Origin: Thermoanaerobaculales bacterium
GTDB lineage: Bacteria; Acidobacteriota; Thermoanaerobaculia; Thermoanaerobaculales; Sulfomarinibacteraceae
Length of the DNA: 64,000 bases
NCBI GenBank assembly: GCA_036351195.1
Contig: JAZBOQ010000126.1
Span: 8,059-72,058 of the forward strand
Direction of reading: 5' to 3'
Shown here: positions 1 through 64,000 of the stretch, in pieces
Position numbering within the stretch: the stretch's first letter is position 1
Layout: every line of letters begins with the position of its first letter
The notes under the pieces: generated by a model
What the model was told of the DNA's origin: nothing
Databases searched by the model: none
What the model saw: the letters and a program-made list of their open reading frames with translations, nothing else
Made by a program: the position numbers and the translations under genes

Positions 1-3000
1 GCCGGCGTCGATCTTCTCGGCGCGTTACCTCGACGACTCGACGGTCCGGTTGGAGCGTCGCTACGCCGACTACACGTTCCCGGCCTGGGTCCAGGGCGTC
101 GACTTCAGCGCCTTTTCGACCCCGGTCGCGACCGTTCCGGCGGGCGACCTCCCGGATCTGGTGACGGCCCCCGACGGTTACAGCCTGGCACCGGGCGAGA
201 GCTTGGTGGTGACCTTCCAGGTTGTGGTGGATGCCGATCTCGATCCGTCCGTGACAGAGATCGTCAACACCGCTTCGAGCTTGACCGACCAGAATCCGGT
301 TGCCACCAACGCAACGGTCACGGATCAGGTGATTCGCGCCGGTGTGCTGGTGACCCCAGGCAACGCAGGATTCGGCCCTGCCGGGAGCACGGTCACCTAC
401 AGTCACGAGGTCGTTAACAACGGTCCCGACGTCGACTCCTTCGAACTTACTCCCTACAGCGACCCCGGTCACCGGGTAGAACTCATCGACCCGGCCACGG
501 GAGCGGTCTTGGCGGTTGACGATGATGGAGACGGGCTGTGGGACGGAGGCACAGCGATCAACACCGGATCGATGGCCGTTGGTGAGTCGAAGGCCTACAA
601 CATCCGGGTGACGATTCCTCCGGGGACGACAGCGGGTAGTTCACTTTCCTCGGGTCTGACGGCCACTTCGGTTCGTGTGCCGACGGTTTCGTCGACGGCC
701 TACGACGAGACGCTGGTTGTGGACGACTTCGGGGAGGTCATCGTCACCCCCGACAACAGCGGAAGCATCGAAACGGTTCCGGGTACAGTTGTTTACCCAC
801 ACCACGTGATCAACAACACGGGGGTCGCCGACGTCTTCGATCTGAGCGTCTTCGACTCGCAGTCCGCTTCCGGGTGGTCCTCGACCATCCACTGGGACAC
901 CAACGGCGACGGTGTCTACACACCTGGAACGGATCTCGAGATCGCCAATACGGCGCAGCTGGACGATGGTGAGTCGCAGTTGATCTTCGTGGTGGTGACG
1001 GCCGATGGAGCTCAGGCGCCGGGTGATGTGAACGTCAGCAGTCTGGGGGCCGTTTCGCGGACCAATCCGACGGCCTGGCTCGACGGCGCCACCGACACCA
1101 CCACGGTTCAGGGCGGAACATTGGACTTCGACCTCACCGGCGGCGGCACCCGCCTGGTCGAACCGGGCGATACTGCCGTCTTCCCGGGACGCCTTCGAAA
1201 CCTCGGCGACGCCGCCGATACCTACGAGATGACCATCACACCGTCGCCGAACTTCGGCATCGACGGGTTTGACCACACCACTCAACTTGTCGTCGGTGGC
1301 GTGGTGGTTGCGGAGGATGAAGACGGCGACGGTAATTGGGACACCATCGACCCGGCCTACGGCGCCGGGCCCAACGGCGGTCCCATTCTCCCGGTCCCGG
1401 CGGGCGGGACCCTGTTGTACGACTTGGTGCGGCCGGTGGATGGGAATCAGCGGCCCTACCACGATCCGGTGACGCTGACCGCGCAGTCCCAGGCCTCAGG
1501 AGGCTGGGACAGCGTGACCGCCACCAACATCCTGCTCGCCGAGAGCCGGGCCGTATTGGCGGGCCTCGAGAGCTACTCGACGGGTGGGCGCGTCGTGGTT
1601 GAGTGGGTCACCACCGCCGAGATCGGAACGGTGGGCTTTGATCTGTACCGGCGTGCCGAAAGCGGTCCGAGCTTCATCAAGCTCAACCACCGGCTGCTGC
1701 AGGGCGTATTCGACGTTTCCCAGGGCGGCGTCTACCGATTCGTGGACGAAAAGGCATCCCCGGGCATGGACCTGGAGTACCTGCTCGTCGAGAGAGATGT
1801 CTGGGGAGACGAGGCGTCGTTCGGTCCCATCGCGACCACCGCGAAGGAGCTCGACGACGAGGACGAGCGACGATCCGCTGCCGTGTGGGACTCGGGTTAT
1901 GAAGCCGCGGCGCGTTCAGAGCGATTCAGAGAACCGGTGGAGATCGCCGGTGGACACGAGGCGTTGCCAGCCGACCGGATGAAGGTCGCCGTCGATCGTA
2001 TCGGTCTCGTCAGACTCGATGTCGACGATGTCGCTCAGGCTCTCGGTGTGGATGCCGGGAAGGCGGCCCACCTCATCGAGACCGGAGACTTCAGGATGAC
2101 CCTGGGCGGCGACGAGGTGGCCTGGATGCCCGAGGAGGGGGGCGGCGGCCTCTTCTTCTTCGGCGAGGCCAATGACAGCATCTACACCCGGGACAACGTC
2201 TACCTGCTCGAGGCAGTCGCCGGCTCGACCATGAACGCGACGGCCGGTGACCCCCAGAAGCCCCAGCCCGGTGGACTTTTCAACGAGTCGCTGCACGTGG
2301 AGCAGGAGCACTTCCCGGTGACCGCGGTGGTCACCGACCCGGAGGGCGACTTCTGGATGTGGGATCTGATGTACGTCGACAGCCCGGTCCCCGTGTCCAA
2401 GAGCTTCAACTTCCACGTTCCTGCGCCGGTCGCGGTGGAGAGCAGGGCGGCGATCACGGTTCACCTCCACGGAGCTCTGAACTCCGACGTTGCGTCCAAC
2501 CACCTGGCGCGAGTCCATCTCAACGGCCGGGAGCTCGGCACGGTGAGCTGGGAGGACCTCGACCCGGTCTCCGCGACCTTCCGGTTTCCGCAAGAGCTGC
2601 TCGTTGATGGGACCAACACCCTCGAGATCGATGCCGAGCTGGTTCCGGGAGTCGATGAGGATCTGATCCTTGTCGACGCCTTTGATGTGGTGTACAAGCG
2701 GGGGCTGGAAGCCGCCGCCGACCAGCTGCTGCTCAGCGGGCGCGGCGGCAGGGTAACGACCGTCACCGGTTTCACGGATCCCGAGATCATGGTCCTCGAC
2801 CTCACCGACCGCTTGCAGCCGTTCGTCCTCACCGGGACGACCATCGAGCGGCACGAGGGCGGCTTCAGTGTCACCTTCGTCCCGCCGGGCTCAGGTGAGA
2901 TTCTGGCGGTGGCCACCAGTTCGGCCGCTGGTCCGCACTGGATGACGCCGGACCAACCATCGGATCTGAGATCGGCGGCCAACGCGGCCGAGCACCTCGT

Positions 3001-4027
3001 CATCGCCGGGCCGGGGTTGGCCGACTCCGCCCAGGCCCTTGCCGATCATCGGACGGCCTACGGACTCCTCAGCCGGGTCGTGCGCATCGAGGACGTTTAC
3101 GACGAGTTCAACCACGGCATGGCAAGCCCCTGGGCGATTCGAGACTTCCTCCAGCTCGCCTGGACCACGTGGTCGGTGAGGCCGCGGTTCGTCGCGCTGG
3201 CGGGTGACGGGTCCCTGGACTACATCGACCGGCTCGGAGGGCACGAGAACCTGATCCCGGCGCCCCAGGTGAGCACGGAGCTCGGCCTCTTCGGTTCGGA
3301 CCAGCCGTTGGCGGACTTCGACGACGACGGCGACCCCGAGGTGGCTCTTGGTCGCCTTCCGGTGCATGATGCGGCCGAGCTGAGGACCATCATCGACAAG
3401 ATCATCGCGGCGGAGACCGCCGACCGGTGGTGGCGCTACACCACTCTTTGGGTTGCCGATGCGGCGGACGAAGGCGGCGAGTTCAGCGGCGATCTCGACG
3501 CCGTTCTCGATCTCCTCGGTCCGAGGTTCACGACCACCCGCATCGATCTGGATGTGACCGGGATCGGTCTTGGCCGCCAGCTGTTGAGCCAACGGTTCGA
3601 CCGCGGCGCGGCGCTCGTCGGTTTCCTCGGTCACGCCGGCATGGACCGGTTGGGTAACCACGGTGTGCTGACAACCGCGGACGTGGGGATGCTTGCCAAT
3701 GACGAGCGGATTCCCGTCGTGACCGCGTTCACCTGCGTCGCGGGTCGATTCGACTTGCCGCTTTACGACACCCTCGCCGAGACAATTCTCCTTCGTGAGG
3801 GTGGTGGTGCAGGGGCCGTTTTCGCACCCGTAGGCCTGACGATGAACGACGACACGGCCATGGTTGGGCAGCAGTTGGTTCGGGTGATCACCAAGAAGCC
3901 GGGCATTCGCATCGGCGATGCTACCCGCAGGGCCCTGTGGCGGTACGTGCGAACCGACGGCGCCGATCCCACGGTGGCCCGGCTCTTCGTCCTGCTCGGC
4001 GATCCGGCATTCGACCCGGGCTGGTAG
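1..4027 (+). CDS. Giant secreted DUF11-repeat protein with a C-terminal peptidase C25 (gingipain-like cysteine peptidase) domain; the 5' end runs off the window
   Basis: The frame is open from nt 2, with no stop before the track's TTG at 50, so the N-terminus is missing. The N-terminal half has repeated modules of the DUF11 / conserved-repeat-domain type (VTPGNAGFGPAGSTVTYSHEVVNNGPDVDSFEL; VTPDNSGSIETVPGTVVYPHHVINNTGVADVFDL; TGGGTRLVEPGDTAVFPGRLRNLGDAADTYEM). The C-terminal part has a C25-like His/Cys dyad context (FLGHAGMDRLG ... VVTAFTCVAGRFD). Stop TAG at 4025-4027. Confidence 0.7.
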   Translation, partial: PASIFSARYLDDSTVRLERRYADYTFPAWVQGVDFSAFSTPVATVPAGDLPDLVTAPDGYSLAPGESLVVTFQVVVDADLDPSVTEIVNTASSLTDQNPVATNATVTDQVIRAGVLVTPGNAGFGPAGSTVTYSHEVVNNGPDVDSFELTPYSDPGHRVELIDPATGAVLAVDDDGDGLWDGGTAINTGSMAVGESKAYNIRVTIPPGTTAGSSLSSGLTATSVRVPTVSSTAYDETLVVDDFGEVIVTPDNSGSIETVPGTVVYPHHVINNTGVADVFDLSVFDSQSASGWSSTIHWDTNGDGVYTPGTDLEIANTAQLDDGESQLIFVVVTADGAQAPGDVNVSSLGAVSRTNPTAWLDGATDTTTVQGGTLDFDLTGGGTRLVEPGDTAVFPGRLRNLGDAADTYEMTITPSPNFGIDGFDHTTQLVVGGVVVAEDEDGDGNWDTIDPAYGAGPNGGPILPVPAGGTLLYDLVRPVDGNQRPYHDPVTLTAQSQASGGWDSVTATNILLAESRAVLAGLESYSTGGRVVVEWVTTAEIGTVGFDLYRRAESGPSFIKLNHRLLQGVFDVSQGGVYRFVDEKASPGMDLEYLLVERDVWGDEASFGPIATTAKELDDEDERRSAAVWDSGYEAAARSERFREPVEIAGGHEALPADRMKVAVDRIGLVRLDVDDVAQALGVDAGKAAHLIETGDFRMTLGGDEVAWMPEEGGGGLFFFGEANDSIYTRDNVYLLEAVAGSTMNATAGDPQKPQPGGLFNESLHVEQEHFPVTAVVTDPEGDFWMWDLMYVDSPVPVSKSFNFHVPAPVAVESRAAITVHLHGALNSDVASNHLARVHLNGRELGTVSWEDLDPVSATFRFPQELLVDGTNTLEIDAELVPGVDEDLILVDAFDVVYKRGLEAAADQLLLSGRGGRVTTVTGFTDPEIMVLDLTDRLQPFVLTGTTIERHEGGFSVTFVPPGSGEILAVATSSAAGPHWMTPDQPSDLRSAANAAEHLVIAGPGLADSAQALADHRTAYGLLSRVVRIEDVYDEFNHGMASPWAIRDFLQLAWTTWSVRPRFVALAGDGSLDYIDRLGGHENLIPAPQVSTELGLFGSDQPLADFDDDGDPEVALGRLPVHDAAELRTIIDKIIAAETADRWWRYTTLWVADAADEGGEFSGDLDAVLDLLGPRFTTTRIDLDVTGIGLGRQLLSQRFDRGAALVGFLGHAGMDRLGNHGVLTTADVGMLANDERIPVVTAFTCVAGRFDLPLYDTLAETILLREGGGAGAVFAPVGLTMNDDTAMVGQQLVRVITKKPGIRIGDATRRALWRYVRTDGADPTVARLFVLLGDPAFDPGW

Positions 4028-4033
4028 GCGTCG

Positions 4034-5158
4034 GTGAATCAACCTGGCTGGATGAGTCGTTTCGGGGCCGAGGTCGCTCGGCGAAGGGTCCCCATTTCGG
4101 TGACCCTCGAGCTGACTCGGCGGTGCAACCTGCGATGCGTCCACTGCTATCTCGGGTCGCAGGAGGTGGTCCGCGAGTCGCGCGAGCAGGAGATGACGAC
4201 CGAGCAGATCTTGTCGGTCATCGACCAGGCGGTGGAGGCGGGGTGTTTGTACCTGCTCATCACCGGTGGTGATCCCATGATGCGGCGGGATTTTGCCGAG
4301 ATCTACCGGCACGCGAGACAGAGCGGTCTCGTGGTGACTGTCTTCGCCGACGGTGTGCTCGTCACCGACGCCGTTGTGGAGCTCTTCCGTGAGCTTCCGC
4401 CGCGGATGGTGGAGATCAGCCTCTATGGCGCCACCGCGGAGACCTACGAGACCGTAACGCGTGTCGAGGGCTCGTACGACAAGTGCCTGAGGGGCGTGCA
4501 CCGGCTGCTGGATGCGGGCATCGAGGTGGGTTTCAAGACGGTGCTTATGACCGTCAATCAGCACGAGCTCGAGGCCATGAGGACCCTGGCGGAGGATCTC
4601 GGCGTGGATTTCCGGATCGACGCCGCCATCTTCCCGTGCCTTTCCGACGGCAATCGGGATCCGCTCGCTCTCCGCGTGGCGCCTGCCGTCGGTGTCGACG
4701 GTGAACTCGCGGCGCCCGGCGCCGTGTCCAAGCTCCGGGAGTACGTGGAGAAGAGATCGGATATACCCGTATCCGACCGGCTCTACGGATGCGGGGCCGG
4801 GGTCACCGGGTTCTCGGTCGATCCCTACGGTTGGGCTTCGCCCTGCCTCATGGCCACACACGTGCGGGCAAACCTGTTGGAGCGTGGCCTGAACGAGGTG
4901 TGGAACGACGACTTGAAGATGGTGATGGACCGACCGGCGCCGGCGGGATATGCGTGCTCGAGCTGCGAGATGCGCGTCGCATGTATGGTCTGTCCCGCAT
5001 TCAATTATCTGGAGACCGGTTCAGAGGACGTGCCATCGGAGTACCTCTGCGCCGCAACTGCCATTCGGTGGAAGCGAATCAACGACGCGAACCCCGGTGG
5101 AGTGGACTGCGACATTCGTACGGCCACCGGAGAGATCTGGGAGGGTTCCACGGAATGA
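4034..5158 (+). CDS. Radical SAM / SPASM-domain peptide maturase
   Basis: Has the CxxxCxxC cluster motif (RRCNLRCVHCY) near the N-terminus. The C-terminal SPASM cysteines are CGAGVTGFSVDPYGWASPC (CX12GX4C) and CSSCEMRVACMVC (CX2CX5CX2C), plus a later Cys in EYLCAA. The GTG at 4034 lies 6 nt after the upstream stop; an alternative ATG is at 4052. Confidence 0.85.
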   Translation: MNQPGWMSRFGAEVARRRVPISVTLELTRRCNLRCVHCYLGSQEVVRESREQEMTTEQILSVIDQAVEAGCLYLLITGGDPMMRRDFAEIYRHARQSGLVVTVFADGVLVTDAVVELFRELPPRMVEISLYGATAETYETVTRVEGSYDKCLRGVHRLLDAGIEVGFKTVLMTVNQHELEAMRTLAEDLGVDFRIDAAIFPCLSDGNRDPLALRVAPAVGVDGELAAPGAVSKLREYVEKRSDIPVSDRLYGCGAGVTGFSVDPYGWASPCLMATHVRANLLERGLNEVWNDDLKMVMDRPAPAGYACSSCEMRVACMVCPAFNYLETGSEDVPSEYLCAATAIRWKRINDANPGGVDCDIRTATGEIWEGSTE

Positions 5159-5334
5159 GAAACCGTGTGAAGAAGAGCGAGAAGAAGAATCGACGCGAAT
5201 ATCGCCGGCCGGAGCTGAGATCCATCGACCTCGTTGCCGACGAGGTTCTTTCGGTCGGCTGCAAGTTGGCCAACAGCGGTGGACCGATTAGCAAGACCTG
5301 CAGCCTGTCGAGCTGTTCAGGCGTTGGGTCCTGA
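5155..5334 (+). CDS. Candidate RiPP precursor peptide (59 aa, 3 Cys, C-terminal Ser)
   Basis: Not listed separately in the track; it is hidden in the tail of ORF 4789..5334. The ATG at 5155-5157 overlaps the maturase stop TGA at 5156-5158 (ATGA). A GGGAGGG Shine-Dalgarno sits at 5139-5145. Sequence: MRNRVKKSEKKNRREYRRPELRSIDLVADEVLSVGCKLANSGGPISKTCSLSSCSGVGS. The N-half is basic and leader-like; the C-half is Cys/Ser/Gly-rich (Cys36, Cys49, Cys54). Confidence 0.6.
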   Translation: MRNRVKKSEKKNRREYRRPELRSIDLVADEVLSVGCKLANSGGPISKTCSLSSCSGVGS

Positions 5335-5360
5335 ACGAGTTGGGCCGAGGCCCCCTGGAA

Positions 5361-5654
5361 ATGAATACGCTCGAACCCCGGCCCGGAATCGTGGTTCGTC
5401 GGATCGCCGACGAGGTGTTGCTGGTCCCCACGACGGGCGAGTTGGCCGGGCTGCAGAAGATCTTCGTGCTCGACGAGGTGGGTTGTTTTATCTGGGAGCG
5501 GCTCGATGGTCGACGGAGCCTCGAGGAGATTTCCCGGCTCATCGCCGGGGAGTTCGCGGTCGAAGAGGACCGGGCGCACGCGGACGTTCTGGACTTCACT
5601 GGCGCACTGACCGATGCGGGTTTGGTCGTGTCGAGGGCGCCGGTTGACGATTGA
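5361..5654 (+). CDS. PqqD-family protein (stand-alone RiPP recognition element)
   Basis: 97 aa. IVVRRIADEVLLVPTTGELAGLQKIFVLDEVGCFIWERLDGRRSLEEISRLIAGEF...VLDFTGALTDAGLV is a typical PqqD/RRE pattern. The ATG at 5361 is 27 nt after the peptide stop; the track's TTG at 5340 is less likely. Confidence 0.75.
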   Translation: MNTLEPRPGIVVRRIADEVLLVPTTGELAGLQKIFVLDEVGCFIWERLDGRRSLEEISRLIAGEFAVEEDRAHADVLDFTGALTDAGLVVSRAPVDD

Positions 5655-5658
5655 AACG

Positions 5659-6579
5659 ATGGTGGACACGCTCGTTCAGCTCTCCATCGCCGACGTGACG
5701 TTGACGGCGGTGGGCGATTCCCGATCGGTGCACATCGAAAAGGACTCGGATTTCTACGCGGCCTTTCTCGGCGGGCGCGGCGATCCCGGCAACGCTGTAG
5801 AGTTCGTCTTCGAGCTGCAGACCGACAGGCCTCCAGAGCCTGGGGTGCTTCCGATGGTCTTCGACACCGGCGAAGCGTGGAAGGTCTACCGCGACGGACC
5901 GGATACGCTGATCGCCATGCCGGCTCCCAGAGGGGTCGACGGTCATCTCTGGGTGGTCCGTCTCAACCAGGAGAATCGACATCACCAGCTCTACGTTGGG
6001 CCGGCTCTGGTGCGCCATGAGGCGGGTCGGCGGGTGATCGAGAACCCGCTGCGCTATCCGCTCGATCAGATTCTGATGATGTACCTCATGGCGCAACACC
6101 GGTGCCTTATCCTGCACGCCGCGGGGATCTGCCGCGGGGGCCTCGGCGTACTATTCTCCGGCGTTTCCGGCGCGGGGAAGAGCACGCTCTCCGGCCTGCT
6201 CGAAGGGCTCGACGACACCGTGCACCTCAGCGACGACCGGGTCGTGGCCCGGAAGGTGCGAGACGGCATCCGTGTCTACGGCACACCGTGGCCCGGCGAG
6301 GCCATGGTTGCCGCCGACGAGAGCGCACCACTCGGCGCGGTCGTGCTCTTACGTCAGGCGGCTCACCACGAGCTCACGCGACTCGAACCGGTCGAGGCTC
6401 TCAAACGTCTGCTCCCGATGGCTTCCATCCTCTGGTACGACTCGGTCCGCGCCGATGCCGCTCTCGGCTGGTGCGACGAGCTCCTGCGGTCGGTGCGCGC
6501 CTACGAACTGGCTTTCGCCAGAGATGAGCGTGTCAGGGCCGTGGTCGAAGACCTCTTTGACGAGCTCTCGGCTTCCTGA
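5659..6579 (+). CDS. HPr kinase/phosphorylase C-terminal-domain-like P-loop protein (HprK-related)
   Basis: Has the P-loop GVSGAGKST followed by HLSDDRVV, matching the HprK pattern G.SG.GKS ... LV.DD.V. The ATG at 5659 is 5 nt after the PqqD stop (5652-5654). Confidence 0.65.
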   Translation: MVDTLVQLSIADVTLTAVGDSRSVHIEKDSDFYAAFLGGRGDPGNAVEFVFELQTDRPPEPGVLPMVFDTGEAWKVYRDGPDTLIAMPAPRGVDGHLWVVRLNQENRHHQLYVGPALVRHEAGRRVIENPLRYPLDQILMMYLMAQHRCLILHAAGICRGGLGVLFSGVSGAGKSTLSGLLEGLDDTVHLSDDRVVARKVRDGIRVYGTPWPGEAMVAADESAPLGAVVLLRQAAHHELTRLEPVEALKRLLPMASILWYDSVRADAALGWCDELLRSVRAYELAFARDERVRAVVEDLFDELSAS

Positions 6580-6621
6580 GGAGTAGTCATTGCCCTCTCG
6601 CCGTGGTTCAATGACCCCGAC

Positions 6622-8874
6622 ATGACCCACACCCACGACAGTCCGATCGACGCCGACACGATCCTCGCCTCCATCCGCCGCCGCGGGCGCGGGGGCATGA
6701 ACATGCAGATGCTGGTGGCGGAGACCGTCGACCGGTTGGGCATCGGCCGCTCGGAGGCGAGGCGGGTGCTGCGTCGGCCGCTTCGCGAGCTCCAACAGCG
6801 AGGCGCGATCGTTCTCGGACGCGGCAAGCGGTACTTCGTCACCGAGGTTTCGAATCTCCACCCCGGCCGCTATCGGCGGATGTCCGGCGGCGGGTTCGTG
6901 GTGGACCTGAACGCGGCGGACGGCGCTCCGGTGTGGATCCCGCCCAGCGGCCGGCGGGGCGCGCTGCACGGCGATGCGGTGCTTGTCCGCCTCGAATCGC
7001 CGCACAAACGAGCCCGGATGCTCGGTCTGCGGGAGGGCGTGGTGGTGCGCATCGTCGAGCGCCGGACCACCGAAGTGGTGGGGGTTTGGGACGAGGAGGG
7101 CGGCAGGAGCCAGGTTCGGCCGCTGGGTCGCGGGCAGAAGTTCACGGTGGAGGTGACGGCCTCGAAGGTGAAGGGCACGCCGCACGACGGCGAGCTCGTG
7201 GTTGTCACCGTGGACAACGTGGACTCCAAAGGCCGGCACGCCCGGGGTGTGCTGCTGGATCGCCTCGGCAAGCCCGAAGAGGCCGGTGCGGTGGATCGGG
7301 CGGTGCTGCGGCTGTTCGGTATCGACGAGGTCTTCAACCCGGAGGTGGAGGCAGAGGCAGACGCCCTTCCGGGAGAGATCGGCGCAGCCGAGCTGACCGG
7401 CCGTTGGGACCTTCGCGACCGGCCCGCCATCACCATCGACGGCCGCACCGCCCGCGATTTCGACGACGCGGTGAGCGCGCGGCGGGTGGGGAAGAACGAC
7501 ATCGAGGTCGAGGTCCACATCGCCGACGTGAGCCACTACGTGCGATCAGGAACGCTGCTCGACCGAGAGGCCCGCCGCCGGTCCACCAGCGTCTACCTGC
7601 CGGGGCTGTGCGTGCCCATGCTGCCGGAGCGGCTGTCCAACGACCTCTGCTCGCTGCGTGAGGGCGTGGATCGCCTGACCTTCAGCGTCCGCTTCCGGGT
7701 GGGGCCGGATGGGCGGGTCGGTGCGGCGAAGGCGAAGCGGTCGGTGATTCGCTCGCGGCGCCGGTGCACCTACCTGGAGGTCTTCGACTGGCTGCTGCGG
7801 CCCCGGGCCGAGTGGCCGCCGGAGACCGAGGGCTTCGCCGATTCGCTGGAGCTGCTCGCCGAGGCGGCGGAGCGGCTGGGTGCGGCGCGAAAGGTCAGGG
7901 GCAGCCTCGACTTCGACCTGGCCGAGCCGGTGCTGATCCTCGACCCCGAGGGCCGGGTGGAGTCCATCGCGCCGAGTGCCCGCAACCGGGCCCACCGGCT
8001 CATCGAGGAGCTCATGGTCACCGCCAACATCGCGGTGGCGAGGTTGATCGTGGCGGCGGATCAGCCGTGTCTGCACCGGGTGCACGACGAGCCCGATCCG
8101 GCCAAGATCGAAACCCTGGGCGAGGTGGTCAAGGAGCTCGGCCTGCGTCTCGACAGCGGTGGGGACGAGGTCTCGCCGAACGCCCTGCAGGCCCTGCTCG
8201 AGCAGGTGGAAGGCCGGCGGGAGGAACACATGGTGGCGATGCTGGTGCTGCGCTCCATGGCGCGGGCGGTCTACAGCCACGATCCGCGCGGCCACTATGC
8301 TCTGGCCACCGACGCCTACCTCCACTTCACCTCGCCCATCCGGCGCTACCCGGATCTGGTGACCCACCGCATGTTGGACCGGCTCCTGGATCGTGGGGCG
8401 TTGAAGGGCGAGGAGCGCGACGCCGCCGAGACGGAGCTCCGCGCCCTCGGACCGGCGTGCTCGGCCCTCGAGCAGGAGGCGGAAAAGGCCGAACGGACAG
8501 CGGTGCAGTGGAAGACGGCGCTCTTTCTGCGCGATCGGGTGGGGGAGGTCTTCACCGGCCGAATCTCGGGGGTGGTGGCGTTCGGTTTCTTTGTCGAGCT
8601 CGATGATGTCTTCGCCGACGCTCTGGTCCACATCAAGGACCTGCTCGACGATTACTACGAGTTCGACGAGGCCCGCCACCGCCTGGTGGGGGAGCGGACC
8701 GGTCGAAGGTGGCGGCTCGGCGACAAGCTCGAGGTGCGGCTGACCCGGGTGGACATGGACAGCTTCCAGATTCAGGTCGTGCCGGTGGGGATCAAGCCCG
8801 ACCGGCGGGCCATGCAGGGCAAGGACCGCCGGTCGAAGACCCGCCGTCGTCCCGGCCGCCGCTCCCGAAGGTAG
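6622..8874 (+). CDS. rnr: Ribonuclease R (RNB family 3'-5' exoribonuclease with S1 domain and basic tail)
   Basis: 750 aa. Has an RNB catalytic region (ITIDGRTARDFDDAV ... HIADVSHYV ... YLHFTSPIRRYPDL), a C-terminal S1-like region (GRISGVVAFGFFVEL) and a Lys/Arg-rich tail. Confidence 0.9.
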   Translation: MTHTHDSPIDADTILASIRRRGRGGMNMQMLVAETVDRLGIGRSEARRVLRRPLRELQQRGAIVLGRGKRYFVTEVSNLHPGRYRRMSGGGFVVDLNAADGAPVWIPPSGRRGALHGDAVLVRLESPHKRARMLGLREGVVVRIVERRTTEVVGVWDEEGGRSQVRPLGRGQKFTVEVTASKVKGTPHDGELVVVTVDNVDSKGRHARGVLLDRLGKPEEAGAVDRAVLRLFGIDEVFNPEVEAEADALPGEIGAAELTGRWDLRDRPAITIDGRTARDFDDAVSARRVGKNDIEVEVHIADVSHYVRSGTLLDREARRRSTSVYLPGLCVPMLPERLSNDLCSLREGVDRLTFSVRFRVGPDGRVGAAKAKRSVIRSRRRCTYLEVFDWLLRPRAEWPPETEGFADSLELLAEAAERLGAARKVRGSLDFDLAEPVLILDPEGRVESIAPSARNRAHRLIEELMVTANIAVARLIVAADQPCLHRVHDEPDPAKIETLGEVVKELGLRLDSGGDEVSPNALQALLEQVEGRREEHMVAMLVLRSMARAVYSHDPRGHYALATDAYLHFTSPIRRYPDLVTHRMLDRLLDRGALKGEERDAAETELRALGPACSALEQEAEKAERTAVQWKTALFLRDRVGEVFTGRISGVVAFGFFVELDDVFADALVHIKDLLDDYYEFDEARHRLVGERTGRRWRLGDKLEVRLTRVDMDSFQIQVVPVGIKPDRRAMQGKDRRSKTRRRPGRRSRR

Positions 8875-8899
8875 GCGCTCGGCTTCTGGGCGCGATCCC

Positions 8900-8916
8900 G
8901 CGGGCGGGACGCCCGC
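8900..8916. repeat. REP-like hairpin GCGGGCGGGACGCCCGC (family also at 15077-15095 and 15116-15134)
   Basis: Perfect 7-bp stem with a 3-nt loop, 26 nt after the rnr stop. The same 17-19-mer recurs twice inside the 3' end of CDS 14142..15239. Confidence 0.7.
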
Positions 8917-9073
8917 ACCACAATAGGTGTCGGCTCGAGAAGTGGGTTGTGGTGCGCGCGTCTCGCGCGCAGGATCACTTTGAATTTGGGAATACCTGTA
9001 TGCACCAGAAGAGAATGCACTGCGATGACTCGGCGCGTCCGACGCGCCGCCACAATTCGTTCGACGAATTGTC

Positions 9074-9123
9074 TTGACAAACCGCCTCGGCACTCTCATA
9101 TTCTAAACTACAAAACGATCGTT
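9074..9123 (+). promoter_or_regulatory. Candidate sigma70-type promoter plus palindromic operator upstream of the TetR gene
   Basis: TTGACA at 9074-9079, a 17-nt spacer, then CATATT at 9097-9102. A perfect 10-bp palindrome AACGATCGTT lies at 9114-9123 between the -10 and the SD (GGGAGG, 9134-9139), in an unusually AT-rich stretch. Confidence 0.35.
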
Positions 9124-9148
9124 CGGTTTTTCTAGGGAGGCCCCCAGC

Positions 9149-9814
9149 TTGCCGAGAGGTGCCCAAGCCGCCAGGTCCGAGGTCGCCACCGCCAAGGTGC
9201 TCGATGCGGCCCTGCACCTCTTTTCCAGCCAGGGTTACGGTGCCACCTCCATGCGCCAGATCGCCGAGGCCTGCGATCAGTCGGTGGGCAACCTCTACCA
9301 CCACTTCGGATCCAAAGAGGCGATCTACAAGAAGCTCATCGACGGCTACCTGCTGCAGTTCCTCCAGGCGGACCACCCCCTGCAGAAGGTCTTTGTCGCC
9401 GCGCGTTTTCCCGACGATCTCGAGGACCTCGCGGCGGCCATCGAGCTCACCGTGGAGCGGAACAAGGCGTCGATCATGCTCGTCTTCATCGACGTCATCG
9501 AGTTCGGGGGACGGCACATCCGCTGGTTCTACGAAACCATGGCCGATCGATTCAAGGCCATGTACGGCGAACGCTTCGAGGAGCTCGATCGCCAGGGGCG
9601 GCTCACCGACGCCGATCCCATGGTGGCGGTGATGGTGGCCACCCGGTGGCTCTTCTACTTCTACACGGTGGAGAAATGTTTCGGCGTGCCCATGCACTTC
9701 GGCATGGACGCCCAACAAGCGGTTGACGGATTTATCCGCATTCTGAGAAACGGGCTGCTGCGCGGTGACGAAACGGCGCAGGAGCCGAATCCCGATAAAG
9801 GGGGGAGATCATGA
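9149..9814 (+). CDS. TetR/AcrR-family transcriptional regulator
   Basis: Has an N-terminal HTH (VLDAALHLFSSQGYGATSMRQIAEACDQSVGNLYHHFGSKEAIY). TTG start 8 nt after the SD. The stop overlaps the next gene's ATG (ATGA at 9811-9814). Confidence 0.85.
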   Translation: MPRGAQAARSEVATAKVLDAALHLFSSQGYGATSMRQIAEACDQSVGNLYHHFGSKEAIYKKLIDGYLLQFLQADHPLQKVFVAARFPDDLEDLAAAIELTVERNKASIMLVFIDVIEFGGRHIRWFYETMADRFKAMYGERFEELDRQGRLTDADPMVAVMVATRWLFYFYTVEKCFGVPMHFGMDAQQAVDGFIRILRNGLLRGDETAQEPNPDKGGRS

Positions 9815-12099
9815 GCGATTGGAAACGACTGTTGATGGTACTGGCGATCCTGCTGGTGCTGGTGGTGGATCTGACGCCGCCGGCGATGGCGCAGGAAGCC
9901 ACCGAGGAAGCCCCGGCGGAAGCTGCGGCCGAAGAAGAGACGGCAGCCGAGGAACCTCAAGGGAGGTTCATCGAAGAGATCGTGGTGACCTCCCGGCGTC
10001 GGGAAGAGAATCTGCAGGAGGTCCCGATCGCGGTCTCGGTGATCGCCTCGGACCAGCTCGAGGACATCGCGGCGACGTCGATCGCCGAGCTGCAGGCCTA
10101 CGTGCCTAACCTGTCCATCTACCAGGGCCGCAACCAGTCGACGACGCTGACCGCGTTCGTCCGCGGCGTCGGCCAGGCGGATCCGCTGTGGGGCGTCGAC
10201 CCGGGCGTCGGGCTCTACATCGACGATGTGTACATCGCCCGCGCCCAGGGCGCGCTATTGGATGTCTACGACGTGGCGCGGGTCGAGGTGCTGCGCGGCC
10301 CCCAGGGAACCCTCTACGGCAAGAACACCATCGGCGGCGCGGTGAAGTACGTGACCAAGGAAATGACCGACGACCCCGAGGGGCGGATCACCTGGAACAT
10401 GGGGTCCTTCAATACCCAGGAGGTCCGCGCCAACTTCGCCGGCCCCTTGATCAAGGGCAAGCTTCGAGGCAAGGCATCGGCGGCGTGGCTCACCCGTGAC
10501 GGCTACGGCGACAACCTCTACCAGAACCGCGAGGTGTCGAACAAGGACACCATGGCGTGGCGGCTGGGTCTCGACTGGCTGCCCACCGACAATCTCAGCT
10601 TCACCCTGAACTACGACCACACCGAGGACGACGCGGAGCCCATCGGCCTGACCCGCCTCGAGCCGAACCCGTACTGCGCGCTCTTCGGCGGCGCGCCGTG
10701 CGTGCCGTTTGACGACCTTTTCGACACCGAGAGCGGCATCGACCCGGTCAACGAGACCGACGCGACGGGGTACTCGTTGGGGGTGGAGTGGGACATCAAC
10801 GACGCGTGGACCTTCAAGTCCATCACCGCCTACCGCGAGACCGACTCCCGCAACTGGATCGACTTCGACACCTCGCCGTTGGCGATCGCCGACTCCCAGG
10901 CGACCTACTACGACGACCAGACCACCCAGGAGTTTCAGCTGCTCTACACAGGTTCGGACCGGTGGGGCGGCGTCTTCGGGCTGTACTACTTCGACGGGAC
11001 CGCCGGCGGCATCGTCAATGCGATGTTCTACACGAACTTCCCGAACACCACCGAGGGCTACGTCGACACCACCTCGTACGCCTTCTACGCCGATGCCAGC
11101 GTCAAGCTCACCGACCGGCTCTCCCTCAACCTGGGAATCCGGCCGACCCGTGAGGAGAAGCACGGTGTCGCCTTCAATGTCTACAACACCGACGACACCT
11201 TCACCGACTACTACTTCGTGGCGGCGGACTTCGACGACGAGACGACCTTCACCTCGTGGGCGCCCAAGATCGGCCTCGACTATCAGTTCAACCCGGACGT
11301 CATGGGCTACATCAAGGTCAATCAGGGCTTCAAGAGCGGCGGCTACAACGTCCGCGCCCAGTCGACCCTGTTCCCCGAGACCGCAGAGCCTTTCGACGAC
11401 GAGGTCATGACGGTCGGGGAGGTCGGCTTCAAGTCGGTGCTCGCCAACCGCAGCCTGGTGCTCAACGGCGCCCTCTTCTACGGCGACTACTCCGACATCC
11501 AGGTCTCCACCTTCACCTCGTACGACTCGGACGGCGACGGGGTCGACGACGCCTTCTTCGGCAACTTCCTGAATGCCGGCGACGCGACCATCAAGGGCGC
11601 CGAGCTCGAGTGGAATTGGGCGTCGCAGTCCTTCTTCGGGCTGTCGGGCTTCCTCGCCTACCTCGACACCGATCCGGATTACCTCGACGAGAACGGCGAT
11701 GGCTTCCTCGACGCCCAGGTGATCACCAATGCTCCCGAGTTCACCGGGACGCTCCGCGCCAACTTCGACTGGCCCCTGGCCGGCGGCCTGCTCACCGCCA
11801 GCGTCGGCTACGCCTATCGCGACGAGTCGATGCTGACCAACGAAGGCGGCGCCGACCCGCGCGACCCCTCCGGCGAAACACCGCTCGAGCCGCTCATTCA
11901 GGACTCGTACGGTTTGCTCGACGCGTGGGTGGCCTGGCTGTCGCCGCAGGCGAAGTGGCGCATCGGGATCACCGGTAAGAACCTCACCGACGAGGAGTAC
12001 CTGCTCAGCGGCTACAACCTGCCGGTGCTGGGCTCGATCCAGGGCTCGTACGGACCGCCGCTGACCGTCATCGGGACCATCGAGTACCGTTTCTGGTAG
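9811..12099 (+). CDS. TonB-dependent outer-membrane receptor
   Basis: Has a signal peptide (…PPAMAQEA), a plug region (IEEIVVTSRRREENLQEVPIAVSVI … VEVLRGPQGTLYGKNTIGG), a long beta-barrel region, and a terminal aromatic residue (…IEYRFW). Confidence 0.85.
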   Translation: MSDWKRLLMVLAILLVLVVDLTPPAMAQEATEEAPAEAAAEEETAAEEPQGRFIEEIVVTSRRREENLQEVPIAVSVIASDQLEDIAATSIAELQAYVPNLSIYQGRNQSTTLTAFVRGVGQADPLWGVDPGVGLYIDDVYIARAQGALLDVYDVARVEVLRGPQGTLYGKNTIGGAVKYVTKEMTDDPEGRITWNMGSFNTQEVRANFAGPLIKGKLRGKASAAWLTRDGYGDNLYQNREVSNKDTMAWRLGLDWLPTDNLSFTLNYDHTEDDAEPIGLTRLEPNPYCALFGGAPCVPFDDLFDTESGIDPVNETDATGYSLGVEWDINDAWTFKSITAYRETDSRNWIDFDTSPLAIADSQATYYDDQTTQEFQLLYTGSDRWGGVFGLYYFDGTAGGIVNAMFYTNFPNTTEGYVDTTSYAFYADASVKLTDRLSLNLGIRPTREEKHGVAFNVYNTDDTFTDYYFVAADFDDETTFTSWAPKIGLDYQFNPDVMGYIKVNQGFKSGGYNVRAQSTLFPETAEPFDDEVMTVGEVGFKSVLANRSLVLNGALFYGDYSDIQVSTFTSYDSDGDGVDDAFFGNFLNAGDATIKGAELEWNWASQSFFGLSGFLAYLDTDPDYLDENGDGFLDAQVITNAPEFTGTLRANFDWPLAGGLLTASVGYAYRDESMLTNEGGADPRDPSGETPLEPLIQDSYGLLDAWVAWLSPQAKWRIGITGKNLTDEEYLLSGYNLPVLGSIQGSYGPPLTVIGTIEYRFW

Positions 12100-12110
12100 A
12101 CGATTTCAAC

Positions 12111-12145
12111 GGGGTGCGCCGCTGAGGCGGCGCACCCCCTTTTAC
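12111..12145 (+). terminator. Rho-independent terminator after the TonB receptor gene
   Basis: A 12-bp GC stem, GGGGTGCGCCGC (12111-12122) / GCGGCGCACCCC (12127-12138), with loop TGAG, followed by CTTTTAC. Confidence 0.6.
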
Positions 12146-12159
12146 AACAGGGAGCAGCA

Positions 12160-12927
12160 ATGATCGAAACAGGACTGAAGGGGAAAGTTGTCATCGTGAC
12201 CGGCGCCGCCGCCGGCATCGGCCGCGGCACCGCCGAGGCGTTCGCGGGGGAAGGCTGCCGGGTGGCGGCCTGGGACGTCAGCGACGCCGATGAGATCGCC
12301 GCCGCCGACGGCGGTGAGGTGGTGTATCAGAAGGTGGACGTCACCGACGTCGACGCGGTCGCCGCGGCGGTCGCCGAGGTGGTCGAGCGTTGGGGCGGCA
12401 TCGACGTGCTGGTCAACAACGCCGGCATCGTCCGCGACGCCCAGCTCGTCAAGTATAAAAACGGCGAGGTGGTCGCCACCATGAGCGACGCCCAGTGGGA
12501 CGCCGTCATCGGGGTCAACCTCAAGGGAGTTTTCAATTGCACCCGCGCTGTGGTCCCGCACCTCATCGCGGGGGGCGGCGGAACGATCCTCAACGCGTCG
12601 TCGGTGGCGTGTCTGGACGGCAACTTCGGCCAGACCAACTACGTCGCCACCAAGTCCGGGGTCATCGGCATGGCCAAGACCTGGGCCCGCGAGCTTGGAA
12701 AGTTCGGTATCCGCGTCAACGCGGTGGCCCCCGGCTTCGTCGCCACCGAGATCATCAGCGCCATGCCGCAGAAGGTCCTGGACGGCATGGTCGCCCACAC
12801 CCCGCTGGGCCGGATCGGTGACGTCAAGGACATCGCCAACGCCTACGTCTGGCTGGCGTCGGATGCGGCGAGCTGGATCACCGGAACGACGCTGTCGGTG
12901 GATGGTGGTCTCGTCATTGGCACATAG
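12160..12927 (+). CDS. Short-chain dehydrogenase/reductase, 3-oxoacyl-ACP reductase (FabG)-like
   Basis: Has VVIVTGAAAGIGRG (Rossmann TGxxxGxG), NNAG, and the catalytic S...YxxxK (SSVACL…NYVATK). Confidence 0.85.
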   Translation: MIETGLKGKVVIVTGAAAGIGRGTAEAFAGEGCRVAAWDVSDADEIAAADGGEVVYQKVDVTDVDAVAAAVAEVVERWGGIDVLVNNAGIVRDAQLVKYKNGEVVATMSDAQWDAVIGVNLKGVFNCTRAVVPHLIAGGGGTILNASSVACLDGNFGQTNYVATKSGVIGMAKTWARELGKFGIRVNAVAPGFVATEIISAMPQKVLDGMVAHTPLGRIGDVKDIANAYVWLASDAASWITGTTLSVDGGLVIGT

Positions 12928-13092
12928 TAATTATGAGTTATGAGTTATGAGTTATGAGTTATGAATGTTATCGCACCGAGAAACGTGTCGATGGATGAGG
13001 GTTTTGAGTCTAATTTATTGACTCCAAATTACCGTGAATATGACAGTTCGAGGTTCGATGTTCGGAATTCATCATTCATCATTCATAATTCG
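12928..13092. repeat. AT-rich periodic-arm hairpin element (left arm (GTTATGA)n, right arm (TCATCAT)-type)
   Basis: Starts the nucleotide after the SDR stop. The left arm, 12928-12975, is TAATTATGA(GTTATGA)x3...GTTATCGCA. The right arm, 13065-13092, is GAATTCATCATTCATCATTCATAATTCG. The reverse complement of the right arm matches the left arm at about 18/22 positions. About 30 percent GC in a GC-rich genome. Confidence 0.7.
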
Positions 13093-13123
13093 ACTTGGCC
13101 CTGCGCGAAAGTAGGGAGGAACA

Positions 13124-14116
13124 ATGGAACGTTTTGCAACGATTAGATCGACGGGAAGGTACATCCCGGAGATCGAAGTTTCCAATGACGAACTGCGCGA
13201 GCGGTTCGCGCACATCCCCGACTTCGTTGACAAGATGGAGGCGTCGTCGGCGATCACGACCCGATGGAGGGCGCCGGACGACTGGTGCACCTCGGACATC
13301 GCCCTGCCGGCGGCTCGGCAGGCCCTCGAACGGGCGGGCCGCCTGCCGAAAGAGGTGGACCTGGTCATCCTCGGTACCGACTCGCCGGACTACGTGACTC
13401 CGGCCACGTCGGTGGTGCTGCAACACAAGCTCGGCGCCCACAACGCGGGGACCTTCGACGTGGGTTGCGCGTGTGCATCCTTCCCCACCGGCGCCGCCAT
13501 CGCGGCGGGGATGATCGCAACCAACCCGGCTTTGAAGACGGTGCTCGTCATCGGCGTCTACAACATGCAGAAGCTGGCGGACCCCAACGATCCCATGGTC
13601 TTCTTCTACGGCGACGGTGCGGGGGCGGCGGTCATCGAACCTGCCGACGAGCCCGGTTTCGTGTCCTCGGCCATGCGGGCCGACGGTGCCTACAACCGCC
13701 ACTGGGGACTGTACTCCGGCGGCACCTTCGAGCCGGCGAACGAGGAGGCGGTCCGCGAGGGGCGCACGAAGGTGAAGATGCTCGAGCGCTACCCGCCGGA
13801 GGTCAATCACGAGGGCTGGCCCAAGGTGGTGCGCTCCATGGCCGCTAACGGCTCGTTCCAGGTTTCGGACATCGACTTCGCCATCTTCACCCAGGTTCGC
13901 CGGCCGTCCATCGAGCTGGTGATGGAGGATGTCGGCCTGCCCATGAGCAAGACCCACACGGTCATGGAGAAGTGGGGCTACACGGGTTCGGCGTGCGTGC
14001 CCATCGCCCTGGACGATGCTCTCGAGCAGGGGAAGATCGCCTCGGGCGATCTCGTCGCCCTGGTCGGATCCGGGGTAGGGTATAACCAGGCAGGGGCCAC
14101 GTTCCGAATGCCGTGA
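13124..14116 (+). CDS. KAS III (FabH)-like thiolase-fold protein with a degenerate catalytic triad
   Basis: Aligns end to end with E. coli FabH (sequence recalled from memory). The Cys is retained (FDVGCACASF vs FDVAAACAGF), but the His position is Thr (IFTQVR vs VPHQAN) and the Asn position is Tyr (WGYTGSACVP vs HGNTSAASVP). SD GGGAGGA at 13114-13120. Confidence 0.8.
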   Translation: MERFATIRSTGRYIPEIEVSNDELRERFAHIPDFVDKMEASSAITTRWRAPDDWCTSDIALPAARQALERAGRLPKEVDLVILGTDSPDYVTPATSVVLQHKLGAHNAGTFDVGCACASFPTGAAIAAGMIATNPALKTVLVIGVYNMQKLADPNDPMVFFYGDGAGAAVIEPADEPGFVSSAMRADGAYNRHWGLYSGGTFEPANEEAVREGRTKVKMLERYPPEVNHEGWPKVVRSMAANGSFQVSDIDFAIFTQVRRPSIELVMEDVGLPMSKTHTVMEKWGYTGSACVPIALDDALEQGKIASGDLVALVGSGVGYNQAGATFRMP

Positions 14117-14141
14117 TTTCCAGGAAAGCCGGGGGCGTTTC

Positions 14142-15239
14142 GTGGGCAACAAGATCGTGAAAGTGATTTTCTTCTTCCTGGTCGTCGCTGCCGTGCTGAT
14201 CGTGGTCGCGTGCTGGATGATCTGGAAGCGGCCGCTGACCGTGGACGCCCGCATGAGCAGGATGGCGCTCAAGATCAACGGGCTCACCGAGCGTACGCTG
14301 GCCACCGACAGTGGCGAGATGACGTGCTGGGTGGGAGGCCAGGGACCCACCGCGGTTCTGCTCCACGGTGCCGGCGATCAGGCGGGGGCGTGGGCGCGAA
14401 CCGTCGGCGACCTGGAAACCGGGTACCGGCTGGTCATCCCCGACATGCCCGGCCACTGGAAGAGCGACCCCCGGAAGGGCCCGATCCACCTCGATGACCT
14501 GTTGGACGGGCTGAACCGGGTGATGGACGAGCTCGGGGGGAACGAGCCGGTGATCGTGGTCGGCAACTCCATGGGCGCGTGGCTCGGCTTCCTCTACGCC
14601 ATCGATCATCCGGAACGGGTGGACCGCCTGGTGGCGGTCAACGGCGGGCCGCTGTTCAACCCCGATCCGCAGGTCAACATCTTTCCCACCACCCGCGACG
14701 AGGCCCGCGAGACGATGAAGGGTCTCATGGGTCCGACCAGCCCGACGATCCCAGGTCATGTCCTGGACGACATCGTCCGCCGGGCGCCCACCGGGCCGGC
14801 GGCGCGCTTCGCGTCCACCGCCGGCGAGATGGGAGCCTACCTGCTCGACGGGAGGCTCGACGAGGTGGCGGTCCCGGTGGAGCTGGTGTGGGGCGATGCC
14901 GATCAACTGCTGACGGTGGCCTACGCCGAGCGCATTCTCGAGGGCTTACCGCGCGGACGTCTGCACCTGGTCGAGGGCTGTGGCCACGTGCCGCAACGGG
15001 AGTGTCCGCTGCGCTTTCTCGAGGTGTTGAAGGAGGCGCTGGAGACGGAGCCTGCATTGCCGAATCCGGAGGAGAGTGCGGGCGAGACGCCCGCAACCAC
15101 AAAGGCGAAGGAAAGTGCGGGCGGGACGCCCGCACCCACGACCGCGCGGTTGGGCCTCGTCGACTCGGGCGATGATTGTGGCCGCGGGCGCCCCGCCCGC
15201 GATACGACGCGGGTGGATCCCAACGGGGAGTTGACATGA
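14142..15239 (+). CDS. Membrane-anchored alpha/beta-fold hydrolase with a REP-derived C-terminal tail
   Basis: Has an N-terminal TM helix (IFFFLVVAAVLIVVACWMIW), an HG oxyanion motif (LLHGAGD), a GNSMG nucleophile elbow, and a C-terminal GHVP. The last roughly 60 codons run through two REP hairpins. The stop overlaps the next ATG (ATGA at 15236-15239). Confidence 0.75.
   Translation: MGNKIVKVIFFFLVVAAVLIVVACWMIWKRPLTVDARMSRMALKINGLTERTLATDSGEMTCWVGGQGPTAVLLHGAGDQAGAWARTVGDLETGYRLVIPDMPGHWKSDPRKGPIHLDDLLDGLNRVMDELGGNEPVIVVGNSMGAWLGFLYAIDHPERVDRLVAVNGGPLFNPDPQVNIFPTTRDEARETMKGLMGPTSPTIPGHVLDDIVRRAPTGPAARFASTAGEMGAYLLDGRLDEVAVPVELVWGDADQLLTVAYAERILEGLPRGRLHLVEGCGHVPQRECPLRFLEVLKEALETEPALPNPEESAGETPATTKAKESAGGTPAPTTARLGLVDSGDDCGRGRPARDTTRVDPNGELT
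15077..15134. repeat. Two direct copies of the GCGGGCG(A/G)GACGCCCGC REP hairpin inside the 3' end of a CDS
   Basis: 15077-15095 is TGCGGGCGAGACGCCCGCA and 15116-15134 is TGCGGGCGGGACGCCCGCA. They are translated as ...ESAGETPATT...ESAGGTPAPT. Confidence 0.75.
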
Positions 15240-16774
15240 TCAGTGCCGATATTCTCGGTGAACGGTCGAGGTTGTCGCCGGATCGCACCGCGCTGGTGGA
15301 GGTGGCGACCGGCCGGAGGTTCAGCTACGCCGATCTCGACGCCCGGGCCGTGGGCTGCGCGCGGATGTGGCTGTACGGCCTCGGCATTCGGCCCGGATCC
15401 CGGGTCGGAATCCTCTCGGGCAACCGGGTGGAGTTCCTGGACGCCGTTTTCGCCGCGGCCAAGAGCGGCATCGTGCTGGTTCCGCTCAACACCCGGGCGA
15501 CGCCGCACGAGCTGGGGTACATCGTTCGTGATGCCGGAATCCAGGTCGTGCTTTACGACAACGAACACCGGCCGACCGTCCACCGCCTGCGCAACACCGT
15601 CGACGTCGACCACTGGATCGCTCTGGACGAGCCCGACGACCCCGAGGACCCGGACTACGCCGAGCTCGTTCTCACCCGGGGCGCGGGCAGCTCGGTGCGC
15701 CGGCACAACCGGCCGGAGGATCCGTTCTGTCTGCTCTACACCTCGGGGACCACCGGCCGTCCCAAGGGGGTCATCACCCCCCACCGCATGGTGTCGTGGA
15801 ATGCGTACAACACGGTGGCGTGCTGGCAGCTCGGCGAGACCGACGTCAGCCCGATCTTCACCCCGCTGTACCACGCGGGAGGCCTCGGCGCCTTCCTCAT
15901 GCCGCTGATCCTGGCCGGCGGAACCGTCGTGCTGCACGCCGGCTTCGACGCGGCCGAGGTCTGGGGGGCCATCGAGACGGAAAAGTGCACCGTCGTGCTC
16001 GGCGTGCCGACCATCTGGAAGATGCTCTCGGACGCACCGGAGTTTGCCACTGCCGAGCTCGGCCACGTCCGCTGGTTCATCTCCGGCGGCGCCCCCTTGC
16101 CGCGGCACCTCATCGACATCTTTCGCGAGCGTGGGGTGGTCCTGCGGCAGGGGTACGGCCTTACCGAGGTCGGGGTCAACTGCTTCTCCATGACCGATGA
16201 GGAGGCGTGGAAGAAAGCCGGTTCCATCGGCCGTCCCTTGATGTTCACCGAAGCGAAGGTGATCGACGAGGCGGGCCAGGAGCTGCCGCCCGGTGAGGTC
16301 GGGGAGCTCTGCTTCCGGGGGCCCCACGTGTCCGCCGGTTACTGGAACAACCCCGAGGCGACGGCGGCCGCCATCGACCGCCGGGGCTGGTTCCACACCG
16401 GCGACATGGCGACCTGCGATGAAGACGGATTCTTCTCCATCGCCGGACGGGCCAAGGACATGTTCATCTCGGGCGGGGTCAACGTCTACCCGGCCGAGAT
16501 CGAGAACCAGCTCCTCCAGCACCCGGCTCTGGGGGATGCAGCGGTGATCGGCGTCCCGCACGACACCTGGGGAGAGGTGGGCGTCGCCTACGTGGTCGCG
16601 GCCGAAGGCAGCGATGTCGACACCGGGTCGTTGGCGTCATTCGTCGAGTCCCGATTGGCGCGTTACAAGGTGCCGAAGGAGTTCATCGTGACGGACGAGC
16701 TGCCGCGAACCGCCTACGGCAAGGTGGTGAAGGGCGATCTCGTTGAGGATTGGAAAAAGCGTCAGGAAGCATGA
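15236..16774 (+). CDS. AMP-dependent synthetase/ligase (acyl-CoA synthetase family)
   Basis: Has the AMP-binding motif LLYTSGTTGRPKGV, then YGLTE and TGDMATCDEDGFFSIAGRAKD. The start is taken at ATG 15236, coupled to the upstream stop, rather than the track's 15176. Confidence 0.85.
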   Translation: MISADILGERSRLSPDRTALVEVATGRRFSYADLDARAVGCARMWLYGLGIRPGSRVGILSGNRVEFLDAVFAAAKSGIVLVPLNTRATPHELGYIVRDAGIQVVLYDNEHRPTVHRLRNTVDVDHWIALDEPDDPEDPDYAELVLTRGAGSSVRRHNRPEDPFCLLYTSGTTGRPKGVITPHRMVSWNAYNTVACWQLGETDVSPIFTPLYHAGGLGAFLMPLILAGGTVVLHAGFDAAEVWGAIETEKCTVVLGVPTIWKMLSDAPEFATAELGHVRWFISGGAPLPRHLIDIFRERGVVLRQGYGLTEVGVNCFSMTDEEAWKKAGSIGRPLMFTEAKVIDEAGQELPPGEVGELCFRGPHVSAGYWNNPEATAAAIDRRGWFHTGDMATCDEDGFFSIAGRAKDMFISGGVNVYPAEIENQLLQHPALGDAAVIGVPHDTWGEVGVAYVVAAEGSDVDTGSLASFVESRLARYKVPKEFIVTDELPRTAYGKVVKGDLVEDWKKRQEA

Positions 16775-16781
16775 ATCAATC

Positions 16782-16843
16782 GATCCCGTTCCCGATCCCG
16801 CTCCCGTTCCGGAGCGGTCGAGTCGGGAACGGGATCGGGAACG
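16782..16843. repeat. Hairpin built from CCCGNT / GGGANC hexamer arrays
   Basis: The left arm, 16782-16811, is GATCCCGTTCCCGATCCCGCTCCCGTTCCG. The right arm, 16824-16843, is CGGGAACGGGATCGGGAACG, with a 14-nt exact complement. It lies between the ligase stop (16774) and the thiolase start (16862). Confidence 0.7.
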
Positions 16844-16861
16844 AAAACAAGGAGAACCGGA

Positions 16862-18067
16862 ATGAAAAAGATCTATATCGCCGCATACCACCAAAGCAAG
16901 TTCGGCAAGCTCTTCGCCAAGACGGTGCCGGAGATCATCACCGCCGCCATCGACGAGACCTACGCCGAGGTCGGCGCCGATCCCGCCGCCGTGGACGTCG
17001 GCTCCATCGGCGCCACCTGCAACTTCTCCCTCAACGAGCAGGGGCTCCTCGCGGGTCTCATGGCCATGTCACCAGGCCTCGGCGGCAAGCCCATCGAGGC
17101 CGTGGAGAACGCCTGTGCTTCCGGTGGCCAAGCGGTGCTGTCGGTCATCCAGAAGCTGCAGCTCGGTTTCGGCGAGGTGGGAATCGCCGTCGGCTACGAA
17201 AAGATGCGCAACGACGAGGGCAAGATGGACGGGGCTCTCATCGGCAAGGTCCTCGGCTACTTCTCCCACCCGGACGAGCGGGAGGGCAAGACCTACATCT
17301 TCCCGCACCTCTTCGCCGAGGTCATGCAGACCTACATGGAGACCCACGGCACCACCGAGCGGGAGTTCGCGGAGATCTCGTCGCGCGAGTACGCCAATTC
17401 GAGCTTCAACCCCTACGCCCAGATGCAGAAGATCGAGGTCTCGGTGGACGAGGCGACGACTCCCGAGGGCCGCAACCGCTACATCGTGCCCGGCCTGCCG
17501 CTCAAGACCTACGACTGCTCGCAGATCACCGACGGCTACGCCGGCATGTTGCTGGCCACTGAAGAGGGGCTGCAGCGCCTCGGCGTCGCCAAGGCCGACT
17601 GCGTCGAGATCGCCGGGTACGGCCAGGGGACGGACCCGCTGCTGAAGGAGGGCCGCGACATTCTGCGGCCGCAGGGTGCGTTCAACGCCATGAACGCCGC
17701 CTACGCCATGGCCGGCGAGAAGCCCGAGGACGTCAACGTCGCGGAGATCCACGACTGCTTCACGGTCATGGGCGCCATCGGCACCGAGGTCATCGGCAAG
17801 GCCGGCTACGGTGAAGGCGCCAAGTACTGGTGCGACGGCAAGGCCGACGCCAAGGGCGAGTGCGGCATCAACACCTCGGGCGGGCTCATCGCCAAGGGCC
17901 ACCCGGTGGGCGCCACCGGGGTCGCCATGATCGGTTGGGCGGCGTGGCAGCTCCAGGGCAAGGTTCCGGCCGCGCTCCAGGTGCCGGATCCCAAGATCGC
18001 CGCCACCTTCAATATCGGTGGACCGATCTGCGCGTCGGTCTGCACCGTGCTCCGCACGGCGCAGTAG
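16862..18067 (+). CDS. Thiolase-like protein (SCP-x / nonspecific lipid-transfer-type thiolase)
   Basis: Has the active-site region VENACASGGQAV and C-terminal EIHDCFTV and NTSGGLIAKGHPVGATG. SD AAGGAGAA lies upstream of the ATG. Confidence 0.8.
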   Translation: MKKIYIAAYHQSKFGKLFAKTVPEIITAAIDETYAEVGADPAAVDVGSIGATCNFSLNEQGLLAGLMAMSPGLGGKPIEAVENACASGGQAVLSVIQKLQLGFGEVGIAVGYEKMRNDEGKMDGALIGKVLGYFSHPDEREGKTYIFPHLFAEVMQTYMETHGTTEREFAEISSREYANSSFNPYAQMQKIEVSVDEATTPEGRNRYIVPGLPLKTYDCSQITDGYAGMLLATEEGLQRLGVAKADCVEIAGYGQGTDPLLKEGRDILRPQGAFNAMNAAYAMAGEKPEDVNVAEIHDCFTVMGAIGTEVIGKAGYGEGAKYWCDGKADAKGECGINTSGGLIAKGHPVGATGVAMIGWAAWQLQGKVPAALQVPDPKIAATFNIGGPICASVCTVLRTAQ

Positions 18068-18169
18068 TTATGAGTTATGAGTTCTTAGTTATGAGTTACA
18101 TCGCACGGAATTCACGACGTAGAGTGGGCCGTAAATAACTAAGAACTCAGAACTAAAAACTGAGAACTC
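18068..18169. repeat. AT-rich periodic-arm hairpin element
   Basis: Starts the nucleotide after the thiolase stop. The left arm, 18068-18105, is TTATGAGTTATGAGTTCTTAGTTATGAGTTACATCGCA. The right arm, 18133-18169, is AAATAACTAAGAACTCAGAACTAAAAACTGAGAACTC. Confidence 0.7.
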
Positions 18170-18212
18170 TCGAGGTGCGTGCCTGTTGGACGGCCTCGAA
18201 GAAGGGATCGCC

Positions 18213-19100
18213 ATGAGCGAAGAGATTGTGCCGCTGCGCTCCGGTTACCTGTCGGTAGACGGGTTTAAGATCTATTGGGAGTACCACGGCACGGGCGACC
18301 GGGAGTGCTGCTGCCTGCTCAACGGTTTGGCCATGCACACCAAGGCGTGGTACGGCTTCTTGCCGAGATTGACCGATTCCTACGACGTCATCCTCTACGA
18401 CTACCTCGGCCAGGGTGAGTCGTCCACCGACGACGTGCCCTACTTCATCCCCGAGTTCGCCCGCTACCTGAAGCTGATCATGGACGAGGTCGGAGTCGAG
18501 AAGGTCCACCTCATGGGGATTTCCTACGGCGGTTTCATCGGCCTCGACTTCGCCCGGTTGTACCAGGAGAGGCTGCACACGCTGACCCTGTCGGGGATCC
18601 TGCTGTCGCATGAGAAGCTCTTCGATCTCTACCAGGAAATCTCGCTGCGCTTCTACCGTTCGTCGGAAGAGGTCTTCGAGATCTACACCCAGTACATGTA
18701 CGAGAAAATCTTCGGCGAGGCTTTCGCGGCCAACATTCCACCCGAGGCCTTCGAGGCCATGCGCCAGCGCTTCTACGACCGCTACATCGACCAACGCCAC
18801 TGTCTGATCCGGCTCACCGAGGCGCAGAACCCCTTCTTCGGGGAACTGGACGGCAACATGGACGGCTATCGCGCGATCCAAACCCCGACGATGATGATCG
18901 CGGGGTCGCAGGACAGGGCGATCATGCTGTGGGCGCAGAAGAAAATCATCGATATCATTCCCACGTCTCGCTGGCTGGAGATCCCGGGGGCCGGTCACGT
19001 TGTCTACCTCGAAAGCCCGGATCTCTTCTTCGGAACCCTGCGCCGCTTCTTCGAGCTCAAGTCCCTCGATTTCGAACCGCTTGATGGGGTCGAAGGTTGA
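18213..19100 (+). CDS. Alpha/beta-fold hydrolase
   Basis: Has LLNGLAMHTKAW, a nucleophile elbow (LMGISYGGF), and a C-terminal GAGHVVYLESPD. ATG 18213 is preferred over the track's TTG at 18186. Confidence 0.8.
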   Translation: MSEEIVPLRSGYLSVDGFKIYWEYHGTGDRECCCLLNGLAMHTKAWYGFLPRLTDSYDVILYDYLGQGESSTDDVPYFIPEFARYLKLIMDEVGVEKVHLMGISYGGFIGLDFARLYQERLHTLTLSGILLSHEKLFDLYQEISLRFYRSSEEVFEIYTQYMYEKIFGEAFAANIPPEAFEAMRQRFYDRYIDQRHCLIRLTEAQNPFFGELDGNMDGYRAIQTPTMMIAGSQDRAIMLWAQKKIIDIIPTSRWLEIPGAGHVVYLESPDLFFGTLRRFFELKSLDFEPLDGVEG

Positions 19101-19109
19101 TCGAATGGG

Positions 19110-19187
19110 ATGATTCACCACACCGTCGACGGTTCGGGACCACCGCTGCTGCTGCTCAACGGCATCGCCATGTCGGCGGCGCCTTGA
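19110..19187 (+). pseudogene. 25-codon N-terminal stub of a further alpha/beta hydrolase (truncated)
   Basis: MIHHTVDGSGPPLLLLNGIAMSAAP* has the typical hydrolase N-terminus (G.G.PLLLL.G...S) and then stops, 57 nt before the 3' end of the oppositely oriented Doc gene. Confidence 0.3.
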
Positions 19188-19244
19188 GGCAAAGGCGGAG
19201 TTGAGCCGGGTCGGCCTGCTCCGGTCTCGCGGTTCGATCTCGTG

Positions 19245-19640
19245 CTACCGGTCCCCGATCCGGCGGCAGCTCGAACGAATCCAGACGACGAGGTGATCGA
19301 AGTCGCATTCGCCGGTTTCCAGCAACCCGATGAGAAATCCATGGGCCTCTCGGGCCTCGACCTGGAGCTTCCATCCGTTGAGCCGGAGAAATACATCGGT
19401 CGCGAAAAACGCGACCCGTTTGTTGCCGTCGGCAAACGGGTGATTCATGATCAATGACTCGAAGAGGGCCGCGGCCATCGCAGTCAGGTCGCCGTAGTAC
19501 CCCGACTGCGGGCGATACAGGGCGCTTTCCACCAAGCCGAGATCGCGGACACCGCCCGGACCGCCGAAGATCTCAATGACCCGCTGGTGAATCGCCAGGC
19601 ACTCGTCGAGACTTAAAAAAGCAACGGTGTCACTTGGCAA
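19245..19640 (-). CDS. doc: Doc (death-on-curing) / Fic-family toxin
   Basis: Has the Fic/Doc motif HPFADGNKRVAF and the N-terminal LSLDECLAIHQRVIEIFGG. The TTG start overlaps the antitoxin 3' end by 11 nt. Confidence 0.85.
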   Translation of the reverse strand: MPSDTVAFLSLDECLAIHQRVIEIFGGPGGVRDLGLVESALYRPQSGYYGDLTAMAAALFESLIMNHPFADGNKRVAFFATDVFLRLNGWKLQVEAREAHGFLIGLLETGECDFDHLVVWIRSSCRRIGDR

Positions 19641-19842
19641 GGAGGCGCCCCAGCTCCTCGTTCTCGGCGATCGAGTCGCCGAGGTGGTTCATCACGACCG
19701 GACGAACCCGTCTGCGCCGCACATAGTCTCTGATCGCCTCAGTCAGGAGGCCCCCGATGCTCTGGTGAGACTCTTCGGCGATCGCCCGCAGGTCGTTCCA
19801 CGCCGACTCCTCGACTTTGGAGCTGATCTTGATGGCTGCCAC
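19630..19842 (-). CDS. Ribbon-helix-helix (CopG/Arc-type) antitoxin
   Basis: Has a beta strand IKISSKV followed by two helices (EESAWNDLRAIAEES..IGGLLTEAIRDYVRR). I prefer the GTG at 19842, 6 nt after AAGGAGG, over the track's TTG at 19875. Confidence 0.7.
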   Translation of the reverse strand: MAAIKISSKVEESAWNDLRAIAEESHQSIGGLLTEAIRDYVRRRRVRPVVMNHLGDSIAENEELGRLLAK

Positions 19843-19853
19843 GGCACGCCTCC

Positions 19854-19906
19854 TTGACAAATCAAGATATGTCAATCCAGCACGATCGTCAACCGGCAGA
19901 TCGTGC
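19854..19906 (-). promoter_or_regulatory. Candidate toxin-antitoxin promoter with two inverted-repeat operators
   Basis: Read on the minus strand: -35 TTGACG (19892-19887), a 17-nt spacer, then -10 TATCTT (19869-19864). Inverted repeat TTGACA (19854-19859) / TGTCAA (19870-19875) spans the -10. Inverted repeat GCACGATC (19880-19887) / GATCGTGC (19899-19906) spans the -35. Confidence 0.45.
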
Positions 19907-20022
19907 CTCTTCGGCGTCTGGTAGGATGATTGGGTGATGATCGACGTCGACTCCTTTGGAACCTACGCATATATCGGGGGACCACCGTGCCGGCGAAGGT
20001 CTTGCTGATTCTTTGAACCATA

Positions 20023-20049
20023 GGCCCGCCGGCGACGGCGGGCCTTTTC
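20023..20049 (+). terminator. Orphan plus-strand rho-independent terminator
   Basis: Stem GGCCCGCCG (20023-20031) / CGGCGGGCC (20036-20044) with loop GCGA, followed by TTTTC. No intact plus-strand gene lies upstream of it. Confidence 0.6.
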
Positions 20050-20085
20050 AATGCCCGCCGCCGTCACGGCCACGACGGAGGACAG

Positions 20086-21219
20086 ATGCACGCACCCCAG
20101 ACCTCAGTGACCGACCCCCACGCGCTGCTCGAGCAGCACCGCCGAGACATCGAGGCGCTGGACCGGCGCATTCTGCACCTGGTCTGCGAGCGCCTCGAGC
20201 TCGCCCGCCAGGTGGGCGAGCTCAAGGGCGACCTCTCGGTGCCGCTTCGCAACTTCAAGGTCGAGGCCCAGGTCTACCGGCGGTTCGAGGACGCGAGCTC
20301 GCTGCTCGGCCTCGATGTCGGCCTCGGCCGCGACCTCGCCCGGTTCCTCATCGAAAAGGCGGTGGAGGAGCAGGCCACCCTGCGCGACGCGGTCTACGCC
20401 GGCGACGCTCTCGACACCGTCGTCATCGGCGGCAAGGGGGGCATGGGGCGGTGGATCTGTCGGCTCCTGGCCGGCCAGGGCCACCGGGTGCGGGTGATCG
20501 ACCCGAGCGACGGCGAGACCGCCTTCGACGAGGCCCAGTCCCTGAGCGACGCCGCCGACGCCGATCTCATCATGGTGGCGGTGCCGATGAGCCTCTGTCC
20601 GGGGATCCTCGATGAACTGGCGGCCGTCGGCCCGCGAGGGGTGGTGGCCGAGATGTGTAGCCTCAAAGGGCATCTCGGCCCAACCATCGCCCGACTGCGC
20701 TCGGCGGGCGTCCGCGTGATCTCCTTCCACCCCATGTTCGGGCCAGATGTCCGCATGCTCGAGGGCCGGACGGTTGCCTTCTGCAGCGATGCGCCACGAG
20801 AGGATCTCGAGGTGGTTGAAGGGCTTTTTGCCGACACCAGCGCCCGGTTAGTGGAGATGGACCCGATGGAGCACGACCGCCGAATGGGGCTGGTGCTCGG
20901 TCTGACCCACCTGGCCAACCTGGTCTTCGCCCGCGCGCTGGTGCTGTCCGAGGTCGGCGCCGACGAGCTGGCCGAGGTCGCCGGCGTGACGTTCGGCCGC
21001 CAGCTCGAGACCACCCGTGAGGTCGCGAGCGAGAACCCGTCGCTCTACTACGAGATCCAGGCCCTCAACGGGCTCACCCCGGAGACCGGCCGGTGGCTGC
21101 GCGAGGCGCTGGACGATTGGTTGGAGGCCATCGAGGAACCCGGAGATGATCGCTTCGCGGAGCTCATGACCACCTGCAGGGCGACCCTGGACGACGCGAG
21201 CGGGAGGAATGACGGGTGA
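20086..21219 (+). CDS. tyrA: Bifunctional chorismate mutase / prephenate dehydrogenase
   Basis: Has an N-terminal AroQ chorismate mutase helix pattern (RRDIEALDRRILHLVCERLELARQVGELK), then an NAD-binding VVIGGKGGMGRW and a prephenate dehydrogenase body (ISFHPMFGP). Confidence 0.85.
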   Translation: MHAPQTSVTDPHALLEQHRRDIEALDRRILHLVCERLELARQVGELKGDLSVPLRNFKVEAQVYRRFEDASSLLGLDVGLGRDLARFLIEKAVEEQATLRDAVYAGDALDTVVIGGKGGMGRWICRLLAGQGHRVRVIDPSDGETAFDEAQSLSDAADADLIMVAVPMSLCPGILDELAAVGPRGVVAEMCSLKGHLGPTIARLRSAGVRVISFHPMFGPDVRMLEGRTVAFCSDAPREDLEVVEGLFADTSARLVEMDPMEHDRRMGLVLGLTHLANLVFARALVLSEVGADELAEVAGVTFGRQLETTREVASENPSLYYEIQALNGLTPETGRWLREALDDWLEAIEEPGDDRFAELMTTCRATLDDASGRNDG

Positions 21220-22328
21220 AACGCGCACTGGACGGCGTCATCGCCGCGCTGAAGGACTTCGATGATCGCCGGATCGACCTTCTGGTGGGAGAGCCGTGCT
21301 TCGAGCCGCCGGAGGAGATCCGGTCGGCCTTCGTCAGGAACGCCCGCAAGCCGGTCCCGGGGTACGGTCCGCCGGCGGGGATTGCAGAGCTTCGGTCCGT
21401 TCTCGCGGCGCGAATCGGCGGACCCGGATTCGATCCGGAGAGGGTTGTCGTGACCCACGGCGCCAAGGGCGGGCTGCTGGCGCTCCTGGCGGCGCTGGTG
21501 GAGTACGGCGACGAGGTGATCCACCCGCTGCCGTGCTACCCGGCCTACCCGGCCATGGTGCGGCGCTTGGGGGGTGTTCCGGTGGGTGTGGCCGAACGGG
21601 GTCCGGACTTTGCCGGGTGGGCCGCGGCGGCGGCGGCGAAAATGGGGGAGCGGACCCGCGCGATGGTGCTCTCGTCTCCCTCGAACCCGTCGGGTTCGGT
21701 GGTCCCGAGCGGGGAGCTGCGTTCTCTGGCCGCCGAGTGCGGCGAGCGGCGCGTGCGGCTGATTCTCGACGAGGCGTACGCTGCCTTCCACCTCGACGGG
21801 GGTGGGTTCGATCCCGGCGCGGACCCGGTACTCGAGGCCCTGGTCCGGGTCGGATCGGCCTCCAAGAGCCTGGCGATCCCCGGTTGGCGCATGGGTTGGG
21901 TCGTGGCCGACGAGGAACTGGCGGCCTCGGTGACCGGGGCCCAGGCGATGCTGCTCAACCCACCGGCGATCCCGCCGCAGCAGGCGCTGCTGGCGCTTCC
22001 CGAGGTCCCAGGGTCGTTCTTCGAGACCAACCGTTGCGAGGTTCGCACCAGAATGGAGGCTCTGGTCGGGGCGATGAGCTCTACGGGCTTTGAGTGCGCC
22101 CTGCCGTCGGGCGGCTTCTACCTGTGGATCGACATCCGCGACCGGCTGGGAAACGAGACCTCGGTCGAGTGGTGCGAGCGCCTCGCCCGGGATGAGGGCA
22201 TCGGCTTCTGGCCCGGCGAGGACTACGGCTGCCCCGGCTTCGTCCGTCTGGCGTTGCCCCAAGGCGACGCATGGCGCGACGACGTCGCCGAGCTCGAACA
22301 ACGTCTTCAGCAGTCCAAGCGAGTCTGA
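21216..22328 (+). CDS. Class I/II PLP-dependent aminotransferase
   Basis: The GTG overlaps the tyrA stop (GTGA). Has YGPPAGIAELR, LSSPSNPSG, and the PLP-lysine context SASKSLAIPGWRMGW. Confidence 0.85.
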   Translation: MKRALDGVIAALKDFDDRRIDLLVGEPCFEPPEEIRSAFVRNARKPVPGYGPPAGIAELRSVLAARIGGPGFDPERVVVTHGAKGGLLALLAALVEYGDEVIHPLPCYPAYPAMVRRLGGVPVGVAERGPDFAGWAAAAAAKMGERTRAMVLSSPSNPSGSVVPSGELRSLAAECGERRVRLILDEAYAAFHLDGGGFDPGADPVLEALVRVGSASKSLAIPGWRMGWVVADEELAASVTGAQAMLLNPPAIPPQQALLALPEVPGSFFETNRCEVRTRMEALVGAMSSTGFECALPSGGFYLWIDIRDRLGNETSVEWCERLARDEGIGFWPGEDYGCPGFVRLALPQGDAWRDDVAELEQRLQQSKRV

Positions 22329-22978
22329 ACCCTGCCCCGCCGGCCTGCTGTGGTGCCTCTGGCATCCAATCGTCGCGCGGTCGTTTGTCAGGTAGGGTGG
22401 GCCTTGGCCCACCGCGGGTGCCTGCTGACGTGGTCGTCGTCCCGGATCCAGCCCTCGGCGCCGGCGTTCTGTGCCACCTCCACCTGGCCGGTGGTGGCGG
22501 CACAGCGTCGCCCGAGCAGCGTGGTCATTTGCGAAACGACGACGAGGTGACCACGCTGCTCGGGCGAGCGACGGCCTACCTCCGAGCCGGTAGAAGTCCT
22601 TTCGACGGCTGGGCTCGGCGATTGCCACTCTTGGCATTGTTCGCGACGATCGGCATGCCGGGACGGTCAGCAGGGAGCAATGCCAAGAACGGCACGTCCG
22701 TCCCAACGCGAATACTCGCGCTCGGGTTGGGAAAACGCGTGCAGGGAGCTTGCGATGGGTCAAAGATGCGACGCTCTGCGCAGGCTCCGCATGCCCGGAC
22801 GCGGCCATCGCATCGGGAGCGGGAGCGGGATCGGGAACGGGGTCGATCGCTCAAACCAGCACACCGCAACAACCACGGTACGGGTACGGGCGAGGGTGGG
22901 GAAAGGGTTCCGGTAGAGTAGAGAGAACATCTACCGGGCGGTGCGATGCTGCCCGGGTTTTCTTGGAGGACGGACAGA
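22329..22978. repeat. Mosaic repeat cluster A (650-bp gene-free interval)
   Basis: Modules shared with 48925-49897 and 57189-57816. These are REP GGTGGGCCTTGGCCCACC (22396-22413); a long hairpin (stem 22508-22526 / 22549-22567); the GGCACGTCC...GGGTTGGG module (22691-22731); and GGGNNC arrays (22815-22842 and 22882-22907). Confidence 0.8.
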
Positions 22979-24346
22979 ATGCGCGACCCGAAGATCCTGC
23001 TGACAGCTGAAGAAATGCCCCGCCAGTGGTACAACCTGGCCGCTGACCTGCCAAAACCGCCGCCGCCGCCGCTGGGTCCGGACGGGCAGCCCATCGGGCC
23101 GGAGGCGCTGGCGCCGGTCTTCCCCATGAACCTCATCGAGCAGGAGGTTTCCACCGAGCGCTGGGTGGACATCCCGGACGGCATCCTCGAGATTGTTGCG
23201 GGCTGGCGGCCGTCGCCGCTGCGCCGCGCCTTCGCCCTGGAAAAGGCCCTCGCGACTCCGGCGAAGATCTACTACAAGGACGAGAGCGTCTCGCCGGCGG
23301 GCAGCCACAAACCCAACACGGCGGTGCCCCAGGCCTGGTACAACAAGCAGTTCGGCATCGAGCGTCTGTTCACCGAGACCGGCGCCGGTCAGTGGGGCAG
23401 CGCGCTGTCATTCGCCTGCGCCCAGGTTGGGCTCGAGTGCAAGGTCTACATGGTGCGGGTGAGCTTCGACCAGAAGCCGTTCCGCAAGGTGATGATGCAG
23501 ACCTGGGGCGGCAGCTGTGTCGCGTCGCCCAGCGACGAGACCGAGGCGGGGCGCACCATCCTCGCCGAAGACCCGGACTCGCCGGGCAGCCTGGGAATCG
23601 CCATCTCCGAGGCCATCGAGGCTGCGGTCAGCGATCCAACGGGCAAGTCCCGCTACTCCCTGGGCAGTGTGCTCAACCACGTGCTGATGCATCAGACCAT
23701 CATCGGCCTGGAGGCCAAGAAGCAGCTCGAGAAGGCCGGCGAAGGCGCGCCCGACGTGGTCATCGGCTGCGCCGGCGGCGGCAGCAACTTCGCTGGCATC
23801 GCGTTCCCCTTCGTCGCCGACAAGATCAACGGCGCCGAGATCGAGATCCTGCCGGTGGAGCCCAGCGCCTGTCCGACCCTGACCCGGGGGCCCTACGCCT
23901 ACGACCACGGCGACGTGGCCAAGATGACTCCGCTGCTCGCCATGTACTCCCTCGGCCACCGCTTCATCCCGCCGACCATCCACGCCGGCGGGCTCCGCTA
24001 CCACGGGATGGCGCCGTTGGTCAGCGCCGCGGTGGACCAGGGCCTGATGGCGCCCCGCGCCTACGGTCAGGAGGAGTGCTACCAGGCGGCGGTGCAGTTC
24101 GCCCGAACCGAGGGGCTCCTCATTGCGCCGGAGACCAGCCACGCGGTGGCGGCCACCATCGACGAGGCGAAGAAGGCCACAGAGGAAGGCAAGGAGAAGA
24201 CCATCCTCTTCTGCCTGTCCGGCCACGGTCTCCTCGATCTGAAGGGCTACGAAATGTACCTCGCGGGCGACATCGCGAACTACCCGCTGCCCGAAGAGGT
24301 CCTCCTTCGTTCCCTCGCGGTCATGGAGGGTCATCCGAAGCCGTAA
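22979..24346 (+). CDS. TrpB2-type tryptophan synthase beta-like PLP enzyme
   Basis: [19 protein letters not shown] is a typical TrpB2 N-terminus. Has the PLP lysine in [11 protein letters not shown] and the GGGSNFAG glycine loop. ATG 22979 follows SD GGAGGA (22964-22969). Confidence 0.85.
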
Positions 24347-24356
24347 GAGACGAGCC

Positions 24357-24420
24357 GTCAGCTCTCAGTTTTTCGTCGCAGGGCGGGCTAGCGATGGAGC
24401 TGATGGCTGATGGCTGATGG
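24357..24420. repeat. Periodic-arm element with (GCTGATG)x3
   Basis: CGTCAGCTCTCAGTTTTTCGTCGCA ... GCGATGGA(GCTGATG)x3, lying 10 nt after the TrpB2 stop. Confidence 0.55.
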
Positions 24421-24455
24421 CTTTCCGCGAACGACGTTGCCGTACACTGGGCCGT

Positions 24456-26423
24456 ATGAGTCAGGTGAGATTACTCTCCGAGCGGCGTTTTTGGCCGCTG
24501 TTCTGGACCCAGTTTCTGGGGGCGTTCAACGACAATCTGTTCAAGAACGCGCTGGTGATTCTCGTGGCGTATCGGTCCATGAGCTTGCTCGGGATCGACT
24601 CCAAGCACATCGTGGTGGCCTGCGCCGGAATCTTCATTCTGCCGTTCTTCCTGTTCTCGGCCACCGCCGGGCAGCTGGCCGACCGATTCGCCAAGTGGCG
24701 GCTCATCCGTCTGGTCAAGATCTGGGAGATCGGGGCCATGACCCTGGCCGGGATCGGTTTCGCATTCGACAACCTGGTCCTGCTGCTGGTGGTTCTCTTC
24801 TTGATGGGGATGCAGTCGGCGTTCTTCGGCCCCGCCAAGTACTCGATTCTCCCCGAGCTGTTGGGAACGAGGGACCTGGTCGGCGGCAACGCGCTGGTTG
24901 CCGGGGCCACCTTCCTGGCCATCCTGTTGGGAACCATCACCGGTGGCCTTGTCATCGCCGGCGGTGATGTCTGGGTGTCCCGCCTCGGACTGATGGTGGT
25001 GGCGGTTGCAGGCGCCGGATACCTGACGAGCCGGTTCATCCAGAAGACCCCGCCGGCAAACCCCGGGCTCGATTTCAAGATCAATCCGGTGATCCCGACC
25101 ATCGAGATCCTCGAGGTCACTCGGAGCGTCAAGACGGTCTTTCTCTCGGTGCTGGCGATCTCGTGGTTCTGGTTCCTCGGCGCCTCGTTCTTGTCGTTGC
25201 TGCCCAACTTCAGCAAGGACGTGATGTTCGGCGATGAGACCGTGGTGACCCTCTTCCTCTCGACCTTCTGCGTTGGAATCGGTATCGGTTCCATGCTCTG
25301 CGAGACCTTCTCGAGAAAACGGCTCGAGCTCGGTCTGGTGCCGTTGGGATCCATTGGGATGAGCGTCTTCGCCGTCGATCTCGCCATCGCCGGCGGGCGC
25401 TTCCTCGGTCCTCTCGACGGCCACCTCATGGGCATTCCCGAGTATCTCGGGCACCCGGGCGCGTTTCGTGTCCTGGTGGATCTCTTCGGCATCGCTGTCT
25501 CGGCGGGTTTCTATACCGTGCCGCTGATGAGCTTCATTCAGCTGCGCACCCGCGCCGCCCGGCGGTCGCGGGTGATCGCGGGATTGAACATCATCAACTC
25601 GTTTTTCATGGTGGTGTCGTCGGTGGCGCTGGTCGCCGCTCTCGCCTGGGGCCGGACGATCCAGTCGCTCTTTTTCATCCTCGGTGTGCTCAACGCAGCG
25701 GTCGCGGTCTACATCTACACCGTGATTCCCGAGTTCCTGCTGCGTTTCGTCGCCTGGTGCACCTCCAACGTTCTCTACCGGCTCCGGGTGACGGGCGAGG
25801 AGCACATCCCCGCCGAGGGCCCGGCGGTGCTCGTGGCCAACCACGTCAGTTGGGTCGACTGGCTCATCGTGGCCTCGGTCTCGGCGAGGCCGGTGCGATT
25901 CGTCATGACCCACGAGTACGCCGAGCTCCCCCTCGCACGGTTTCTCATGCGCGGTGCCAAGGTGATCCAGATCGCGTCGGCGAAGGTCGATCCGGACCTT
26001 CAGCAACGGGCGATGGATCAGATTGCAGCCGAGCTCGACAACGGCGAGCTCGTCTTTCTGTTCCCGGAGGGGCGCTTGACCCCCGACGGTGAGCTGCAGT
26101 GCTTCCGGCCGGGTATCGAGCGGATCGTCGAGCGGACGCCCGTCCCCGTGGTGCCGATGGCCCTCGTCGGGCTGTGGGGCAGCTTCTTCAGCCGCTACGG
26201 CGGCAAGGCGATGACCAAGCCCTTCCGCCGCGTCTGGTCGCGGGTCGAAATCCGCATCGGCGAACCCCGCCAACCTGAAGACGTCACAGCCGAACGGCTG
26301 GCGGAAACCGTCGCCCACCTCGGCGGCTGGGATATTCCGGTCTCGTCAGATATGAGCGAGGATGAAACCGAGGAAGACTCGACTGGCGCGGATGGATCGT
26401 CGGCCGCAGTAGATCGCTCATGA
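24456..26423 (+). CDS. Fusion of an MFS transporter (lysophospholipid transporter LplT-like) with a PlsC-type acyltransferase domain
   Basis: The N-terminal roughly 400 aa is a multi-TM MFS region (RRFWPLFWTQFLGAFNDNLFKNAL). The C-terminal domain has the HX4D acyltransferase motif (VANHVSWVDW) and FPEGRLT. Confidence 0.8.
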   Translation: MSQVRLLSERRFWPLFWTQFLGAFNDNLFKNALVILVAYRSMSLLGIDSKHIVVACAGIFILPFFLFSATAGQLADRFAKWRLIRLVKIWEIGAMTLAGIGFAFDNLVLLLVVLFLMGMQSAFFGPAKYSILPELLGTRDLVGGNALVAGATFLAILLGTITGGLVIAGGDVWVSRLGLMVVAVAGAGYLTSRFIQKTPPANPGLDFKINPVIPTIEILEVTRSVKTVFLSVLAISWFWFLGASFLSLLPNFSKDVMFGDETVVTLFLSTFCVGIGIGSMLCETFSRKRLELGLVPLGSIGMSVFAVDLAIAGGRFLGPLDGHLMGIPEYLGHPGAFRVLVDLFGIAVSAGFYTVPLMSFIQLRTRAARRSRVIAGLNIINSFFMVVSSVALVAALAWGRTIQSLFFILGVLNAAVAVYIYTVIPEFLLRFVAWCTSNVLYRLRVTGEEHIPAEGPAVLVANHVSWVDWLIVASVSARPVRFVMTHEYAELPLARFLMRGAKVIQIASAKVDPDLQQRAMDQIAAELDNGELVFLFPEGRLTPDGELQCFRPGIERIVERTPVPVVPMALVGLWGSFFSRYGGKAMTKPFRRVWSRVEIRIGEPRQPEDVTAERLAETVAHLGGWDIPVSSDMSEDETEEDSTGADGSSAAVDRS

Positions 26424-26478
26424 ATACTTCGGGTGAGCGTTGTTGCTCCATGTTGCAGCGATCGATAACCAAGCGCGG

Positions 26479-26629
26479 AATCGAACCGCAGAGGCGCAGA
26501 GAGCGCTGGGCGTCGCTGAGCATCACGTATTGACCCGGGCTCCTTTCATTCTTGAGAGGTAGGGCGCCTTGCGATGGGCTGAGTGACTCTGCGCATCCTC
26601 TGCGACCTCAGCGTCTCTGCGGTTTGATT
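26479..26629. repeat. Inverted repeat pair with CTCTGCG direct repeats
   Basis: AATCGAACCGCAGAG (26479-26493) is complementary at 14/15 positions to CTCTGCGGTTTGATT (26615-26629). CTCTGCG recurs at 26587, 26598 and 26615. Confidence 0.55.
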
Positions 26630-26685
26630 GTGCGCATCGGCTTGAATCCGCCTGAAACGGAGTCGAACGGTGTGCGGCGCGATCT

Positions 26686-27360
26686 TCAGTTCGCTGCGAG
26701 GTAGATGGTGGAGGAGGGTTCGTCGGGAGAGGAGGTGGTTTCGATCTCGACCGTCGCAAAGGTCTCGCGGAGGGTCGATTCGAAGTCGGGGTTGGGCCCG
26801 GGGCTCCAGACTGCGAGAACGCCGCCCGGCGCCAGCGCCCGACGGCACGCTTCGACGCCGCCGGCGCCGTAGAGACCGGCGTTGCCTGGTGCGGCGAGCC
26901 AACCCGGGCCGTTGTCCACGTCGAGGAGCATCAGGTCGAAGGCGCCGGAGGAGTCGTCGATGACCCGGGCCAGGTCGTCGATGACGATCTCCACGCGGGG
27001 GTCGTCGATCGCCTGGCCGTTGGCATCGGCGAAGTAGCGGCGGTTCCACTCGACGACCTTGGCGCCGATCTCGGCGACGACGATCCGCGCGGCCTCCGGA
27101 AGATCGAGCGCCGCCCGCAGGGTGTGGCCGGCGCCGAGCCCGCCGACGAGGATCGTGAGTTCGTCGGGGTCTGCGGCCAGGCGCTGGTGGGCGAGAGCGG
27201 CCATGGCCCGTTCGGAGTGCGAGCCGTGGCTGGCCATGAGAAAGGCGTCGTCGACGAGAATCTCGTAGCCCTCCTCGCCGGTCTCCGCCCGGTAGCGCCG
27301 CAGCACCAGGTCCCCGAGCTCCGTCGTTTCCCGATCCACCACTTCGTACTCGATCTCCAT
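26686..27360 (-). CDS. Spermidine synthase-like SAM-dependent transferase
   Basis: Has ILVGGLGAGHTLRAAL (glycine-rich SAM/dcSAM loop), VAEIGAKVVEW, and LLDVDNGPGW. Confidence 0.7.
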   Translation of the reverse strand: MEIEYEVVDRETTELGDLVLRRYRAETGEEGYEILVDDAFLMASHGSHSERAMAALAHQRLAADPDELTILVGGLGAGHTLRAALDLPEAARIVVAEIGAKVVEWNRRYFADANGQAIDDPRVEIVIDDLARVIDDSSGAFDLMLLDVDNGPGWLAAPGNAGLYGAGGVEACRRALAPGGVLAVWSPGPNPDFESTLRETFATVEIETTSSPDEPSSTIYLAAN

Positions 27361-27507
27361 CCCGGGAGCATAGCGCGGACGGTCGCTGAGATCTGACTCT
27401 GATGGCTGTTGCCGGCCCGCGCTGTGATCCTTGCGGTTCGAAAAAAATTGCGGGCTCGTGAGAGCCCGCGTGTGGAGGGGTTATGGGTTCGTGGGACCCG
27501 TAGGTGA

Positions 27508-28050
27508 CTACCAGAGGTTGATCGCGACCTTGGTGCCGTCGTCGGCCAGGACGCTGACCAGCGGACCGTTGTCGGCCTTGCCGAGGGCGTCGAAGACCAG
27601 CCCGGGATCGGCCGTCTTCCAATCCCAGCGCTCGAGGGCGTAGAGCACGCCGTCGAGGGGGAGGGTGCAGCGCACGGTGGCGTCGTCTGCATCGACGGCC
27701 ACCGTCAGGTTGTCGCCGTGCTTGGCGATCTCGACCAGGGCGTCCGGCGCCTCGACCTTGACGAGCGCCGTGTCCGGCGCCTCGAGGAGGGCGGTCACCG
27801 CCGAGATGACGAGATCCTTGTTGGCCGTGACCTCGGGCGGGATCCGGGCGTCCTCGAGGGCGCTTTCGGGGACCAACGAGGTGGCGACGTTGGCGATGAA
27901 CAACGGGAACGGCACCTTGATGTGCATGGGATCGGGGTCGGCGATCTCAACATCGACGATCACCCAATCGGTGACGGCCACGGCGGCCAGGGTGCCGAGC
28001 AGACCGGCGAGAAGAACGCCGCCGACGGTGGACATGCCTCGTTGACGCAT
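27508..28050 (-). CDS. Exported/anchored acidic protein, paralog of 28073..28615
   Basis: The start is taken at ATG 28050 (SD GAGGAG 6 nt upstream) rather than the track's 28203. 180 aa with an N-terminal hydrophobic segment. Shares APD..V.V..PDA.V.....L...VD..D....V..TLP with its neighbour. Confidence 0.6.
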   Translation of the reverse strand: MRQRGMSTVGGVLLAGLLGTLAAVAVTDWVIVDVEIADPDPMHIKVPFPLFIANVATSLVPESALEDARIPPEVTANKDLVISAVTALLEAPDTALVKVEAPDALVEIAKHGDNLTVAVDADDATVRCTLPLDGVLYALERWDWKTADPGLVFDALGKADNGPLVSVLADDGTKVAINLW

Positions 28051-28072
28051 GGGGTGCTCCTCGTATCCCGGG

Positions 28073-28615
28073 TCAGTCGATCCAGACCCGGACGTTGGCC
28101 TCGTTGGACTCCACGGTGACGATGTCGCCGTTGGAGAAGTCGTCGAGGCTCTCGAGCAGTCCGGCGACATCGATCTGGTCGTCCTCGCTGATGAAGAGCG
28201 CATCCATGAACTGCATGGGCAGGGTGACCTTGACCTTGGCGTTGTCGCCGTCGGCCTCGTCGACGTTGATGAGCAGGGTTCCGGCTTGCTTGCGGACGCT
28301 GACCTGCGCGTCGGGCGAGTTCACGGTCACGAACTGTCCGTCGGGCGCGTCCTTCACCGCCGCCAGGAGCTCGGGCCAGTCGATGTCCATGTCGGGATCG
28401 TCGATGTCCAGGTCGATGTGACCGCGGTGGAAGTTCTCCACGTCGACGCTCTTGAGGACGGACAGGACGAGATTCAGGGGCAGGTGCACCTCGACGTTGG
28501 TCCCGTCGGTGTTGTCGTTGACGTGAACGTTGATCCACCGGGTCTCCTCGCTGGCCAGGGCGAAGCCGGCAACGAAGACGAAGATGGCGGCGATGATGGT
28601 GATTCTGCGGTTCAT
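28073..28615 (-). CDS. Exported acidic protein, paralog of 27508..28050
   Basis: 180 aa. Has a signal peptide (MNRRITIIAAIFVFVAGFALASEE) and SD GGAGG 7 nt upstream. Rich in Asp/Val with beta-strand periodicity. Confidence 0.65.
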   Translation of the reverse strand: MNRRITIIAAIFVFVAGFALASEETRWINVHVNDNTDGTNVEVHLPLNLVLSVLKSVDVENFHRGHIDLDIDDPDMDIDWPELLAAVKDAPDGQFVTVNSPDAQVSVRKQAGTLLINVDEADGDNAKVKVTLPMQFMDALFISEDDQIDVAGLLESLDDFSNGDIVTVESNEANVRVWID

Positions 28616-28712
28616 GTCATACCTCCGTATCGGTCTGATAGGAAGACGACCGGGAACCGGATTGGTTAACGGCCGTTCCTGACCAAGACAACGAAGGAAG
28701 AGGAAAAAGGTT

Positions 28713-28748
28713 CGCGGGCGGCTCGGAAGCCGCCCGCGTAAATTTTTT
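28713..28748. terminator. Bidirectional rho-independent terminator
   Basis: A 10-bp stem, CGCGGGCGGC (28713-28722) / GCCGCCCGCG (28729-28738), flanked by AAAAAGG on the left and AAATTTTTT on the right, so there are T-tracts on both strands. It separates the PspC gene from the paralog pair. Confidence 0.7.
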
Positions 28749-28793
28749 CATACTGGATGCTGGATCCAGTGTCCAGAATCGCCTTTGAGAGCT

Positions 28794-28991
28794 TCAGCTG
28801 TCCAACGGCATGACGAGCCAGAGTGCGAGGTAGACGACGATGCCGGGGAAGGCGACGGAGGCGATCGAACCGACGACGTAGAGCAGGCGGACGCCGGTCG
28901 GGCTCCAGCCGAGCCAGTCGGCGATACCGCCGCAGACGCCGCCGATCATCCGGTTGGAACGGGAACGGTAGAGGGGGTTGGTTGACGTCAC
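28794..28991 (-). CDS. PspC-domain membrane protein
   Basis: 65 aa. LYRSRSNRMIGGVCGGIADWLGWSPTGVRLLYVV is the PspC domain signature, followed by a TM helix. GTG start with GGGAG upstream. Confidence 0.8.
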   Translation of the reverse strand: MTSTNPLYRSRSNRMIGGVCGGIADWLGWSPTGVRLLYVVGSIASVAFPGIVVYLALWLVMPLDS

Positions 28992-29041
28992 TGAGGTCTC
29001 CCTTCAGTCTGAACTACGCAGAATGGGGCGATCGTGTTCCC

Positions 29042-30409
29042 TTAGACGGCGGCGGCCGCCTCCTTTTTGGCGTCGATCTTGTTGGTGACCACGACGAAGA
29101 TCAGCAGAGCGACCAACGACGTCAGACCCACAATCGAGTAGGCGTACCAGAGGTAGTGGGCGTGGGCGTAGACCTCGGGCATGGGGCCCTGGCCGGCGAG
29201 GGCGAGGGCGTGCTGATCCTGGAGCGTCTGTGACAGGGTTGTCGGCTCGGGACAGTACTTGGCGAGCAGGAAGCCCGACAGAATGAAACCGAAGAGCCAG
29301 GCGAAGAAGGTGTTCATGTGGGCGAATCCCAGGAAGACGCCTTCTTTGCCCTTGGGCGCCTGTTTGGAGGCGAACTCGAGCCACTTGGGACTGAGGAAAC
29401 ACTCGGCGAGGCCCTGGATGGCGATGCCGACGACCATCATCAGGGTGATGGGGTGAACCTCGAGGCCGAAGATGTTGAAGTTGCCGTGGAAATAGGCCGA
29501 CGAAGCCATGGCCAATGAAGACATGGGGATCATCGCCATGGCGACCAGCATGGAGTTCTGGGGCTTCCACTTCCGGACGAGCTGGGTGATCGCGACGACG
29601 AAGATCACCACCACCAGCGGATTGACGTTGGCGTACCACTCGGGCTTGTAGGTCTCGCCGGCCATGCGCAGGACGTAGTCGGGCATGGCGGCGTAGAGCT
29701 GACCCTGGATCGCCCAGAAGCCGGCGGTGATCAAGATCAGGGCGAAGAACCGAAGGTTGGACATGGCCATCCACATCCCCTGCAGCACCTCCCTGGTGTT
29801 CCGCGGCTGCTCATCGCCTTCCTCGGTGGGCCGGAAGATCAAGAAGACGAGAATCAGCGCAACCAGCGATGCGCCCGAGGAGAAGAAGGGAACCGTGTCG
29901 ACGCCCATCTGGATTCGCATCGGGGCGACGATGGTCTTGCCGGTGAAGCTGCCGATGTTGACGACCATGTAGAAGATCGAGAAGGCGCGAGCGCGGTTGT
30001 AGGAGTCGGAGGACTTGGAGACCGTGCCCGTGATCACCGGTTTGACGAAGGCTCCACCGACGACGATGACGAAGAGCCCGACGAGCACCGGGCCGAGGGT
30101 CGAAAAGACACCGAGCATGCCGTAGCCGATGGTGAGCAGGGCGAAGGCCAGCATGAGTCCGTTGCGGAATCCCATTCGGTCGGCGAGCGCTCCCGTGAAG
30201 AACGGGAAGAGGTAGATCAGGGCGCCGAAGAGGCCGGCGGTGACGCCCGCCTGAATGTCGTCGAGGCCCACCACCCTGATCAGGTAGGTGCGCAGGGCGA
30301 TGAAGGTGCCGTAATACGCCGCCCGCTCACACAGCTCGGCTGCGTTGCCGGTCCAGAATGCTCGAGGGAACTTCCAGGTGCTCTTGCCTTCTTCCATTGA
30401 GACTCCCAA
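29042..30409 (-). CDS. Proton-dependent oligopeptide transporter (POT/PTR2 family MFS)
   Basis: Has ERAAYYGTFIALRTYL and FGALIYLFPFFTGALADRMGFR (PTR2 signatures). About 12-14 TM helices. Confidence 0.85.
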   Translation of the reverse strand: MGVSMEEGKSTWKFPRAFWTGNAAELCERAAYYGTFIALRTYLIRVVGLDDIQAGVTAGLFGALIYLFPFFTGALADRMGFRNGLMLAFALLTIGYGMLGVFSTLGPVLVGLFVIVVGGAFVKPVITGTVSKSSDSYNRARAFSIFYMVVNIGSFTGKTIVAPMRIQMGVDTVPFFSSGASLVALILVFLIFRPTEEGDEQPRNTREVLQGMWMAMSNLRFFALILITAGFWAIQGQLYAAMPDYVLRMAGETYKPEWYANVNPLVVVIFVVAITQLVRKWKPQNSMLVAMAMIPMSSLAMASSAYFHGNFNIFGLEVHPITLMMVVGIAIQGLAECFLSPKWLEFASKQAPKGKEGVFLGFAHMNTFFAWLFGFILSGFLLAKYCPEPTTLSQTLQDQHALALAGQGPMPEVYAHAHYLWYAYSIVGLTSLVALLIFVVVTNKIDAKKEAAAAV

Positions 30410-30465
30410 CCCCGGTTGCGACGGGTGCGCAACTCTACCACGGGTGATCCGGTGGGATGGCGTCG

Positions 30466-31704
30466 TTAGAGAGTCGTCTCTTTCGCGCCGGGGAAGCTCT
30501 CGAAGGCCGGCTCGTCGCCGAGGTCGGCTCCGGCCCTCATCCTCTCGACGACCTGCCTGAAGTCGGCGGCCTGTTCGTCGTCGGCGCCCCCGGCGGCCTC
30601 GAGCTCGAGCTCGATTGCGGCGGCGGCGTCGCCGCTGATGTAGAGCAACCGGGCGAGGGTGTCGGCGATGTCGGGCGATGGTTCTGCGGCGTAGGCGGCG
30701 CGGGCCATCTCGATGGCCGCGTCCGTCTGCTCACCGGCCAGATAGAGCTGCCACGCCGCGCGGTTGAGGGCGTCGGGATCCTTCGGCGGCCCGGTTTCCT
30801 CGAACCATCGCGAGTAGAGATCGCCGGCAGTCCCGTAGTGGCCACCGCGGAAGGCGAAGGCCGCAATCCCGTAGAGCTCCGCGCCCGACGCTGCGTTCCG
30901 GTCCACCATGTCGAGCAGGTCCGCGGCGTCGTCGAAACGCGCCCGGCGCATCCGTTCCGCCTGGATCTCGGGATCGAGCTCGATCAGCCCGTCGTCCATG
31001 AGCTCGCGGAGTCGGTTGGTTCCCGGCGCGGCCGGAATCTCGACCGCGGTCTTCCAGCCCTTGCGGAAGTGCTTCGCGCTCGAGAGGTAGACGCGATAGT
31101 GCAGGTCGCGGCCGGCGAGGAACATGAGCGCTCGACAGAGCTCGTGGTCGTGGCCATCGCCGGCGTGGAAGGCGCTGATTCTGGCGATGGCTCCCTCGGG
31201 GTCGCCGCGTTCGAGCAGGCCCTCCACGGCTCGTTTGATGGCGTCGATGTTGGAGGGGTCCCCTTCGAGCTCTTCGAGACACGCGAGGAGGGTGTCGCCC
31301 TTACGGATCCGGCGCACCTCCTTGACGAACTTCTCGGGCGGCAGGTAGCCGACGATGCGCTCCACCTCTTCGCCGGAGCTGTCGAGGAAGACCACGGTGG
31401 GGTAGTTGTCGATGGTCAGCCGTTGGGCGGCCTCGGCACCCTCACCCTCGGCATCGAGCTGGATGGCGACGAACTCAGCGAGCTCCTCTCTCACCGCAAC
31501 GTCGGTGAGGGTCTCGGTCTCGAACCGACGGCACCAGGAACACCACTCGGTGTTGAACTCGACGAAGACCAGCGTGTCCTGCTCGGCCGCGGCCCGGATC
31601 GCTCCGTCGAGATCACCGTCGAACCAGAGTTCATCCCCAGCAACGCCGCAGCCACACAGAGCTACCGTCAACAGGATCACAGGGAGCACCGGTCTGCGGT
31701 TCAT
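30466..31704 (-). CDS. Exported thioredoxin-fold protein with TPR-like C-terminal repeats
   Basis: Has a signal peptide with a Cys-containing end (LLTVALCGCG), a thioredoxin-like WCSWC active site in VFVEFNTEWCSWCRRFE, and a helical repeat C-terminal half. Confidence 0.7.
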   Translation of the reverse strand: MNRRPVLPVILLTVALCGCGVAGDELWFDGDLDGAIRAAAEQDTLVFVEFNTEWCSWCRRFETETLTDVAVREELAEFVAIQLDAEGEGAEAAQRLTIDNYPTVVFLDSSGEEVERIVGYLPPEKFVKEVRRIRKGDTLLACLEELEGDPSNIDAIKRAVEGLLERGDPEGAIARISAFHAGDGHDHELCRALMFLAGRDLHYRVYLSSAKHFRKGWKTAVEIPAAPGTNRLRELMDDGLIELDPEIQAERMRRARFDDAADLLDMVDRNAASGAELYGIAAFAFRGGHYGTAGDLYSRWFEETGPPKDPDALNRAAWQLYLAGEQTDAAIEMARAAYAAEPSPDIADTLARLLYISGDAAAAIELELEAAGGADDEQAADFRQVVERMRAGADLGDEPAFESFPGAKETTL

Positions 31705-31860
31705 TCAACCTCCGAGGGGCCGGGCCTTGGCGGGCGCGCCGGCGTCGTCTCGTTTCCTCTGAATGATACGCGTTTTCGTTCCAAGCGGTTACCCTTGGGG
31801 TACACTGAGCATCCAGTCGGCCGGGACGAAGGTCAAAACGCCCGGACCGTGGGAGGCAGC

Positions 31861-32841
31861 ATGAGCGACGCCGCCGCGATCTACGAGAAGATCAAGCACC
31901 TGGTTCCCGAAGCCGAGTGGGCGGTGCACCGGCCGCTGGTGGAAGAGATCAACCGGCTCAAGAGCGAGCTCGGAGCCGTGATTCTCGCCCACAACTACCA
32001 GACCCCGGAAATCTTCCACGGAGTGGCGGACATTCGGGGGGACTCCCTCGCTCTCGCCCGCCGCGCAGCAGAGTCCGATGCCGAGCTCATCGTGGTCTGC
32101 GGCGTCCACTTCATGGCCGAGACGGCGAAGATCGTGAACCCGTCGCGGACCGTGCTGATTCCCGCCCTCGATGCAGGGTGTTCGCTGGCGGACGCGGTGA
32201 CCGCGGCCGATGTGCGGGAGCTCAAACGGCAGCACCCGGGGGTACCGGTGGTGACCTATGTGAACACCACGGCCGAGGTCAAGGCGGAGACGGACATCTG
32301 CTGCACCTCGGCCAATGCCGTCCAGGTGGTCCGTTCTCTTGGAGTCGATCGGGTCATCTTCCTTCCTGACGAGTTCCTGGGAAAGTGGGTCGCGGCGAAC
32401 ACCGATGTCGAGATCATCCCGTGGAAAGGCCACTGCGAGGTGCATGAGAAGTTTTCCGCCGACCTGGTTTCGGACTACCGCCGCCAGTTTCCGGGCGTGA
32501 CCGTGTTGGCGCATCCCGAGTGCGACATCGATGTCCTGCAGGCTTCGGACGTGGTGGGATCCACCTCGGACATGATCAGGTATCTCGCCGCTGCCCGGCC
32601 CGAGAAGGTGGTGCTCATCACCGAGTGCTCCATGAGCGACAACGTATCTGCGGATTTCCCCGAGATCGAGTTCATCCGGTCATGCACGTTGTGTCCGCAC
32701 ATGAAGAAGATCACCCTCGAGAACATCGTCGACTCTCTGGTCAAGCGGCAGTTCGAGATCGAGGTCGATCCGGTGGTTGCGAAGCGGGCGCTGCGGGCCG
32801 TCGAGCGGATGATGGAGGTCGGTCGGGGCGGAAACCGGTGA
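31861..32841 (+). CDS. nadA: Quinolinate synthase
   Basis: Only the C-terminal 326 aa of track ORF 30457..32841 are real. MSDAAAIYEKIKHL...ILAHNYQTPEIFHGVADIRGDSLALAR...VVCGVHFMAETAKI is typical NadA. Confidence 0.9.
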   Translation: MSDAAAIYEKIKHLVPEAEWAVHRPLVEEINRLKSELGAVILAHNYQTPEIFHGVADIRGDSLALARRAAESDAELIVVCGVHFMAETAKIVNPSRTVLIPALDAGCSLADAVTAADVRELKRQHPGVPVVTYVNTTAEVKAETDICCTSANAVQVVRSLGVDRVIFLPDEFLGKWVAANTDVEIIPWKGHCEVHEKFSADLVSDYRRQFPGVTVLAHPECDIDVLQASDVVGSTSDMIRYLAAARPEKVVLITECSMSDNVSADFPEIEFIRSCTLCPHMKKITLENIVDSLVKRQFEIEVDPVVAKRALRAVERMMEVGRGGNR

Positions 32842-34490
32842 GCGTGGCGCCGGACTTCACGCCCGGGCAGGTGAGACCCGCCGACGTGATCGTCATCGGC
32901 AGCGGCGTCGCCGGTCTGATGGTGGCGCACTCCGCGGCCGGCCGACGGGTCGTTCTGCTGAGCAAGTCCGCCCACGCCGCGGGCGGGTCGAGCCCGCTGG
33001 CTCAGGGCGGGGTAGCGGCGTCGGTGGGCCCGGGGGACTCGCCGTTGGGACACGCCAGGGACACCATGGAGGCCGGGGGCGGCCTCTGCCGGGAGGAGGT
33101 GGCCAGGGCGGTCACCCGGGAGGGCCCGGACGTCATTCATCGGCTCGAAGCGCTCGGTGCGGTCTTCGACCGCAGCGCTTCCGGCGAGCTCGAGCTCGGG
33201 CGTGAGGGCGCCCACGACCTGGCCCGGGTGGTTCACGCCGAGGGCGACGCCACCGGCGCCGAGCTGGTTCGGGCGCTGGCGGCGGCAGTGGCGGAGATGG
33301 ATCGTGTCGAGGTTGTCGACAGGGTTCTCGCCACCGACCTGGTCTGCCGCAGGGGCCGCGTAGTCGGCGTGGTGTGTGTCGACGTCGACGGCCGTCCGAT
33401 GCTGATGGCCGCCAATGCGGTGGTGCTCGCCACCGGTGGGATCGGACACCTTTTCGCCGCGACCACCAATCCGCCGGAATCAACCGGCGACGGCCTGGCC
33501 ATGGCGGGGCGGGCCGGAGCCACCCTGGCGGGTCTCGAGTTCGTCCAGTTCCACCCCACCGCCCTCGATGTTCAGGCCGGCACCAAACCGCTGCTCACGG
33601 AAGCGCTCAGAGGTGAAGGCGCCGCCCTGGTGGACGACCGGGGCCGGCGCATCATGGAAGGGGTGCACGACGGACTCGAGCTGGCGCCCAGGGACATCGT
33701 GGCGCGGACCATCTGGAACGAACTCCAGGCCGGAGGCCGCGTCTACCTCGACGCCACCCACCTGTCGGATCGGTTCGGCGACCGCTTCCCGTCGGTGCTG
33801 AGGCTGTGCCTCGGCCACGGCCTCGACCCGCGAACCGACCCGATGCCGGTGGTCCCGGCGGCCCACTACCACATGGGCGGCGTCGTCGCCGGTCTCGATG
33901 GAAGCACCTCGCTGCCCCGGCTGTGGGCGGCCGGGGAGGTGAGCTGGACCGGGCTCCACGGAGCCAACCGTCTGGCCAGCAACTCGCTGCTGGAGGCCAT
34001 GGTCACCGGCCGCCGCATCGGTCGCTCGCTGGCGTCTGTACCGTGGGACGGCGAGCCCGCCGATCGGGTGGCCGAGGCGGCGAATCGACGGAATCTGGCA
34101 CCGGCGTCTCAGCCCTGGGCCGGAAAGCTGAATCCGGTTGCCGCCGAGCTCCGCAAGATCATGTGGCGGGATGTGGGTCTCGTGCGCTCGGCCACGGGGC
34201 TGCGGCGGGCTCAACTCGACCTCGACCGTTTGGCGTCGGCCCAGGGGCCCGGTTCCGGAGAGGTTGCCAACATGATCACCGTGGCCCGCCTCGTCGCCAC
34301 CGCCGCCGGGTTGCGCACCGAAAGCCGCGGCGCTCACTTCCGACGCGATTTCCCGCGACAATGCCGGCATTGGAAACAGGATCTCTTCTTCGAAGGGCTC
34401 CGGCCGCTTCGGCGGCGGACCAGTCTCGCAGACGACACAAACCGACACCAGAGCCCGCCGGAGGCGGAGTTCGACTCATGGGAGGAGTGA
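32838..34490 (+). CDS. nadB: L-aspartate oxidase
   Basis: The GTG overlaps the nadA stop (GTGA). Has FAD-binding DVIVIGSGVAGL, then LAQGGVAA and RSESRGAHFR-like TESRGAHFRRDFP. Confidence 0.9.
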   Translation: MSVAPDFTPGQVRPADVIVIGSGVAGLMVAHSAAGRRVVLLSKSAHAAGGSSPLAQGGVAASVGPGDSPLGHARDTMEAGGGLCREEVARAVTREGPDVIHRLEALGAVFDRSASGELELGREGAHDLARVVHAEGDATGAELVRALAAAVAEMDRVEVVDRVLATDLVCRRGRVVGVVCVDVDGRPMLMAANAVVLATGGIGHLFAATTNPPESTGDGLAMAGRAGATLAGLEFVQFHPTALDVQAGTKPLLTEALRGEGAALVDDRGRRIMEGVHDGLELAPRDIVARTIWNELQAGGRVYLDATHLSDRFGDRFPSVLRLCLGHGLDPRTDPMPVVPAAHYHMGGVVAGLDGSTSLPRLWAAGEVSWTGLHGANRLASNSLLEAMVTGRRIGRSLASVPWDGEPADRVAEAANRRNLAPASQPWAGKLNPVAAELRKIMWRDVGLVRSATGLRRAQLDLDRLASAQGPGSGEVANMITVARLVATAAGLRTESRGAHFRRDFPRQCRHWKQDLFFEGLRPLRRRTSLADDTNRHQSPPEAEFDSWEE

Positions 34491-34491
34491 G

Positions 34492-35352
34492 ATGTTCAGG
34501 AAGGTACTGCCCGAGCTGCACCAACTTCTTTTCGAGGATCTGCTGCGCCACGCCCTTCTCGAGGATCTCGGCCGCGCCGGCGACGTGACCTCGGATGCGG
34601 TCGTCGAGCACGACCGGCAGGCCCGCGCCAGGATCATCGCGCGGGAGGCGTGCCGGGTTTCCGGCGGGCCGGTGGCGGCCATGGCCTTTCATCTGCTCGA
34701 TCCCAACGCGGTGGTAATGCACCACACGGCGGACTGTGATGATGCTCAGGCGGGCGACGCGTTGATCGAGGTGCACGGCAGGGCGAGGTCGCTGCTCAGC
34801 GCCGAGAGAACCGCCATCAACCTGCTCGCCCGGATGAGCGGGATCGCCACCCTGACCCGGACCTTCGTCGAGGAGGTCGCCCAGTGGCCGGCGCGGGTCA
34901 TCTGCACCCGCAAGACGACGCCCGGCCTGCGGGCGTTGGAGAAGTACGCCGTCCGCTGCGGCGGCGGTTCCAACCACCGGTTCGGGCTCGACGACTCGGT
35001 GATCATCAAGGACAACCACATCGCCCTGGCCGGGGGTGTCCGCCCCGCGGTGGAGCGGGTGCGGCTCGCCATCGGACACACCGTCAAGGTGGAGCTCGAG
35101 GTGGACACCTTGGAGCAGCTCGAAGAAGGGCTCGAGGTCGGTGTCGACGTGGTGATGCTCGACAACATGTCGGTGGAGGAGCTGCGCCAGGCCATGGAGC
35201 TGGCCAACGGCAAGGCCGTGATCGAGGCTTCCGGCGGGATCACTTTGGAGAACGCGGCCGCCGTCGCCTCCACCGGGGTCGATCTCATGGCCGTCGGCGC
35301 CCTCACCCACAGCGCCAAGTCCGTTGACCTGTCCATGGAGGTGATGATCTAA
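34492..35352 (+). CDS. nadC: Nicotinate-nucleotide pyrophosphorylase (carboxylating)
   Basis: Has LEDLGRAGDVTSDAV, RKTTPGLRALEKYAVRCGGGSNHRFGL, and MLDNM..EEL. Confidence 0.9.
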   Translation: MFRKVLPELHQLLFEDLLRHALLEDLGRAGDVTSDAVVEHDRQARARIIAREACRVSGGPVAAMAFHLLDPNAVVMHHTADCDDAQAGDALIEVHGRARSLLSAERTAINLLARMSGIATLTRTFVEEVAQWPARVICTRKTTPGLRALEKYAVRCGGGSNHRFGLDDSVIIKDNHIALAGGVRPAVERVRLAIGHTVKVELEVDTLEQLEEGLEVGVDVVMLDNMSVEELRQAMELANGKAVIEASGGITLENAAAVASTGVDLMAVGALTHSAKSVDLSMEVMI

Positions 35353-35446
35353 CCCCGGGCACGGGCCCGGGGAGCCTCATGCCGTTCCGCGGCATGATTC
35401 TGGAACGTCGTTGTGGTACATACCCGGGCCGCAAGGAGGGCTCGAC

Positions 35447-37069
35447 ATGGAACGCCAACGCGCCGGACTCGACGACGAGACGCTCGGTTTCGTCCTGCAG
35501 ACTCTGAAGACGGTCAGCGAGCGCCGGCTCGACAAGGAGGCCCGCCTCCGCCTCGACGCAACCGACGAGTTTCCGGTGGACCTGGTCAATGAGATGCTCG
35601 GACCGGAGCTCGGCCTGCACCTGCTCTTCCTGCCCGAGGATGTGGGGGGCCTGGGCGGCGGCGGTCGCGACCTCTTCCGGGTCTCGGAAGAGATGGCCCG
35701 GACCGATCTCGGAGTCGCAACGGCTTTCCTCGCCATCGCCCTCGGCGTCGACCCCATCGTGGTCGGCGGGACGTCGGAGCAGAAGGAGCTCTGGCTCGGG
35801 CGCATCGCCGAGGAGGGGCTCATTGTCGCCTACGGCGTCACCGAGCCCGAGGCCGGCTCCAACGTGGCGAGCCTGAAAACGGAAGCCGTGCCGGTGGCCG
35901 ATGCCGATGGACGGGTCACGGCCTACCGCATCACGGGAGCCAAGCAGTTCATCACCAACGGCGGTGTGGCGCAGATCTACACCGTGTTGGCGCGGACGCC
36001 CAAGGGCCCGTCGTTCTTCGTGGTGGAGCGTGGGGCCGAAGGTTTTTCGGTGGGTGAGCCCGAGCACAAGCACGGCATCCGGGCCTCCAACACCACCAGC
36101 CTGACGCTGGAAGATGTCGAGGTCCCGGCCGAAAACCTCCTCGGGCTCGAGGAGGGCAAGGGGCTGGAGCAGGCCAACCAGGTCTTCGGCTTCACCCGTC
36201 TGATGGTGGCGGCCTTCGGGTTGGGCGCCGGCGAGGAGGCTCTGGAGCGGGCCGTGACCTACGCTCGGGAGCGCGTGCAGTTCGGCGAAACGCTGGCGGC
36301 GAAACAGGGCTTCAGCCACAAGCTCGTGGTGCCGCACGTGGTGCGCCTCGAGGCTGCCAGGGCCTACTGCGAGTGGGTGGCGGGGCGGCTCGACGATGGC
36401 GAACAGGGTCTCCAGGTGGAGGGGGCGGTGGCCAAGCTCTTCGCCTCGGAGGCGGGAAACGCCGCCGCAGATGCGGCGATGCAGGCGCACGGCGGCTACG
36501 GCTACACCCACGAGTACGAGGTGGAGAAGATCCGCCGCGACGTCCGCATCACCACCATCTACGAAGGAACCTCGGAAATACTCCAGAGCATCATCGGCAC
36601 CCACCGTTGGCGGACGACGGTCAAGACCAAGGGTGGTTTCTACCATGAGATGGCCTCCTCGCTGCGCGAGCTCGGTACCGGTGAAGCCGCCGCGGCGGCC
36701 GCCGACGCCATGGCGGAGACCATGCTCGCCGCCCACCGGAAACGGCTGCTGCGAGAGCAATGGTGTCTCTTCGAGTTGGCCAGAATGTCGGCCGAGGTGG
36801 AAACCGCGGTGGCATTGGCGCACAAGGCGGCGACCGAAATCGACGACCGCCATGGTTTCCTGATGGCCTGCGCCCGGCTCCACGGTGCTGCGGCGGCGCG
36901 TGAGGTGGCTGCCGGCGGTCTGAGGCTGCTCCGCGCCAGCGGCAGGTACGAAGAGTCGGAGATCGAGGCGTGGGCAACCGCGGTCTGCTTCGACGATCTT
37001 CTCAGGACTTCCGACGGCGAGTTGGAGCTGATGAACCAGGTTGCCGCCGCTGTCGCGTCCGCAACCTGA
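35447..37069 (+). CDS. Acyl-CoA dehydrogenase with a C-terminal extension
   Basis: Has YGVTEPEAGSNVASLKT, QFITNGGVA and YEGTSEI motifs. ATG 35447 lies after AAGGAGGG. Confidence 0.85.
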   Translation: MERQRAGLDDETLGFVLQTLKTVSERRLDKEARLRLDATDEFPVDLVNEMLGPELGLHLLFLPEDVGGLGGGGRDLFRVSEEMARTDLGVATAFLAIALGVDPIVVGGTSEQKELWLGRIAEEGLIVAYGVTEPEAGSNVASLKTEAVPVADADGRVTAYRITGAKQFITNGGVAQIYTVLARTPKGPSFFVVERGAEGFSVGEPEHKHGIRASNTTSLTLEDVEVPAENLLGLEEGKGLEQANQVFGFTRLMVAAFGLGAGEEALERAVTYARERVQFGETLAAKQGFSHKLVVPHVVRLEAARAYCEWVAGRLDDGEQGLQVEGAVAKLFASEAGNAAADAAMQAHGGYGYTHEYEVEKIRRDVRITTIYEGTSEILQSIIGTHRWRTTVKTKGGFYHEMASSLRELGTGEAAAAAADAMAETMLAAHRKRLLREQWCLFELARMSAEVETAVALAHKAATEIDDRHGFLMACARLHGAAAAREVAAGGLRLLRASGRYEESEIEAWATAVCFDDLLRTSDGELELMNQVAAAVASAT

Positions 37070-37070
37070 T

Positions 37071-37281
37071 TCAACTCTCAGTTCTTAGTTCTCAGTTTTC
37101 AGTTACATCGCAGGTGGTGGAGGATTCGAGGCTCTTGAGGGATTGAGGACCTCATCTCGGCCATGAGTCATGAGTTCCATCGCATGGAATCCTGAACGCT
37201 TGCGATTGAACTCAAAACTCAGAACTACCGCAATCGCCTCAACACCTGCGATGGAACTCAAAACTCAAAACTCATAACTCC
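37071..37281. repeat. Nested AT-rich periodic-arm hairpin element (best example of the family)
   Basis: The outer left arm, 37071-37112, is (..CTCAGTT/CTTAGTT/CTCAGTT/TTCAGTT)ACATCGCA. It pairs with the outer right arm, 37247-37281, TGCGATGGAACTCAAAACTCAAAACTCATAACTCC. The inner hairpin is 37162-37184 (CATGAGTCATGAGTTCCATCGCA) / 37201-37228 (TGCGATTGAACTCAAAACTCAGAACTAC). The element starts 2 nt after the dehydrogenase stop. Confidence 0.75.
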
Positions 37282-37330
37282 GACCACGGGATCGGCGTCA
37301 ACCCGCCAGGTTGACGCCGATCCCGTGGTC
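37282..37330. terminator. Perfect 20-bp inverted repeat overlapping the 3' end of the DUF2231 gene
   Basis: GACCACGGGATCGGCGTCAA (37282-37301) / TTGACGCCGATCCCGTGGTC (37311-37330) with a 9-nt loop. There is no T-tract, so the terminator role is uncertain. Confidence 0.4.
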
Positions 37331-37780
37331 GTAGACGAGCTGCCCGCCGTGATAGGCGGTGAGCACGAGCAGGAAGGCGGCTCCGAACGACAGGATCAGG
37401 GCCAAGAGTCGGAAGATCCCGATGTTGACCTCCAGGTCATGCCGGCCGAGCCAGGTCACGAAGAGCTTGAGGAGCAACGCGCCGCCCGCGACGCCGAGGG
37501 TGATCAGGGCGAGGTCTTCGTGCTCGGCGAGAATGCCCTGGGCGGCGCCGGTGACGGGGGCCGCCTTCTCGGCGGCGCGGTTGCCGGTGAGGAAGGCGGC
37601 GCCGAGTCCGGCGCTCCCGAGGATCAGCAGGGCCGATCCGGCGCGGTCGATCCAGACGAATCGGCGAAAGATCAGACAGGCGGCATCGAAGAGCGTCGAC
37701 ACCAGTAACAGAGCGATGGGGAAGTGGACCACCGCGGGGTGCAGGGCGATCGGCGTCATGGTGTCGAAAGTGATGGTCAT
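37298..37780 (-). CDS. DUF2231-like integral membrane protein
   Basis: 160 aa with 4 TM helices. The N-terminal LHPAVVHFPIALLLVSTLFD is typical of DUF2231. Confidence 0.7.
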   Translation of the reverse strand: MTITFDTMTPIALHPAVVHFPIALLLVSTLFDAACLIFRRFVWIDRAGSALLILGSAGLGAAFLTGNRAAEKAAPVTGAAQGILAEHEDLALITLGVAGGALLLKLFVTWLGRHDLEVNIGIFRLLALILSFGAAFLLVLTAYHGGQLVYDHGIGVNLAG

Positions 37781-37896
37781 GTGGCTCTCTCGTCCGGGGT
37801 CGCCGGGCGCCCGCGGGATCGACAGTGTACCTCACGACGACGGCGGCCCGGTGGGGCCGCCGTCACACGTCCAAGGTTGGCCGCAGCCGCGGTTGC

Positions 37897-39609
37897 TCAG
37901 CGGTCGCTGTTGACCACCGGCTCCGCGGGGCTGGTCACCACGTCTCTCGAGGCCGAGAAGCTCTCGAACTGAAGCCACTCGATGTCCTCCCAGAAGTCGT
38001 GGGGAGTCTTCTCGGGTGCGCCGGGATCGACGATCTTGACGTCGTGCCGGTCGAGCAGGGTCCCGGTGGCGACGTGGTACCCGACCATGGCCTTGCGATA
38101 CGCGAGGTGGGCCTGGATCAGGGTGAGCTGGGCGTTGGCCAGGTCCTCTTGGATCTGGGACAGCTGGTAGTTGGTGGACAGCCCGTTGTCGAACTTGGTC
38201 TGTTCGGCCTCGACGTTGCGCTCGGCGAGAACCACCGAAGCTTCGGCGGCGTCCACGTTGGCGGCGCCGTCGTAAAGTGCGCGCACGGCGAAGCGGACCT
38301 GGCGGGTGATCTCCTGCTTCAAAGCGGCAAGCTCGACGGCACCGCGGCGAGCCTCGTACCGCCGTTGGGCAAGCGTGGCCTTGGCGTCGTTGTTGCCGAT
38401 GGGCACCGAAAGGTTGAGTCCGACCGTCCAGTGCGGGAAGTCCCAGTCGCCCAGCTGGTCGTAGGCACCCCTGAAGCCGTCGCCGTCGATTTTCGTCTCC
38501 TCGCCGGTGTCGGGGTCCTCGATGATGGCGTCGCCGTCGACGCCGCCCCAGCCGTAGCTCGCTTCGAGGTCGAGGCTGGGAAGGGTCCGGTGGTGGGCCA
38601 TCTTTTCGTTGACGTCGAGCTGCTCGAGCTCGAGCAGCTTCTCGCGGATCTCGGGTCGCATCCGGTGGGCGGTCTCGATGGCCTCTCTCAGGTCGGGGGT
38701 GATCGGCTCGTAATCGTAGTTCTCGGTGGTGGTGATGGTCGTCATCCACTCCCTGGGATCGTCGAAGCCGAGCACGGCCTTGAGGGTGTCCTCGGCGTTG
38801 GACGCGGCGTTGCGTCGGGTGATCTGGTCCTGACGCCGGGTGGCGACAGTGGCCTCGGACTGGACGGTGTCGATGGGCGCCGAGGTGCCGACCTTGACCC
38901 GCTCTTCGGTTTCGGAGAGCAACTGCTCCGCCAGAGTGAGGCTCTGGTTGGCGACATCGATGGCGCGGCGAGCGGCCACCAGGTCCCAGTAGGCGTTTTC
39001 CACGTCACTGAGCGTGCTCACCACGGTCGCCTCGAAACCGGTTGCGGTGCGGTCGCGGCTGATCTCGGCGATGACGATTCCGGCTCTGTTGATGAGGGTG
39101 CCGAAACCGTCCAGAAGGGGTTGGCGCAGGCTCAGCGAGAGGTCGGCGTTGTAGTTCGGGTTGAGGAAGTAGAAGGTGGAGTTGGAGGCGTTGCGCAGCC
39201 CGCCGGTGGTCAGCTCGAGGTAGGTCCCGGTGGGAAGCAGCTGGTTGATACCGATGCCCATCTGGGTGCGTCGGCTCTCGGTGACCTCAGCGCCGTCGAG
39301 AAGTGTGGAGGACGGGCTGCGGGTGAAGCTGCCGTTGACCGAGGCGATGAAGTTGGGATCGAAGATCCCGGTGTTGGCGAAGATGTTCTCGTCGGCGGCG
39401 GCGATGGAGAAACGCCCCACCTGAAGGTTGAGATTGCGGTGCAGCGCGAGCTGGTAGGCTGCCTCGAGGTTGAGGTTCATTTCTTGCCCCGTGCTCGGCA
39501 GCCCGGGAATGTTCACCGGAAGGGCGGGCACCTCGAACTCGGCGGCATGGGCCGCGACGGTCAAGAGGCTCACTGCGGTGATGGTGAGAATCATCGCTCG
39601 GGTCTTCAT
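37897..39609 (-). CDS. TolC-family outer-membrane efflux protein
   Basis: Has a signal peptide (MKTRAMILTITAVSLLTVAAHA) and two tandem OEP repeats with the typical A..NL.LQ and ..A....L..A pattern. Confidence 0.85.
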   Translation of the reverse strand: MKTRAMILTITAVSLLTVAAHAAEFEVPALPVNIPGLPSTGQEMNLNLEAAYQLALHRNLNLQVGRFSIAAADENIFANTGIFDPNFIASVNGSFTRSPSSTLLDGAEVTESRRTQMGIGINQLLPTGTYLELTTGGLRNASNSTFYFLNPNYNADLSLSLRQPLLDGFGTLINRAGIVIAEISRDRTATGFEATVVSTLSDVENAYWDLVAARRAIDVANQSLTLAEQLLSETEERVKVGTSAPIDTVQSEATVATRRQDQITRRNAASNAEDTLKAVLGFDDPREWMTTITTTENYDYEPITPDLREAIETAHRMRPEIREKLLELEQLDVNEKMAHHRTLPSLDLEASYGWGGVDGDAIIEDPDTGEETKIDGDGFRGAYDQLGDWDFPHWTVGLNLSVPIGNNDAKATLAQRRYEARRGAVELAALKQEITRQVRFAVRALYDGAANVDAAEASVVLAERNVEAEQTKFDNGLSTNYQLSQIQEDLANAQLTLIQAHLAYRKAMVGYHVATGTLLDRHDVKIVDPGAPEKTPHDFWEDIEWLQFESFSASRDVVTSPAEPVVNSDR

Positions 39610-39774
39610 CGGCTGGCTCCTTTTCGGGTTTTCCCCGTTCGCCCTACTTTACGATGCCCCTCGAGAAAAGTTCGTTGAACTCGCAAAGGCGGCATCGGCG
39701 TCGGACGCTGATCATTATCCAATCAACGGAGGTCGTGCGAAAGAGTTACTCCCTCAAGAATTGCAAAGGAGCAC

Positions 39775-42192
39775 TCACAGCGTGCTCAGAGGATCGACGT
39801 CGATGGTGCGGCGGACGTTCTTTCCGACGCCGGGAGTTTCGGCGAGTTCGAGCATCGCACGCAGGGTCTCGCGGTTGCGGGCGCTGATGAGAACTTGCCA
39901 GCGCCATCGTTCGCGGATGCGTTCGATGGGTGATGGCGCCGGCCCGCGAATCCGCACCGAATCCGGAGGGTGGCCGATGGCGTTGACCGCAGCATCGGCC
40001 GCCCGCCGTGCTGCCGTCGCGCTTTTTGATTCGAAGCGGATCAGGGCGAGTCGGGCTGCCGGAGGATAGGCGAAGGCCTGCCGGAAGACGAGCTCTTCGT
40101 CGAGAAAGCTCGACACGTCGTGGCGGCACGCAAAGAGGACCGCGGGGTGGTCGGGGTAGTAGGTCTGAATGATGACGCGGCCCGGTAGGTCGCCTCTGCC
40201 GGCCCGGCCCGCCACCTGGGTGAGAAGTTGGAAGGTGCGCTCGCCGGAGCGGAAGTCCGGTAGATTGAGGAGAGCATCCGCCGAGATGACTCCGGTCAGG
40301 GTGACGCCGGGGAAGTGGTGGCCCTTGGCCACCATCTGGGTGCCCACCAGGACCTGCGCGCGGCCGGAGGCGAATCGGCCGAGGGCGGTTTCCAGGCCGT
40401 CGCGGCGGCGGACCGTGTCGCGGTCGAGAATCACCGAGTCGATGCCGGGGTGGAGTTGCCGGAGGTGGTGGGCCACCTTCTCGGTCCCGGCCCCGACCGG
40501 ATCCAGCAGTTCGCCGCCACAGGACGGACAGGTGGCGGGGATGGCCCGATGGTGGCCGCAGTAGTGGCACCTCAAATCGCCGCTGCGGCGGTGGACGACC
40601 ATGGCCACCGAACACGACGGGCAGTCAATGCGGTGGCCGCAGTCCCGGCACATGAGCACCGGGGCCCAACCTCGCCGCTGCATGAGCAGGATCGCCTGCT
40701 CGCCGCGCTCGATGGTTTCGGCCAGAGCGGTCTTGAGAGGCTGCGAGAAGAGGGTGCGGCCCTGCTCGCCCGCCTCGGGCGGTTCCTGCCGCAAATCGAC
40801 GAGCTCCACCTCGGGCAGCCGGTTCCCAGCAACCCGATGACGGAGCTCGAGCTTGGCGGCGAGCTTCCTCCGCACGAGGGCCTCGGCTTCGGCGGACGGG
40901 GTTGCCGAGCACAGGAGGACGGGCACTCCGGTGTCCCGGCCGAGGACCAGAGCCAGGTCGCGGGCGTGGTAGCGCGGCGCCTCCTGCTGCTTGTAGGCGC
41001 TGTCGTGCTCCTCGTCGACGACGATGAGACCGAGTTCGTCCAGGGGCGCGAAGAGTGCCGACCGCGGTCCGACCACGATGCGGGCCTCGCCGGCTCGAAG
41101 CCGCCGCCACTCCCGCCACCGGTCGCCGTCGGACTGGGCCGAGTGGAGCACCGCCGTCAGGCGGCCGAACCGCTGCGTCACCGCCCCCGCCGCGGCCGGC
41201 GTGAGACCGATTTCCGGGACCAGGACGATGCCGCCCTTGCCGGCGGCGAGCACCGTTTCGAGGCACCGCAGGTAGACCTCGGTCTTGCCCGACCCCGTGA
41301 CGCCGTGCAGCAGGAAGGGCGCGTACCCCCCCGCGTTGACCGCAGCGTCGACGGCCTTCACCGCCGTCCGCTGCTCGTCGGTCAGGCGGTGGCGCTCCGG
41401 GGAGGCGGAGAGCGTCCACAGCGCCCGGCCGGATTTGCGTTGGGTGAACTTCAGGATCACGCCCTTGGAGCTCATGGCGCGCAGGGTGGAGGGGGAGCAC
41501 CCGGTGGCGGTGGTGATGTCGCTGGCAAGAGCCGGGCGCGCTTCGGCGTTCAACCACTGGACGACCTGGCGCTGGCGAGGCGCCCGGCGGCACGCCTCGA
41601 GGAGCTCGTCAATTGGAAGGTCGGCGAGACGGTAGGCGGTGACGTCGACGTGGGGAGCGCGGTCGCGGCGCCGTCGTCGGATCCGGAGCCAACCCCTGTC
41701 CGCCGCCCCTTCCAACGCCGAGCGGCCGGAGACTCCCGCGCGGGAGAGCAGGGTCGGCACCTTGAGCTTTCGGCTCTCGCGGAGGACGTTGAGGAGGGCG
41801 GACACATCGGCATCGGCTGCGTCGAGGTCGAGTCCCGCGCCCGCGGGCGTCAGCTCGGCCTCCTCGGCGTCGGCGCGGAAGAGGCGGGCCGGGATCATGG
41901 CGGCGAGGGTGGTCCCCAGCGGGCAACGGTAATGGGTGGCGACGAACGCCGCGGTTTCCATCAATCGCTGGGGGAGGAGGGGCGCGTCGTCCAGCACCTC
42001 CTCGATCGGCCGCAGCGAATCCGTGTCCAGATCCGTCGTATTCGTGATCCCGACGACGACACCGGTGGCGAAACGATTCCGCAGAGGCACCCGAACCCGG
42101 ACCCCGGGGACGGTGAAGGGCATCAGCTCTTCCGGGACCTGATAGGTCAGAGGCTCGGGAGCGCTTTTCGGCACGGCGACATCGGCGAACAC
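39775..42192 (-). CDS. priA: Primosomal protein N' (replication restart helicase PriA)
   Basis: Has Walker A LLHGVTGSGKTEVY, DEEHD, and the Cys-rich zinc region CRDCGHRIDCPSCSVAMVVHRRSGDLRCHYCGH...CPSCGG. GTG start. Confidence 0.9.
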   Translation of the reverse strand: MFADVAVPKSAPEPLTYQVPEELMPFTVPGVRVRVPLRNRFATGVVVGITNTTDLDTDSLRPIEEVLDDAPLLPQRLMETAAFVATHYRCPLGTTLAAMIPARLFRADAEEAELTPAGAGLDLDAADADVSALLNVLRESRKLKVPTLLSRAGVSGRSALEGAADRGWLRIRRRRRDRAPHVDVTAYRLADLPIDELLEACRRAPRQRQVVQWLNAEARPALASDITTATGCSPSTLRAMSSKGVILKFTQRKSGRALWTLSASPERHRLTDEQRTAVKAVDAAVNAGGYAPFLLHGVTGSGKTEVYLRCLETVLAAGKGGIVLVPEIGLTPAAAGAVTQRFGRLTAVLHSAQSDGDRWREWRRLRAGEARIVVGPRSALFAPLDELGLIVVDEEHDSAYKQQEAPRYHARDLALVLGRDTGVPVLLCSATPSAEAEALVRRKLAAKLELRHRVAGNRLPEVELVDLRQEPPEAGEQGRTLFSQPLKTALAETIERGEQAILLMQRRGWAPVLMCRDCGHRIDCPSCSVAMVVHRRSGDLRCHYCGHHRAIPATCPSCGGELLDPVGAGTEKVAHHLRQLHPGIDSVILDRDTVRRRDGLETALGRFASGRAQVLVGTQMVAKGHHFPGVTLTGVISADALLNLPDFRSGERTFQLLTQVAGRAGRGDLPGRVIIQTYYPDHPAVLFACRHDVSSFLDEELVFRQAFAYPPAARLALIRFESKSATAARRAADAAVNAIGHPPDSVRIRGPAPSPIERIRERWRWQVLISARNRETLRAMLELAETPGVGKNVRRTIDVDPLSTL

Positions 42193-42396
42193 GACTGTAA
42201 TTATGAATGATGAATGATGAATGGTGGATTATTTCCATGGCGGGTTCCGATGTGGCCGGGTTGTGGCCCGTATCCGATGAGGTCTGCCAGGTGGGCCTTG
42301 GCCCACCAGATCGCCCTGCGGGTCAGGGAGCCACGTCATCGGGCACGGGTACGGGTACGGGTACGGGTACGGGGTGCTGCGATACACTTTCGGCAG
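42193..42396. repeat. Divergent priA/ATL intergenic mosaic (21-mer, REP, GGGTAC array)
   Basis: Contains ATTATGAATGATGAATGATGA (42200-42220), REP GGTGGGCCTTGGCCCACC (42290-42307), and six GGG runs of a (GGGTAC)n array (42341-42374) followed by TGCGAT. Confidence 0.8.
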
Positions 42397-42789
42397 ATGG
42401 GTCATGCAAAGGGAACCACGCGCGTTCACGGAGACCTGGAAGGCGACCCGGTCTCGGTTCGCGATGAGGTCTTCGCCGTCGTGAGGTCGATTCCTCGTGG
42501 CTCGGTGATGACCTACGGTCAGATCTCAGCCTGCCTCGGCTCGCGGATTTCGCCGTTGGCGGTGGGGTGGATGCTCCACCGCTGTCCGGACGGTGTTCCC
42601 TGGCACCGGGTGGTCAATGCCTCGGGTGGCTGCTCCACCGAACGACTTCCGGATCTTCCGGGGGGACTGCAGCGGTCCATGCTCGAAAACGAGGGCGTGA
42701 GCTTCTCCCTCGCCGGCAACCTCGATCTCGATCGGTACCGGTGGCGGCCGCCACCGGCCGAGGTCCCGGACGCGGCCTGGGATCGGTGA
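42397..42789 (+). CDS. Alkyltransferase-like (ATL) protein: MGMT DNA-binding domain with Trp replacing the acceptor Cys
   Basis: Has VMTYGQISACLGSRISPLAVGWML....VPWHRVVNASGG, where the canonical PCHRV is PWHRV. The start is taken at ATG 42397; the upstream part of the track ORF crosses repeats. Confidence 0.75.
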   Translation: MGHAKGTTRVHGDLEGDPVSVRDEVFAVVRSIPRGSVMTYGQISACLGSRISPLAVGWMLHRCPDGVPWHRVVNASGGCSTERLPDLPGGLQRSMLENEGVSFSLAGNLDLDRYRWRPPPAEVPDAAWDR

Positions 42790-42862
42790 GCGATCACCCT
42801 CCGGCGAGGCCACCGTGCAGTCAATTCTCCGAGCCTTGCCACGAGGTTAAACCCTTAGCTTT

Positions 42863-43155
42863 GGATCATCCCGCAAATGCCGGGATGATCCCAAGTTCTG
42901 ATTTCTCAGTTTTTCGTTCTTAGTTATCATCGCAAGGAACGGTGCGGCGATGAATGCGGGGCCGGTTCAACCAGGAGCGCCAGCGGCACAAACAGATTCA
43001 GCCGGTGACAGCCGGCGCCGTGACGCCTGCGATGACTGCGATGAAACTCATAACTCAAAACTCATAACTCAAAACTCAGGTTCATCCCGCCATTTGCGTG
43101 ATGAACCTTAACCCTTAACCCTTCACCCTCAACTCTTGCCCTCAAACCTCCAACC
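42863..43155. repeat. MITE-like composite: hairpin TIRs flanking a periodic-arm element, then a (CCTTAAC)n array
   Basis: The left TIR is 42863-42891 (GGATCATCCCGCAAATGCCGGGATGATCC). The right TIR, 43079-43107, matches it at 25/29 positions when reverse-complemented. The AT-rich arms are 42895-42934 (…GTTCTTAGTTATCATCGCA) and 43028-43080 (TGCGATGACTGCGATGAAACTCATAACTCAAAACTCATAACTCAAAACTCAGG). A heptamer array at 43106-43154 runs into the last codons of mqnA. Confidence 0.7.
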
Positions 43156-43945
43156 CATCGCTCGCATGAAGCCTCAACGGGCGCTGCTTCTCGATCACTC
43201 CACACTCGCGGCACAGCCGCCAGAACTCCTCCATGGCGGCACGCTCTTCCGACCCGAGGCCGTACTGGAGATTGCGGCTGAGGTAGCGCGCGGCCAGGTC
43301 TTCCGGCCATCCTCCCGGGGCGGCATGCCGGACCGCGATCTCGGCGATCCGTCGTCCGTTGTCGCGGCGGACCCGGTCGAGGAGTGCCGGCGCGTCGCCG
43401 AGGTCGCTGCCGCCGCAGGTCATCCAGGTGGCGAAGACGAACGGGCGGCCGGTGAGCTCCTTCCAGGCGGCGCCGAGATCCAGTCGGTGGGGGAAGCCGT
43501 CGGAGTCCGGAGGGTGGGTAATGACCTTGTCACCGATGAGCAGCAGAGCGTCCGGATCGGATCGACCCGGTCCGCGATCCAGGGGGCGGAGCGTCGGCCG
43601 GATTCCGTAACGTCGGGAAAGGACGACTGACAGCAGGGCCACCGAGGTGTGGCTGTCGCCATCGACGGCGATCTCGCCGATGTCGTCGATGGGTGTGCGG
43701 CTGAAGAGCTTGACGGTGAGGGCGGGTCCGTTGCAGCCGATGGCGCCGGCCGGAACGATCTCCAGTGGGCACGTCGAGCGCTGATAATCGATGGTCGGGC
43801 ACAGCGCGATCGCGGCGTCGCCCGCTTCGAGGGTCTCGAGCAGCCGGCTGGGGACGCGGCGGATGAGCTCGATCCCGGCGCGGTGCTCGAGCCCGTCGAT
43901 GAGCGGACGGGCGTTGAGGTAGCTGACGGTGGCGATCCTGGTCAT
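43142..43945 (-). CDS. mqnA: Chorismate dehydratase (futalosine-pathway menaquinone biosynthesis, MqnA family)
   Basis: MTRIATVSYLNARPLIDGLE...PSRLLETLEAGDAAIALCPTIDY matches the MqnA/VitK2_biosynth pattern. The start is taken at ATG 43945, not the track's 44215. Confidence 0.75.
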   Translation of the reverse strand: MTRIATVSYLNARPLIDGLEHRAGIELIRRVPSRLLETLEAGDAAIALCPTIDYQRSTCPLEIVPAGAIGCNGPALTVKLFSRTPIDDIGEIAVDGDSHTSVALLSVVLSRRYGIRPTLRPLDRGPGRSDPDALLLIGDKVITHPPDSDGFPHRLDLGAAWKELTGRPFVFATWMTCGGSDLGDAPALLDRVRRDNGRRIAEIAVRHAAPGGWPEDLAARYLSRNLQYGLGSEERAAMEEFWRLCRECGVIEKQRPLRLHASDGLEV

Positions 43946-44404
43946 GGTGGCGAGTCTCCCGCGGCGTGGGCTCGGCGGGCGGCCGAGGCGAGTCGGCGGA
44001 GTGTACCACCGCGGATTGCAGACGTTGTGGTGTCGGAATTCCGAACAGCTGTACGGGTTTCCGGTCACGCCGGTGGGGCCGCTGATGTAAATCCGGCTGG
44101 GCCGGCGGCGGACACGATTTTCGACATCCTGGTTAAGTGATGTTTTTTGAGTCAGTTCGTCGGGATGGATTGTAAAAGTTGCTGCCCCGGGGCGCCGCTG
44201 GCTCGAAAGGTGCACCCACCAGAGGATAGTATTGAGTGGTGAAAGGAGGCCGTGGGATCACGAAAAGGGCGTCGGCCGGCGATGAAGGCCGTCGAAAACG
44301 GCGGAAACGGAGTCGGGTTTCCTGCTCAGCAGTTGACATTCCTGCGAGGAAATTCGATGATGCATCGATGGTTTCGAGCCCGCAAAGGGCCTCGCGGCCG
44401 TTTC

Positions 44405-44432
44405 GGTCGCCCGGAGGGGGCGGTCATTTTTT
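44405..44432 (+). promoter_or_regulatory. Terminator-like hairpin plus T6 in the 5' leader of the TonB receptor gene (possible attenuator)
   Basis: GGTCGCCC (44405-44412) / GGGCGGTC (44418-44425) is an 8-bp stem with two G-U pairs and loop GGAGG. T6 follows at 44427-44432, directly before SD AGGAGG (44434-44439). A candidate promoter is TTGACA at 44333-44338 and GATGAT at 44356-44361. Confidence 0.3.
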
Positions 44433-44444
44433 CAGGAGGTGAGC

Positions 44445-47330
44445 ATGGTTCGTAGAACAATCGCTGCAATGTGTCTCGTGGTGCTGATCGCCGGCGTGGC
44501 ATCGGCCGCAACCACCAGCCGACTCAAAGGTGAAGTCGCCGACAACGATGGCGTGCCCATGCCGGGTGTGACCATCCAGATCTCCTCCGACAAGCTGATC
44601 GGTGGTCCTCAGATCGCCATCGCCGACGGCAACGGAGCATTTGTATTCAATCTGCTTCCGGTGGGCACCTACACCGTCCAGGCGACCCTGGCCGGGTTCC
44701 AGCCGGTGACCGGCGAGGTTCAGGTCAGCCTGGGCCGGACGGCGGAGATCCTCTTCCAGATGATTCCGGAGACCTTCGGTGAAACAATCGAAGTGTCGGC
44801 CCAGGTGCCGGTGGTGGACACCACCCAGGTCAACACGTCGGTCACCTTCGACGAGGACTATCTCCAGAAGGCGGCGGTGGGCTCGGCCAACCGCGACTAC
44901 CTCAGTATGATCGGCCAGGCCGCGGGCGTCGCCGGCACCGGCAATGCCAGCGTCTTCGGCGGGTCCGACGGCGACAACTCCTACCTCATCGACGGTCTCA
45001 ACACCACCGACCCGGTGACGGGGACCTTCGGCACCAACTTCAACTACGACGCCGTGCAGGAGATGAACTTCCAGACCGGCGGCTTCGAGGCCGAGTTCGG
45101 CCAGGCCACCGGCGGCATCGTCAACCTGGTGACCAAGTCCGGTGGTAACGAGTTCTCGGGCTCTTTCGACGCGCGCTACCGCAACCAGAACATGACCGAG
45201 AACGGCGACTACTACGACCGGGACGAGCAGGAAACCCTCTACCAGAGCCTGTCCGCTACCCTGGGTGGCCCGATCCTGCGCGACCGCCTCTGGTTCTTCG
45301 CCTCGCTGCAGAAGGAAGACAGCGACCGCCAGAACGCCGGCGCCCTCTTCCCCCGCGAGTGGGAAGGGCTGAACTACATCGGCAAGCTGACCTGGCAGAT
45401 CGCCGACAGCCACCGCGCCGTGCTGAAGTACACGGGCGCTCCGGCGGACATTTACGGCACCAACTCCAGTCAGTTCGTCGATCCCACGGCCCGCAACGTC
45501 CAGTTCCAGGGCTCGGACATCTGGCAGGCCGAGTTGAACTCGGTGCTCTCCGAGTCGGTGCTCCTCAACGCCGCCGTCGGCCTCTTCGCCAACGACATCG
45601 ACGTCGAGGCGGCCAACGGCGACACCGTCCGCAGCGGCCACCGGATCGAGCAGAGCGGCCAGGACCCGTACGACTACAACAACTTCCTCTACTCGTCCCT
45701 GAACCGCCGCTACCGTGACGAGATCCGCCTCAACACCACCATGTTCGTCGACGAGTTCGCCGGCGCGCACGAGTTCAAGGTCGGCGCCGAGTACTCGGAC
45801 ATGGAGTTCAACTACAACTTCTTCTACAACGGCGGCGGTTTCATTCACGACAACTACGACCTGAGCGAGGACTACGACTACCAGGACATCAACGGCGACG
45901 GCTACTTCAACTACTACGTCCTTGTCGAAGAGCCCTTCGAGACCGCCAAGGACTGGGAGAACTCCTACGGCGACATCACCACCTTCTACGTGCAGGACGC
46001 CTGGCGGCCCCACCCCAACCTCACCCTGAAGCCCGGTATCCGCTTCGACAACGTGACGCTGGACAACCACATCGGCGAGCAGATCGCTGACATGGACCGC
46101 TGGCAGCCGCGCTTCGGTATCGCCTGGGACATCGCCGGCAACTCCAAGTACGTGCTCCGCGGCTCCGCCGGCCGTTTCATGGATCCGACGGCGCTGTCGG
46201 TGGCGAGCTTCGCGTCGGGCCTCGTCCAGACCTACCGCGAGTACAACATCCTCGAGTTCTACTGCAACTCGACCCGTGGACGCCTCTGCTCCCCGGACTC
46301 TCCTTTCCCGCCGTCGTACGGCGACCCCTTCCCGTGGGTCAACGACGAGGGATTCCAGTACTACCTCTTCGACAACCGGGGTCAGGCCGACATCTACGAG
46401 CCGGCCCAGACTCTCGACCAAGCTGGATTGGGTACGCTGGAAACGCCCTACGCCGACGAGTACATTCTCGCCTTCGAGACCCAGATTGCCCGCGACACCT
46501 CCATCGAGCTCACCTACGTCAACAAGAAGACCAAGAACATCATCGAGGACACCTGCGCCAACAACACCTGGGCCTGGGGCGACGGCGAGTACCCGGACCT
46601 GGACGACACCTCGACCTGGACCACCGCCGGTGAGTGCGGCTTCTACATGATCACCAACATGCCCACCTTCTACCGCGACTACGAGGGTCTGATCCTCTCG
46701 GCGGAGACCCGCCGCGAGCGGCTCCACCTGCTCTTCAGCTACACCTACTCCGAGTCCGAAGGCAACACGCCCAACGGTGCGTCCGACTCCTACGCGACGG
46801 CGCTGGCCGATTTCTACCCGGTGCACTTCTACAACACCGACGGCTACATGCCCGACCACCGCGAGCACCGCGTGAAGCTCAACGGCTACTACCTGCTGCC
46901 GCACAACTGGACCATCGGCTTCGACGGCTTCTTCTCGTCGGCCGGCCACCAGACCGTGTTCTCGACCTGCGAGAATCTCCAGGCGGCCGACCCCAACGAT
47001 CCGCTCTTCGCGGAGCTGGGGATCACCCAGGCCGAGGTGCTGCCCTACTGCAGCACCGGCGACGGCGCCTTCCTGGGCACCACCGACATCTTCCTCTCGC
47101 CGCGTGGTGACTACGAGACCAAGTCCACCTGGCAGCTCGACGTTCAGGGCTCCAAGACGTGGAACCTGAACAAGTTCGACATCACCGCCGTGCTGACGGT
47201 CTACAACCTCTTCGATCGCGAGCTCGACCTCGCGTTCAACACCGAGGCCTTCATCGGCACCGATGTCGGCGAGCCGCTCTCCTATCGCCTGCCGCGGCGC
47301 TACGAGATCGGTCTCCGGATCGAGTTCTGA
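44445..47330 (+). CDS. TonB-dependent receptor with an N-terminal carboxypeptidase-regulatory-like domain
   Basis: Has a signal peptide (…VLIAGVASAA), a CarboxypepD_reg pattern (LKGEVADNDGVPMPGVTIQISS...DGNGAFVFNLLPVGTYTVQATLAGFQP), a plug and barrel, and a terminal ...GLRIEF. Confidence 0.85.
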   Translation: MVRRTIAAMCLVVLIAGVASAATTSRLKGEVADNDGVPMPGVTIQISSDKLIGGPQIAIADGNGAFVFNLLPVGTYTVQATLAGFQPVTGEVQVSLGRTAEILFQMIPETFGETIEVSAQVPVVDTTQVNTSVTFDEDYLQKAAVGSANRDYLSMIGQAAGVAGTGNASVFGGSDGDNSYLIDGLNTTDPVTGTFGTNFNYDAVQEMNFQTGGFEAEFGQATGGIVNLVTKSGGNEFSGSFDARYRNQNMTENGDYYDRDEQETLYQSLSATLGGPILRDRLWFFASLQKEDSDRQNAGALFPREWEGLNYIGKLTWQIADSHRAVLKYTGAPADIYGTNSSQFVDPTARNVQFQGSDIWQAELNSVLSESVLLNAAVGLFANDIDVEAANGDTVRSGHRIEQSGQDPYDYNNFLYSSLNRRYRDEIRLNTTMFVDEFAGAHEFKVGAEYSDMEFNYNFFYNGGGFIHDNYDLSEDYDYQDINGDGYFNYYVLVEEPFETAKDWENSYGDITTFYVQDAWRPHPNLTLKPGIRFDNVTLDNHIGEQIADMDRWQPRFGIAWDIAGNSKYVLRGSAGRFMDPTALSVASFASGLVQTYREYNILEFYCNSTRGRLCSPDSPFPPSYGDPFPWVNDEGFQYYLFDNRGQADIYEPAQTLDQAGLGTLETPYADEYILAFETQIARDTSIELTYVNKKTKNIIEDTCANNTWAWGDGEYPDLDDTSTWTTAGECGFYMITNMPTFYRDYEGLILSAETRRERLHLLFSYTYSESEGNTPNGASDSYATALADFYPVHFYNTDGYMPDHREHRVKLNGYYLLPHNWTIGFDGFFSSAGHQTVFSTCENLQAADPNDPLFAELGITQAEVLPYCSTGDGAFLGTTDIFLSPRGDYETKSTWQLDVQGSKTWNLNKFDITAVLTVYNLFDRELDLAFNTEAFIGTDVGEPLSYRLPRRYEIGLRIEF

Positions 47331-47354
47331 TCGGATCGGGTTCTACAACCTCAA

Positions 47355-47389
47355 CGGCCCGCGCCTTCCGGCGCGGGCCGTTTTCTTTG
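47355..47389 (+). terminator. Rho-independent terminator of the TonB receptor gene
   Basis: An 11-bp GC stem, CGGCCCGCGCC (47355-47365) / GGCGCGGGCCG (47370-47380), with loop TTCC, followed by TTTTCTTTG. Confidence 0.8.
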
Positions 47390-47390
47390 A

Positions 47391-47500
47391 AGTGAGAAAG
47401 AAAGAAAGTGAGAAGGTGAGAAAGTCAGAGGGTGTTTCCCGATAGACCTTCTAACCTTCTAACCCTCTAGCCTTCTAACTTCCTAACTCTCTAACTCTTC
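47391..47500. repeat. Purine-rich / pyrimidine-rich 8-nt periodic-arm element
   Basis: The left arm reads AGTGAGAA AGAAAGAA AGTGAGAA GGTGAGAA AGTCAGAG. The right arm, 47447-47500, reads ACCTTCTA ACCTTCTA ACCCTCTA GCCTTCTA ACTTCCTA ACTCTCTA ACTCTTC. The last unit overlaps the stop and final codons of the minus-strand gene 47491..48924. Confidence 0.65.
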
Positions 47501-48924
47501 TCTCCAACGTCATGCGGCATGGAGCCACGCTTTGCCCTGAGGTACGCGAACGGGGTCGCGTGGAGGAAGTTGGAAACCCGCGAGGTGTAGATGTCCGCCG
47601 AACGCTCCACCTGGCGGGCGAGGTGGCTGAAGTCGTATCCCGAGCGCATGGGAGTGCCCCAACGGGGGTTGTAGGCCCGGGCGCTCTGCCGCGCCAGCGG
47701 TGCGATCCTCTCGTCCAGAGCCACCATCTGCTCCCACGCCGCGTCGAGCTCTGCAGTGACCTCGGCGGGCGGGTGCTGGGGTTGTGGCCCGTACCCTTCT
47801 TTCGCCCGCTGCAGCTCCAGGCGCGCCGTACGGTGGCGTTCTTCCAGCGCCTCCTTGTCCGCCATCAACGCGGACAGCTCGCGCTCCACCGGCGCTATGG
47901 CCTCGATGGCCTCGATCTCCTCTTCGAGCTCTCTCAGGATCAGGGCGGTTCGCCAGCGAAGACTGGCTTTGGACATGCGGACGTCGGCGAAGACGTGATC
48001 CCCGACGTAGAGAATCTGCGACCCGGAGAGGCCGAGGTAGCCCTCGACGCGGGCGGCGTCGCCCCCGAGGTAGATCCCCGGGCCGGGAATGGCGCCGGGG
48101 ACCGGCGTCAGCAGCCCCTGCTCCTCGTCAGCCACCGAGAAGAGCGGAAGCCGGTCGGTGAAGAACGACGGCTTGCGGGCGCTGACGATCACCAGCTCGA
48201 AAAGGTCGCGCCAGGTGAGGCCTTCCGGCTCGAGGTAGGGATCGAAGGCGAACGCCATGATCTCTCGGGCGTACTCCCACTCGGCGTTGGAGATCAGCAT
48301 CAGCCGCTTGCCGGACCGCTGCTGGTCGAGCAGGGCCAGCGGCGCCAACGGGTCGAGGTCGATGAACCGGGCCGGATCGGCGGTGATCTCGGCCTTCAGG
48401 GTGCCTTCCAGGTGAGCCTCGTCCATGCGGCTGCGGACCTTCCGGAAGAGATCTTCATAGCCGACAACTCCGGTCAACCGGCCCTCGTCGAAGAGGTCGA
48501 CGAGCTGTGAGTACAGGCAGGTTTCGGACAGAGAGAAGAGGGTGTTGACGAAGATGAAGCGGGGGTCCGAGAGCTGCACCGGGGTGTGGCGGTAGATGTT
48601 GCGCTGCTCGGCGAAGTCCAGCATCCGGGTGCCGTGGGCGGCGCGCAGGACATAACCGAAACGGTTGGCCTTGACGATGTTGCCGAGCCCGGCGTCGACA
48701 ATGAGGCCGCGGATCACCGAGCCGGCGTCGAAGGAGAGGTCTTCCACCGGCCATCCATCCGACGCCAGGAGGTCCCGCAGACGGGCGTAGGCGCGTTCTT
48801 CCCACGTCCGCACGCGGTAGTGGACGAGGGTGTAGTCCATGTCGTATCCGATGGCGCCGATGGAGCGCAGGTTCAGCGTGCGATTGGCGAAGATCCGGCG
48901 GGCAAAGGGGGTTTCGTTCGGCAT
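47491..48924 (-). CDS. HAD-superfamily 5'-nucleotidase-domain protein (cytosolic 5'-nucleotidase II-like) with a coiled-coil tail
   Basis: IFANRTLNLRSIGAIGYDMDYTLVHY carries HAD motif I, DxDxT, in the cN-II context. Also has a later YVGDHVFADV motif and a C-terminal Glu/Ala/Leu-rich helical region. Confidence 0.8.
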   Translation of the reverse strand: MPNETPFARRIFANRTLNLRSIGAIGYDMDYTLVHYRVRTWEERAYARLRDLLASDGWPVEDLSFDAGSVIRGLIVDAGLGNIVKANRFGYVLRAAHGTRMLDFAEQRNIYRHTPVQLSDPRFIFVNTLFSLSETCLYSQLVDLFDEGRLTGVVGYEDLFRKVRSRMDEAHLEGTLKAEITADPARFIDLDPLAPLALLDQQRSGKRLMLISNAEWEYAREIMAFAFDPYLEPEGLTWRDLFELVIVSARKPSFFTDRLPLFSVADEEQGLLTPVPGAIPGPGIYLGGDAARVEGYLGLSGSQILYVGDHVFADVRMSKASLRWRTALILRELEEEIEAIEAIAPVERELSALMADKEALEERHRTARLELQRAKEGYGPQPQHPPAEVTAELDAAWEQMVALDERIAPLARQSARAYNPRWGTPMRSGYDFSHLARQVERSADIYTSRVSNFLHATPFAYLRAKRGSMPHDVGEKS

Positions 48925-49897
48925 GGTCGACTCCGATCGCGTGTTTCGGCTTCCGAGAGCTTAACCCATGCCGGGCTCAGGGGAATCGAAGGTCGCACTG
49001 CGATGTGGACCGCCGAGCCCCAGCTCGGCATTGAGTCGTGGTGGGGATCCGGTGCGTGGTCGATGTGAAGCGTCTACGGGTGGAGCAGCCTCCACGTCAT
49101 CGCACGGACCTCGTCGAAGAGGTCGAGGGCCTTCTCAGCGACTACCCACCGCGTGTGAAACACCAGGAGGCAACCGTGCGTGGCCACATCCACGCGAGTT
49201 CGTCGCGGTTTGCCACTGCCATCCGGCTTCACTCGCTCCGCGAGCTACGCCGTGACGAGCTGCCACCTGGTCGCGGCGTAGCCGAAGGCGAAGCCGGATG
49301 ACTCTGCCTCTCCCACTGATACTGCCGCTGTCGCTGTATTCGGGATCGGGAACGGGATCGTTTCGAGCCCGGACCCGGACGCTGTCTCTGCCACTGCGCG
49401 CCGTCGTCTGCCAGGTAGGGTGGGCCTTGGCCCACCGAGGGTTCCAGAGCCGCGGTTCGACACCAGGAGGCGATCCGGTGGGCCAAGGCCCACCCTACGG
49501 CGCTGCAGTTCCCAGCGCGCTCCGCTTCCGCATTCTGGGCTGCCAGGTTGGGTGGAGCTCGCCCCACCGAGGGTGCCTGTCGGCGTGGTCGCGTCACCGG
49601 ATCTTGCCCCCAGCCCCGGCCTCCTGACCCGCATCCGCCTTATCGGCGGAAGCGGGTCAGCGTCGTCCGCTCGGCACGGTCATTTGAGGAACGAGGATGC
49701 GGTGACCGTGCCGAGCGAACGCCGTCGGCCTGCCTCGGTACCGGAACAACGGCTTTCAACGGCTGGGCACGGGATCGCCACGTTCACACTTTTCGAAGCG
49801 CGAAGAGAGCTTGAACAGCCTGGAGGTGAAAAGTGTGAACATGGCACGTCCGCCGGTGGCGCGCTGGGGCGCTCGGGCTGGAGAGGCGGTCAGGGGA
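48925..49897. repeat. Mosaic repeat cluster B (973-bp gene-free interval)
   Basis: The modules are as follows. GCCGAGCCCCAGCTCGGCATTGAGTCGTGGTGGGGATCCGGTGCG (49012-49056) has a homolog at 57418-57462. A GGGATC/GGGAAC array lies at 49342-49356. An inverted REP doublet lies at 49419-49436 / 49477-49494, with a REP variant at 49550-49568. The long hairpin has its stem at 49664-49681 / 49704-49721. The GGCACGTCC module lies at 49843-49881. Confidence 0.8.
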
Positions 49898-50077
49898 TCA
49901 GGCGAACCAATGCCATCCGAACCACACGAGACCGGCGAGGGAGCCGAGGGCGAGGACGAAGGCGACGGCGGCCACGGCCCGGTCGGGAGCGGACCGCAGG
50001 CAGAAGTACGAGTAGCCCACCGAAATGGGAACGCCGATGAGCACCATGCCCGTCCCGAGCATGCTCGTAGAGCGCAT
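49898..50077 (-). CDS. Small hydrophobic protein (59 aa), possibly the 3' half of a frameshifted membrane-protein gene
   Basis: Below the track's length cutoff. MRSTSMLGTGMVLIGVPISVGYSYFCLRSAPDRAVAAVAFVLALGSLAGLVWFGWHWFA has two predicted TM helices and GC-rich third codon positions. Its ATG directly follows the stop of 50078..50218 (TGAATG). Confidence 0.35.
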   Translation of the reverse strand: MRSTSMLGTGMVLIGVPISVGYSYFCLRSAPDRAVAAVAFVLALGSLAGLVWFGWHWFA

Positions 50078-50218
50078 TCACGGCGAGCACCCAGCGAGGA
50101 AGGTCGCGGCATAGGGCACCGCGACGAAGACCAGCGCCATGCGGCCGGACATCTCCCAGTTCCTGGAGACCACGGCGCCGGCGACACCGAGCGCGAGAAA
50201 GGCAAAGAGAACACCCAC
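50078..50218 (-). CDS. Small hydrophobic protein (46 aa), possibly the 5' half of a frameshifted membrane-protein gene
   Basis: GTG start preceded by GAGGA 7 nt upstream. VGVLFAFLALGVAGAVVSRNWEMSGRMALVFVAVPYAATFLAGCSP has two predicted TM helices. Confidence 0.3.
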   Translation of the reverse strand: MGVLFAFLALGVAGAVVSRNWEMSGRMALVFVAVPYAATFLAGCSP

Positions 50219-50428
50219 GAGTCAATCCTCAATCACCATTCTCGCATCTCTCGGCAAACGTTCGCAAAAAATGAGGGCCTCGACTGAGGCCCTTTCGAAG
50301 GAGGAGATTCATGGGTGCGTCCTGAATCCAATGTAGGTCACGGTCCGGTCATTGGCCGTGAGCCGGATCACAAAATGAGTCCGGATTGCAGGACGAATCA
50401 AGCATCGCCGGTCTTTTAGAGAAGACAA

Positions 50429-52255
50429 TCACTTCGTCGCCGGCAAGATCTTGGCGCGGAACACGATCTGGTGATCGTCCTTCCAGACACCGTTGATCGC
50501 GGACGAGAAGTACGTTCCGACGATGCCGGCGTCGGGAATCGCTTTCGGGTTGCAGATCCTGAAGTCTTCGTCGTCATCGAGGTTCAGCTCGTCCGCCGCG
50601 GCGATGCCGCGGAAGAGAAGGTCGCCCAGCTCTGTCGGGTCCTGGTACTGGATGGCGCTGGCCCCCTTCGGAAGGGCTGCGACGGCTCGGCGCACTTTGC
50701 GCTCTTTCCAAACCGACCCGCTTTTCGCGGACATTCCGCCGAGGGTGGATTCCAGAGTGGCGGGCGTTCCGATGGAGATCAGAAGATGGGTATCGGTGAC
50801 GACGTAGGCGATCTCGTTCTTCGGTCCCTCGTCGTCGGTTCCGGGAAGCTCGAGGGCGAACACGGTGTGGTCCTCAAAGGACCGCTCGGCGAAGAGCTCC
50901 TCCCCCTGTCCGGTGATGGCGGTGAGGCCGGCAACGGCGTTTTCGAGGGCGTCACGATCGGCGATGCCCAGGGCGATGACCTGATCCTGCCGCAGCTCGA
51001 GGTCGGCGACGGTGGTCCCGCTGATATCCGACACGTTCTGAATCGTGACGATCTCCCCGGTGAGGTTGTCAAGGATGTCGCGTTTCAGATCGAGCTCGAC
51101 GCCGGCGCTTTGGGCGGCGGACTGCAGCTGCATGGCCGCCATGGCGCTGAGGGCCGGGTTGATGCCGTTGACGATCTCGACCAGGGCCGACCAGGCGTCT
51201 CCGAAAACGAAGGCGGCGGTGGTGAAGGAATCGGCGTCGGAACGGATGAATGCGGGACGCGGAGCGTCTCCGGGGCCGTAGGCCAACAGCTTCACCAGAC
51301 CGCGGTTGTCGCTGTAGGTCAGGCCGAAGTCAATGGCCATCGCCCCTTCCTGGAAGGAGAAGGTGGCGAAGAGGGCCTGCATGGTGTCGACGCCGAGGGC
51401 TCGGACAACGCTGTCCGGGTCAATGGGGAACGGGCTGCCGGCCTCCTGCGCGGTTGCCGCGGCGGTCTCCGCCAGCTCCCGGACCACGGGCACCAGGGGC
51501 GCCATGTCGATGAAGAGCCAGGAGTCCGCCGCACCGACGTGCGTGGCGGCAGTCGCGAAGTTCGGGCCGGTGTCCAGCGCGGAATCGGCGCCGCCGTCCA
51601 GGATGGCGCTGACCGCCCGCTGGAGGGCCTCCGCCGGAGAGGCGTAGGCGAGGACGCCATCGACCACTGCCCAGCCGGTCTGGATGTCGTACTCGTCGTC
51701 CGTGATGTCCATGATCCGGAGATCGACGCCGCGGAATTCCTGCGTTGTCGCGACGATTGAATCGCCCGTGGTGTCGTCTCCATTCTTCCGGTGCTCTTCG
51801 ATCAACCGTCCTTCCTGGGCCAGGATCATGGCTTTGACGGCCTCGGCGTTGTCGCCCACCGACACCAGTACGGCGCCGGAGAAATCGGCGTCTTCGGCGC
51901 CATCTTCCAGCTCCAGCTTGAGGTTCTCGATGAAGAAGACGAGGTCTCCAGCAAGGAACGTCTTGATCTCATCGATGCCGAGGCCGGTTTCCCTGCGGAC
52001 GAGCTCGTCCCACCTGCCTTCGCCGAGCTCGTCGCGGAGCGGGGCGAAGAAGGCCGCGACCTGAGGGTCGTTCCACAGGCCCGCAAGGGGAGACGTCTCC
52101 AATTGATCCAGCATGTCGGGAGCATCCGCGACATAGACGACCAGTGGAGATCCGGCCGGTACCAGGTCGGTGAGGTCGTCCACTGCGGCGCTCGATGCTC
52201 CGGCAGCGGCGACGAGACAGCAAAGAACAAGACTGAAAAAAAAGTTGTGTTTCAT
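50429..52255 (-). CDS. Exported hypothetical protein (about 608 aa, DUF3352-like by general appearance)
   Basis: The start is taken at ATG 52255 (MKHNFFFSLVLCCLVAAAGASSAAV signal peptide), not the track's 52501. Acidic and Ala/Asp-rich, with no catalytic motif recognised. Confidence 0.65.
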   Translation of the reverse strand: MKHNFFFSLVLCCLVAAAGASSAAVDDLTDLVPAGSPLVVYVADAPDMLDQLETSPLAGLWNDPQVAAFFAPLRDELGEGRWDELVRRETGLGIDEIKTFLAGDLVFFIENLKLELEDGAEDADFSGAVLVSVGDNAEAVKAMILAQEGRLIEEHRKNGDDTTGDSIVATTQEFRGVDLRIMDITDDEYDIQTGWAVVDGVLAYASPAEALQRAVSAILDGGADSALDTGPNFATAATHVGAADSWLFIDMAPLVPVVRELAETAAATAQEAGSPFPIDPDSVVRALGVDTMQALFATFSFQEGAMAIDFGLTYSDNRGLVKLLAYGPGDAPRPAFIRSDADSFTTAAFVFGDAWSALVEIVNGINPALSAMAAMQLQSAAQSAGVELDLKRDILDNLTGEIVTIQNVSDISGTTVADLELRQDQVIALGIADRDALENAVAGLTAITGQGEELFAERSFEDHTVFALELPGTDDEGPKNEIAYVVTDTHLLISIGTPATLESTLGGMSAKSGSVWKERKVRRAVAALPKGASAIQYQDPTELGDLLFRGIAAADELNLDDDEDFRICNPKAIPDAGIVGTYFSSAINGVWKDDHQIVFRAKILPATK

Positions 52256-52304
52256 CTGGCGGGCCCTTTCTCGTCGTTGCGGTGGGGGTGCTCGTTTTGG
52301 AGGT

Positions 52305-52850
52305 TCATTCGTTCTGGTCCGGGCGGACGACGCCGATGTACGGCAGCGTACGGAAGCGTTCGGCCCAATCGAGTCCACACCCCACAACCCAGACATCGGG
52401 GATGGAAAAGCCGAGGTAGTCGATCTGAGTAAAGACCTCGCGGCGATCGGGTTTTTCCACCAGGACGCAGGTCTTGAGGGACGCCGGGCGGCGGGCTGCA
52501 AGATTGCGCAGCAGGTAGCTCAAGGTGTAGCCGGTGTCGACGATGTCTTCCACCACCACCACGTGCTTGCCGGTGATGTTCCGCCGCAGATCCATGATCA
52601 TGCGCACCGCACCGTCGGTTTCGGTTGACTCGGAATCTCCGTAGGTGGACAGCGCCATGAAGTCCACGCTGCGGGGGATGCTCAGAGCGCGGCTCAGGTC
52701 GGCGAGGAAGATGAAGGAGCCCTTGAGGATACCCACCAGGATCAGATCGTCGACGTCGGCGTAGTCGGCGGAAATCCGAGCCGCCAGCTCGGCGACCTTG
52801 CTCGTGATCTCATCCTCGCTGATCAGGACCTCGGGAACGATGTCGGCCAT
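52305..52850 (-). CDS. hpt: Hypoxanthine-guanine phosphoribosyltransferase
   Basis: Has LVGILKGSFIFLADLSR and the PRPP-binding motif VVVVEDIVDTGYTLSYL. Confidence 0.9.
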   Translation of the reverse strand: MADIVPEVLISEDEITSKVAELAARISADYADVDDLILVGILKGSFIFLADLSRALSIPRSVDFMALSTYGDSESTETDGAVRMIMDLRRNITGKHVVVVEDIVDTGYTLSYLLRNLAARRPASLKTCVLVEKPDRREVFTQIDYLGFSIPDVWVVGCGLDWAERFRTLPYIGVVRPDQNE

Positions 52851-53120
52851 AGATGCCTCCGGATTTCGGTGCGCTCACGGTAGCACGGAGAGGTCGCGGC
52901 CGAGTTGACAGTTAGGTACTGAGCTTCGTTGTAGCGCCGGCGCCCCCGCCGGCGTGATCTCGCTCCGGCGAGGCCGCGACACAGTCGACGTTCCGAATGT
53001 TGCAAGAGGCTCGGTTGACAGTCCCGTCGCCAGCCGCTTGGAGGGGTCACTGTCCGCTGTCGCTGTTCCGGCCTTCACGCTCGTCTTGTCGCTGCAGGCA
53101 TCGGACGCGGACCCGGAAAC
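52851..53120. repeat. Partial mosaic repeat cluster D (divergent hpt / ABC promoter region)
   Basis: TGTAGCGCCGGCGCCCCCGCCGGCGTGATCTCGCTCC (52930-52966) matches an arm of the 57288-57361 hairpin. TTGCAAGAGG (53000-53009) and CTGTCCGCTGTCGCTGTTCCGG are shared with clusters C and B. Confidence 0.7.
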
Positions 53121-54929
53121 ATGAGACCATACCATCGGGTTGCATTGACCGTGATCGGCGACGACGTCTCCTCTCATCCCGTTTTTCGACTGCTGCGGCA
53201 TTACGCCTGGCGCCACCGGTGGAGCTATTTCGCCGGTGCGGTCTTCCTGTGGTTGACGAACTTGCTGACGGTGAGCATCCCCGGAGAGATCGGCCGGGCC
53301 ATCGACGGGCTCCGCGCCGGCGACGCTATCGGCCGTTACGTCGCGCTCATCGCCGTCATGGGTTTGACGATCATCGTCGTTCGAAGCCTGTCCCGCATTC
53401 TCATCTTCAACCCCGGGAGGCACGTGGAATATGCGCTTCGGCGCGATCTCTTCGACCGTCTGCTGCGGCTGCAACCGTCGTTTTACGCGTCCCACCAACG
53501 AGGCGACATCGTCAGCCGGGCCTCCAACGACATCACCTGGGTGCGCACCCTCATCGGTTTCGGAGGCCTGCAGGTGGTGAACGTGAGCCTGGCGGTGGTG
53601 CTCACGATTTGGAAGATGACCGCGCTGTCGTTGCAGCTGACGGCTCTGATGCTGCTGCCCATTCTGCTCGCGATGGTGGTGGTTCAGTGGGCGATTCGGC
53701 GGCTCTTCAAGCTCAGTAGGGAGAACCAGGAGCACCTGGGAGAGATCTCTGAGCATGTTCTCGGCAGCCTGCAGGGCATGGCGACCATTCAGGGATTCGT
53801 CGCCGAGCAGGCCTTCATCGACCGTTTCGAGAAGCGCAATCTGAAGTGGCTCGCCACCGGGATGAAGCTCGCTGTCATCCGAGCGACGGCCTTGCCGCTA
53901 CTGGTCCTCGCCGGTGGCGTGGCGATGTACGTCCTGATCGCCGTCGGCGGCAGCTTGGTGCTCTCCGGCGCCTTGTCGGTGGGTGAGCTCGCGGCCTTCA
54001 GCGCCTTGCTGATGGTCTTTCTGCCGCCCCTCCGGTCATTGGGTTGGATGCTGTCGGTGATTCAGCGCGGACGGGCGGCCCTTGAACGGATCTTCGAGCT
54101 CATGGATGCGCCCGTCGAACGGCCCGAAGGGACGTCGGGTGTGGTGGTTCCTTCGGGCCGCGGGCCGGCGGTGGAGTTTCGCGGCCTCGACTTCGCGTAC
54201 CCCGACGAGCCGGATCGGCCGGTTCTGGAGGGCTTCACCGCGGCGGTTGATCCCGGTGCGGTGGTGGGAATCTTCGGGCGCACCGGATCCGGCAAAAGCA
54301 CCGTGCTGAAGGTTCTCTCCAGGCTCTACAACCCACCCGCCGGAACGATCTTCGTCGATGGCGTCGATCTCGCAACGCTGGATCTCGACGCCTGGCGGGA
54401 GCGCCTGTCGGTGGCGCCCCAGCGGCCGTTCCTCTTTTCCGACAGCATCGTTTCAAACGTGAGCCTGGAGCAGGAACCCGACATCGAGCTGGTGCACAAG
54501 GCCATCGGGAAATCCGCCCTCGGCAAAGATCTCGAGAACCTCCCTGAGGGGGCCAAGACCGTGGTCGGAGAACGCGGCATCATGCTGTCGGGAGGTCAGC
54601 GGCAGCGGGTGGCCCTGGCAAGGGCCATCCACCGCGGGGGCGATCTGATGATCCTCGACGATGTGCTGTCGGCCGTGGATCACACCACCGAGGCCCAGTT
54701 GGTGGAGACCATCGCGGCGCTCGCCCGCCGTCCGGATGCCCCGACCGTTCTGATCGCCAGCCACCGGCTGTCCGCTCTGCGCCACTGCGACACGGTGCTT
54801 GTCATGGAACGCGGCCGTTTGGTGGATCAGGGGCGCCACGCCGAGCTGCTCGAACGCCCCGGGATCTACCGCGACGCCTGGCTCATCCAGAGCCAGCGCT
54901 CGGCAGCGGCGGATGAGGCGGCGTCGTGA
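53121..54929 (+). CDS. ABC transporter, fused permease/ATPase (exporter half-transporter)
   Basis: Has a six-TM N-terminal domain, Walker A GRTGSGKST, signature LSGGQRQR and Walker B LILDD. Confidence 0.9.
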   Translation: MRPYHRVALTVIGDDVSSHPVFRLLRHYAWRHRWSYFAGAVFLWLTNLLTVSIPGEIGRAIDGLRAGDAIGRYVALIAVMGLTIIVVRSLSRILIFNPGRHVEYALRRDLFDRLLRLQPSFYASHQRGDIVSRASNDITWVRTLIGFGGLQVVNVSLAVVLTIWKMTALSLQLTALMLLPILLAMVVVQWAIRRLFKLSRENQEHLGEISEHVLGSLQGMATIQGFVAEQAFIDRFEKRNLKWLATGMKLAVIRATALPLLVLAGGVAMYVLIAVGGSLVLSGALSVGELAAFSALLMVFLPPLRSLGWMLSVIQRGRAALERIFELMDAPVERPEGTSGVVVPSGRGPAVEFRGLDFAYPDEPDRPVLEGFTAAVDPGAVVGIFGRTGSGKSTVLKVLSRLYNPPAGTIFVDGVDLATLDLDAWRERLSVAPQRPFLFSDSIVSNVSLEQEPDIELVHKAIGKSALGKDLENLPEGAKTVVGERGIMLSGGQRQRVALARAIHRGGDLMILDDVLSAVDHTTEAQLVETIAALARRPDAPTVLIASHRLSALRHCDTVLVMERGRLVDQGRHAELLERPGIYRDAWLIQSQRSAAADEAAS

Positions 54930-56680
54930 GCTTCGGGGTCATGCTCCGTCGGCTGTGGCCCTATCTCAAGCCCGACTCGTGGACCTTTGCCCTGGCCCTG
55001 GCGCTGACGCCCGCGGCCGCCGGTCTCAGCCTGGTTCAGCCCTGGTTGCTCAAGCGCGCCATCGACGAGCACATCGTGCCGGGAGCGGCCGAGGGTCTGG
55101 CGGCTCTGGCCCTGACGTACCTCGGTGCGGTGGTGGCGGCCTACGTTGTCGAGGGAGGCTACGTCCTTTCGCTGGCGTGGGGCGGCCAGCGGAGCATCGT
55201 CCGGCTTCGCTCCGGTGTCTATCGCAAGCTGCTCGGGCTCGAGCAGCGCTATCTCGACCGACAACCGGCCGGGCGCCTGATGACTCGGGCGACGTCGGAC
55301 GTGGACGCCCTGGGAGAGGCCTTCTCGTCGGGACTGATCAACATCATTCTCGACGTGTTGATGATCGTCGGCACCATCATCGCCATGCTGTGGTTGGATC
55401 CGAGCCTGACGGTGGTTCTCCTGCTCCTGGCGCCGCCGATCCTGGCGGTGCTCGAGTTCATCCGGCGTCGCCTCCGCGCGCTGTTTTCCGAGGTCCGCGA
55501 AGCACTGGCGTCGGTGAACGCTTTTCTCGCCGAGCGGGTGGACGGCGTCGAGGTGGTTCAGCTCTTCGGCAACGAATCGGAGAGTGCGCGGCTCTTCGAC
55601 CTGCGCAATGATCGCTTTCGGCGTGCGACCACGAAATCCAACGTCTACGACTCGTTCATGTACGCCCTGGTGGATGGGGCGGCCTCGATCTGTGTCGCGG
55701 TGATGCTGTGGTATGGGGCCGGCTTGGCGGCCGCGATGGGGTTGCCGCTGTCGCCGGTGGAGCCCGTGAGCGCCGGCCTGCTGGTGGCGTTCATCGAGTA
55801 CCTGGACCGGCTCTTCCGCCCACTTCGCGAGCTGTCGTCGCGGGTGGCGATCCTGCAGCGGGGAGCTGCGGCGCTGGAGAAAATCCTCGGCCTGCTCGAT
55901 GTGGACGAGGTGGTGAGGGACGAGGGTGAGCTGCTGGGCGAGGTGAAGGGAGCCCTGGTGCTCCGAGACGTGCGCTTCCGCTACCGACCGGACGCCGAGG
56001 ACGTGCTGCATGGGATCGATCTCGAAGTACGGCCCGGCGAAGTTGTGGCGGTGGTGGGTTCCACGGGTTCCGGCAAGACCACGCTGACCCGTCTCCTCGA
56101 CACCTCCTACACCGGCTATCGCGGCTCGATAACCATCGACGGAAGGGAGCTCGCCGGCCTTCGGGGCTCGGATGTGCGGCGCCGGGTGTCAGGTGTTCGG
56201 CAGGACGCTCAGCTCTTCTCCGAGACGGTGCGGTTCAACGTGGATCTCGGACGGCCGGAGATCTCCGAGGAGGACTGCGCCGAGGCCACCGAGTTGGTCC
56301 ACGCCGATTCGATCGTCGATCGGGTGGGGTGGCGGCACGTCGTGCGGGAACGGGGAGCCGACCTTTCGGTGGGGGAGGGTCAGCTGTTGACCCTCGCGCG
56401 GGCCATGGCCCACGATCCGGCGTTGCTCATCCTCGACGAGGCCACAGCGTCCATCGACTCCATGACCGAGCAGCTGATCCAGGACGCACTGGCGCGTATT
56501 TTCGAGCGCAAGACGGTGATCGTCATCGCGCACCGCTTGTCGACGGTGGAGCAGGCCGATCGCATCGTGGTGCTCGAGAACGGAAGCGTCGCGGAGCAGG
56601 GAAGCCACACCGAGCTCATGGCGCTGGACGGACGTTACGCCGAGCTGGTTCGAGCCGGAGAGGATCTGCTGGTGGCGTGA
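54926..56680 (+). CDS. ABC transporter, fused permease/ATPase (partner half-transporter)
   Basis: The GTG overlaps the upstream stop (GTGA). Has Walker A GSTGSGKTT, a degenerate signature (LSVGEGQLL) and Walker B LILDEATAS, suggesting a heterodimer with one non-canonical site. Confidence 0.9.
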   Translation: MSFGVMLRRLWPYLKPDSWTFALALALTPAAAGLSLVQPWLLKRAIDEHIVPGAAEGLAALALTYLGAVVAAYVVEGGYVLSLAWGGQRSIVRLRSGVYRKLLGLEQRYLDRQPAGRLMTRATSDVDALGEAFSSGLINIILDVLMIVGTIIAMLWLDPSLTVVLLLLAPPILAVLEFIRRRLRALFSEVREALASVNAFLAERVDGVEVVQLFGNESESARLFDLRNDRFRRATTKSNVYDSFMYALVDGAASICVAVMLWYGAGLAAAMGLPLSPVEPVSAGLLVAFIEYLDRLFRPLRELSSRVAILQRGAAALEKILGLLDVDEVVRDEGELLGEVKGALVLRDVRFRYRPDAEDVLHGIDLEVRPGEVVAVVGSTGSGKTTLTRLLDTSYTGYRGSITIDGRELAGLRGSDVRRRVSGVRQDAQLFSETVRFNVDLGRPEISEEDCAEATELVHADSIVDRVGWRHVVRERGADLSVGEGQLLTLARAMAHDPALLILDEATASIDSMTEQLIQDALARIFERKTVIVIAHRLSTVEQADRIVVLENGSVAEQGSHTELMALDGRYAELVRAGEDLLVA

Positions 56681-56729
56681 CGCTTTCAACCACGGCGCAA
56701 GAGACTGTTGACCGGAGAGGAGCATCGCC

Positions 56730-57188
56730 ATGTCGAGCACCGACGACACCATTCCCGAGATCAAACGCATTGCACTCATCGCCCACGACAACCGCAAGGC
56801 GGATCTGCTCGACTGGGTTCGTTTCAACCGACAGACGCTGAGCCGTCATCACCTCTTCGGAACCGGGACCACCGGAGGCCTCATCAGCAGCGAGCTCGCC
56901 CTCGACGTCCACCGCTTCCGCTCGGGTCCTCTCGGTGGCGACCAACAGGTGGGCGCCAAGATCGCCGAGGGCGACATCGACATGGTGATCTTCTTCTGGG
57001 ATCCGTTGGAGCCCCTGCCGCACGATGTCGATGTCAAGGCCCTGCTGCGGCTCGCGGTGGTCTACAACATCCCCATGGCCTGCAATCGTTCGACGGCGGA
57101 TTTCCTGATCTCGAGTCCGTTGATGAATTCGTCCTACGAGCGGACCCCCTGGGACCGCGATTTCGCGGTCTCTCCCGGAGGCGATTGA
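56730..57188 (+). CDS. mgsA: Methylglyoxal synthase
   Basis: Has [16 protein letters not shown]...[13 protein letters not shown]...[11 protein letters not shown]...[11 protein letters not shown]. Confidence 0.9.
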
Positions 57189-57816
57189 GGGAGCTTTACC
57201 TGCCGCGGTCTGGCTTGCAGCGGCAGGCATCCCTTAGCCTCTTGCAAAATTCGGCAAATCCACCGAGTGATGGCCTTACCGGAGCGAGATCACGCCGGCG
57301 GGGGCGCCGGCACTACAATGGAGCTCAATATTTTGTAGCGCCGGCGCCCTCGCCGGCGATCTGCCTTCGAGCTTCGTCCTCTCCTGGAATCCGGTGTTTT
57401 TGCAAGAGGCTGAGACCGCCGAGCTCCAGTTGGGCATGGGATCGTGGTGGGAACCTGGTGCGCTGTCGTTGGCCGGAATCGTACCCGGAACGCCGGCCTT
57501 CTGGGCGCCTCCGCCTGCCGGCGTCGTTGGCCAGCGTCGCCCGAGCAGCGTGGTCTATGGGATACGAGGATTCGGTGACCACGCTGTTCGGGCGAGAGGC
57601 GGCCTGCCTGCAGGCTTGAACGACGAACCCTGGATGCGCTCCCCGTGGATTGCCAAGCACGCGCATTGTGCGCTGCGCGCGTCGGACCGAGAGGTCGATG
57701 GAGAGCACAATGGCGTGAATGGCACGTCCCGCCCAACGCGCTGGAGCACTCGGGTTGGGGAGGCGCTCGCGGGTGGGACACGGACGCGGACACGGGAACG
57801 GGTACGATAGCGGCCA
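57189..57816. repeat. Mosaic repeat cluster C (628-bp gene-free interval)
   Basis: The modules are as follows. A stem lies at 57199-57206 / 57220-57227. A nested hairpin spans 57238-57409, with outer arms CCTCTTGCAAAA / TTTTGCAAGAGG and inner arms 57288-57317 / 57334-57361. Then come module 57418-57462, the long hairpin with stem 57547-57565 / 57587-57605, the GGCACGTCC module at 57721-57760, and GGG runs at 57762-57812 ending 5 nt before the next ATG. Confidence 0.8.
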
Positions 57817-58170
57817 ATGAAATGGCTCGTCGTGACTGCGATCCTGGCGTACGTAGGGCTGAGGGTCTATATCTACTTCAAGCCGGGAGCTCCGATCTCG
57901 CGCTATCTGCGCCGGCGGTACATCCTCCGCACCGATGCCCACGCCATGTCGCGCAAGGAGCTTCTCTTGAGCGCCCTGTCGTTCCTGGCCTTTGCGGTGT
58001 GCGCCGGGGCGCTCTATCTCGGTGTCACATCGGGCGCGTCGGAGCTCGGCTGGAGGATCTTCGACGCCCGTCCGGTGGTGGTCGCCGCCAAGGCCGGCCT
58101 CTTCATCGGCGGGATGGCGCTGGCCGCCTGTTTGTTCTTGGTGGGGGCGGCGGCGTTCAGAAAGGACTGA
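57817..58170 (+). CDS. Small integral membrane protein (3 predicted TM helices)
   Basis: 117 aa (MKWLVVTAILAYVGLRVYIYF...) with GC-rich third codon positions. No SD is visible upstream, and the start is directly preceded by a repeat cluster. Confidence 0.5.
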   Translation: MKWLVVTAILAYVGLRVYIYFKPGAPISRYLRRRYILRTDAHAMSRKELLLSALSFLAFAVCAGALYLGVTSGASELGWRIFDARPVVVAAKAGLFIGGMALAACLFLVGAAAFRKD

Positions 58171-58172
58171 AG

Positions 58173-58580
58173 ATGAAACGAGGCCGCAAAGGAAGCTGTC
58201 TCTGCGGAGGCGTTGCCTACGAGATCGAACCGCCTTACGTCTTTTTCCAGTACTGCCACTGCAGCCGCTGCCGCAAGTTCACCGGGGGGGCTCACTCAGC
58301 CAGCCTCATGGTGGCGGGGGAGCAGTTCCGGTGGACGTCGGGCGAGGATCTGGTGCGCCGATACGAGGTGCCCGACGCGAAGTACTTCTGCACCGCGTTC
58401 TGTTCCCGCTGCGGATCGTCTCTGCCGTGGAAGACCCGGGACGGCAGGTTTTATCTGGTGCCGGCGGGAACCCTGGACGAGGAGCCGGGCGAGCCGGTTC
58501 AACGCACCATCTACTGGGGCTCCCGCGCGTCCTGGTACGAACCGGTCGATGCGCTGCCGATCTATGACGAGTTGCCCTGA
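58173..58580 (+). CDS. GFA-family (CENP-V / glutathione-dependent formaldehyde-activating-like) zinc protein
   Basis: Has CLCGGVAYEI...CHCSRCRK...FCSRCGS, the typical GFA cysteine pattern. The ATG at 58173 is 2 nt after the upstream stop. Confidence 0.8.
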   Translation: MKRGRKGSCLCGGVAYEIEPPYVFFQYCHCSRCRKFTGGAHSASLMVAGEQFRWTSGEDLVRRYEVPDAKYFCTAFCSRCGSSLPWKTRDGRFYLVPAGTLDEEPGEPVQRTIYWGSRASWYEPVDALPIYDELP

Positions 58581-58587
58581 GCCGGCG

Positions 58588-59001
58588 ATGACCGGACGGG
58601 CTGCAGATCAGGGATCAGCGAGCCCGTGTCGGCGCCACAGCTGCCACGCCTGCTGTATCGAGACCCGGATGACCCTCACCGAGGCCGACGTCGCCCGTCT
58701 CGAAGAGGCCGGTCACGCGGACTTCGTACGGCTGAATGAAGCTGGTGATCTGGAGATGGTCAACCGCGACGGCGCGTGCGTTTTTCTGCGACGTGGGCGG
58801 TGTGGGGTCTACCATCAGAGGCCGGAGGGCTGCCGATTCTACCCCTTCGTTGTGGACCTGGGGTCGGGTCGGGTGGTCCGGGACGATTTTTGTCCCTACG
58901 CCGACGAGTTCTCATCGAACGAAGAGGTGGTCCGGGAGCTGAAACGGTCGGTGGAGCGGGAGGGCGCCGAGGCGCGCCGGAGACGGAGGCATCATGGGTG
59001 A
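58588..59001 (+). CDS. YkgJ-family (UPF0153) cysteine-cluster protein
   Basis: Has CRRHSCHACCIE...GACVFLRRGRCGVYHQRPEGCRFYPF. Confidence 0.75.
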   Translation: MTGRAADQGSASPCRRHSCHACCIETRMTLTEADVARLEEAGHADFVRLNEAGDLEMVNRDGACVFLRRGRCGVYHQRPEGCRFYPFVVDLGSGRVVRDDFCPYADEFSSNEEVVRELKRSVEREGAEARRRRRHHG

Positions 59002-60568
59002 GTCGCGAGGGATGCGATGGATGCCGGTGGTCGGTTCCCTGATCATCGCAGTGGCGGCGGCAGGATCGACCGGTTGCGTCGGGTCGACGGCCGGCAGGCA
59101 GGGAATCGAAGCTCCCGACACCGCGGCCCGGATACTGCCGTGGGAATGGTGGCGCGACCTGGCGACCATCGCGTCGGTGTCTCCGGGAGACCGGGTGGTC
59201 ATGCGTTCGAGCCACTGCCCTTCGGGCTGCGAATTCGACCGGCATGCTCCGGGCGACCACCGTTTTCTTCGGACGATGGACAACGGCGAGGGCGTGATTT
59301 TCTCCGCCGACGGCGCCGGTGCGGTGACCCGGATCTGGATGGTGATGGGCGACGGGATCAGCGAACCTCTGAACCCCTCGATCCGTCTCCGCATCCGCAT
59401 CGACGGCAGGCCAAGTGCGGTGGTGGACGTGCCCTTGCCGGAGCTCTTCGACGGGTCCACAGCGCCTTTCCTACCGCCACTGGTCGCCGATCTCCGTACC
59501 TCCGGTGGGGGCAACGTTTCATATGTACCCGTCGCCTTCCGAAACGGCTGCGAGATCAGCCTGGTGGGCGCCGAAAACGCCAAGATCTGGTTCCAGGTGT
59601 CCGCGAGGCTCTCGGACGACGCCACCGGTGTCCGGTCGTTCACCGGCGACGAGGATTTCGGCGAGCTTTCTTCGATTCTCGCCCGGGCCGGGGGAGATCC
59701 GTGGCCGGATCCGTCGATGCCCGTCGCCGATGGCGTGGTGGTGCTGCCACCGGGCGGAGCGAAGGTCATCGCCGAGCTGGCGGGGCCCGATCTCATCAAC
59801 GGCATCGTGATCCGTGCCCCGAGAAAGCACTGGGGCCGGCTCGGTCTGCGGTTGACCTTCGACGACCGGCCCCCTCAGCTCGTTCCATTGCTCGATCTCA
59901 CCGGCGTCATGACCAGCGATTCGGGGCCATCCGGTTCGCTGATGATGGGCGCCGACGAGGACGGCGATCTCTACTGTTACGCTCCGATGCCTTTCTTCGA
60001 GAAGGCGATCGTCGAGCTCATGCGGCGGCCCGTGGAGGGCCCTGACAGAGCCCGGGTCGAGTTCGCCCTGCGGACGGCCGGGACGCCGCCGCCGGATGAT
60101 GCCGGGTATTTCGGCATGCAGGCGCGCCGGCTGGGCTCAGCCGATTCCGAAGGCGAGATCGACCTGGTCGATCTCGACGGACCGGGCAAACTGATCGGAC
60201 TTGTGACCGATCTGAGACCGGCGAATGGTCGGAAATGGACCTTTCTCGAGGCCGACGAGCGGATCCGGGTCAACGGTGAGCCGAACCCGTCGTGGCACGG
60301 AACCGGGGTCGAGGACCTCTTCAACGGGGGCTTTTACTTCCGCGGCTCAACCGGTGAGCCGGCACCCTTCCTCGCGCCCTTCGCCGGCGCAACGCTGCTT
60401 CGCAGCGGCTACCCGAGGGCGGTGATGTACCGATTGCTGCTGCAGGATGCGATCCCGTTCAGCGCCGGAGTCCACGCCACCCTCGAGGAGCCGGCGAAGG
60501 GTGGGGAGGGCGTTCGGGGCCGGTCGGTGGCGTTTGTCTACACCGCCCGCGGCGTGCTTCGCGAGTAA
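58994..60568 (+). CDS. DUF2961-family protein (family that I recall being classed as GH172 glycoside hydrolases); probable lipoprotein
   Basis: Overlaps the upstream gene by 8 nt. The N-terminus is LIIAVAAAGSTGC (lipobox-like). Has DUF2961-type motifs (TRIWMV..., WHGTGVEDLFNGGFYF). The start could instead be ATG 59012. Confidence 0.7.
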   Translation: MGESRGMRWMPVVGSLIIAVAAAGSTGCVGSTAGRQGIEAPDTAARILPWEWWRDLATIASVSPGDRVVMRSSHCPSGCEFDRHAPGDHRFLRTMDNGEGVIFSADGAGAVTRIWMVMGDGISEPLNPSIRLRIRIDGRPSAVVDVPLPELFDGSTAPFLPPLVADLRTSGGGNVSYVPVAFRNGCEISLVGAENAKIWFQVSARLSDDATGVRSFTGDEDFGELSSILARAGGDPWPDPSMPVADGVVVLPPGGAKVIAELAGPDLINGIVIRAPRKHWGRLGLRLTFDDRPPQLVPLLDLTGVMTSDSGPSGSLMMGADEDGDLYCYAPMPFFEKAIVELMRRPVEGPDRARVEFALRTAGTPPPDDAGYFGMQARRLGSADSEGEIDLVDLDGPGKLIGLVTDLRPANGRKWTFLEADERIRVNGEPNPSWHGTGVEDLFNGGFYFRGSTGEPAPFLAPFAGATLLRSGYPRAVMYRLLLQDAIPFSAGVHATLEEPAKGGEGVRGRSVAFVYTARGVLRE

Positions 60569-60674
60569 CCACCAAGAGAATTCTGCTCCGCATCTGATCC
60601 CAGCGACACGGACCTCTGCTCTGCAACCCCCTACGACCAGGCCGGTCTCGACCGTGCCATTGGTCTCGATCCCC

Positions 60675-61934
60675 TCAGATCAACCACAACGCGACCAGGC
60701 TGAGGACGGCGATCCCGACGAGGGACGCCAGAGCTGCCCGTCCGGTGCTCTTCGAGCCGAAGGCGAAGGCATAGGCGCCCTTCATCACGTTGTTGGTGGC
60801 GGCGGCCAGCACCACCGCGAGGGCGGCGGTGGAGAGGGCGAGGTTGCCGCTTTCCACGTGTTGGGTGATGCCGAGGATGAAGGGATCGACGTCGGCGGCG
60901 CCCATGATGACGGCCATGACGAGCACTCCGGTCCCGCCGAAGCGATCGGCCACCATTCGGGTGGCGACGAGGACGACCGTGAATATGCCGGCGAAGGTGA
61001 AGGCGGAGCTGATCTCCAGCGGATTGGCGTGCGGCCGTTCGATCTCGTCGTCCGACGAGTTGTTTCCGCCGAGGCGGCTGAGGACGAATCCGAGGATGAG
61101 CGCCGCAGCGGCGAGGCCGCCGAAGAGCACCATGAGCTCGCGGGCGAGGGTCGGGGCGAAGAGATAGACCAGGATCCAGAGACGGATGTACATGACACCG
61201 GTGGCGGCTGTGATGGCGCCGGCGTAGGCGATGGCGGGATGACCGCCCGTCTTCGATTGGCGGGCCAGCACCACCGTCGTGACGGTGGAGGAGTAGGCGC
61301 CGCCGAGGATGCCGGAGAGCATCAGGGCCCGTCCGCCGTAGCGTTGCTGGAGCAGGTAGCTGGCGTATGAGACGCCGCTCACGGCGACCACCACCAACCA
61401 GATCTTGAACGGGTTGACCTCGTAGGCCGTGAAGTTCTGGTTCGGCACCGCCGGGAGGATCACCGCGGTGAGAACCAGAAAGCGAAGAAGAGTGCGGAGC
61501 TCGGTGCTGGGGATCCTGTCGGCCAGCCCTTCGAGACTCCGTTTCTCGTGCAGCAGGATGATGGCGACGATGCCCACGGCGAGGGCGATCCAGTACATCT
61601 CTCTGGCGGCGGTCGCTCCCAGCGTGAAGGTGAGGAGGGCGGCGACCTCCGTTGTCAGTCCCAGGTCACCTTCCCTGGCGCTGGCCCAGTGGGTGACCAA
61701 GAGCAGCCCCCCGAGTACGACGAGACCGGCCGCGAAGGGAACGGGCGAGTCGAAGACCCGGACGAGGAGAAACCCGCCGAGACCGATGAGGGGAAAGGTG
61801 CGGATGCCGCCGAAGAACCCGGCAGGATCGTCAAAGCGTTGCTCCTCGCGCTCCAGGCCGATGAGCAGGGAAATCCCGAGGGTGACGGCGAAACCGGCGA
61901 GCTCAGGCGGCAGGTGAGCGAGCAAGTTGTCCAT
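60675..61934 (-). CDS. MgtC/SapB-family membrane protein with a DUF4010-like C-terminal half
   Basis: GFAVTLGISLLIGLEREEQ is an MgtC-type N-terminus, followed by about 12 TM helices. Confidence 0.8.
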   Translation of the reverse strand: MDNLLAHLPPELAGFAVTLGISLLIGLEREEQRFDDPAGFFGGIRTFPLIGLGGFLLVRVFDSPVPFAAGLVVLGGLLLVTHWASAREGDLGLTTEVAALLTFTLGATAAREMYWIALAVGIVAIILLHEKRSLEGLADRIPSTELRTLLRFLVLTAVILPAVPNQNFTAYEVNPFKIWLVVVAVSGVSYASYLLQQRYGGRALMLSGILGGAYSSTVTTVVLARQSKTGGHPAIAYAGAITAATGVMYIRLWILVYLFAPTLARELMVLFGGLAAAALILGFVLSRLGGNNSSDDEIERPHANPLEISSAFTFAGIFTVVLVATRMVADRFGGTGVLVMAVIMGAADVDPFILGITQHVESGNLALSTAALAVVLAAATNNVMKGAYAFAFGSKSTGRAALASLVGIAVLSLVALWLI

Positions 61935-61938
61935 GATT

Positions 61939-62122
61939 CGATTATGAATGATGAATGATGATTTATGAATTCCATCGCATTGGATTCAGACCGGGGAGTG
62001 AGTCCACTCATCAACGCGACGACGACCATTCACATCGCTGCGAAGAATGTCCAAGGCAGCCCGGAGTGCGGCAACCAAGCGCGTCGGAGACTTCAGCGCC
62101 GTAGGGTGGGCCTTGGCCCACC
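61939..62122. repeat. Upstream region of the MgtC-like gene: 21-mer, CATCGCA anchor and REP
   Basis: Contains ATTATGAATGATGAATGATGA (61941-61961), CATCGCA (61973-61979) and GTAGGGTGGGCCTTGGCCCACC (62101-62122). Confidence 0.8.
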
Positions 62123-62218
62123 AGATCGTTTTCCGGCCTCGAACGACCACCCTGGAGCCTCGTCGTCAATTGCCTTTCCTCCAACTCATCGCGAGCGGTG
62201 GCAGGATCCAGCCGTGAG

Positions 62219-64000
62219 CTACTTCAGCAGGTTCTCCAACAGCTCCTCATCCGCGACCCTCGGCACGGTGACGTGCCCCCGGTCGGCATTCGCCTCGTTC
62301 CAGGTGTCCACGGTCTCGATCGCGTTGGCGTTCCGGGCCCAGGCGCGGCGGGCGACGCCGCCCATGGCGTCCCACTCCAGCGCCGTGTCCAGGAGACGGT
62401 CCACCCGCTCCGAACCGTCCAGGACGAGGCCGAATCCGCCGTTGATCGCCTTGCCGGTGCCGACGCCGCCGCCGTTGGAAAGCACGGCCATGGTCATGCC
62501 GCGGGCGGCGTTGCCGGCCCAACACTGGTGCGACATGTCGGCGACGTTCGAGGAGCCGTCGTAGATGTTGGCGGTCTCGCGGTAGGGTGAGTCGGTGCCG
62601 CCGGTGTCGTGGTGGTCGCGCCCCATCATCACCGGGCCGATCTCACCGTCCCGGACCATGGCGTTGAAACGCCGGGCGATGGCGGTGCGCCCCTCGGCGT
62701 CGGCGTAGAGGATGCGCGCCTGGGTACCCACCACCAAGGCGTTGGTTTCGGCGTCGCGGATCCACTGCCAGTTGTCGCGGTCCTGACCGCGGCGGGTGGG
62801 ATCGATGCAGGCCATGGCGGCCTGATCGGTGGCGCGCAGGTCCTCCGGCTGGCCGGAGAGGCAGACCCAGCGGAAGGGTCCGTAGCCGTAGTCGAAGCAC
62901 ATGGGGCCCATGATGTCTTCCACGTAGCTCGGCCAGATGAAGCCTTCGGAGGGGTCGGACCCATTGGCGGTGATCTCCGGCACCCCGGCGTCGTAGACGG
63001 CGCGCAGGAAGGCATTGCCGTAGTCCCAGAAGTGGGCGCCCTTGTCGGTGAGCCGTTGGAGGACCCGAAAGTGGCGCGCCAGGCTCTCGTCGACCATGGC
63101 CTTGAATCCGTCGCGGTCGTGGGCGAGCAGGTCGCGCATCTGATCGAATCCGACACCGGCAGGGCAGTAACCGCCGTCGTACGGGACGTGGCACGAGGTC
63201 TGGTCGGAGTACAGGTCGACGCCGATGTCCTCCTTGTCCAGGTACTCGAGCAGGTCGACGATGTTGCCGTGGTAGGCGACGGAGAGCGGCTCTCCGGCAG
63301 CGGCGGCTTCCAGCATCCACCGTGCGGACGTGGCGAGGTCGTCGGTCACCTTGGAGATCCACCCCTGGGAGTGGCGGGTCTCGATGCGCGAGGCGTCGAC
63401 CTCGGCGACGATCCCGGCGCCGCCGGAGATCTCCAACGCTTTGGGTTGCGCGCCGGACATGCCGCCGAGCCCCGAGGTGACGAAGGTGTGGCCGGCGAGA
63501 TTGCCGTCCTCGGGGACGCCGAGGTAGAGGCGGCCGGCGTTGAGCAGGGTGATGTAGGTGCCGTGGACGATGCCCTGCGGGCCGATGTACATCCATCCGC
63601 CGGCGGTCATCTGGCCGTAGTTGACGCAGCCCAGAGCGGCGAGCCGGTGGAAGTCCTCAGGAGTGTCGAACATTCCCACCATCAAACCGTTGGTGATGAT
63701 GGCCCGGGGTGCTTCGGGGCGGGATGGAAACAAGCCGAGGGGGTGGCCCGAGCTCACGACAAGCGTTTGCGTGTCATCCATGATTTCCAGGTAGCGCTTG
63801 ATCAGTCGGTACTGCATCCAGTTCTGGCAGACCTGGCCGGACTCGCCGTAGGTCACCAGTTCGTAGGGATACAGGGCGACGTCGAAGTCGAGGTTGTTCT
63901 CGATCATCACCTGCATGGCCTTGGCCTCGGTGATCTTACCGGTGTAGGTGTCGATGGGCTTCCCGGTCAAGCGGCCGTGCGGGCGGTAGCGGTAACCGTA
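62219..64000 (-). CDS. hutU: Urocanate hydratase; the N-terminus lies beyond the right window edge
   Basis: Has NAD-binding GLGGMSGAQPKA and an urocanase body (...HGTYITLLNAGR..., ...GGVGTGKAINGGFG...). The frame is still open at nt 64000, so the track's Met at 63970 is probably internal. Confidence 0.9.
   Translation of the reverse strand, partial: YGYRYRPHGRLTGKPIDTYTGKITEAKAMQVMIENNLDFDVALYPYELVTYGESGQVCQNWMQYRLIKRYLEIMDDTQTLVVSSGHPLGLFPSRPEAPRAIITNGLMVGMFDTPEDFHRLAALGCVNYGQMTAGGWMYIGPQGIVHGTYITLLNAGRLYLGVPEDGNLAGHTFVTSGLGGMSGAQPKALEISGGAGIVAEVDASRIETRHSQGWISKVTDDLATSARWMLEAAAAGEPLSVAYHGNIVDLLEYLDKEDIGVDLYSDQTSCHVPYDGGYCPAGVGFDQMRDLLAHDRDGFKAMVDESLARHFRVLQRLTDKGAHFWDYGNAFLRAVYDAGVPEITANGSDPSEGFIWPSYVEDIMGPMCFDYGYGPFRWVCLSGQPEDLRATDQAAMACIDPTRRGQDRDNWQWIRDAETNALVVGTQARILYADAEGRTAIARRFNAMVRDGEIGPVMMGRDHHDTGGTDSPYRETANIYDGSSNVADMSHQCWAGNAARGMTMAVLSNGGGVGTGKAINGGFGLVLDGSERVDRLLDTALEWDAMGGVARRAWARNANAIETVDTWNEANADRGHVTVPRVADEELLENLLK

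Follow-up and report, generated by a model that had tools for sequence, protein, structure and literature searches.

A widespread radical-SAM/SPASM cassette with a ScmC-type P-loop protein and an adjoining C25 peptidase gene, a likely operon for a RiPP of an uncharacterized family

Introduction

SynChlorMet (SCM) is a cassette defined in silico, represented in NCBIfam/TIGRFAM by TIGR04248-04251 (ScmC, ScmD, ScmE, ScmF). It joins two radical-SAM/SPASM genes for PqqE-like enzymes (ScmE, ScmF) to a PqqD homolog and a ScmC-type HprK-related protein; its product is uncharacterized, and its description is said to state that no precursor was identified. HprK-homologous P-loop proteins are also found in the kinase-type lasso peptide clusters (paeninodin PadeK, pseudomycoidin PsmK/PsmN, Bradymonadales BsfK), which have a PqqD/RRE, a precursor with YxxPxL and a terminal Ser, and an accessory set of NTP_transf_5 nucleotidyltransferase and GNAT genes. 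YxxPxL is the conserved, RRE-binding leader motif of lasso precursors (PMC10368454), and the lasso HprK homologs phosphorylate exactly the C-terminal Ser and recognize little else (PMC8498205).

Sacti- and ranthipeptide systems (SkfB, CteB, AlbA, StsB, PapB) consist of a SPASM/twitch maturase with an N-terminally fused RRE, together with a small precursor that contains Cys. Of these maturases, SkfB and CteB are thioether synthases, and Cys-rich cores paired with SPASM enzymes typically serve as substrates of thioether formation (sactipeptides, ranthipeptides). PqqE and SuiB form C-C cross-links, anSME oxidizes Cys, EpeE epimerizes and MftC acts on the C-terminal Tyr of MftA. Peptidases of the C25 family include PorU, the sortase of type IX secretion, and the gingipains, which share a catalytic domain with a His/Cys dyad. 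Here, we compare a locus of a Thermoanaerobaculales bacterium with these systems.

Results

The window, i.e., the whole stretch of 64,000 nucleotides analyzed, contains four closely packed genes at positions 4034-6579, all on the + strand. A preliminary description of this DNA had read them as a radical-SAM/SPASM enzyme, a Cys-rich peptide, a discrete PqqD and an HprK-like protein; all four were found where it had placed them, and the domain and fold assignments agree with this reading. Its view that a protease is absent had to be given up: a Peptidase_C25 gene ends at 4027, right next to the cassette, with which it is conserved, and the unit therefore reaches left of 4034 and past the window edge. 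The GTG start of the maturase lies 6 nt past the stop codon of the C25 gene, and this short gap suggests translational coupling. The ATG of the precursor overlaps the TGA of the maturase (ATGA) and has a GGAGG 10 nt upstream; 26 nt separate the peptide stop from the PqqD start, and 4 nt the PqqD stop from the start of the P-loop gene.

The maturase (4034-5158, + strand; 374 aa) matches Pfam Radical_SAM (PF04055) with 91.6 bits (gathering score 29.5, E 8e-26). Its CNLRCVHC sequence (4124-4147, + strand; aa 31-38) is a CxxxCxxC motif binding the radical-SAM [4Fe-4S] cluster, with C31, C35 and C38 invariant in 26 homologs. As criterion for a SPASM protein we used either the pattern CX9-15GX4C ... 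CX2CX5CX3C ... C or a match to PF13186 above the gathering score. Pfam SPASM (PF13186) reached 20.3 bits, slightly below its gathering score of 21.5, while relatives of the maturase carry this domain. The Cys residues of the SPASM region (4790-5050, + strand) are arranged as C253-x12-G-x4-C271, C308-x2-C311-x5-C317-x2-C320 and C339, and all seven are invariant in 26 homologs; the last spacing is CX2C instead of the CX3C of the pattern. Based on motif and predicted fold, we accept the maturase as a probable SPASM protein, its seven Cys implying two putative auxiliary Fe-S clusters.

The AF2 model of the maturase (pLDDT 82.7) was matched by Foldseek to PqqE, SkfB, SuiB and anSME, and also to EpeE. 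Its structural neighbors thus include C-C cross-linking, Cys-oxidizing and epimerizing enzymes, an observation that speaks against a thioether step. A profile search against the PDB yielded SkfB (3e-25), PqqE (1e-16) and CteB (8e-13), and the best solved matches at the sequence level that include the SPASM region are SkfB and CteB. In NCBIfam, the best full-length match is ScmE (104.7 bits, cut-off 400), and MftC, confined to the N-terminal half, is second-best (117.6 bits). No curated maturase model reached its cut-off among StsB (102.7 of 625 bits), PapB (56.7 of 340), AlbA (61.8 of 850) and SkfB (73.4 of 300).

The PqqD-family protein (5361-5654, + strand; 97 aa), a predicted RiPP recognition element, is a separate protein, whereas the RRE of the sacti- and ranthipeptide systems is fused to the maturase. 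It matches Pfam PqqD (PF05402) with 59.7 bits (gathering score 23.4, E 3.5e-16), has ScmD as its best NCBIfam match (37 bits, cut-off 100) and is also hit by lasso PqqD models at E 3e-6. Of the 44 family loci, 40 have a PqqD gene.

The small gene at 5155-5334 (+ strand) encodes a peptide of 59 aa, MRNRVKKSEKKNRREYRRPELRSIDLVADEVLSVG-CKLANSGGPISKTCSLSSCSGVGS, which NCBI annotates as a hypothetical protein of 55 aa beginning at an internal GTG. Its leader contains YRRPEL (5200-5217, + strand; aa 16-21), a YxxPxL motif and presumed docking site of the PqqD/RRE; the presumed core CKLANSGGPISKTCSLSSCSGVGS (5260-5331, + strand; 24 aa, boundary inferred) contains three conserved Cys and ends in Gly-Ser. 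Using tblastn, the precursor ORF was detected in 15-20 loci, and in approximately 27 loci from many phyla, low-GC genomes included, it occupies the same locus position. Motif-guided ORF finding extended this to a family of 56 unique peptides, which no existing model covers. The small Cys-rich ORF expected in homologous loci was accordingly recovered.

Throughout the family, the leader is conserved and the core hypervariable. Tyr and Pro of the leader motif are invariant in an alignment of 22 precursors. The first Cys is found exactly 20 residues past the Tyr in 48 of the 56 peptides, mostly within G-C-K; exactly three Cys, in fixed relative placement, occur in 51, and the Cys spacing is C-x12-16-C-x4-8-C. 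Gly or Ala is penultimate in 46 peptides, and Ser or Thr forms the C-terminal end in 48 (86%), compared to a combined share of 15% for these two amino acids among core residues. The remaining 8 peptides lack a terminal Ser/Thr, though a ScmC-like gene is present at their loci. Within the core, strong side-chain conservation is confined to the three Cys and the C-terminus; no conserved thioether acceptor residue is evident in its variable part. With about 27 loci and 56 unique members, the precursor ORF is conserved far beyond chance.

The P-loop protein (5659-6579, + strand; 306 aa) is of the ScmC type with an HprK/PEPCK fold and is a putative peptide Ser kinase. The domain PF27840, named ScmC, is precomputed on the identical database protein P0121 and on more than 110 of 120 listed homologs. 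NCBIfam returned HprK_rel_B (1e-9), HprK_rel_A (2e-6) and ScmC (2e-3), all under cut-off; HprK-related kinases A and B (TIGR04352, TIGR04355) scored 27.3 and 37.7 bits against a cut-off of 200, within the P-loop region only. In the Pfam copy searched, Hpr_kinase_C (PF07475) did not match at E <= 0.01, while some family members carry it as a precomputed domain. In Foldseek, the AF2 model (pLDDT 95.9) resembles ATP-PEPCK best (4e-7) and also HprK/P (1e-4). The catalytic set (6115-6240, + strand) comprises His153, the Walker A motif GVSGAGKST (6160-6186) and SDDR (aa 191-194); these residues do not vary in two homolog sets, one of 39 and one of 50 sequences. They can be matched one by one to those of L. 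casei HprK/P (H...GDSGVGKSE...IADDRV; the query carried a T176E change), and a match at the profile level covers the same region (E 5e-4), the likeness to HprK in sequence spanning no more than about 55 residues at the P-loop. We take the protein to be a homolog within the HprK superfamily, not a bona fide HprK. The earlier HprK assignment is supported by weak sequence matches and by the fold, but not by Pfam Hpr_kinase_C. The HprK-like family comprises about 2000 clusters at 50% identity, and a ScmC-like gene is found in 42 of 44 family loci compared to none of 36 unrelated radical-SAM control loci.

The 3′ part of the C25 gene occupies 1-4027 (+ strand): from nt 2 onward, frame 2 stays open for at least 1341 codons and runs past the 5′ end of the window. 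Pfam Peptidase_C25 covers aa 983-1321 (202.7 bits, gathering score 23, E 1.4e-59), with the catalytic dyad of PorU and gingipains present as His in GHAG (codon 3629-3631) and Cys in TCVAG (codon 3734-3736). The best NCBIfam match is the PorU sortase model (NF033707), aligned over 612 residues; its 185.8 bits are below the cut-off of 420, and the protein was not assigned as a PorU-type T9SS sortase. The window frame aligns from aa 1507 onward of a 2908-aa homolog. Full-length homologs of 2500-2900 aa consist of a signal peptide, CLIPPER/DUF11 repeats and a C-terminal C25 domain, an architecture which, like their non-Bacteroidota hosts, differs from PorU and gingipains. The window gene is predicted to encode a giant secreted C25-family (PorU/gingipain-type) cysteine peptidase. 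For a leader peptidase, such surface-type proteins of 2500-2900 aa appear oversized.

A C25 gene is syntenic in 18 of 44 family loci from at least 8 phyla, compared to 0 of 36 unrelated radical-SAM control loci (p = 4e-6), typically at a distance of 35-530 nt upstream and in the same orientation. In 12 loci (Acidobacteriota, Nitrospirota, Desulfobacterota) it is the immediately preceding gene, 6-135 nt away; other linked loci belong to Kiritimatiellae, Myxococcota, Chloroflexota, Omnitrophota and Victivallales. C25 is missing in 10 of 24 evaluable loci (about 40%), and C25 and/or a SipW-type signal peptidase was found in 21 of the 24 that could be fully evaluated; one copy of the SipW/archaeal-type signal peptidase I scored 63 bits (cut-off 51.85). 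The conserved Lys after the first Cys does not track with C25 presence across the family loci. No exporter is consistently linked across the 44 family loci, ABC genes occurring in only 8, and no record tying C25 enzymes to RiPP cassettes was found.

Discussion

Taken as a whole, the cassette is probably an operon for a RiPP of an uncharacterized family. Observed are the genes themselves, their domains and folds, the invariant catalytic residues, a precursor family with recurring motifs, and the synteny; binding partners, cross-link chemistry, phosphorylation site, the role of the C25 enzyme and the function of the product are what we infer here. The charged leader of about 35 aa would be bound through YxxPxL by the discrete PqqD, which would present the peptide to the radical-SAM/SPASM enzyme. 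This enzyme would act on the 24-aa core, most likely introducing Cys-derived thioether cross-links. The ScmC-type P-loop protein would, with ATP, transfer a phosphate to the hydroxyl group of the conserved Ser at the C-terminus, like the lasso HprK homologs, and the secreted C25 peptidase might remove the leader or otherwise process the peptide outside the cytoplasm.

Four competing explanations were considered. At the base of the scheme, the small ORF could be spurious, with the cassette modifying something else and no RiPP being made; the ORF is missing from the JGI gene calls of the orthologous records L081 and L082, and many spurious ORFs arise in high-GC DNA. Such an origin is extremely improbable, and effectively refuted, because of the precursor conservation data: 56 unique homologs, spread over many phyla, sit at an equivalent place in the locus and carry Tyr, Pro and Cys residues that are invariant and constant in spacing. 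A Shine-Dalgarno sequence and the stop/start overlap point in the same direction, as does the comparison of the window precursor with that of L081, in which the leader is kept while the core has diverged. Given a genuine precursor, the same cassette might make no thioethers: C-C or C-N cross-linking, anSME-like Cys oxidation, epimerization or an MftC-like action on the C-terminal Gly-Ser might take their place, with the three Cys possibly coordinating metal or paired in disulfides. PqqE, SuiB, anSME and EpeE score as well as SkfB among the neighbors of the maturase, MftC is its second-best NCBIfam match over the N-terminal half, the core is without a conserved acceptor, and the conserved C-terminus could equally be the target. 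We nevertheless hold this chemistry to be rather unlikely, as, beyond that C-terminus, strong conservation of core side chains is limited to the three Cys, such Cys-rich cores with SPASM enzymes are usually thioether substrates, and SkfB and CteB are the best solved sequence-level matches including the SPASM region.

That the ScmC-type protein is something other than a C-terminal Ser kinase we judge unlikely. It might act as an ATP-dependent scaffold or chaperone or as a phosphorylase, might phosphorylate another residue or a small molecule, or might regulate the maturase, as the narrow HprK likeness near the P-loop, the best overall fold match to PEPCK (a small-molecule kinase) and the presence of the gene beside precursors without terminal Ser/Thr would allow; furthermore, no characterized PF27840 member was found in the literature. 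On the other hand, the His, Walker A and Asp-Asp set of HprK/P is invariant, 86% of the precursors keep the terminal Ser/Thr, and the only characterized RiPP-associated HprK homologs perform C-terminal Ser phosphorylation in a context of PqqD, YxxPxL and a nucleotidyltransferase that is common to both, NTP_transf_5 and GNAT genes being present in relatives of the cassette. The lasso-kinase analogy drawn in the preliminary description is strengthened by two features that it did not mention, the YxxPxL leader and the conserved C-terminal Ser/Thr. For C25, the alternative is an independent giant surface protease or adhesin co-located by shared regulation or ancestry. Leader removal would then fall to the SipW-type signal peptidase in relatives and to an unlinked enzyme in the window genome. 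The evaluable loci without C25, the many that encode a SipW/archaeal-type signal peptidase I instead or as well, and the size, signal peptide and CLIPPER repeats befitting a surface protein suit this explanation, and no precursor feature co-varies with C25. It remains a minority view in our estimation: C25 lies immediately upstream on the same strand in several phyla and in none of the 36 controls, and it is the sole peptidase of the window unit, 6 nt from the maturase.

With peptide modification and C25 processing combined, the cassette might represent an undescribed and widespread RiPP class, having a SPASM-knotted three-Cys core of about 24 aa, ScmC-type Ser O-phosphorylation and dedicated extracellular C25 processing; this we propose only tentatively. 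If true, C25 would act as leader peptidase or as a sortase-like transpeptidase coupling the peptide to the cell surface, and we know of no such RiPP-processing role for C25 peptidases. The spacing C-x12-16-C-x4-8-C with terminal Gly-Ser matches no described class, and the window differs from sacti- and ranthipeptide systems further in its kinase-like protein and C25 peptidase, its thioethers being presumptive. Lasso peptides were rejected: in line with the earlier remark that a lasso cyclase is absent, neither an Asn-synthetase-like cyclase nor a B2 transglutaminase-type protease is found among the five cassette proteins or at L081 (10 kb each side). Here the class-defining enzyme is a radical-SAM/SPASM protein, the leader Tyr precedes the presumed core by 20 residues, not 17 as in lasso precursors, and the core has three conserved Cys without a ring-forming Asp/Glu pattern. 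YxxPxL and the terminal Ser are accessory lasso features and do not define the class.

The cassette is real, widespread and unstudied. The combination had been called uncharacterized before, which agrees with our finding no paper on it and no NCBIfam equivalog cut-off reached. As its product is uncharacterized, like that of SCM, the cassette makes a good candidate for natural-product discovery; it does not amount to a new principle in biology. The resemblance to SynChlorMet noted in the preliminary description is vindicated because newer Pfam places the P-loop protein in PF27840 (ScmC), and ScmE and ScmD are the best full-length matches of maturase and PqqD. Formal membership in the TIGRFAM-type cassettes named there does not follow, as scores stay under cut-off for the HprK-related models, for GeoRSP (GeoRSP_rSAM 87.3 of 400 bits, geo_PqqD_fam 19.6 of 100) and, by far, for SCM (ScmC 17.3 of 125, ScmD 37 of 100, ScmE 104.7 of 400, ScmF 98.4 of 400). 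In contrast to SCM, the window has only one radical-SAM gene between 1 and 9000, an identifiable precursor family and a link to a giant C25 peptidase. Relatives from Nitrospirota that carry three radical-SAM genes likewise score under the SCM cut-offs.

The maturase gene and its start

The preliminary description placed four genes on the + strand at 4034-6579, and all four were found by ORF listing, direct reading and translation. The first (4034-5158, +, GTG start) had been described as a radical-SAM/SPASM maturase, and this assignment holds. Pfam Radical_SAM matches with an E-value of 8e-26, the CNLRCVHC motif occupies amino acids 31-38 of the translation, and seven SPASM cysteines are conserved without exception among 26 aligned homologues (C253-x12-G-x4-C271; C308-x2-C311-x5-C317-x2-C320; C339). 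In the AlphaFold model (pLDDT 82.7), the best PDB neighbours are PqqE, SkfB, SuiB and anSME, and the fold is equally near PqqE, SuiB, anSME and EpeE; sequence profiles match SkfB (3e-25), PqqE (1e-16) and CteB (8e-13). The score against Pfam SPASM is 20.3 bits, slightly below the gathering score of 21.5. Despite this marginally low score, we accept the enzyme as a putative SPASM protein on the basis of its seven cysteines and its predicted fold.

The start at GTG 4034, rather than at the internal Met of the JGI annotation, is supported by sequence comparison, since it is favoured by the homologues, among which Trp6 is near-invariant. The JGI call (protein record P0001) has 330 aa and begins at Met45, whereby the CxxxCxxC radical-SAM motif is cut off.

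A precursor peptide family with a conserved leader and three cysteines

The second gene is a 59-aa precursor ORF (5155-5334, +), said earlier to overlap the maturase stop with its ATG. This overlap with the maturase TGA was read directly, and a GGAGG is located 10 nt upstream. The window precursor, MRNRVKKSEKKNRRE-YRRPEL-RSIDLVADEVLSVG-CKLANSGGPISKTCSLSSCSGVGS, matches the pattern of a family of 56 unique precursors, gathered by motif-guided ORF finding in the loci of relatives and a profile search of a protein collection. The small Cys-rich ORF is, therefore, kept at homologous loci, a check which the preliminary description had named.

Family members have a Lys/Arg-rich N-terminus, followed by an invariant Y-x-x-P-x-(L/I/V) and an amphipathic stretch. 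In 48/56 peptides, the distance from the Tyr to Cys1 is exactly 20 residues; Cys1 is typically part of G-C-K and precedes a variable Gly/Pro-rich stretch. Cys2 follows after 12-16 residues and Cys3 after another 5-9; exactly three cysteines are present in 51 of the 56. About five residues past Cys3, the tail shows Gly/Ala (46/56) and then a terminal Ser/Thr (48/56), whereas Ser and Thr together form only 15% of the core residues. In the orthologue of L081, a JGI record, the leader is kept but the core diverges (KTSTGGARPGGFTCSSNGCSSAGS); judged by sequence, a conserved leader with a divergent core is the usual signature of a RiPP.

When all 22 aligned members were compared with Pfam and NCBIfam at E ≤ 1, no meaningful match was obtained, and every database copy is labelled “hypothetical” without a Pfam domain. 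The NCBI record of the window precursor is a 55-aa hypothetical protein (V2I67_09515) starting from an internal GTG at 5167, and the ORF is uncalled in the orthologous JGI records L081 (11100-11280) and L082. Being called too short or not at all, the family largely escapes public annotation.

A few loci deviate. In the cable bacteria Candidatus Electronema and Electrothrix (L013 and L027), C25-type cassettes, i.e., with a C25 peptidase gene, carry atypical precursors with two cysteines. Two precursor-like ORFs flank the maturase in L013 (8745-8915 and 10101-10277), with the C-termini SDP and QSG instead of Ser/Thr, and the L027 precursor (10207-10395) ends with Ala-Ser. In L055, the leader motif occurs twice, approximately 500 nt apart (10027-10092 and 10535-10600), and the maturase and ScmC-like genes look frameshifted or fragmented.

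PqqD and an ScmC-like protein with an HprK/PEPCK fold

The stand-alone PqqD of the preliminary description (5361-5654, +) was recovered with Pfam PqqD (59.7 bits vs. 23.4); lasso-type PqqD models match it as well. The fourth gene (5659-6579, +) encodes a P-loop protein of 306 aa, which had been described as HprK-like. Its predicted fold and its catalytic residues agree with this, but Hpr_kinase_C of the local Pfam copy gave no match and all NCBIfam matches are sub-threshold (HprK-related kinase B, 1e-9; kinase A, 2e-6; ScmC, 2e-3). An identical public protein, [quoted passage not shown], carries PF27840, named ScmC.

An AlphaFold model built with 50 homologues (pLDDT 95.9) has two domains, for which Foldseek found ATP-dependent PEP carboxykinase (4e-7) and HprK/P (1e-4) as nearest structures. 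Thus, the predicted fold is that of the PEPCK/HprK P-loop superfamily. His153, the Walker A motif G-x-S-G-A-G-K-S-T, S-D-D-R (aa 191-194) and G-T-P-W are invariant in 39 locus-derived and 50 database homologues. In a pairwise comparison with Lactobacillus casei HprK/P (query with a T176E change), His153 corresponds to the HprK His, Walker A to GDSGVGKSE and LSDDRV to IADDRV; a profile-level match to HprK/P spans the same P-loop region (E-value 5e-4). Since the invariant residues align with those of HprK/P, the catalytic apparatus for phosphotransfer looks intact at the sequence level. Clustered at 50% identity, the ScmC/HprK-like family counts 2005 representatives when E ≤ 1e-30 is required and 11,745 at E ≤ 1e-10. 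It is distributed across many, mostly uncultured, anaerobic phyla. A literature search found no experimental work on it.

Homologous loci and a giant C25 peptidase

The maturase alignment was scanned against one genome per GTDB species, which yielded 80 loci. Using tblastn, iterated HMM searches and all-against-all clustering, these were split into 44 “family” loci (L001-L041, L043, L044 and L055) and 36 unrelated radical-SAM loci serving as controls. An ScmC-like gene is found in 42/44 family loci and in 0/36 controls (Fisher p = 1e-20, a value inflated by phylogenetic non-independence, though the contrast is evident); PqqD is present in 40/44. The hosts belong to Acidobacteriota, Nitrospirota, Desulfobacterota (including the cable bacteria Electronema and Electrothrix), Kiritimatiellae, Victivallales and Myxococcota, and further to Chloroflexota, Omnitrophota, Aerophobetes, WOR-3, Fermentibacteria, Verrucomicrobiia and Planctomycetia.

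The reading of the cassette as an uncharacterised RiPP-type system proved largely right but incomplete, as a giant partner gene had been missed. An ORF ending at 4027, 6 nt ahead of the maturase start, contains a Peptidase_C25 domain (E-value 1.4e-59) with an intact dyad of His (GHAG) and Cys (TCVAG); its best NCBIfam match, PorU sortase, is well under cut-off. The frame has no stop codon from nt 2 on, and its translation matches a 2908-aa homologue from residue 1507 onward; hence, the gene extends past the window edge. Full-length homologues measure 2500-2900 aa and have signal peptides as well as CLIPPER/DUF11 repeats. C25 genes occur in 18/44 family loci vs. 0/36 controls (p = 4e-6). At 13 loci, the gene immediately precedes the core on the same strand, with 35-530 nt in between. 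The link between cassette and C25 is unexpected, yet statistically supported. The L081 contig, with a maturase 63% identical, reproduces the whole gene order of the window: C25 (2846 aa), radical-SAM enzyme, uncalled gap, PqqD, ScmC, RNase R, TetR and TonB receptor. We conclude that the cassette is an uncharacterised, widespread RiPP-type system with a newly delineated precursor family.

Other accessory genes of the relatives are a SipW/archaeal-type signal peptidase I (approx. 16-20 loci; in L008 63 bits vs. the cut-off of 51.85), NTP_transf_5 (PF14907; 19 loci), GNAT (11 loci) and an ABC transporter (8 loci). Among the 24 loci flanked by 3 kb or more on both sides, 21 have C25 and/or the signal peptidase. 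As C25 and NTP_transf_5 almost exclude each other among family loci (the only exceptions being L016, L033 and L036), the data suggest two sub-architectures differing in late steps. The window is of the C25 type; tblastn detected no SipW-type signal peptidase, NTP_transf_5 or GNAT in it. This search and a list of ORF lengths covered positions 12100-64000. No exporter consistently linked to the cassette family was found.

The C25 region itself varies. Upstream of the cassette, L031 carries a tandem pair of C25 genes (12-3611 and 4197-8639). The giant gene of L003 (71-8954) is read as many separate ORFs, for which indel errors of a long-read MAG are the probable cause, and that of L055 is encoded by the other strand at a distance of 7 kb. 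In L081, the nearest syntenic relative of the window, a large Peptidase_S8 gene (1-986; subtilisin-like, weak match) is located upstream of the giant C25 gene; the corresponding stretch falls beyond the window edge.

Comparison with known systems and a proposed pathway

YxxPxL is the conserved leader motif of lasso precursors, at positions -17 to -12 (PMC10368454). In lasso clusters, HprK homologues phosphorylate the C-terminal Ser of the precursor at its side-chain hydroxyl and recognise little beyond this residue; the phosphate can be decorated further by a nucleotidyltransferase (PMC8498205). A discrete RRE, YxxPxL, a terminal Ser/Thr and an HprK-fold kinase are common to kinase-type lasso clusters and the cassette family, and the NTP_transf_5 and GNAT of the former are also found in many relatives. 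However, where lasso clusters have a cyclase and a B2 protease, the cassette family has a radical-SAM/SPASM enzyme; lacking both, the window cassette was not accepted as a lasso cluster. By analogy, it would work like a hybrid, combining tailoring of the kinase-type lasso kind with maturation of the sacti-/ranthipeptide kind.

Architecturally nearest is the SynChlorMet cassette, defined in silico. According to the TIGRFAM description, SynChlorMet-type cassettes have no known substrate and have, therefore, been orphans. Membership in this or another NCBIfam equivalog (GeoRSP, HprK-related A/B, StsB, PapB, AlbA, SkfB, MftC, PqqE, PorU) was rejected because all matches are far under cut-off; the proteins of the cassette and C25 do belong to the radical-SAM superfamily, PqqD, Peptidase_C25 and Pfam ScmC. 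A full-text literature search found no paper on a cassette of radical-SAM enzyme, PqqD and HprK-like protein, or on C25 with a radical-SAM RiPP.

Based on the accessory logic common to kinase-type lasso clusters and the cassette, we propose four steps. PqqD would probably dock the precursor leader. The radical-SAM/SPASM enzyme may then cross-link the three cysteines, most likely as thioethers, given their conservation and the relatedness of the maturase to SkfB and CteB; since PqqE, SuiB, anSME and EpeE are equally near in fold, another chemistry is conceivable. The ScmC-type protein could phosphorylate Ser59, as the lasso analogy, the invariant catalytic residues and the conserved terminal Ser/Thr point to. 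In the last and weakest step, proposed because of synteny only, the secreted C25 might strip the leader or otherwise process the exported peptide. Leader cleavage at a signal-peptidase -3/-1 site or a lipobox (“L-A-x-G|C”) was considered and rejected: position -3 is Leu in 31/56 peptides, and the leader is charged, not hydrophobic. Neither does the Lys after Cys1 qualify as a Lys-gingipain-like C25 site, as it is equally conserved without C25 and missing in several C25 loci.

The cassette would make a good target for discovery in RiPP enzymology. It gives the ScmC family an explicit substrate, i.e., a small precursor whose leader motif is defined and which has three fixed cysteines and a terminal Ser, so that the enzymology is directly testable by co-expression. 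If the kinase analogy is true, a module of lasso-type RRE and C-terminal-Ser kinase (plus nucleotidyltransferase) would be portable into a radical-SAM pathway. If the C25 link is functional, RiPP processing would gain a new enzyme family, and there would be a first clue to the function of the giant C25/CLIPPER surface proteins found outside Bacteroidota. Current understanding would be overturned only if C25 turned out to be an enzyme dedicated to RiPP processing or ligation.

Flanking genes and a three-enzyme variant

A promoter and terminator scan of window 1-9200 gave counts at or under shuffle expectation. On the right, the cassette is bounded by RNase R (677 bits, above cut-off), starting at 6622, followed by a TetR regulator (9149-9814) and a TonB-dependent receptor (9811-12099). 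These three have the same order in the window (6622-12099) and in L081 (12560-19118). Since they are not conserved at more distant loci, they probably have no connection with the cassette and serve housekeeping or transport.

A variant with three radical-SAM/SPASM enzymes, PqqD, an ScmC-like gene, NTP_transf_5 and a signal-peptidase-like gene is found at seven loci (L029, L030, L032, L034, L035, L037 and L039). It likewise misses the SynChlorMet cut-offs and looks nearer to the SynChlorMet layout with two radical-SAM enzymes. Its hosts are Nitrospirota/Nitrospira, and in the case of L030 a Deltaproteobacteria MAG.

Follow-up and report, generated by a model that had tools for sequence, protein, structure and literature searches.

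Gene content of the locus

The window (the whole 64,000-nucleotide stretch of DNA analyzed here) carries at its left end five closely spaced genes (Table 1), in which the 3' part of a gene for a giant surface protein is followed by genes encoding a radical SAM/SPASM maturase (rSAM), a 59-residue peptide, a PqqD-family RiPP recognition element (RRE) and a ScmC-family kinase-like protein. The gaps between successive genes amount to 6, -4, 26 and 4 nt, and promoter- and terminator-like sites were no commoner in a scan of positions 3500-7000 than in shuffled sequence, so that we see no evidence of internal signals in the cassette; an Rfam scan of the same interval returned nothing beyond chance. 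A single rSAM gene is present in the window, as in all related loci.

Table 1. Features of the cassette and of the precursor peptide gene (positions refer to the window)
Feature	Position	Strand	Remarks
Giant surface-protein gene, 3' part, with PorU-like C25 cysteine-peptidase domain at its end	1..4027	+	Runs off the window's left edge
Radical SAM/SPASM peptide maturase (ScmE-like)	4034..5158	+	Pfam Radical_SAM 8e-26, plus SPASM
Shine-Dalgarno-like GGGAGGG	5139..5145	+	9 nt before the ATG; read directly
Precursor peptide gene (very probable), 59 aa plus stop	5155..5334	+	Conserved family, purifying selection, one copy per locus
Variable Lys/Arg-rich N-terminal segment, residues 1-15	5155..5199	+	
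Recognition (leader) motif, residues 16-37 (YRRPELRSIDLVADEVLSVGCK)	5200..5265	+	Spacing invariant
Hypervariable Gly/Ser/Ala/Pro-rich tail (core), residues 38-59 (LANSGGPISKTCSLSSCSGVGS)	5266..5331	+	
PqqD-family RiPP recognition element (peptide chaperone)	5361..5654	+	Pfam PqqD (PF05402) 2.8e-16
ScmC-family P-loop kinase-like protein (HprK/PEPCK fold), 306 aa	5659..6579	+	Start mapped to ATG 5659

The product of the first gene (for which a TTG start at position 50 proved to be an artefact, the frame being open back to base 2) matches Pfam Peptidase_C25 (E 1.4e-59, residues 983-1321 of the listed ORF) and, over its C-terminal ~600 residues, the NCBIfam model of the T9SS sortase PorU (E 9e-55, 186 bits against a cut-off of 420). 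In relatives, this C25 protein measures 2,200-4,300 aa, is rich in repeats (CLIPPER, SdrD_B) and is of surface type. The maturase contains a CX3CX2C motif at residues 31-38 and the complete set of seven SPASM cysteines (253, 271, 308, 311, 317, 320 and 339); its best full-length NCBIfam alignments (ScmE, StsB, PqqE and PapB) all fall far below the cut-offs, and its N-terminal half is most similar to the heme-b synthase AhbD, MftC, NirJ and PqqE. The best solved relative of the PqqD protein is the lasso-peptide RRE TbiB1 (5v1u/5v1v; E 5e-5, residues 7-89). The kinase-like protein is 100% identical to P0121, a protein that, like nearly all of the 120 homologues listed, carries a precomputed Pfam annotation as ScmC (PF27840). 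Its NCBIfam matches are weak (HprK-related kinases B/A and ScmC), and its AF2 model (pLDDT 95.5) retrieved PEPCK (2e-7) and HprK/P (1e-4 to 1e-3) in Foldseek; the Walker A (S-G-A-G-K-S-T), DDR and GTPWPG motifs are invariant, as are the residues S170, G173, K174 and T176 (Walker A), D192 and R194.

The small ORF as a coding gene

The ORF between the maturase and PqqD genes translates as MRNRVKKSEKKNRREYRRPELRSIDLVADEVLSVGCKLANSGGPISKTCSLSSCSGVGS, followed by a stop. Its ATG (at 5155) shares the nucleotides ATGA with the TGA of the rSAM gene; this overlap and the purine-rich run ahead of it, both described in the first-pass annotation, were confirmed by reading the sequence, and the three cysteines that it had placed at residues 36, 49 and 54 were found again in the translation. 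GAGG-type purine runs occur at the equivalent place in four related loci (L001, L002, L003 and L010), and the 4-nt start/stop overlap is repeated in the gene calls of three others (L033, L034 and L036). The NCBI entry for this gene (hypothetical protein V2I67_09515 of a Thermoanaerobaculales MAG) is a 55-aa version that begins at the GTG of Val5; we favor the ATG because of the Shine-Dalgarno-like run and of the aligned N-terminus of the L001 homologue (MKVRVK vs MRNRVK).

As the genome is rich in GC and spurious ORFs are many here on both strands, a chance open frame that is never translated had to be considered, the more so as the peptide matches no Pfam or NCBIfam family. Against it stand the recurrence of a homologous ORF beside every homologous maturase, a motif that is invariant across phyla (for both, see below), the ribosome-binding and start-stop arrangement, the periodicity of GC content in frame (0.49/0.51/0.73 for the first, second and third codon positions) and a strong excess of synonymous substitutions (21 synonymous and 4 non-synonymous changes in 44 codons between the peptide genes of L002 and L003, and 25 and 3 between those of L003 and L010); furthermore, homologous ORFs were predicted by the gene callers of several sources. 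We consider this alternative effectively refuted, and on these sequence criteria the 59 codons make up a genuine coding gene, strongly conserved and under selection. Its codons, many of which end in A or T, had also been thought atypical for the genome, a view that found little support: GC3 is 0.73 in the ORF as compared with 0.79-0.81 in its neighbors, of whose 59-codon windows 11% are equally low. The lower overall GC of the ORF follows from its Lys/Arg/Asn/Ser-rich composition, and a codon bias due to horizontal transfer was discarded, GC3 being within the local range.

A peptide family with a fixed leader and a hypervariable tail

By profile search, the family comprises 192 matches in 90% clusters and 729 clusters at 50% identity, none of the latter bearing a name (P0300 and P0338 were set aside as repeat-protein false positives of the profile). 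Neither Pfam nor NCBIfam holds a model for it, and the NCBIfam precursor models (lasso, sactipeptide and other) gave no convincing match to any of 114 members. Behind an N-terminal segment that varies in length and sequence (K/R/E/P-rich) follows the motif Y-x-K/R-P-x-[LIV]-x-R-[VI]-[DE]-L-x-x-x-E-[VT]-L-x-x-G-C-K, in which the pattern Y..P-x15-[small]-C-[K] recurred with identical spacing in all of the 121 members collected at first and subsequently in 252 of 253. The Y, P, L, E, C and K of the motif are invariant in alignment A3; in the window peptide its beginning reads Y16-R-R-P-E-L21, the sixth position being L, I or V in 119 of 121 members and Y and P being invariant.

The tails (16-31 aa) are hypervariable in length and sequence and contain 1 or 2 cysteines, the first of them 5-8 or 11-18 residues after the motif Lys and the last followed by 5-17 residues. 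The window peptide belongs to the two-Cys type (C-x4-C-x3-G-S), in which, among the first 121 sequences, the x4 spacing was found in 20 of 28 tails and 5 residues after the last Cys in 22 of 28. The C-terminal residue is Ser or Thr in 247 of 252 members (98%; Ser in 237, Thr in 10), and Ser is still the last residue of distant variants that are linked to ScmC but have altered motifs (ACGK..., W-x-K-P). The first-pass annotation had proposed a precursor peptide beside its maturase, and the leader-like conserved half and Cys-containing core on which it relied were found across the family. Missing from it were the diagnostic features: the YxKPxL motif, an invariant Ser at the C-terminus, and a kinase and a C25 peptidase as further members of the cassette. 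A lipobox reading of the G-C pair was rejected, as the preceding D-L-V-A-D-E-V-L-S-V has conserved Asp and Glu and lacks a hydrophobic h-region.

The leader half invites comparison with lasso precursors, the leaders of which carry YxxPxL at positions -17 to -12 (PMC10368454). A lasso or double-glycine bacteriocin precursor that happens to lie beside an unrelated rSAM gene would account for this motif, for the lasso-B1-like PqqD protein and for an HPr-kinase-like gene of the sort found in phosphorylated lasso clusters; likewise, the ending ...EVLSVG superficially resembles a GG-type leader end, and had at first been described as reminiscent of GG/GA-type ends. That resemblance dissolves in the family alignment, where the junction is invariantly G-C-K, and no cassette (among ~20) encodes an asparagine-synthetase-like cyclase, a B2 transglutaminase-type protease, a C39 peptidase or an ABC exporter, the lasso cyclase and B2 protease being absent both from the window and from the Pfam-annotated cassette gene lists. 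Moreover, no Glu or Asp occupies a fixed ring position, none of the NCBIfam models for lasso or bacteriocin precursors gives a match, and the rSAM gene is the constant, often overlapping, neighbor of the peptide gene. We find this explanation scarcely credible.

The few invariant residues within an otherwise variable tail could alternatively be taken for the substance of a small redox cofactor or metabolite (as with PqqA or MftA), the product of which would be made of Cys36-Lys37, a tail Cys and the C-terminal Gly-Ser, the rest being discarded. The affinities of the N-terminal half of the maturase (AhbD, MftC, NirJ, PqqE), the presence of a PqqD partner and the lack of transport and immunity genes are in line with such a role, and MftA, too, is modified at its C-terminus. 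On the other hand, the maturase falls far short of the cut-offs for MftC and PqqE, the distances between the invariant residues vary in a way not easily squared with a single small product of defined structure, and the linked genes are those of peptidases, a kinase and surface or polysaccharide functions, with no cofactor-dependent dehydrogenases among them. A cofactor precursor thus appears very improbable, and we return to the reading of the ORF as the precursor of a modified peptide.

Distribution and composition of the cassette

Conservation next to homologous maturases, the check suggested in the first-pass annotation, spoke for its proposal: in each of the ~20 informative loci, where enough sequence was available downstream of the homologous maturase, a single related small ORF lies directly beside the rSAM gene. 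These loci come from MAGs of Acidobacteriota, the PVC group, Desulfobacterota-like bacteria, Gammaproteobacteria and Chloroflexi (at least five phyla). The conserved cassette consists of the giant PorU-like C25 peptidase, the rSAM/SPASM maturase, the peptide, the PqqD protein and the ScmC-family kinase with the HprK/PEPCK fold; the C25 gene adjoins it in 17 loci and is absent from L031 and L032. A small S24/S26-like peptidase is added in most lineages (14 of the 23 tabulated loci and 6 more metagenome loci obtained in a scan with the ScmC alignment) and is absent from the window. The cassette has neither an exporter nor an immunity gene among its conserved members, an uncommon situation for a RiPP with antibiotic function. 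In several lineages genes for polysaccharide export and assembly (FecR, BBP2 porin, Poly_export, GNVR/Wzc and Wzy_C) abut the cassette; none was found near the cassette of the window or of its Acidobacteriota relatives. L031 and L032 have in addition an NTP_transf_5 nucleotidyltransferase.

This neighborhood raises the question of whether the peptide, instead of being a free natural product, serves as a surface anchor or adaptor, the PorU-like C25 domain acting as a sortase-type transpeptidase that uses the modified and C-terminally phosphorylated (possibly phospho-glycosylated) peptide to tether the giant adhesin-like protein or a polysaccharide, with the conserved Lys or the new N-terminus as acceptor amine. 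The extent of the PorU similarity (about 600 residues), the adjacency of the C25 gene in 17 loci, the repeat-rich, surface-type character and size of its product, the abutting polysaccharide genes and the lack of exporter and immunity genes would all suit this role, as would the nucleotidyltransferase of L031 and L032, since that of the pseudomycoidin pathway glycosylates phospho-Ser (PMC8498205). This support is contextual, peptide anchors of this kind are not known, and the tail, hypervariable as it is, resembles a diversifying bioactive core and not a structural linker. The polysaccharide genes are missing around the cassettes of the window and its Acidobacteriota relatives, as is the C25 gene in L031 and L032, and the PorU score is below the curated cut-off in phyla that are not known to possess a type IX secretion system. 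An anchoring role therefore seems improbable to us.

Proposed maturation of the peptide

Taken together, these observations point to the ORF as the ribosomal precursor of a five-gene, operon-like maturation cassette, and to this reading, with the mechanism outlined below, we assign a probability of roughly 0.8; that the ORF product is the substrate peptide of the cassette is, by itself, very probable. Translation of the peptide would be coupled to that of the rSAM gene by the ATGA overlap, and the lasso-B1-like PqqD protein would then bind the YxKPxL...EE[VT]L segment and present the peptide, a step that we consider probable on the strength of the lasso analogy. The first-pass annotation had related such pairing to the pentapeptide ADEVL: its occurrence in both the peptide and the PqqD protein (RRIADEVLLV) stands, and the identity is peculiar to this locus and lends no support to a functional pairing. 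In other loci leader and PqqD segments share a pattern and not a sequence, and the strand motif concerned (I-x-[DEG]-E-x-x-L-V) is a general feature of the PqqD family, TbiB1 having IDDEVVLL.

The SPASM enzyme is expected to modify the tail at, or with, the conserved Cys, most likely through Cys-to-carbon thioether cross-links of the sactipeptide or ranthipeptide kind; this assignment is a tentative one, made by analogy, and the chemistry is not transferable from a characterized equivalog because the NCBIfam maturase and SynChlorMet scores lie far below their cut-offs. For the kinase, phosphorylation of the C-terminal Ser59 on the linear peptide is proposed by analogy with the HPr-kinase homologues of lasso pathways, which transfer phosphate to the C-terminal Ser of the precursor in its linear form (PMC8498205), and the chances appear to us evenly balanced. 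In the case of BsfA, Ala substitution of the Y, P and L of the leader motif left phosphorylation in place and the kinase modified a ring Ser instead of the C-terminal one (PMC10368454), so that the lasso analogy does not fix the site.

Removal of the leader would take place near the invariant G35-C36-K37 junction; a site that needs only to be cut would hardly be expected to keep Cys-Lys invariant. For most lineages the small S24/S26-like peptidase would be the candidate protease, which could recognize small residues at -3 and -1 (S/A-x-G and cleavage before C); here, where such a gene is absent, it would be the adjacent C25 cysteine peptidase, possibly cutting after Lys37. Both of these sites are suggested by analogy and must be regarded as doubtful.

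Implications

The family described here is a large RiPP precursor family without a curated model or a name, and we found no paper, in the full-text literature, on either the cassette or the peptides. RiPP pathways are discovered by way of their precursors. This family provides a concrete substrate for ScmC/PqqD/rSAM cassettes, and the chemistry of this cassette type therefore becomes testable by co-expression. If the kinase acts as proposed, phosphorylation of a C-terminal Ser would be a tailoring module common to lasso and radical-SAM peptides; if the link to the C25 protein is functional, it would represent a new role for gingipain/PorU-type enzymes. The anchoring role discussed above, in which the product would be a cross-linked peptide adaptor and no antibiotic, would, if true, amount to RiPP-based surface anchoring in bacteria without type IX secretion. 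In a milder reading, the family may supply the missing precursor type for SynChlorMet-like (ScmC) cassettes.

Comparison with known systems

The SynChlorMet system (SCM; ScmC TIGR04249, ScmD TIGR04248, ScmE TIGR04250 and ScmF TIGR04251), for which no precursor is known from the TIGRFAMs text, likewise has a ScmC-family protein, a PqqD protein and an rSAM/SPASM enzyme side by side, and the best NCBIfam match of the window PqqD protein is ScmD, just as the best full-length alignment of the maturase is to ScmE. All three window proteins nevertheless score far below the equivalog cut-offs (ScmC 17.3 of 125, ScmD 37.3 of 100 and ScmE 104.7 of 400 bits), a single rSAM gene takes the place of the ScmE and ScmF pair, and C25 and S24-like peptidases are added.

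With the phosphorylated lasso peptides (paeninodin PadeK, ThcoK, SyanK, BsfK and pseudomycoidin PsmK) the cassette shares the YxxPxL leader, at the level of the motif, as well as a stand-alone PqqD-type RRE, an enzyme of the HPr-kinase fold, a Ser-terminated precursor and, in some loci, a nucleotidyltransferase. It differs from them in having an rSAM/SPASM enzyme as core maturase in place of lasso cyclase and B2 protease, in the position of the leader Tyr (20 and not 17 residues before the presumed junction) and in a Cys-containing tail without a conserved ring-forming Asp or Glu.

Sactipeptide and ranthipeptide systems (AlbA, SkfB, StsB and PapB/SCIFF-type) offer parallels in the SPASM enzyme with its full set of auxiliary-cluster cysteines and in a short precursor, the cysteines being the only conserved side chains of the core. 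The maturase is, however, well below each of their cut-offs (AlbA 61.8 of 850, SkfB 73.4 of 300, StsB 102.7 of 625 and PapB 56.7 of 340 bits), there are only 2-3 Cys and PqqD supplies the RRE as a protein of its own, and neither a kinase nor a C25 peptidase is known in those classes. The cassette resembles the PQQ and mycofactocin systems (PqqA/D/E and MftA/B/C) in combining a small peptide with a PqqD-type chaperone and an rSAM/SPASM enzyme. It departs from them by scores below the cut-offs (MftC 117.6 of 265 and PqqE 91.2 of 381 bits), its accessory kinase and peptidases, and a variable core in which neither GVY nor E-x3-Y occurs and the invariant residues stand at no fixed distance from one another. 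As for PorU, the C25-family sortase of the T9SS, the adjacent giant protein aligns to it over its C-terminal part and shares the Peptidase_C25 domain, but has no counterpart of the C-terminal third of PorU and is joined to very large regions of CLIPPER/SdrD_B repeats.

Each of these systems thus matches a part of the cassette, the combination of which (a lasso-style leader with its RRE, a SPASM rSAM enzyme, a kinase and a C25 peptidase) has not been seen together in any characterized class, and which moreover pairs an HPr-kinase-fold enzyme with an invariant C-terminal Ser and places a PorU-like C25 domain on a giant surface protein.

A conserved small gene behind the maturase

With the maturase of the window (the radical SAM/SPASM enzyme) used as query against one genome per species, we recovered 13 cassette-type relatives (35-61% identity) from Acidobacteriota, Kiritimatiellae, Victivallales, Verrucomicrobia/PVC, Anaerolineaceae and other groups, and a related ORF of 54-64 codons was found directly 3' of the maturase gene in every relative with downstream sequence. 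The peptide codons differ by 21 synonymous and 4 non-synonymous changes between the homologous loci L002 and L003, and by 25 and 3, respectively, between L003 and L010. In the window, the peptide ATG and the TGA of the upstream gene overlap as ATGA, GGGAGGG lies 9 nt 5' of this ATG, and GC by codon position (0.49/0.51/0.73) agrees with the frame of the ORF. The conserved homologue after every informative maturase, the synonymous excess and the frame-fitting GC establish that the 59-aa ORF proposed by the first-pass annotation is genuine and a conserved coding gene under selection. It is linked to rSAM, PqqD and ScmC genes. Its codon usage, which had been called atypical, does not stand out significantly, as about 11% of same-length windows within the adjacent genes have GC3 as low as that of the ORF (0.73, vs 0.79-0.81 for these genes). 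A near-identical 55-aa protein (hypothetical protein V2I67_09515 of a Thermoanaerobaculales MAG) is annotated from the GTG of Val5, and the two annotated starts render the start codon ambiguous in public records; the ATG is better supported, because of its Shine-Dalgarno sequence and the aligned N-terminus of the homologue in L001. Separately, the maturase homologue at L010:4016-5051 is split into two matching parts, which lie in different frames and share positions 4560-4564; a frameshift or an assembly error in that MAG is a possible cause.

The family HMM detected one peptide copy per locus, and no second copy in the rest of the 64-kb window. A profile search retrieved 192 members in 90%-identity clusters and 729 in 50%-identity representatives, all of about 50-80 aa and annotated at most as 'hypothetical protein'; none carries a Pfam domain, and no NCBIfam model convincingly matched any of 114 family members. 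The motif Y-x-K-P-x-[LIV]-x-R-[VI]-[DE]-L-x-x-x-E-[VT]-L-x-x-G-C-K is present with identical spacing in 252 of 253 short matches, preceded by a variable Lys/Arg/Glu/Pro-rich segment and followed by a Gly/Ser/Ala/Pro/Thr-rich tail of 16-31 residues, hypervariable apart from one or two cysteines. One-Cys tails read C-[VT]-[GD]-P... or C-D-D-P..., while two-Cys tails are mostly C-x4-C-x3-G-S, the type of the window peptide, which in all has cysteines at 36, 49 and 54; the C-terminal residue is Ser in 237 members and Thr in 10, mostly as G-S. The family thus displays the leader/core layout (conserved front, variable Cys-containing back) of a classical RiPP precursor, which, together with conservation and gene linkage, supports the precursor interpretation. 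The suggested analogy to GG/GA-type leaders does not hold, since the junction is an invariant G-C-K and C39/ABC genes are absent. In one variant (L036:7805-7966) the junction is one residue shorter (G-V-C-K) and the end is G-H-S; this peptide sits in a complete C25-PqqD-rSAM-peptide-ScmC-S24 cassette.

The cassette in the window and across loci

Coordinates of the peptide gene, its cassette partners and related features (L-numbers denote homologous loci in other genomes or metagenomes)
Feature	Position	Strand	Remarks
3' part of very large gene, terminal Peptidase_C25 domain (E 1.4e-59)	1-4027	+	PorU-like over ~600 residues
Radical SAM/SPASM enzyme	4034-5158	+	CX3CX2C at residues 31-38; seven SPASM cysteines
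Precursor peptide ORF	5155-5334	+	translation MRNRVKKSEKKNRREYRRPELRSIDLVADEVLSVGCKLANSGGPISKTCSLSSCSGVGS
Alternative start GTG (Val5)	5167	+	NCBI annotation of near-identical MAG, 55 aa
PqqD-family protein	5361-5654	+	E 2.8e-16
306-aa P-loop protein	5659-6579	+	identical to protein P0121, precomputed Pfam PF27840 (ScmC)
S24/S26-like peptidase examples	L029:11115-11630; L031:11554-12000; L034:2090-2602	minus for L034	
Polysaccharide-export neighbours	L033:9624-16186; L034:2666-9278; L031:1-5509; downstream parts of L004, L006, L008		
NTP_transf_5 nucleotidyltransferase	L031:11975-13105	minus	adjoins cassette; also L032
Divergent ScmC-linked peptides	L050:10984-11172; L051; L052; L057; L054:6700-7182; L055:5148-5321; L058:2805-2957; L048:9773-10015		
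Paired rSAM/SPASM example	L015:2942-4978		

The gaps between the five window genes are 6, -4, 26 and 4 nt. Sites resembling promoters or terminators are not commoner at 3500-7000 than in shuffled sequence, and an Rfam scan gave no match. The frame of the C25-peptidase gene is open to base 2 (listed start TTG 50), hence the gene is cut by the window edge. Its homologues measure 1,500-4,300 aa, several of the largest with CLIPPER and SdrD_B repeats. The genes at 6622-22328 (RNase R, TetR regulator, TonB-dependent receptor, SDR, KAS III, two alpha/beta hydrolases, acyl-CoA synthetase, thiolase, chorismate mutase/prephenate dehydrogenase and aminotransferase), fatty-acid-type enzymes included, show no evident link to the cassette and are regarded as unrelated.

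A survey of 23 loci (Pfam-annotated gene lists and tblastn/HMM matrices) revealed a recurrent set of C25-peptidase giant protein, PqqD, rSAM/SPASM enzyme, peptide and ScmC-family protein. The giant protein occurs in 17 loci and, among those with enough flank, is missing only in L031 and L032; to our knowledge a C25 partner is without precedent in RiPP biosynthesis, and literature searches found none. A further member in 14 of the 23 loci (L004-L006, L008, L009, L029-L037) is a small S24/S26-like serine peptidase of 150-170 aa that bears the motif G-x-S-M-x-P; it has no copy anywhere in the 64-kb window and is also missing from the nearest Acidobacteriota relatives (L001-L003, L010). The peptides form a large precursor family without a name, belonging to a ScmC/PqqD/rSAM cassette in which the peptidase partners are unusual. 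PVC-type cassettes run on into FecR-like, BBP2 porin, Poly_export, GNVR/Wzc and Wzy_C genes; polysaccharide-export neighbours (Wza-like Poly_export, GNVR/Wzc-like) recur in these and some other lineages, and are not present in the window. Such exopolysaccharide neighbours, together with the PorU-like protein, suggest a surface-anchor role for the cassette, an interesting alternative in spite of its low probability. L031 and L032 adjoin genes of the same types and carry an extra nucleotidyltransferase, an arrangement reminiscent of pseudomycoidin, a lasso peptide that is phospho-glycosylated by a kinase and a nucleotidyltransferase.

With the ScmC alignment as seed, a scan of metagenomes found the same cassette again, as well as distant ScmC-linked variants whose peptides have [YW]-x-K-P-x-[IV], an A-C-G-K junction and tail Cys (...PYTKPSV.SEPIYETLALACGK...C...RRS; ...VWQKPRIKSGRLFESNSLACGK...C...KMS; KKPYVKPAIKSEKVFETAALACGKC...KFS). 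Ser is the C-terminal residue in all of these, suggestive of a wider superfamily. Loci L013-L028 (Selenomonas, Propionispira and relatives) mostly hold a pair of neighbouring rSAM/SPASM genes with about 24% identity to the maturase of the window; PqqD, ScmC and the family peptide were not detected in them, and they look like a different system.

Proposed maturation

Among solved structures, the PqqD-family protein is closest to TbiB1, an RRE that binds lasso leaders (E 5e-5, almost full length). Since PqqD proteins are RREs, the window protein is lasso-B1-like and lasso leaders share YxxPxL (at -17 to -12; PMC10368454), PqqD probably binds the Y16-x-x-P19-x-L21 segment and presents the peptide; in the family, Tyr and Pro are invariant and the third position is L/I/V. 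The pentapeptide ADEVL is indeed common to peptide and PqqD (any 5-mer is shared with PqqD in just 0.7% of shuffled peptides), yet we do not take it as evidence for the leader-PqqD pairing that had been suggested. We consider it a resemblance of strand-type sequences, because I-x-[DEG]-E-x-x-L-V is a PqqD family feature (IDDEVVLL in TbiB1), and leader and PqqD of other loci share only an alternating acidic/hydrophobic pattern (e.g. AEEVL vs ADETL; ADEVL vs AGETI).

Action on the tail via its conserved cysteines is the most plausible role of the SPASM enzyme, thioether cross-links being the commonest precedent; the best full-length NCBIfam alignments (ScmE, StsB, PqqE, PapB) each fall far under cut-off, so the tail chemistry stays putative. 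The leader is probably cleaved off at the invariant G-C-K junction. S26-type peptidases have a specificity compatible with S/A-x-G at -3/-1, and gingipain-like C25 enzymes one for Lys; both are candidates, as the S/A-x-G pattern would fit the former and Lys37 the latter.

The AlphaFold model of the P-loop protein (44 homologues) is confident (pLDDT 95.5) and resembles PEP carboxykinases (2e-7) and HPr kinase/phosphorylases (1e-4); in the 44 sequences, S170, G173, K174 and T176 of the Walker A motif SGAGKST are invariant, and D192, R194 and GTPWPG are also kept. Our preferred putative role for this kinase is phosphorylation of the C-terminal Ser59, given that lasso-cluster HPr-kinase homologues act on the linear precursor, at its C-terminal Ser (PMC8498205), and that the C-terminal Ser is the sole hydroxyl residue conserved across the present family and its distant variants, where it co-occurs with the HprK-fold protein. 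BsfK, which modifies a ring Ser, is a counter-case to a C-terminal site.

Relation to known systems

Sactipeptide, ranthipeptide, PQQ and mycofactocin equivalogs were excluded by score. The cassette is related to the SynChlorMet equivalogs of NCBIfam without being a member (17/125, 37/100 and 105/400 bits): SynChlorMet has two rSAM genes whereas the cassette has one, and the kinase-like protein falls within the broad Pfam ScmC family. Phosphorylated lasso peptides have a cyclase and a B2 protease, both of which the cassette lacks; common to the two are the leader motif, the types of RRE and kinase, and a C-terminal Ser. In its workings the cassette resembles RiPP pathways of the rSAM/SPASM kind in which the RRE is a separate protein.

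Follow-up and report, generated by a model that had tools for sequence, protein, structure and literature searches.

A good deal is known about interspersed structured repeats in Proteobacteria, Firmicutes, and Cyanobacteria. Among the longer ones, the ERIC/IRU repeats and the Correia elements are single long hairpins built from terminal inverted repeats, in the case of Correia with a TA target duplication. When transcribed, both form long hairpins that can alter mRNA processing and stability. Multi-copy, structured elements of approximately 200-300 nt are also known as the HEARO/IscB and TnpB omega RNAs and the PATEs of IS200/IS605, for which copies free of any ORF are possible.

The REPs are short imperfect palindromes of 20-40 bp, two of which in inverted orientation constitute a REPIN (PMC3733652, PMC3116915). 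A REP is tagged at one end by a conserved unpaired GTAG or CGTC; the families with CGTC have a stem of 8-9 bp, a loop of 4-5 nt, and a CCA tail, and no dedicated transposase is known for them (PMC3733652). Compensatory maintenance of the hairpins has been described for REPINs (PMC3116915). The BOX, RUP, and SPRITE repeats, in turn, are thought to affect the genes co-transcribed with them through their structure (PMC3049150).

The repeat described here comes from the metagenome-assembled genome (MAG) of an uncultured member of the Thermoanaerobaculales (Acidobacteriota), and was analyzed in a stretch of 64,000 nt with a G+C content of 65.5%, referred to as the window. An initial annotation had pointed out a hairpin present in three copies, here called H1, and direct reading of the sequence finds it at all three sites. 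In copy A, the arms TCGCCCGAGCAGCGTGGTC (22508-22526) and GACCACGCTGCTCGGGCGA (22549-22567) form a perfect 19-bp stem around a loop of 22 nt, and in copy B the arms 49664-49681 and 49704-49721 pair over 17 bp with a single C.A mismatch. The stem ascribed to copy C, of 19 bp with one G.U pair, is also there, but it had been placed 10 nt too high: its correct position is 57537-57555 / 57577-57595, in agreement with a palindromic self-hit in BLAST at 57537-57595. Copy B differs from A and C, as described, by six compensated changes at stem positions 5, 6, 9, 11, 12, and 16 counted from the loop, with pairing restored at each of them, and the flanks of the three copies (CAGCGTCG on the 5' side, CGGCCTRCCT on the 3' side) and their loops read as reported too. 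The proposed conservation of the loop, however, is a property of these three copies and fails across the family, in which at least three loop types are found (for example ATGTGAGAAACGAGGATGCGGT, AGCGGTGGCGGCCGGGAGAGCAAT, and GTACGAAGGAAACCGGGACAACACA). Chance is excluded as an explanation for H1, since the signature pattern occurs three times in the window, where shuffles predict 0.00 occurrences, and the folds of the hairpins are much more stable than those of dinucleotide-shuffled sequences, with z-scores of -9.9 (A), -6.0 (B), and -8.8 (C) and minimum free energies (MFE) of -47.5, -35.4, and -44.5 kcal/mol, respectively.

While the hairpin itself stands, it is not a free-standing unit: the similarity among the three sites spans about 290 nt, not 60. 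H1 is the second stem-loop of a non-coding intergenic element of about 290 nt with four to five hairpins, whose modules follow the order P1, H0, H1, M, H2, H3 and show the same architecture in each per-copy fold. P1 is a GGCC/GGCC clamp, and H0 is closed by CTGG/CCAG. Across the family, H1 is a stem-loop of 58-64 nt, with a stem of 19-23 bp and a loop of 21-25 nt. The copies in the window, their modules, and their neighbors are the following:

22374-22450, plus strand: optional 5' module of copy A, a direct-repeat family present also in copy B (49529-49605) and in L071, the locus of the closest relative
22451-22741, plus strand: element copy A (nhmmer 22451-22735, E 5e-63; covariance model 22458-22595, 126.5 bits); neighbors, an aminotransferase gene (21216-22328, plus strand) and a trpB-like gene (22979-24346, plus strand)
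22469-22505, plus strand: P2+H0 hairpin of copy A, CTGTGCCACCTCCACC..GGTGGTGGCGGCACAG, which folds and whose CTGG/CCAG closing helix co-varies
22508-22567, plus strand: H1 of copy A, by fold energy and covariation
22577-22616, plus strand: M hairpin of copy A, CCGAGCC..GGCTCGG, the variable middle module, which folds and has alternative module sequences
22617-22702, plus strand: H2 of copy A, a long hairpin with base GATTGCCA/CGGCACGTCC and stem TCTTGGCATTG/CAATGCCAAGA, which folds and shows covariation in its base
22703-22733, plus strand: H3 hairpin of copy A, CCCAACGCGA..TCGCGCTCGGGTTGGG, by folding and covariation
49606-49893, plus strand: element copy B (nhmmer 49607-49889, E 8e-57; covariance model 122.1 bits); neighbors, a 5'-nucleotidase gene (47491-48924, minus strand) and a small membrane-protein gene ending at 49898 (minus strand)
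49663-49722 and 49771-49854, plus strand: H1 and H2 of copy B
57480-57771, plus strand: element copy C (nhmmer 57482-57767, E 2e-71; covariance model 129.5 bits); neighbors, mgsA (56730-57188, plus strand) and a small membrane-protein gene (57817-58170, plus strand)
57537-57595 and 57645-57732, plus strand: H1 and H2 of copy C

The whole of copy A has an MFE of -157.3 kcal/mol (z -6.4). In the base of H2, GATTGCCA pairs with TGGCACGTCC, and the 13-bp stem above reads CTCTTGGCATTG in copy A, GTTCACACTTTTC in copy B, and CACGCGCATTGTGC in copy C, each of them matched by its own complement. The optional 5' module contains a perfect palindrome, GGTGGGCCTTGGCCCACC, and in this region BLAST pairs 22386-22628 with 49541-49781 and 22374-22422 with 49397-49445.

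By its features, the element is of the REP/BIME, ERIC, or BOX kind (PMC3049150, PMC3116915, PMC3184786), an assignment made to the kind and not to one of the named, lineage-specific families. Like the pneumococcal BOX, RUP, and SPRITE repeats (Croucher et al. 2011, PMC3049150), it is modular and intergenic, and contains much predicted secondary structure. It also shares with BOX the restriction to a narrow lineage, the scattering over the core chromosome, a slow turnover, and the lack of a transposase of its own (PMC3049150), and, as in BIMEs and BOX, its modules come in alternative versions, in variable combinations, and in partial and inverted arrangements. Contrary to BOX, with which it probably shares no sequence similarity, it belongs to a different phylum; furthermore, BOX varies in its number of boxB units (boxA-boxB(n)-boxC), whereas in this element the four to five hairpins, each in alternative versions, always follow the same order.

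The resemblance to the REP/BIME sequences of E. coli and the REPINs of Pseudomonas (PMC3116915, PMC3733652) lies in the mosaic units, the high copy number, the exclusively extragenic location of the palindromes, the hairpins predicted for single-stranded DNA (ssDNA) or mRNA with pairing maintained, and the CGTC at the foot of H1. Unlike a REP, however, the element is around ten times larger, the arms of H1 are not themselves palindromes, H1 is embedded in the 290-nt unit with a stem and a loop beyond the published ranges, and there is no GTAG tag. A CGTC-tagged REP was likewise rejected, as its stem, loop, and tail do not fit and the CGTC foot is partly paired. The difference from REPINs is that no master sequence with many identical copies exists and that no RAYT was found in the available genome fragments. 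With ERIC/IRU and the Correia elements of Neisseria (reviewed by Delihas 2011, PMC3184786), the element has in common the nature of an imperfect-palindrome intergenic repeat of at least 100 nt, but it holds several independent internal hairpins and is without terminal inverted repeats. Finally, it looks like an orphan guide-RNA scaffold in being multi-copy, structured, approximately 200-300 nt long, and able to occur without an ORF beside it; contrary to such scaffolds, no nuclease or transposase gene lies beside any of the approximately 45 copies, and no conserved target motif is seen at a defined end.

These copies were collected from metagenomes with a scan anchored on CAGCGTCGNCC .. GATYGCCA .. 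GGCACGTCC, leaving the stems of H1 and H2 free. The scan returned 44 loci, 40 of which are true copies; together with the three of the window and three of L071, the family comprises about 45 copies. The invariance of CAGCGTCG, GATYGCCA, and GGCACGTCC among the metagenome copies is uninformative because it was imposed by the search pattern, while the junctions ACGCCGGCCTTCTG and GAGCGRCGGCCTRCC are conserved despite lying outside of it. Almost half of the metagenome copies (20 of 43) lie no more than approximately 300 nt from the end of a contig, a location typical of repeats that break assemblies. The window holds three copies in 64 kb, around one per 20 kb, and neither a profile search nor the covariance model found further ones in it; L071 holds three in 21 kb.

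Besides L071, whose TrpB2 is 89% identical to that of the window, L123 (TrpB2 87% identical) has one copy at the same site between the aminotransferase gene and trpB2; in L124 only traces are left, and L072, L125, and L126 (TrpB2 84-77%) have none. The pattern CAGCGTCG..ACGANGANNNGGTGAC gave 70 hits in species-representative genomes, each an isolated chance match, without the hairpin, in the coding sequence of an unrelated taxon, so that the clade has no representative bearing the signature in that set. In viral contigs, the pattern matched six times, and none of the matches fits the profile of the element. The family is restricted to a narrow clade of uncultured Thermoanaerobaculales, and a literature search on interspersed structured repeats in Thermoanaerobaculia found nothing.

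Covariation was tested on an alignment of 41 copies (A5) with the consensus structure and 500 shuffles. In this alignment, 96.9% of the cells are paired, and double-sided changes occur at 12 pairs and in 82 cells; the independent covariation events are fewer than these cell counts because many cells share ancestry. None of the 500 shuffles reaches the observed pairing and double-sided changes, and moving the partner by 1-3 columns brings the pairing down to 25-39%. Within H1, 7 of 16 pairs co-vary, for example U-A 20 / C-G 18 and C-G 35 / G-C 6, and further G-C 33 / A-U 6 and C-G 28 / U-A 6. With approximately 45 copies collected, the earlier proposal of a selected hairpin is thus borne out by these doubly changed pairs and by the shuffles, and the copies form one sequence family instead of falling into two unrelated ones. 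In the same 41-copy alignment, covariation is also seen in the closing helix of H0, the base of H2, and H3. The stems of H2 exist as four to five sequence types with no relation to one another, in each of which the two arms are complementary. RNAalifold on MAFFT alignments recovered P1, P2, H1, and the base of H2; it missed H0, M, and the stem of H2 because the alternative modules are misaligned, and per-copy folds were used for these.

The orthologous copies of the window, L071, and L123 are 62-66% identical to each other, a value within the range found at third codon positions in the genes on either side (50-70%), and H1 keeps 17-19 of its 19 pairs in all of them. The orthologues therefore drift at about the synonymous rate while H1 stays paired, and what persists is the pairing and not the sequence. 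The copy of L123, identified by synteny and not by the search pattern, illustrates it with a change from TGCCA/TGGCA to TACCA/TGGTA.

The signals concerning the strand that folds point in different directions. The whole-element energies favor the plus strand in 26 of 41 copies (p = 0.25), which means that the strands do not differ, and in the window copies H1 has a similar stability on either strand; of these, copy B shows the better pairing on the minus strand and copy C on the plus strand. When folding is limited to Watson-Crick pairs, the single mismatches inside the helices of H0, H1, and H2 on the plus strand are A.C in 44 cases and G.U in 2. This excess of A.C implies wobbles on the minus strand only, and therefore favors folding of the minus strand. 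For example, at one position of H1 the path from C-G to U-A passes via C.A in seven copies and never via U.G. The base of H2 and H3, on the contrary, show many G.U pairs on the plus strand, and the energies of the individual hairpins favor the minus strand for H0 and the plus strand for H1 and H3. The plus strand of the window is probably the leading strand, in which case the usual replication-linked C-to-T bias predicts the opposite of the pattern of H0 and H1. Taken together, the strand signals conflict, and an element that folds in either orientation fits better than an RNA gene read from one strand.

All of the approximately 45 copies lie between predicted genes. The flanking genes are arranged as ++ (7), -- (4), +- (3, convergent), and -+ (2, divergent), and the three copies of the window and the three of L071 share a single orientation, on the probable leading strand. 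The neighbors are housekeeping genes unrelated to one another, and their 121 proteins fall into 157 Pfam families, among which there is no recurrent mobile-element family and no recurring Y1 transposase. The genes of the window are ordinary chromosomal ones, including those for RNase R, PriA, NadA, urocanase, transporters, and others, with no transposase or integrase in the 64 kb. The protein of the trpB-like gene beside copy A shows 100% identity to one that NCBI attributes to a 'MAG: Thermoanaerobaculales bacterium'.

The copies are mosaics. The loop of H1, M, H2, and H3 have two to five alternative versions each, combined differently from copy to copy, and the similarity between paralogues seen by BLAST is accordingly piecewise, with the best value around 93% across metagenome copies and 73-80% among the window copies. 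As there are no near-identical paralogues, there is no sign of recent transposition. Some copies are composite and carry a second partial copy from the 3' arm of H1 onward, or an inverted 5' half. One locus, L107, has an inverted pair that was considered as a composite transposon; this was rejected, as the enclosed genes encode a secreted protein and a small membrane protein, with no transposase between the two copies.

Presence and absence at orthologous sites indicate turnover. The copy upstream of trpB2 is common to the window, L071, and L123, and is absent from L072, L125, and L126; and L071 carries two copies that are missing from the syntenic region of the window, one between trpB2 and an MFS gene, replaced in the window by 106 nt, and one next to PspC, where the window bears only a short terminator-like hairpin. 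Comparison of filled and empty sites between the window and L071/L072 did not resolve the exact insertion boundaries, the divergence of the intergenic DNA being too great. Similarity among paralogues ends about 45 nt before and 10 to 40 nt after the core anchors (approximately -45 and +10 to +40), with fuzzy boundaries; no terminal inverted repeats or evident target duplication are found at the edges of the element, and nothing at the 3' edge corresponds to the 5' edge (..CCTCRAC / GGNAC-GCCGGCC). A MITE was rejected on these grounds, for want of terminal inverted repeats, target-site duplication, and sets of near-identical copies. What these observations show is a dispersed, old, structurally constrained, and orientation-independent mosaic repeat with turnover of its sites.

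Several other classes were considered and discarded. Rfam 15 gave no match in the window at the gathering score, and at E <=10 returned only generic hairpin hits to miRNA precursors, without HEARO or IS605-associated families; tRNA and tmRNA genes were not found either. Protein coding was suggested by ATGGCACGTCC, which resembled a start codon, but copy A has ACG there and 1-nt indels follow directly (GTC-CC vs GCCGG); open frames are uninformative at 65% G+C, and no reading frame is conserved among the copies. The sequence TGGCACG-N4-TTGC was rejected as a sigma-54 promoter, the GC at -12 not being conserved, and neither the element nor its immediate surroundings showed any sigma-70-like site. 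A type I toxin-antitoxin locus was discarded as well, as a conserved small ORF was not found and the copies are too numerous. Likewise, the element is not an intrinsic terminator: it has no terminator-like site inside and no U-tract after any hairpin, and the sole terminator-like site in 22300-23000, at 22934-22966, is outside of it.

That the copies constitute an interspersed structured repeat family is very probable, and H1 is considered, with rather less assurance but still as the likelier state of affairs, to be a module of a lineage-specific interspersed mosaic repeat in which pairing, and not sequence, is selected. Other explanations were weighed against the same evidence. The position of copy A upstream of the trpB-like gene, which is kept in L071 and L123, could suggest a cis-regulatory leader of that gene, such as a riboswitch, an attenuator, or a T-box-like element. 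This is effectively refuted by the distribution of the copies: unrelated genes border B, C, and around 40 further copies in every orientation, no element precedes trpB2 in L072 and L125, and Rfam has no match. More generally, a leader of any kind was rejected given the absence of a constant position or orientation and the 157 Pfam families of the neighbors. The alternative of structured, trans-acting sRNAs of about 290 nt, transcribed independently from many copies, would agree with the multi-helix architecture, the conserved junctions, the strong covariation, and the independence from the orientation of the neighbors. Nevertheless, it is very unlikely, given that there are no promoter- or terminator-like sites in or next to the element and no conserved flanks, that one copy per approximately 20 kb is far above the density of known sRNA families, that the signals for the folding strand are inconsistent, that truncated and composite copies exist, and that Rfam has no match. 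Hardly better placed is a REPIN-like system, the ssDNA idea of the initial annotation, in which a RAYT or another Y1 (HUH) transposase of the IS200/IS605 type would recognize the ssDNA hairpin of H1 with its CGTC foot. The inverted arms and their spacer do make a long hairpin, CGTC is at the 5' foot in all copies, and the copies are numerous, all extragenic, and, in the window and L071, in one orientation on the probable leading strand, with a compensatory maintenance like that reported for REPINs (PMC3116915). However, CGTC belonged to the search pattern and is partly base-paired, the arms are not palindromic REPs, and a 19-23 bp stem, a 21-25 nt loop, and a 290-nt context are foreign to REPs; in addition, a population of identical copies is missing, no Y1 transposase is encoded in the window or recurs among the neighbors, and CGTC REPs are precisely those with no known dedicated transposase (PMC3733652).

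More weight, though still that of an unlikely explanation, is given to a host-beneficial RNA module that is immobile today, whose hairpins, once co-transcribed, would serve in both orientations as terminators or insulators of transcription or as protection for mRNA ends. Such a module would be compatible with the nearly equal folding of both strands, the random orientation relative to the neighbors, the pairing kept by orthologous copies at near-neutral sequence divergence, the distance of only 5-30 nt that separates many copies from a stop codon, and the PspC site, where the element of L071 takes the place of the simple terminator-like hairpin of the window. Against it, the hairpins are followed by no U-tract and the element contains no terminator-like site, 290 nt and five hairpins far exceed the needs of termination, close relatives lack the element at the same sites, and there is no depletion between divergent genes, even if the sample is small. 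Somewhat more doubtful is the idea that the element is neither junk nor an analogue of REPs, but an unrecognized class of structured nucleic acid of about 290 nt, with a five-helix architecture, conserved junctions, and hundreds of working sites per genome. This could possibly be either a new ssDNA-hairpin mobile element with an enzyme partner or a dispersed RNA module read by a host protein dedicated to it, and the odd strand pattern could then mean that the two halves are used on opposite strands, with A.C in H0/H1 and G.U in the base of H2 and H3.

According to the preferred reading, that of a lineage-specific mosaic repeat, the element would be, or would once have been, a non-autonomous replicator, spread and homogenized by a trans-acting enzyme, by gene conversion, or by both, and the selected property would be that a single strand can fold. 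Whether this strand works as DNA or as RNA is given roughly equal weight, each of the two forms being held only tentatively. As DNA, it might be the folded ssDNA present during mobilization and recognized by a trans-acting enzyme, as in the REPIN/RAYT system. As RNA, it might be co-transcribed with whichever neighbor reads through, its stacked hairpins acting as a barrier or as an end protection in either orientation, as proposed for REP and BOX. The PspC site, with the element in place of a simple terminator hairpin, is a single hint for the RNA form. The lack of identical copies and the fact that no transposase was found in the genome fragments available argue against recent mobility. The maintenance of pairing in old and diverged copies is explained more easily by a function at the level of the host than by pure selfishness.

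This is therefore a new repeat family of a familiar bacterial kind, and nothing in the data is evidence of a new mechanism. It offers an unusually clean natural experiment, with dozens of diverged copies whose stems have been fully rewritten and still pair. From a practical point of view, the element breaks the metagenome assemblies of its clade, as reflected by the copies lying at contig ends (20 of 43), and it might also be useful for marking strains. If neither a partner enzyme nor an RNA-level role were found, it would be an ordinary lineage-specific repeat; if either of them were, REPIN- or BOX-type biology would be known to reach into an uncultured lineage that branches deeply.

The helices of the 290-nt element, a multi-hairpin intergenic repeat, carry mismatches whose type shows a strand asymmetry. 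On the + strand, the helix-internal single mismatches in helices H0, H1, and H2 of all copies are A.C in 44 cases versus G.U in only 2. The base of H2 and helix H3, on the other hand, hold many G.U pairs, likewise on the + strand, and the sign of the asymmetry is opposite in different helices. The likely replication strand does not account for this asymmetry. One imperfection recurs at a single position of H1, where a U.C mismatch (GATCAG opposite CTGCTC) is found in 16-19 copies of the 41-copy alignment A5:

A5 columns 82/132, window copy A 22516/22559: H1 U.C mismatch position

G-C and U-A versions also exist at this position, while the reciprocal G.A is never seen. The mismatch could be a fixed imperfection of the stem or a hybrid between two stem variants.

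At the PspC-side site, where the related metagenome locus L071 has the 290-nt element and the window a short terminator-like hairpin, the relative L072 (16083-16509) holds about 330 nt of another sequence. The 290-nt element profile does not recognize this sequence, which could be a decayed copy of the element or a different repeat.

Downstream of copy A, the stretch 22934-22966 holds a terminator-like hairpin that includes a T-run (CCGGGCGGTGCGATGCTGCCCGG GTTTTCTT) and ends about 10 nt upstream of the start codon of the trpB-like gene (22979). It could act as an attenuator or as a structure sequestering the ribosome-binding site.

Two further gene groups lie in the window. The region 2-6579 includes a very large gene for a Peptidase_C25-domain protein, extending to the left edge of the window, followed by genes of the radical SAM and PqqD-domain kinds and a gene without Pfam family, which together could form a peptide-modification cluster. 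At 19245-19875, a Fic/Doc-family gene and the small partner ORF upstream of it probably constitute a toxin-antitoxin system; they are the sole - strand pair in a series of genes otherwise on the + strand.

Many intergenic gaps of the window contain short tandem-repeat arrays arranged as inverted pairs. In the AT-rich ones, conspicuous in a 65% G+C genome, an array of (AGTTMTN)n heptamers closes with CATCGCA and is followed by a spacer of 30-110 nt, TGCGATG, and the inverted array. The GC-rich ones are built from hexamers, (CCCGNT)n .. (GGGANC)n.

AT-rich heptamer array pairs: 18066-18180, 37080-37290, 42894-43080, 12922-13090, 42200-42230, 61940-61983
GC-rich hexamer arrays: 16779-16850, 22806-22850, 49340-49362, 57779-57808

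In the metagenome loci, many element copies likewise have hexamer arrays at their flanks, as (GGATAC)n, (GGAGAC)n, (GGGATC)n, (CACTGC)n, and (CACGGC)n, and those upstream of trpB2 are conserved in L071, L072, and L123.

Five sites in the window carry the perfect palindrome GGTGGGCC(TT/AA)GGCCCACC, most of them directly past gene ends, and two of these sites adjoin copies A and B of the element. It looks like a separate short repeat family, REP-like or terminator-like.

Palindrome occurrences: 22393-22414, 49416-49437, 49476-49498, 42290-42315, 62101-62122

Copies B and C also have intergenic neighbors from other repeat families, which bear no relation to the 290-nt core:

57236-57330 and 53011-52917: inverted repeat pair, 83%
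57293-57358: palindrome
49455-49544 and 62144-62055: repeat pair, 80%
49008-49065 and 57414-57471: repeat pair, 79%

Several repeat families appear to form a patchwork in the intergenic DNA of this organism.
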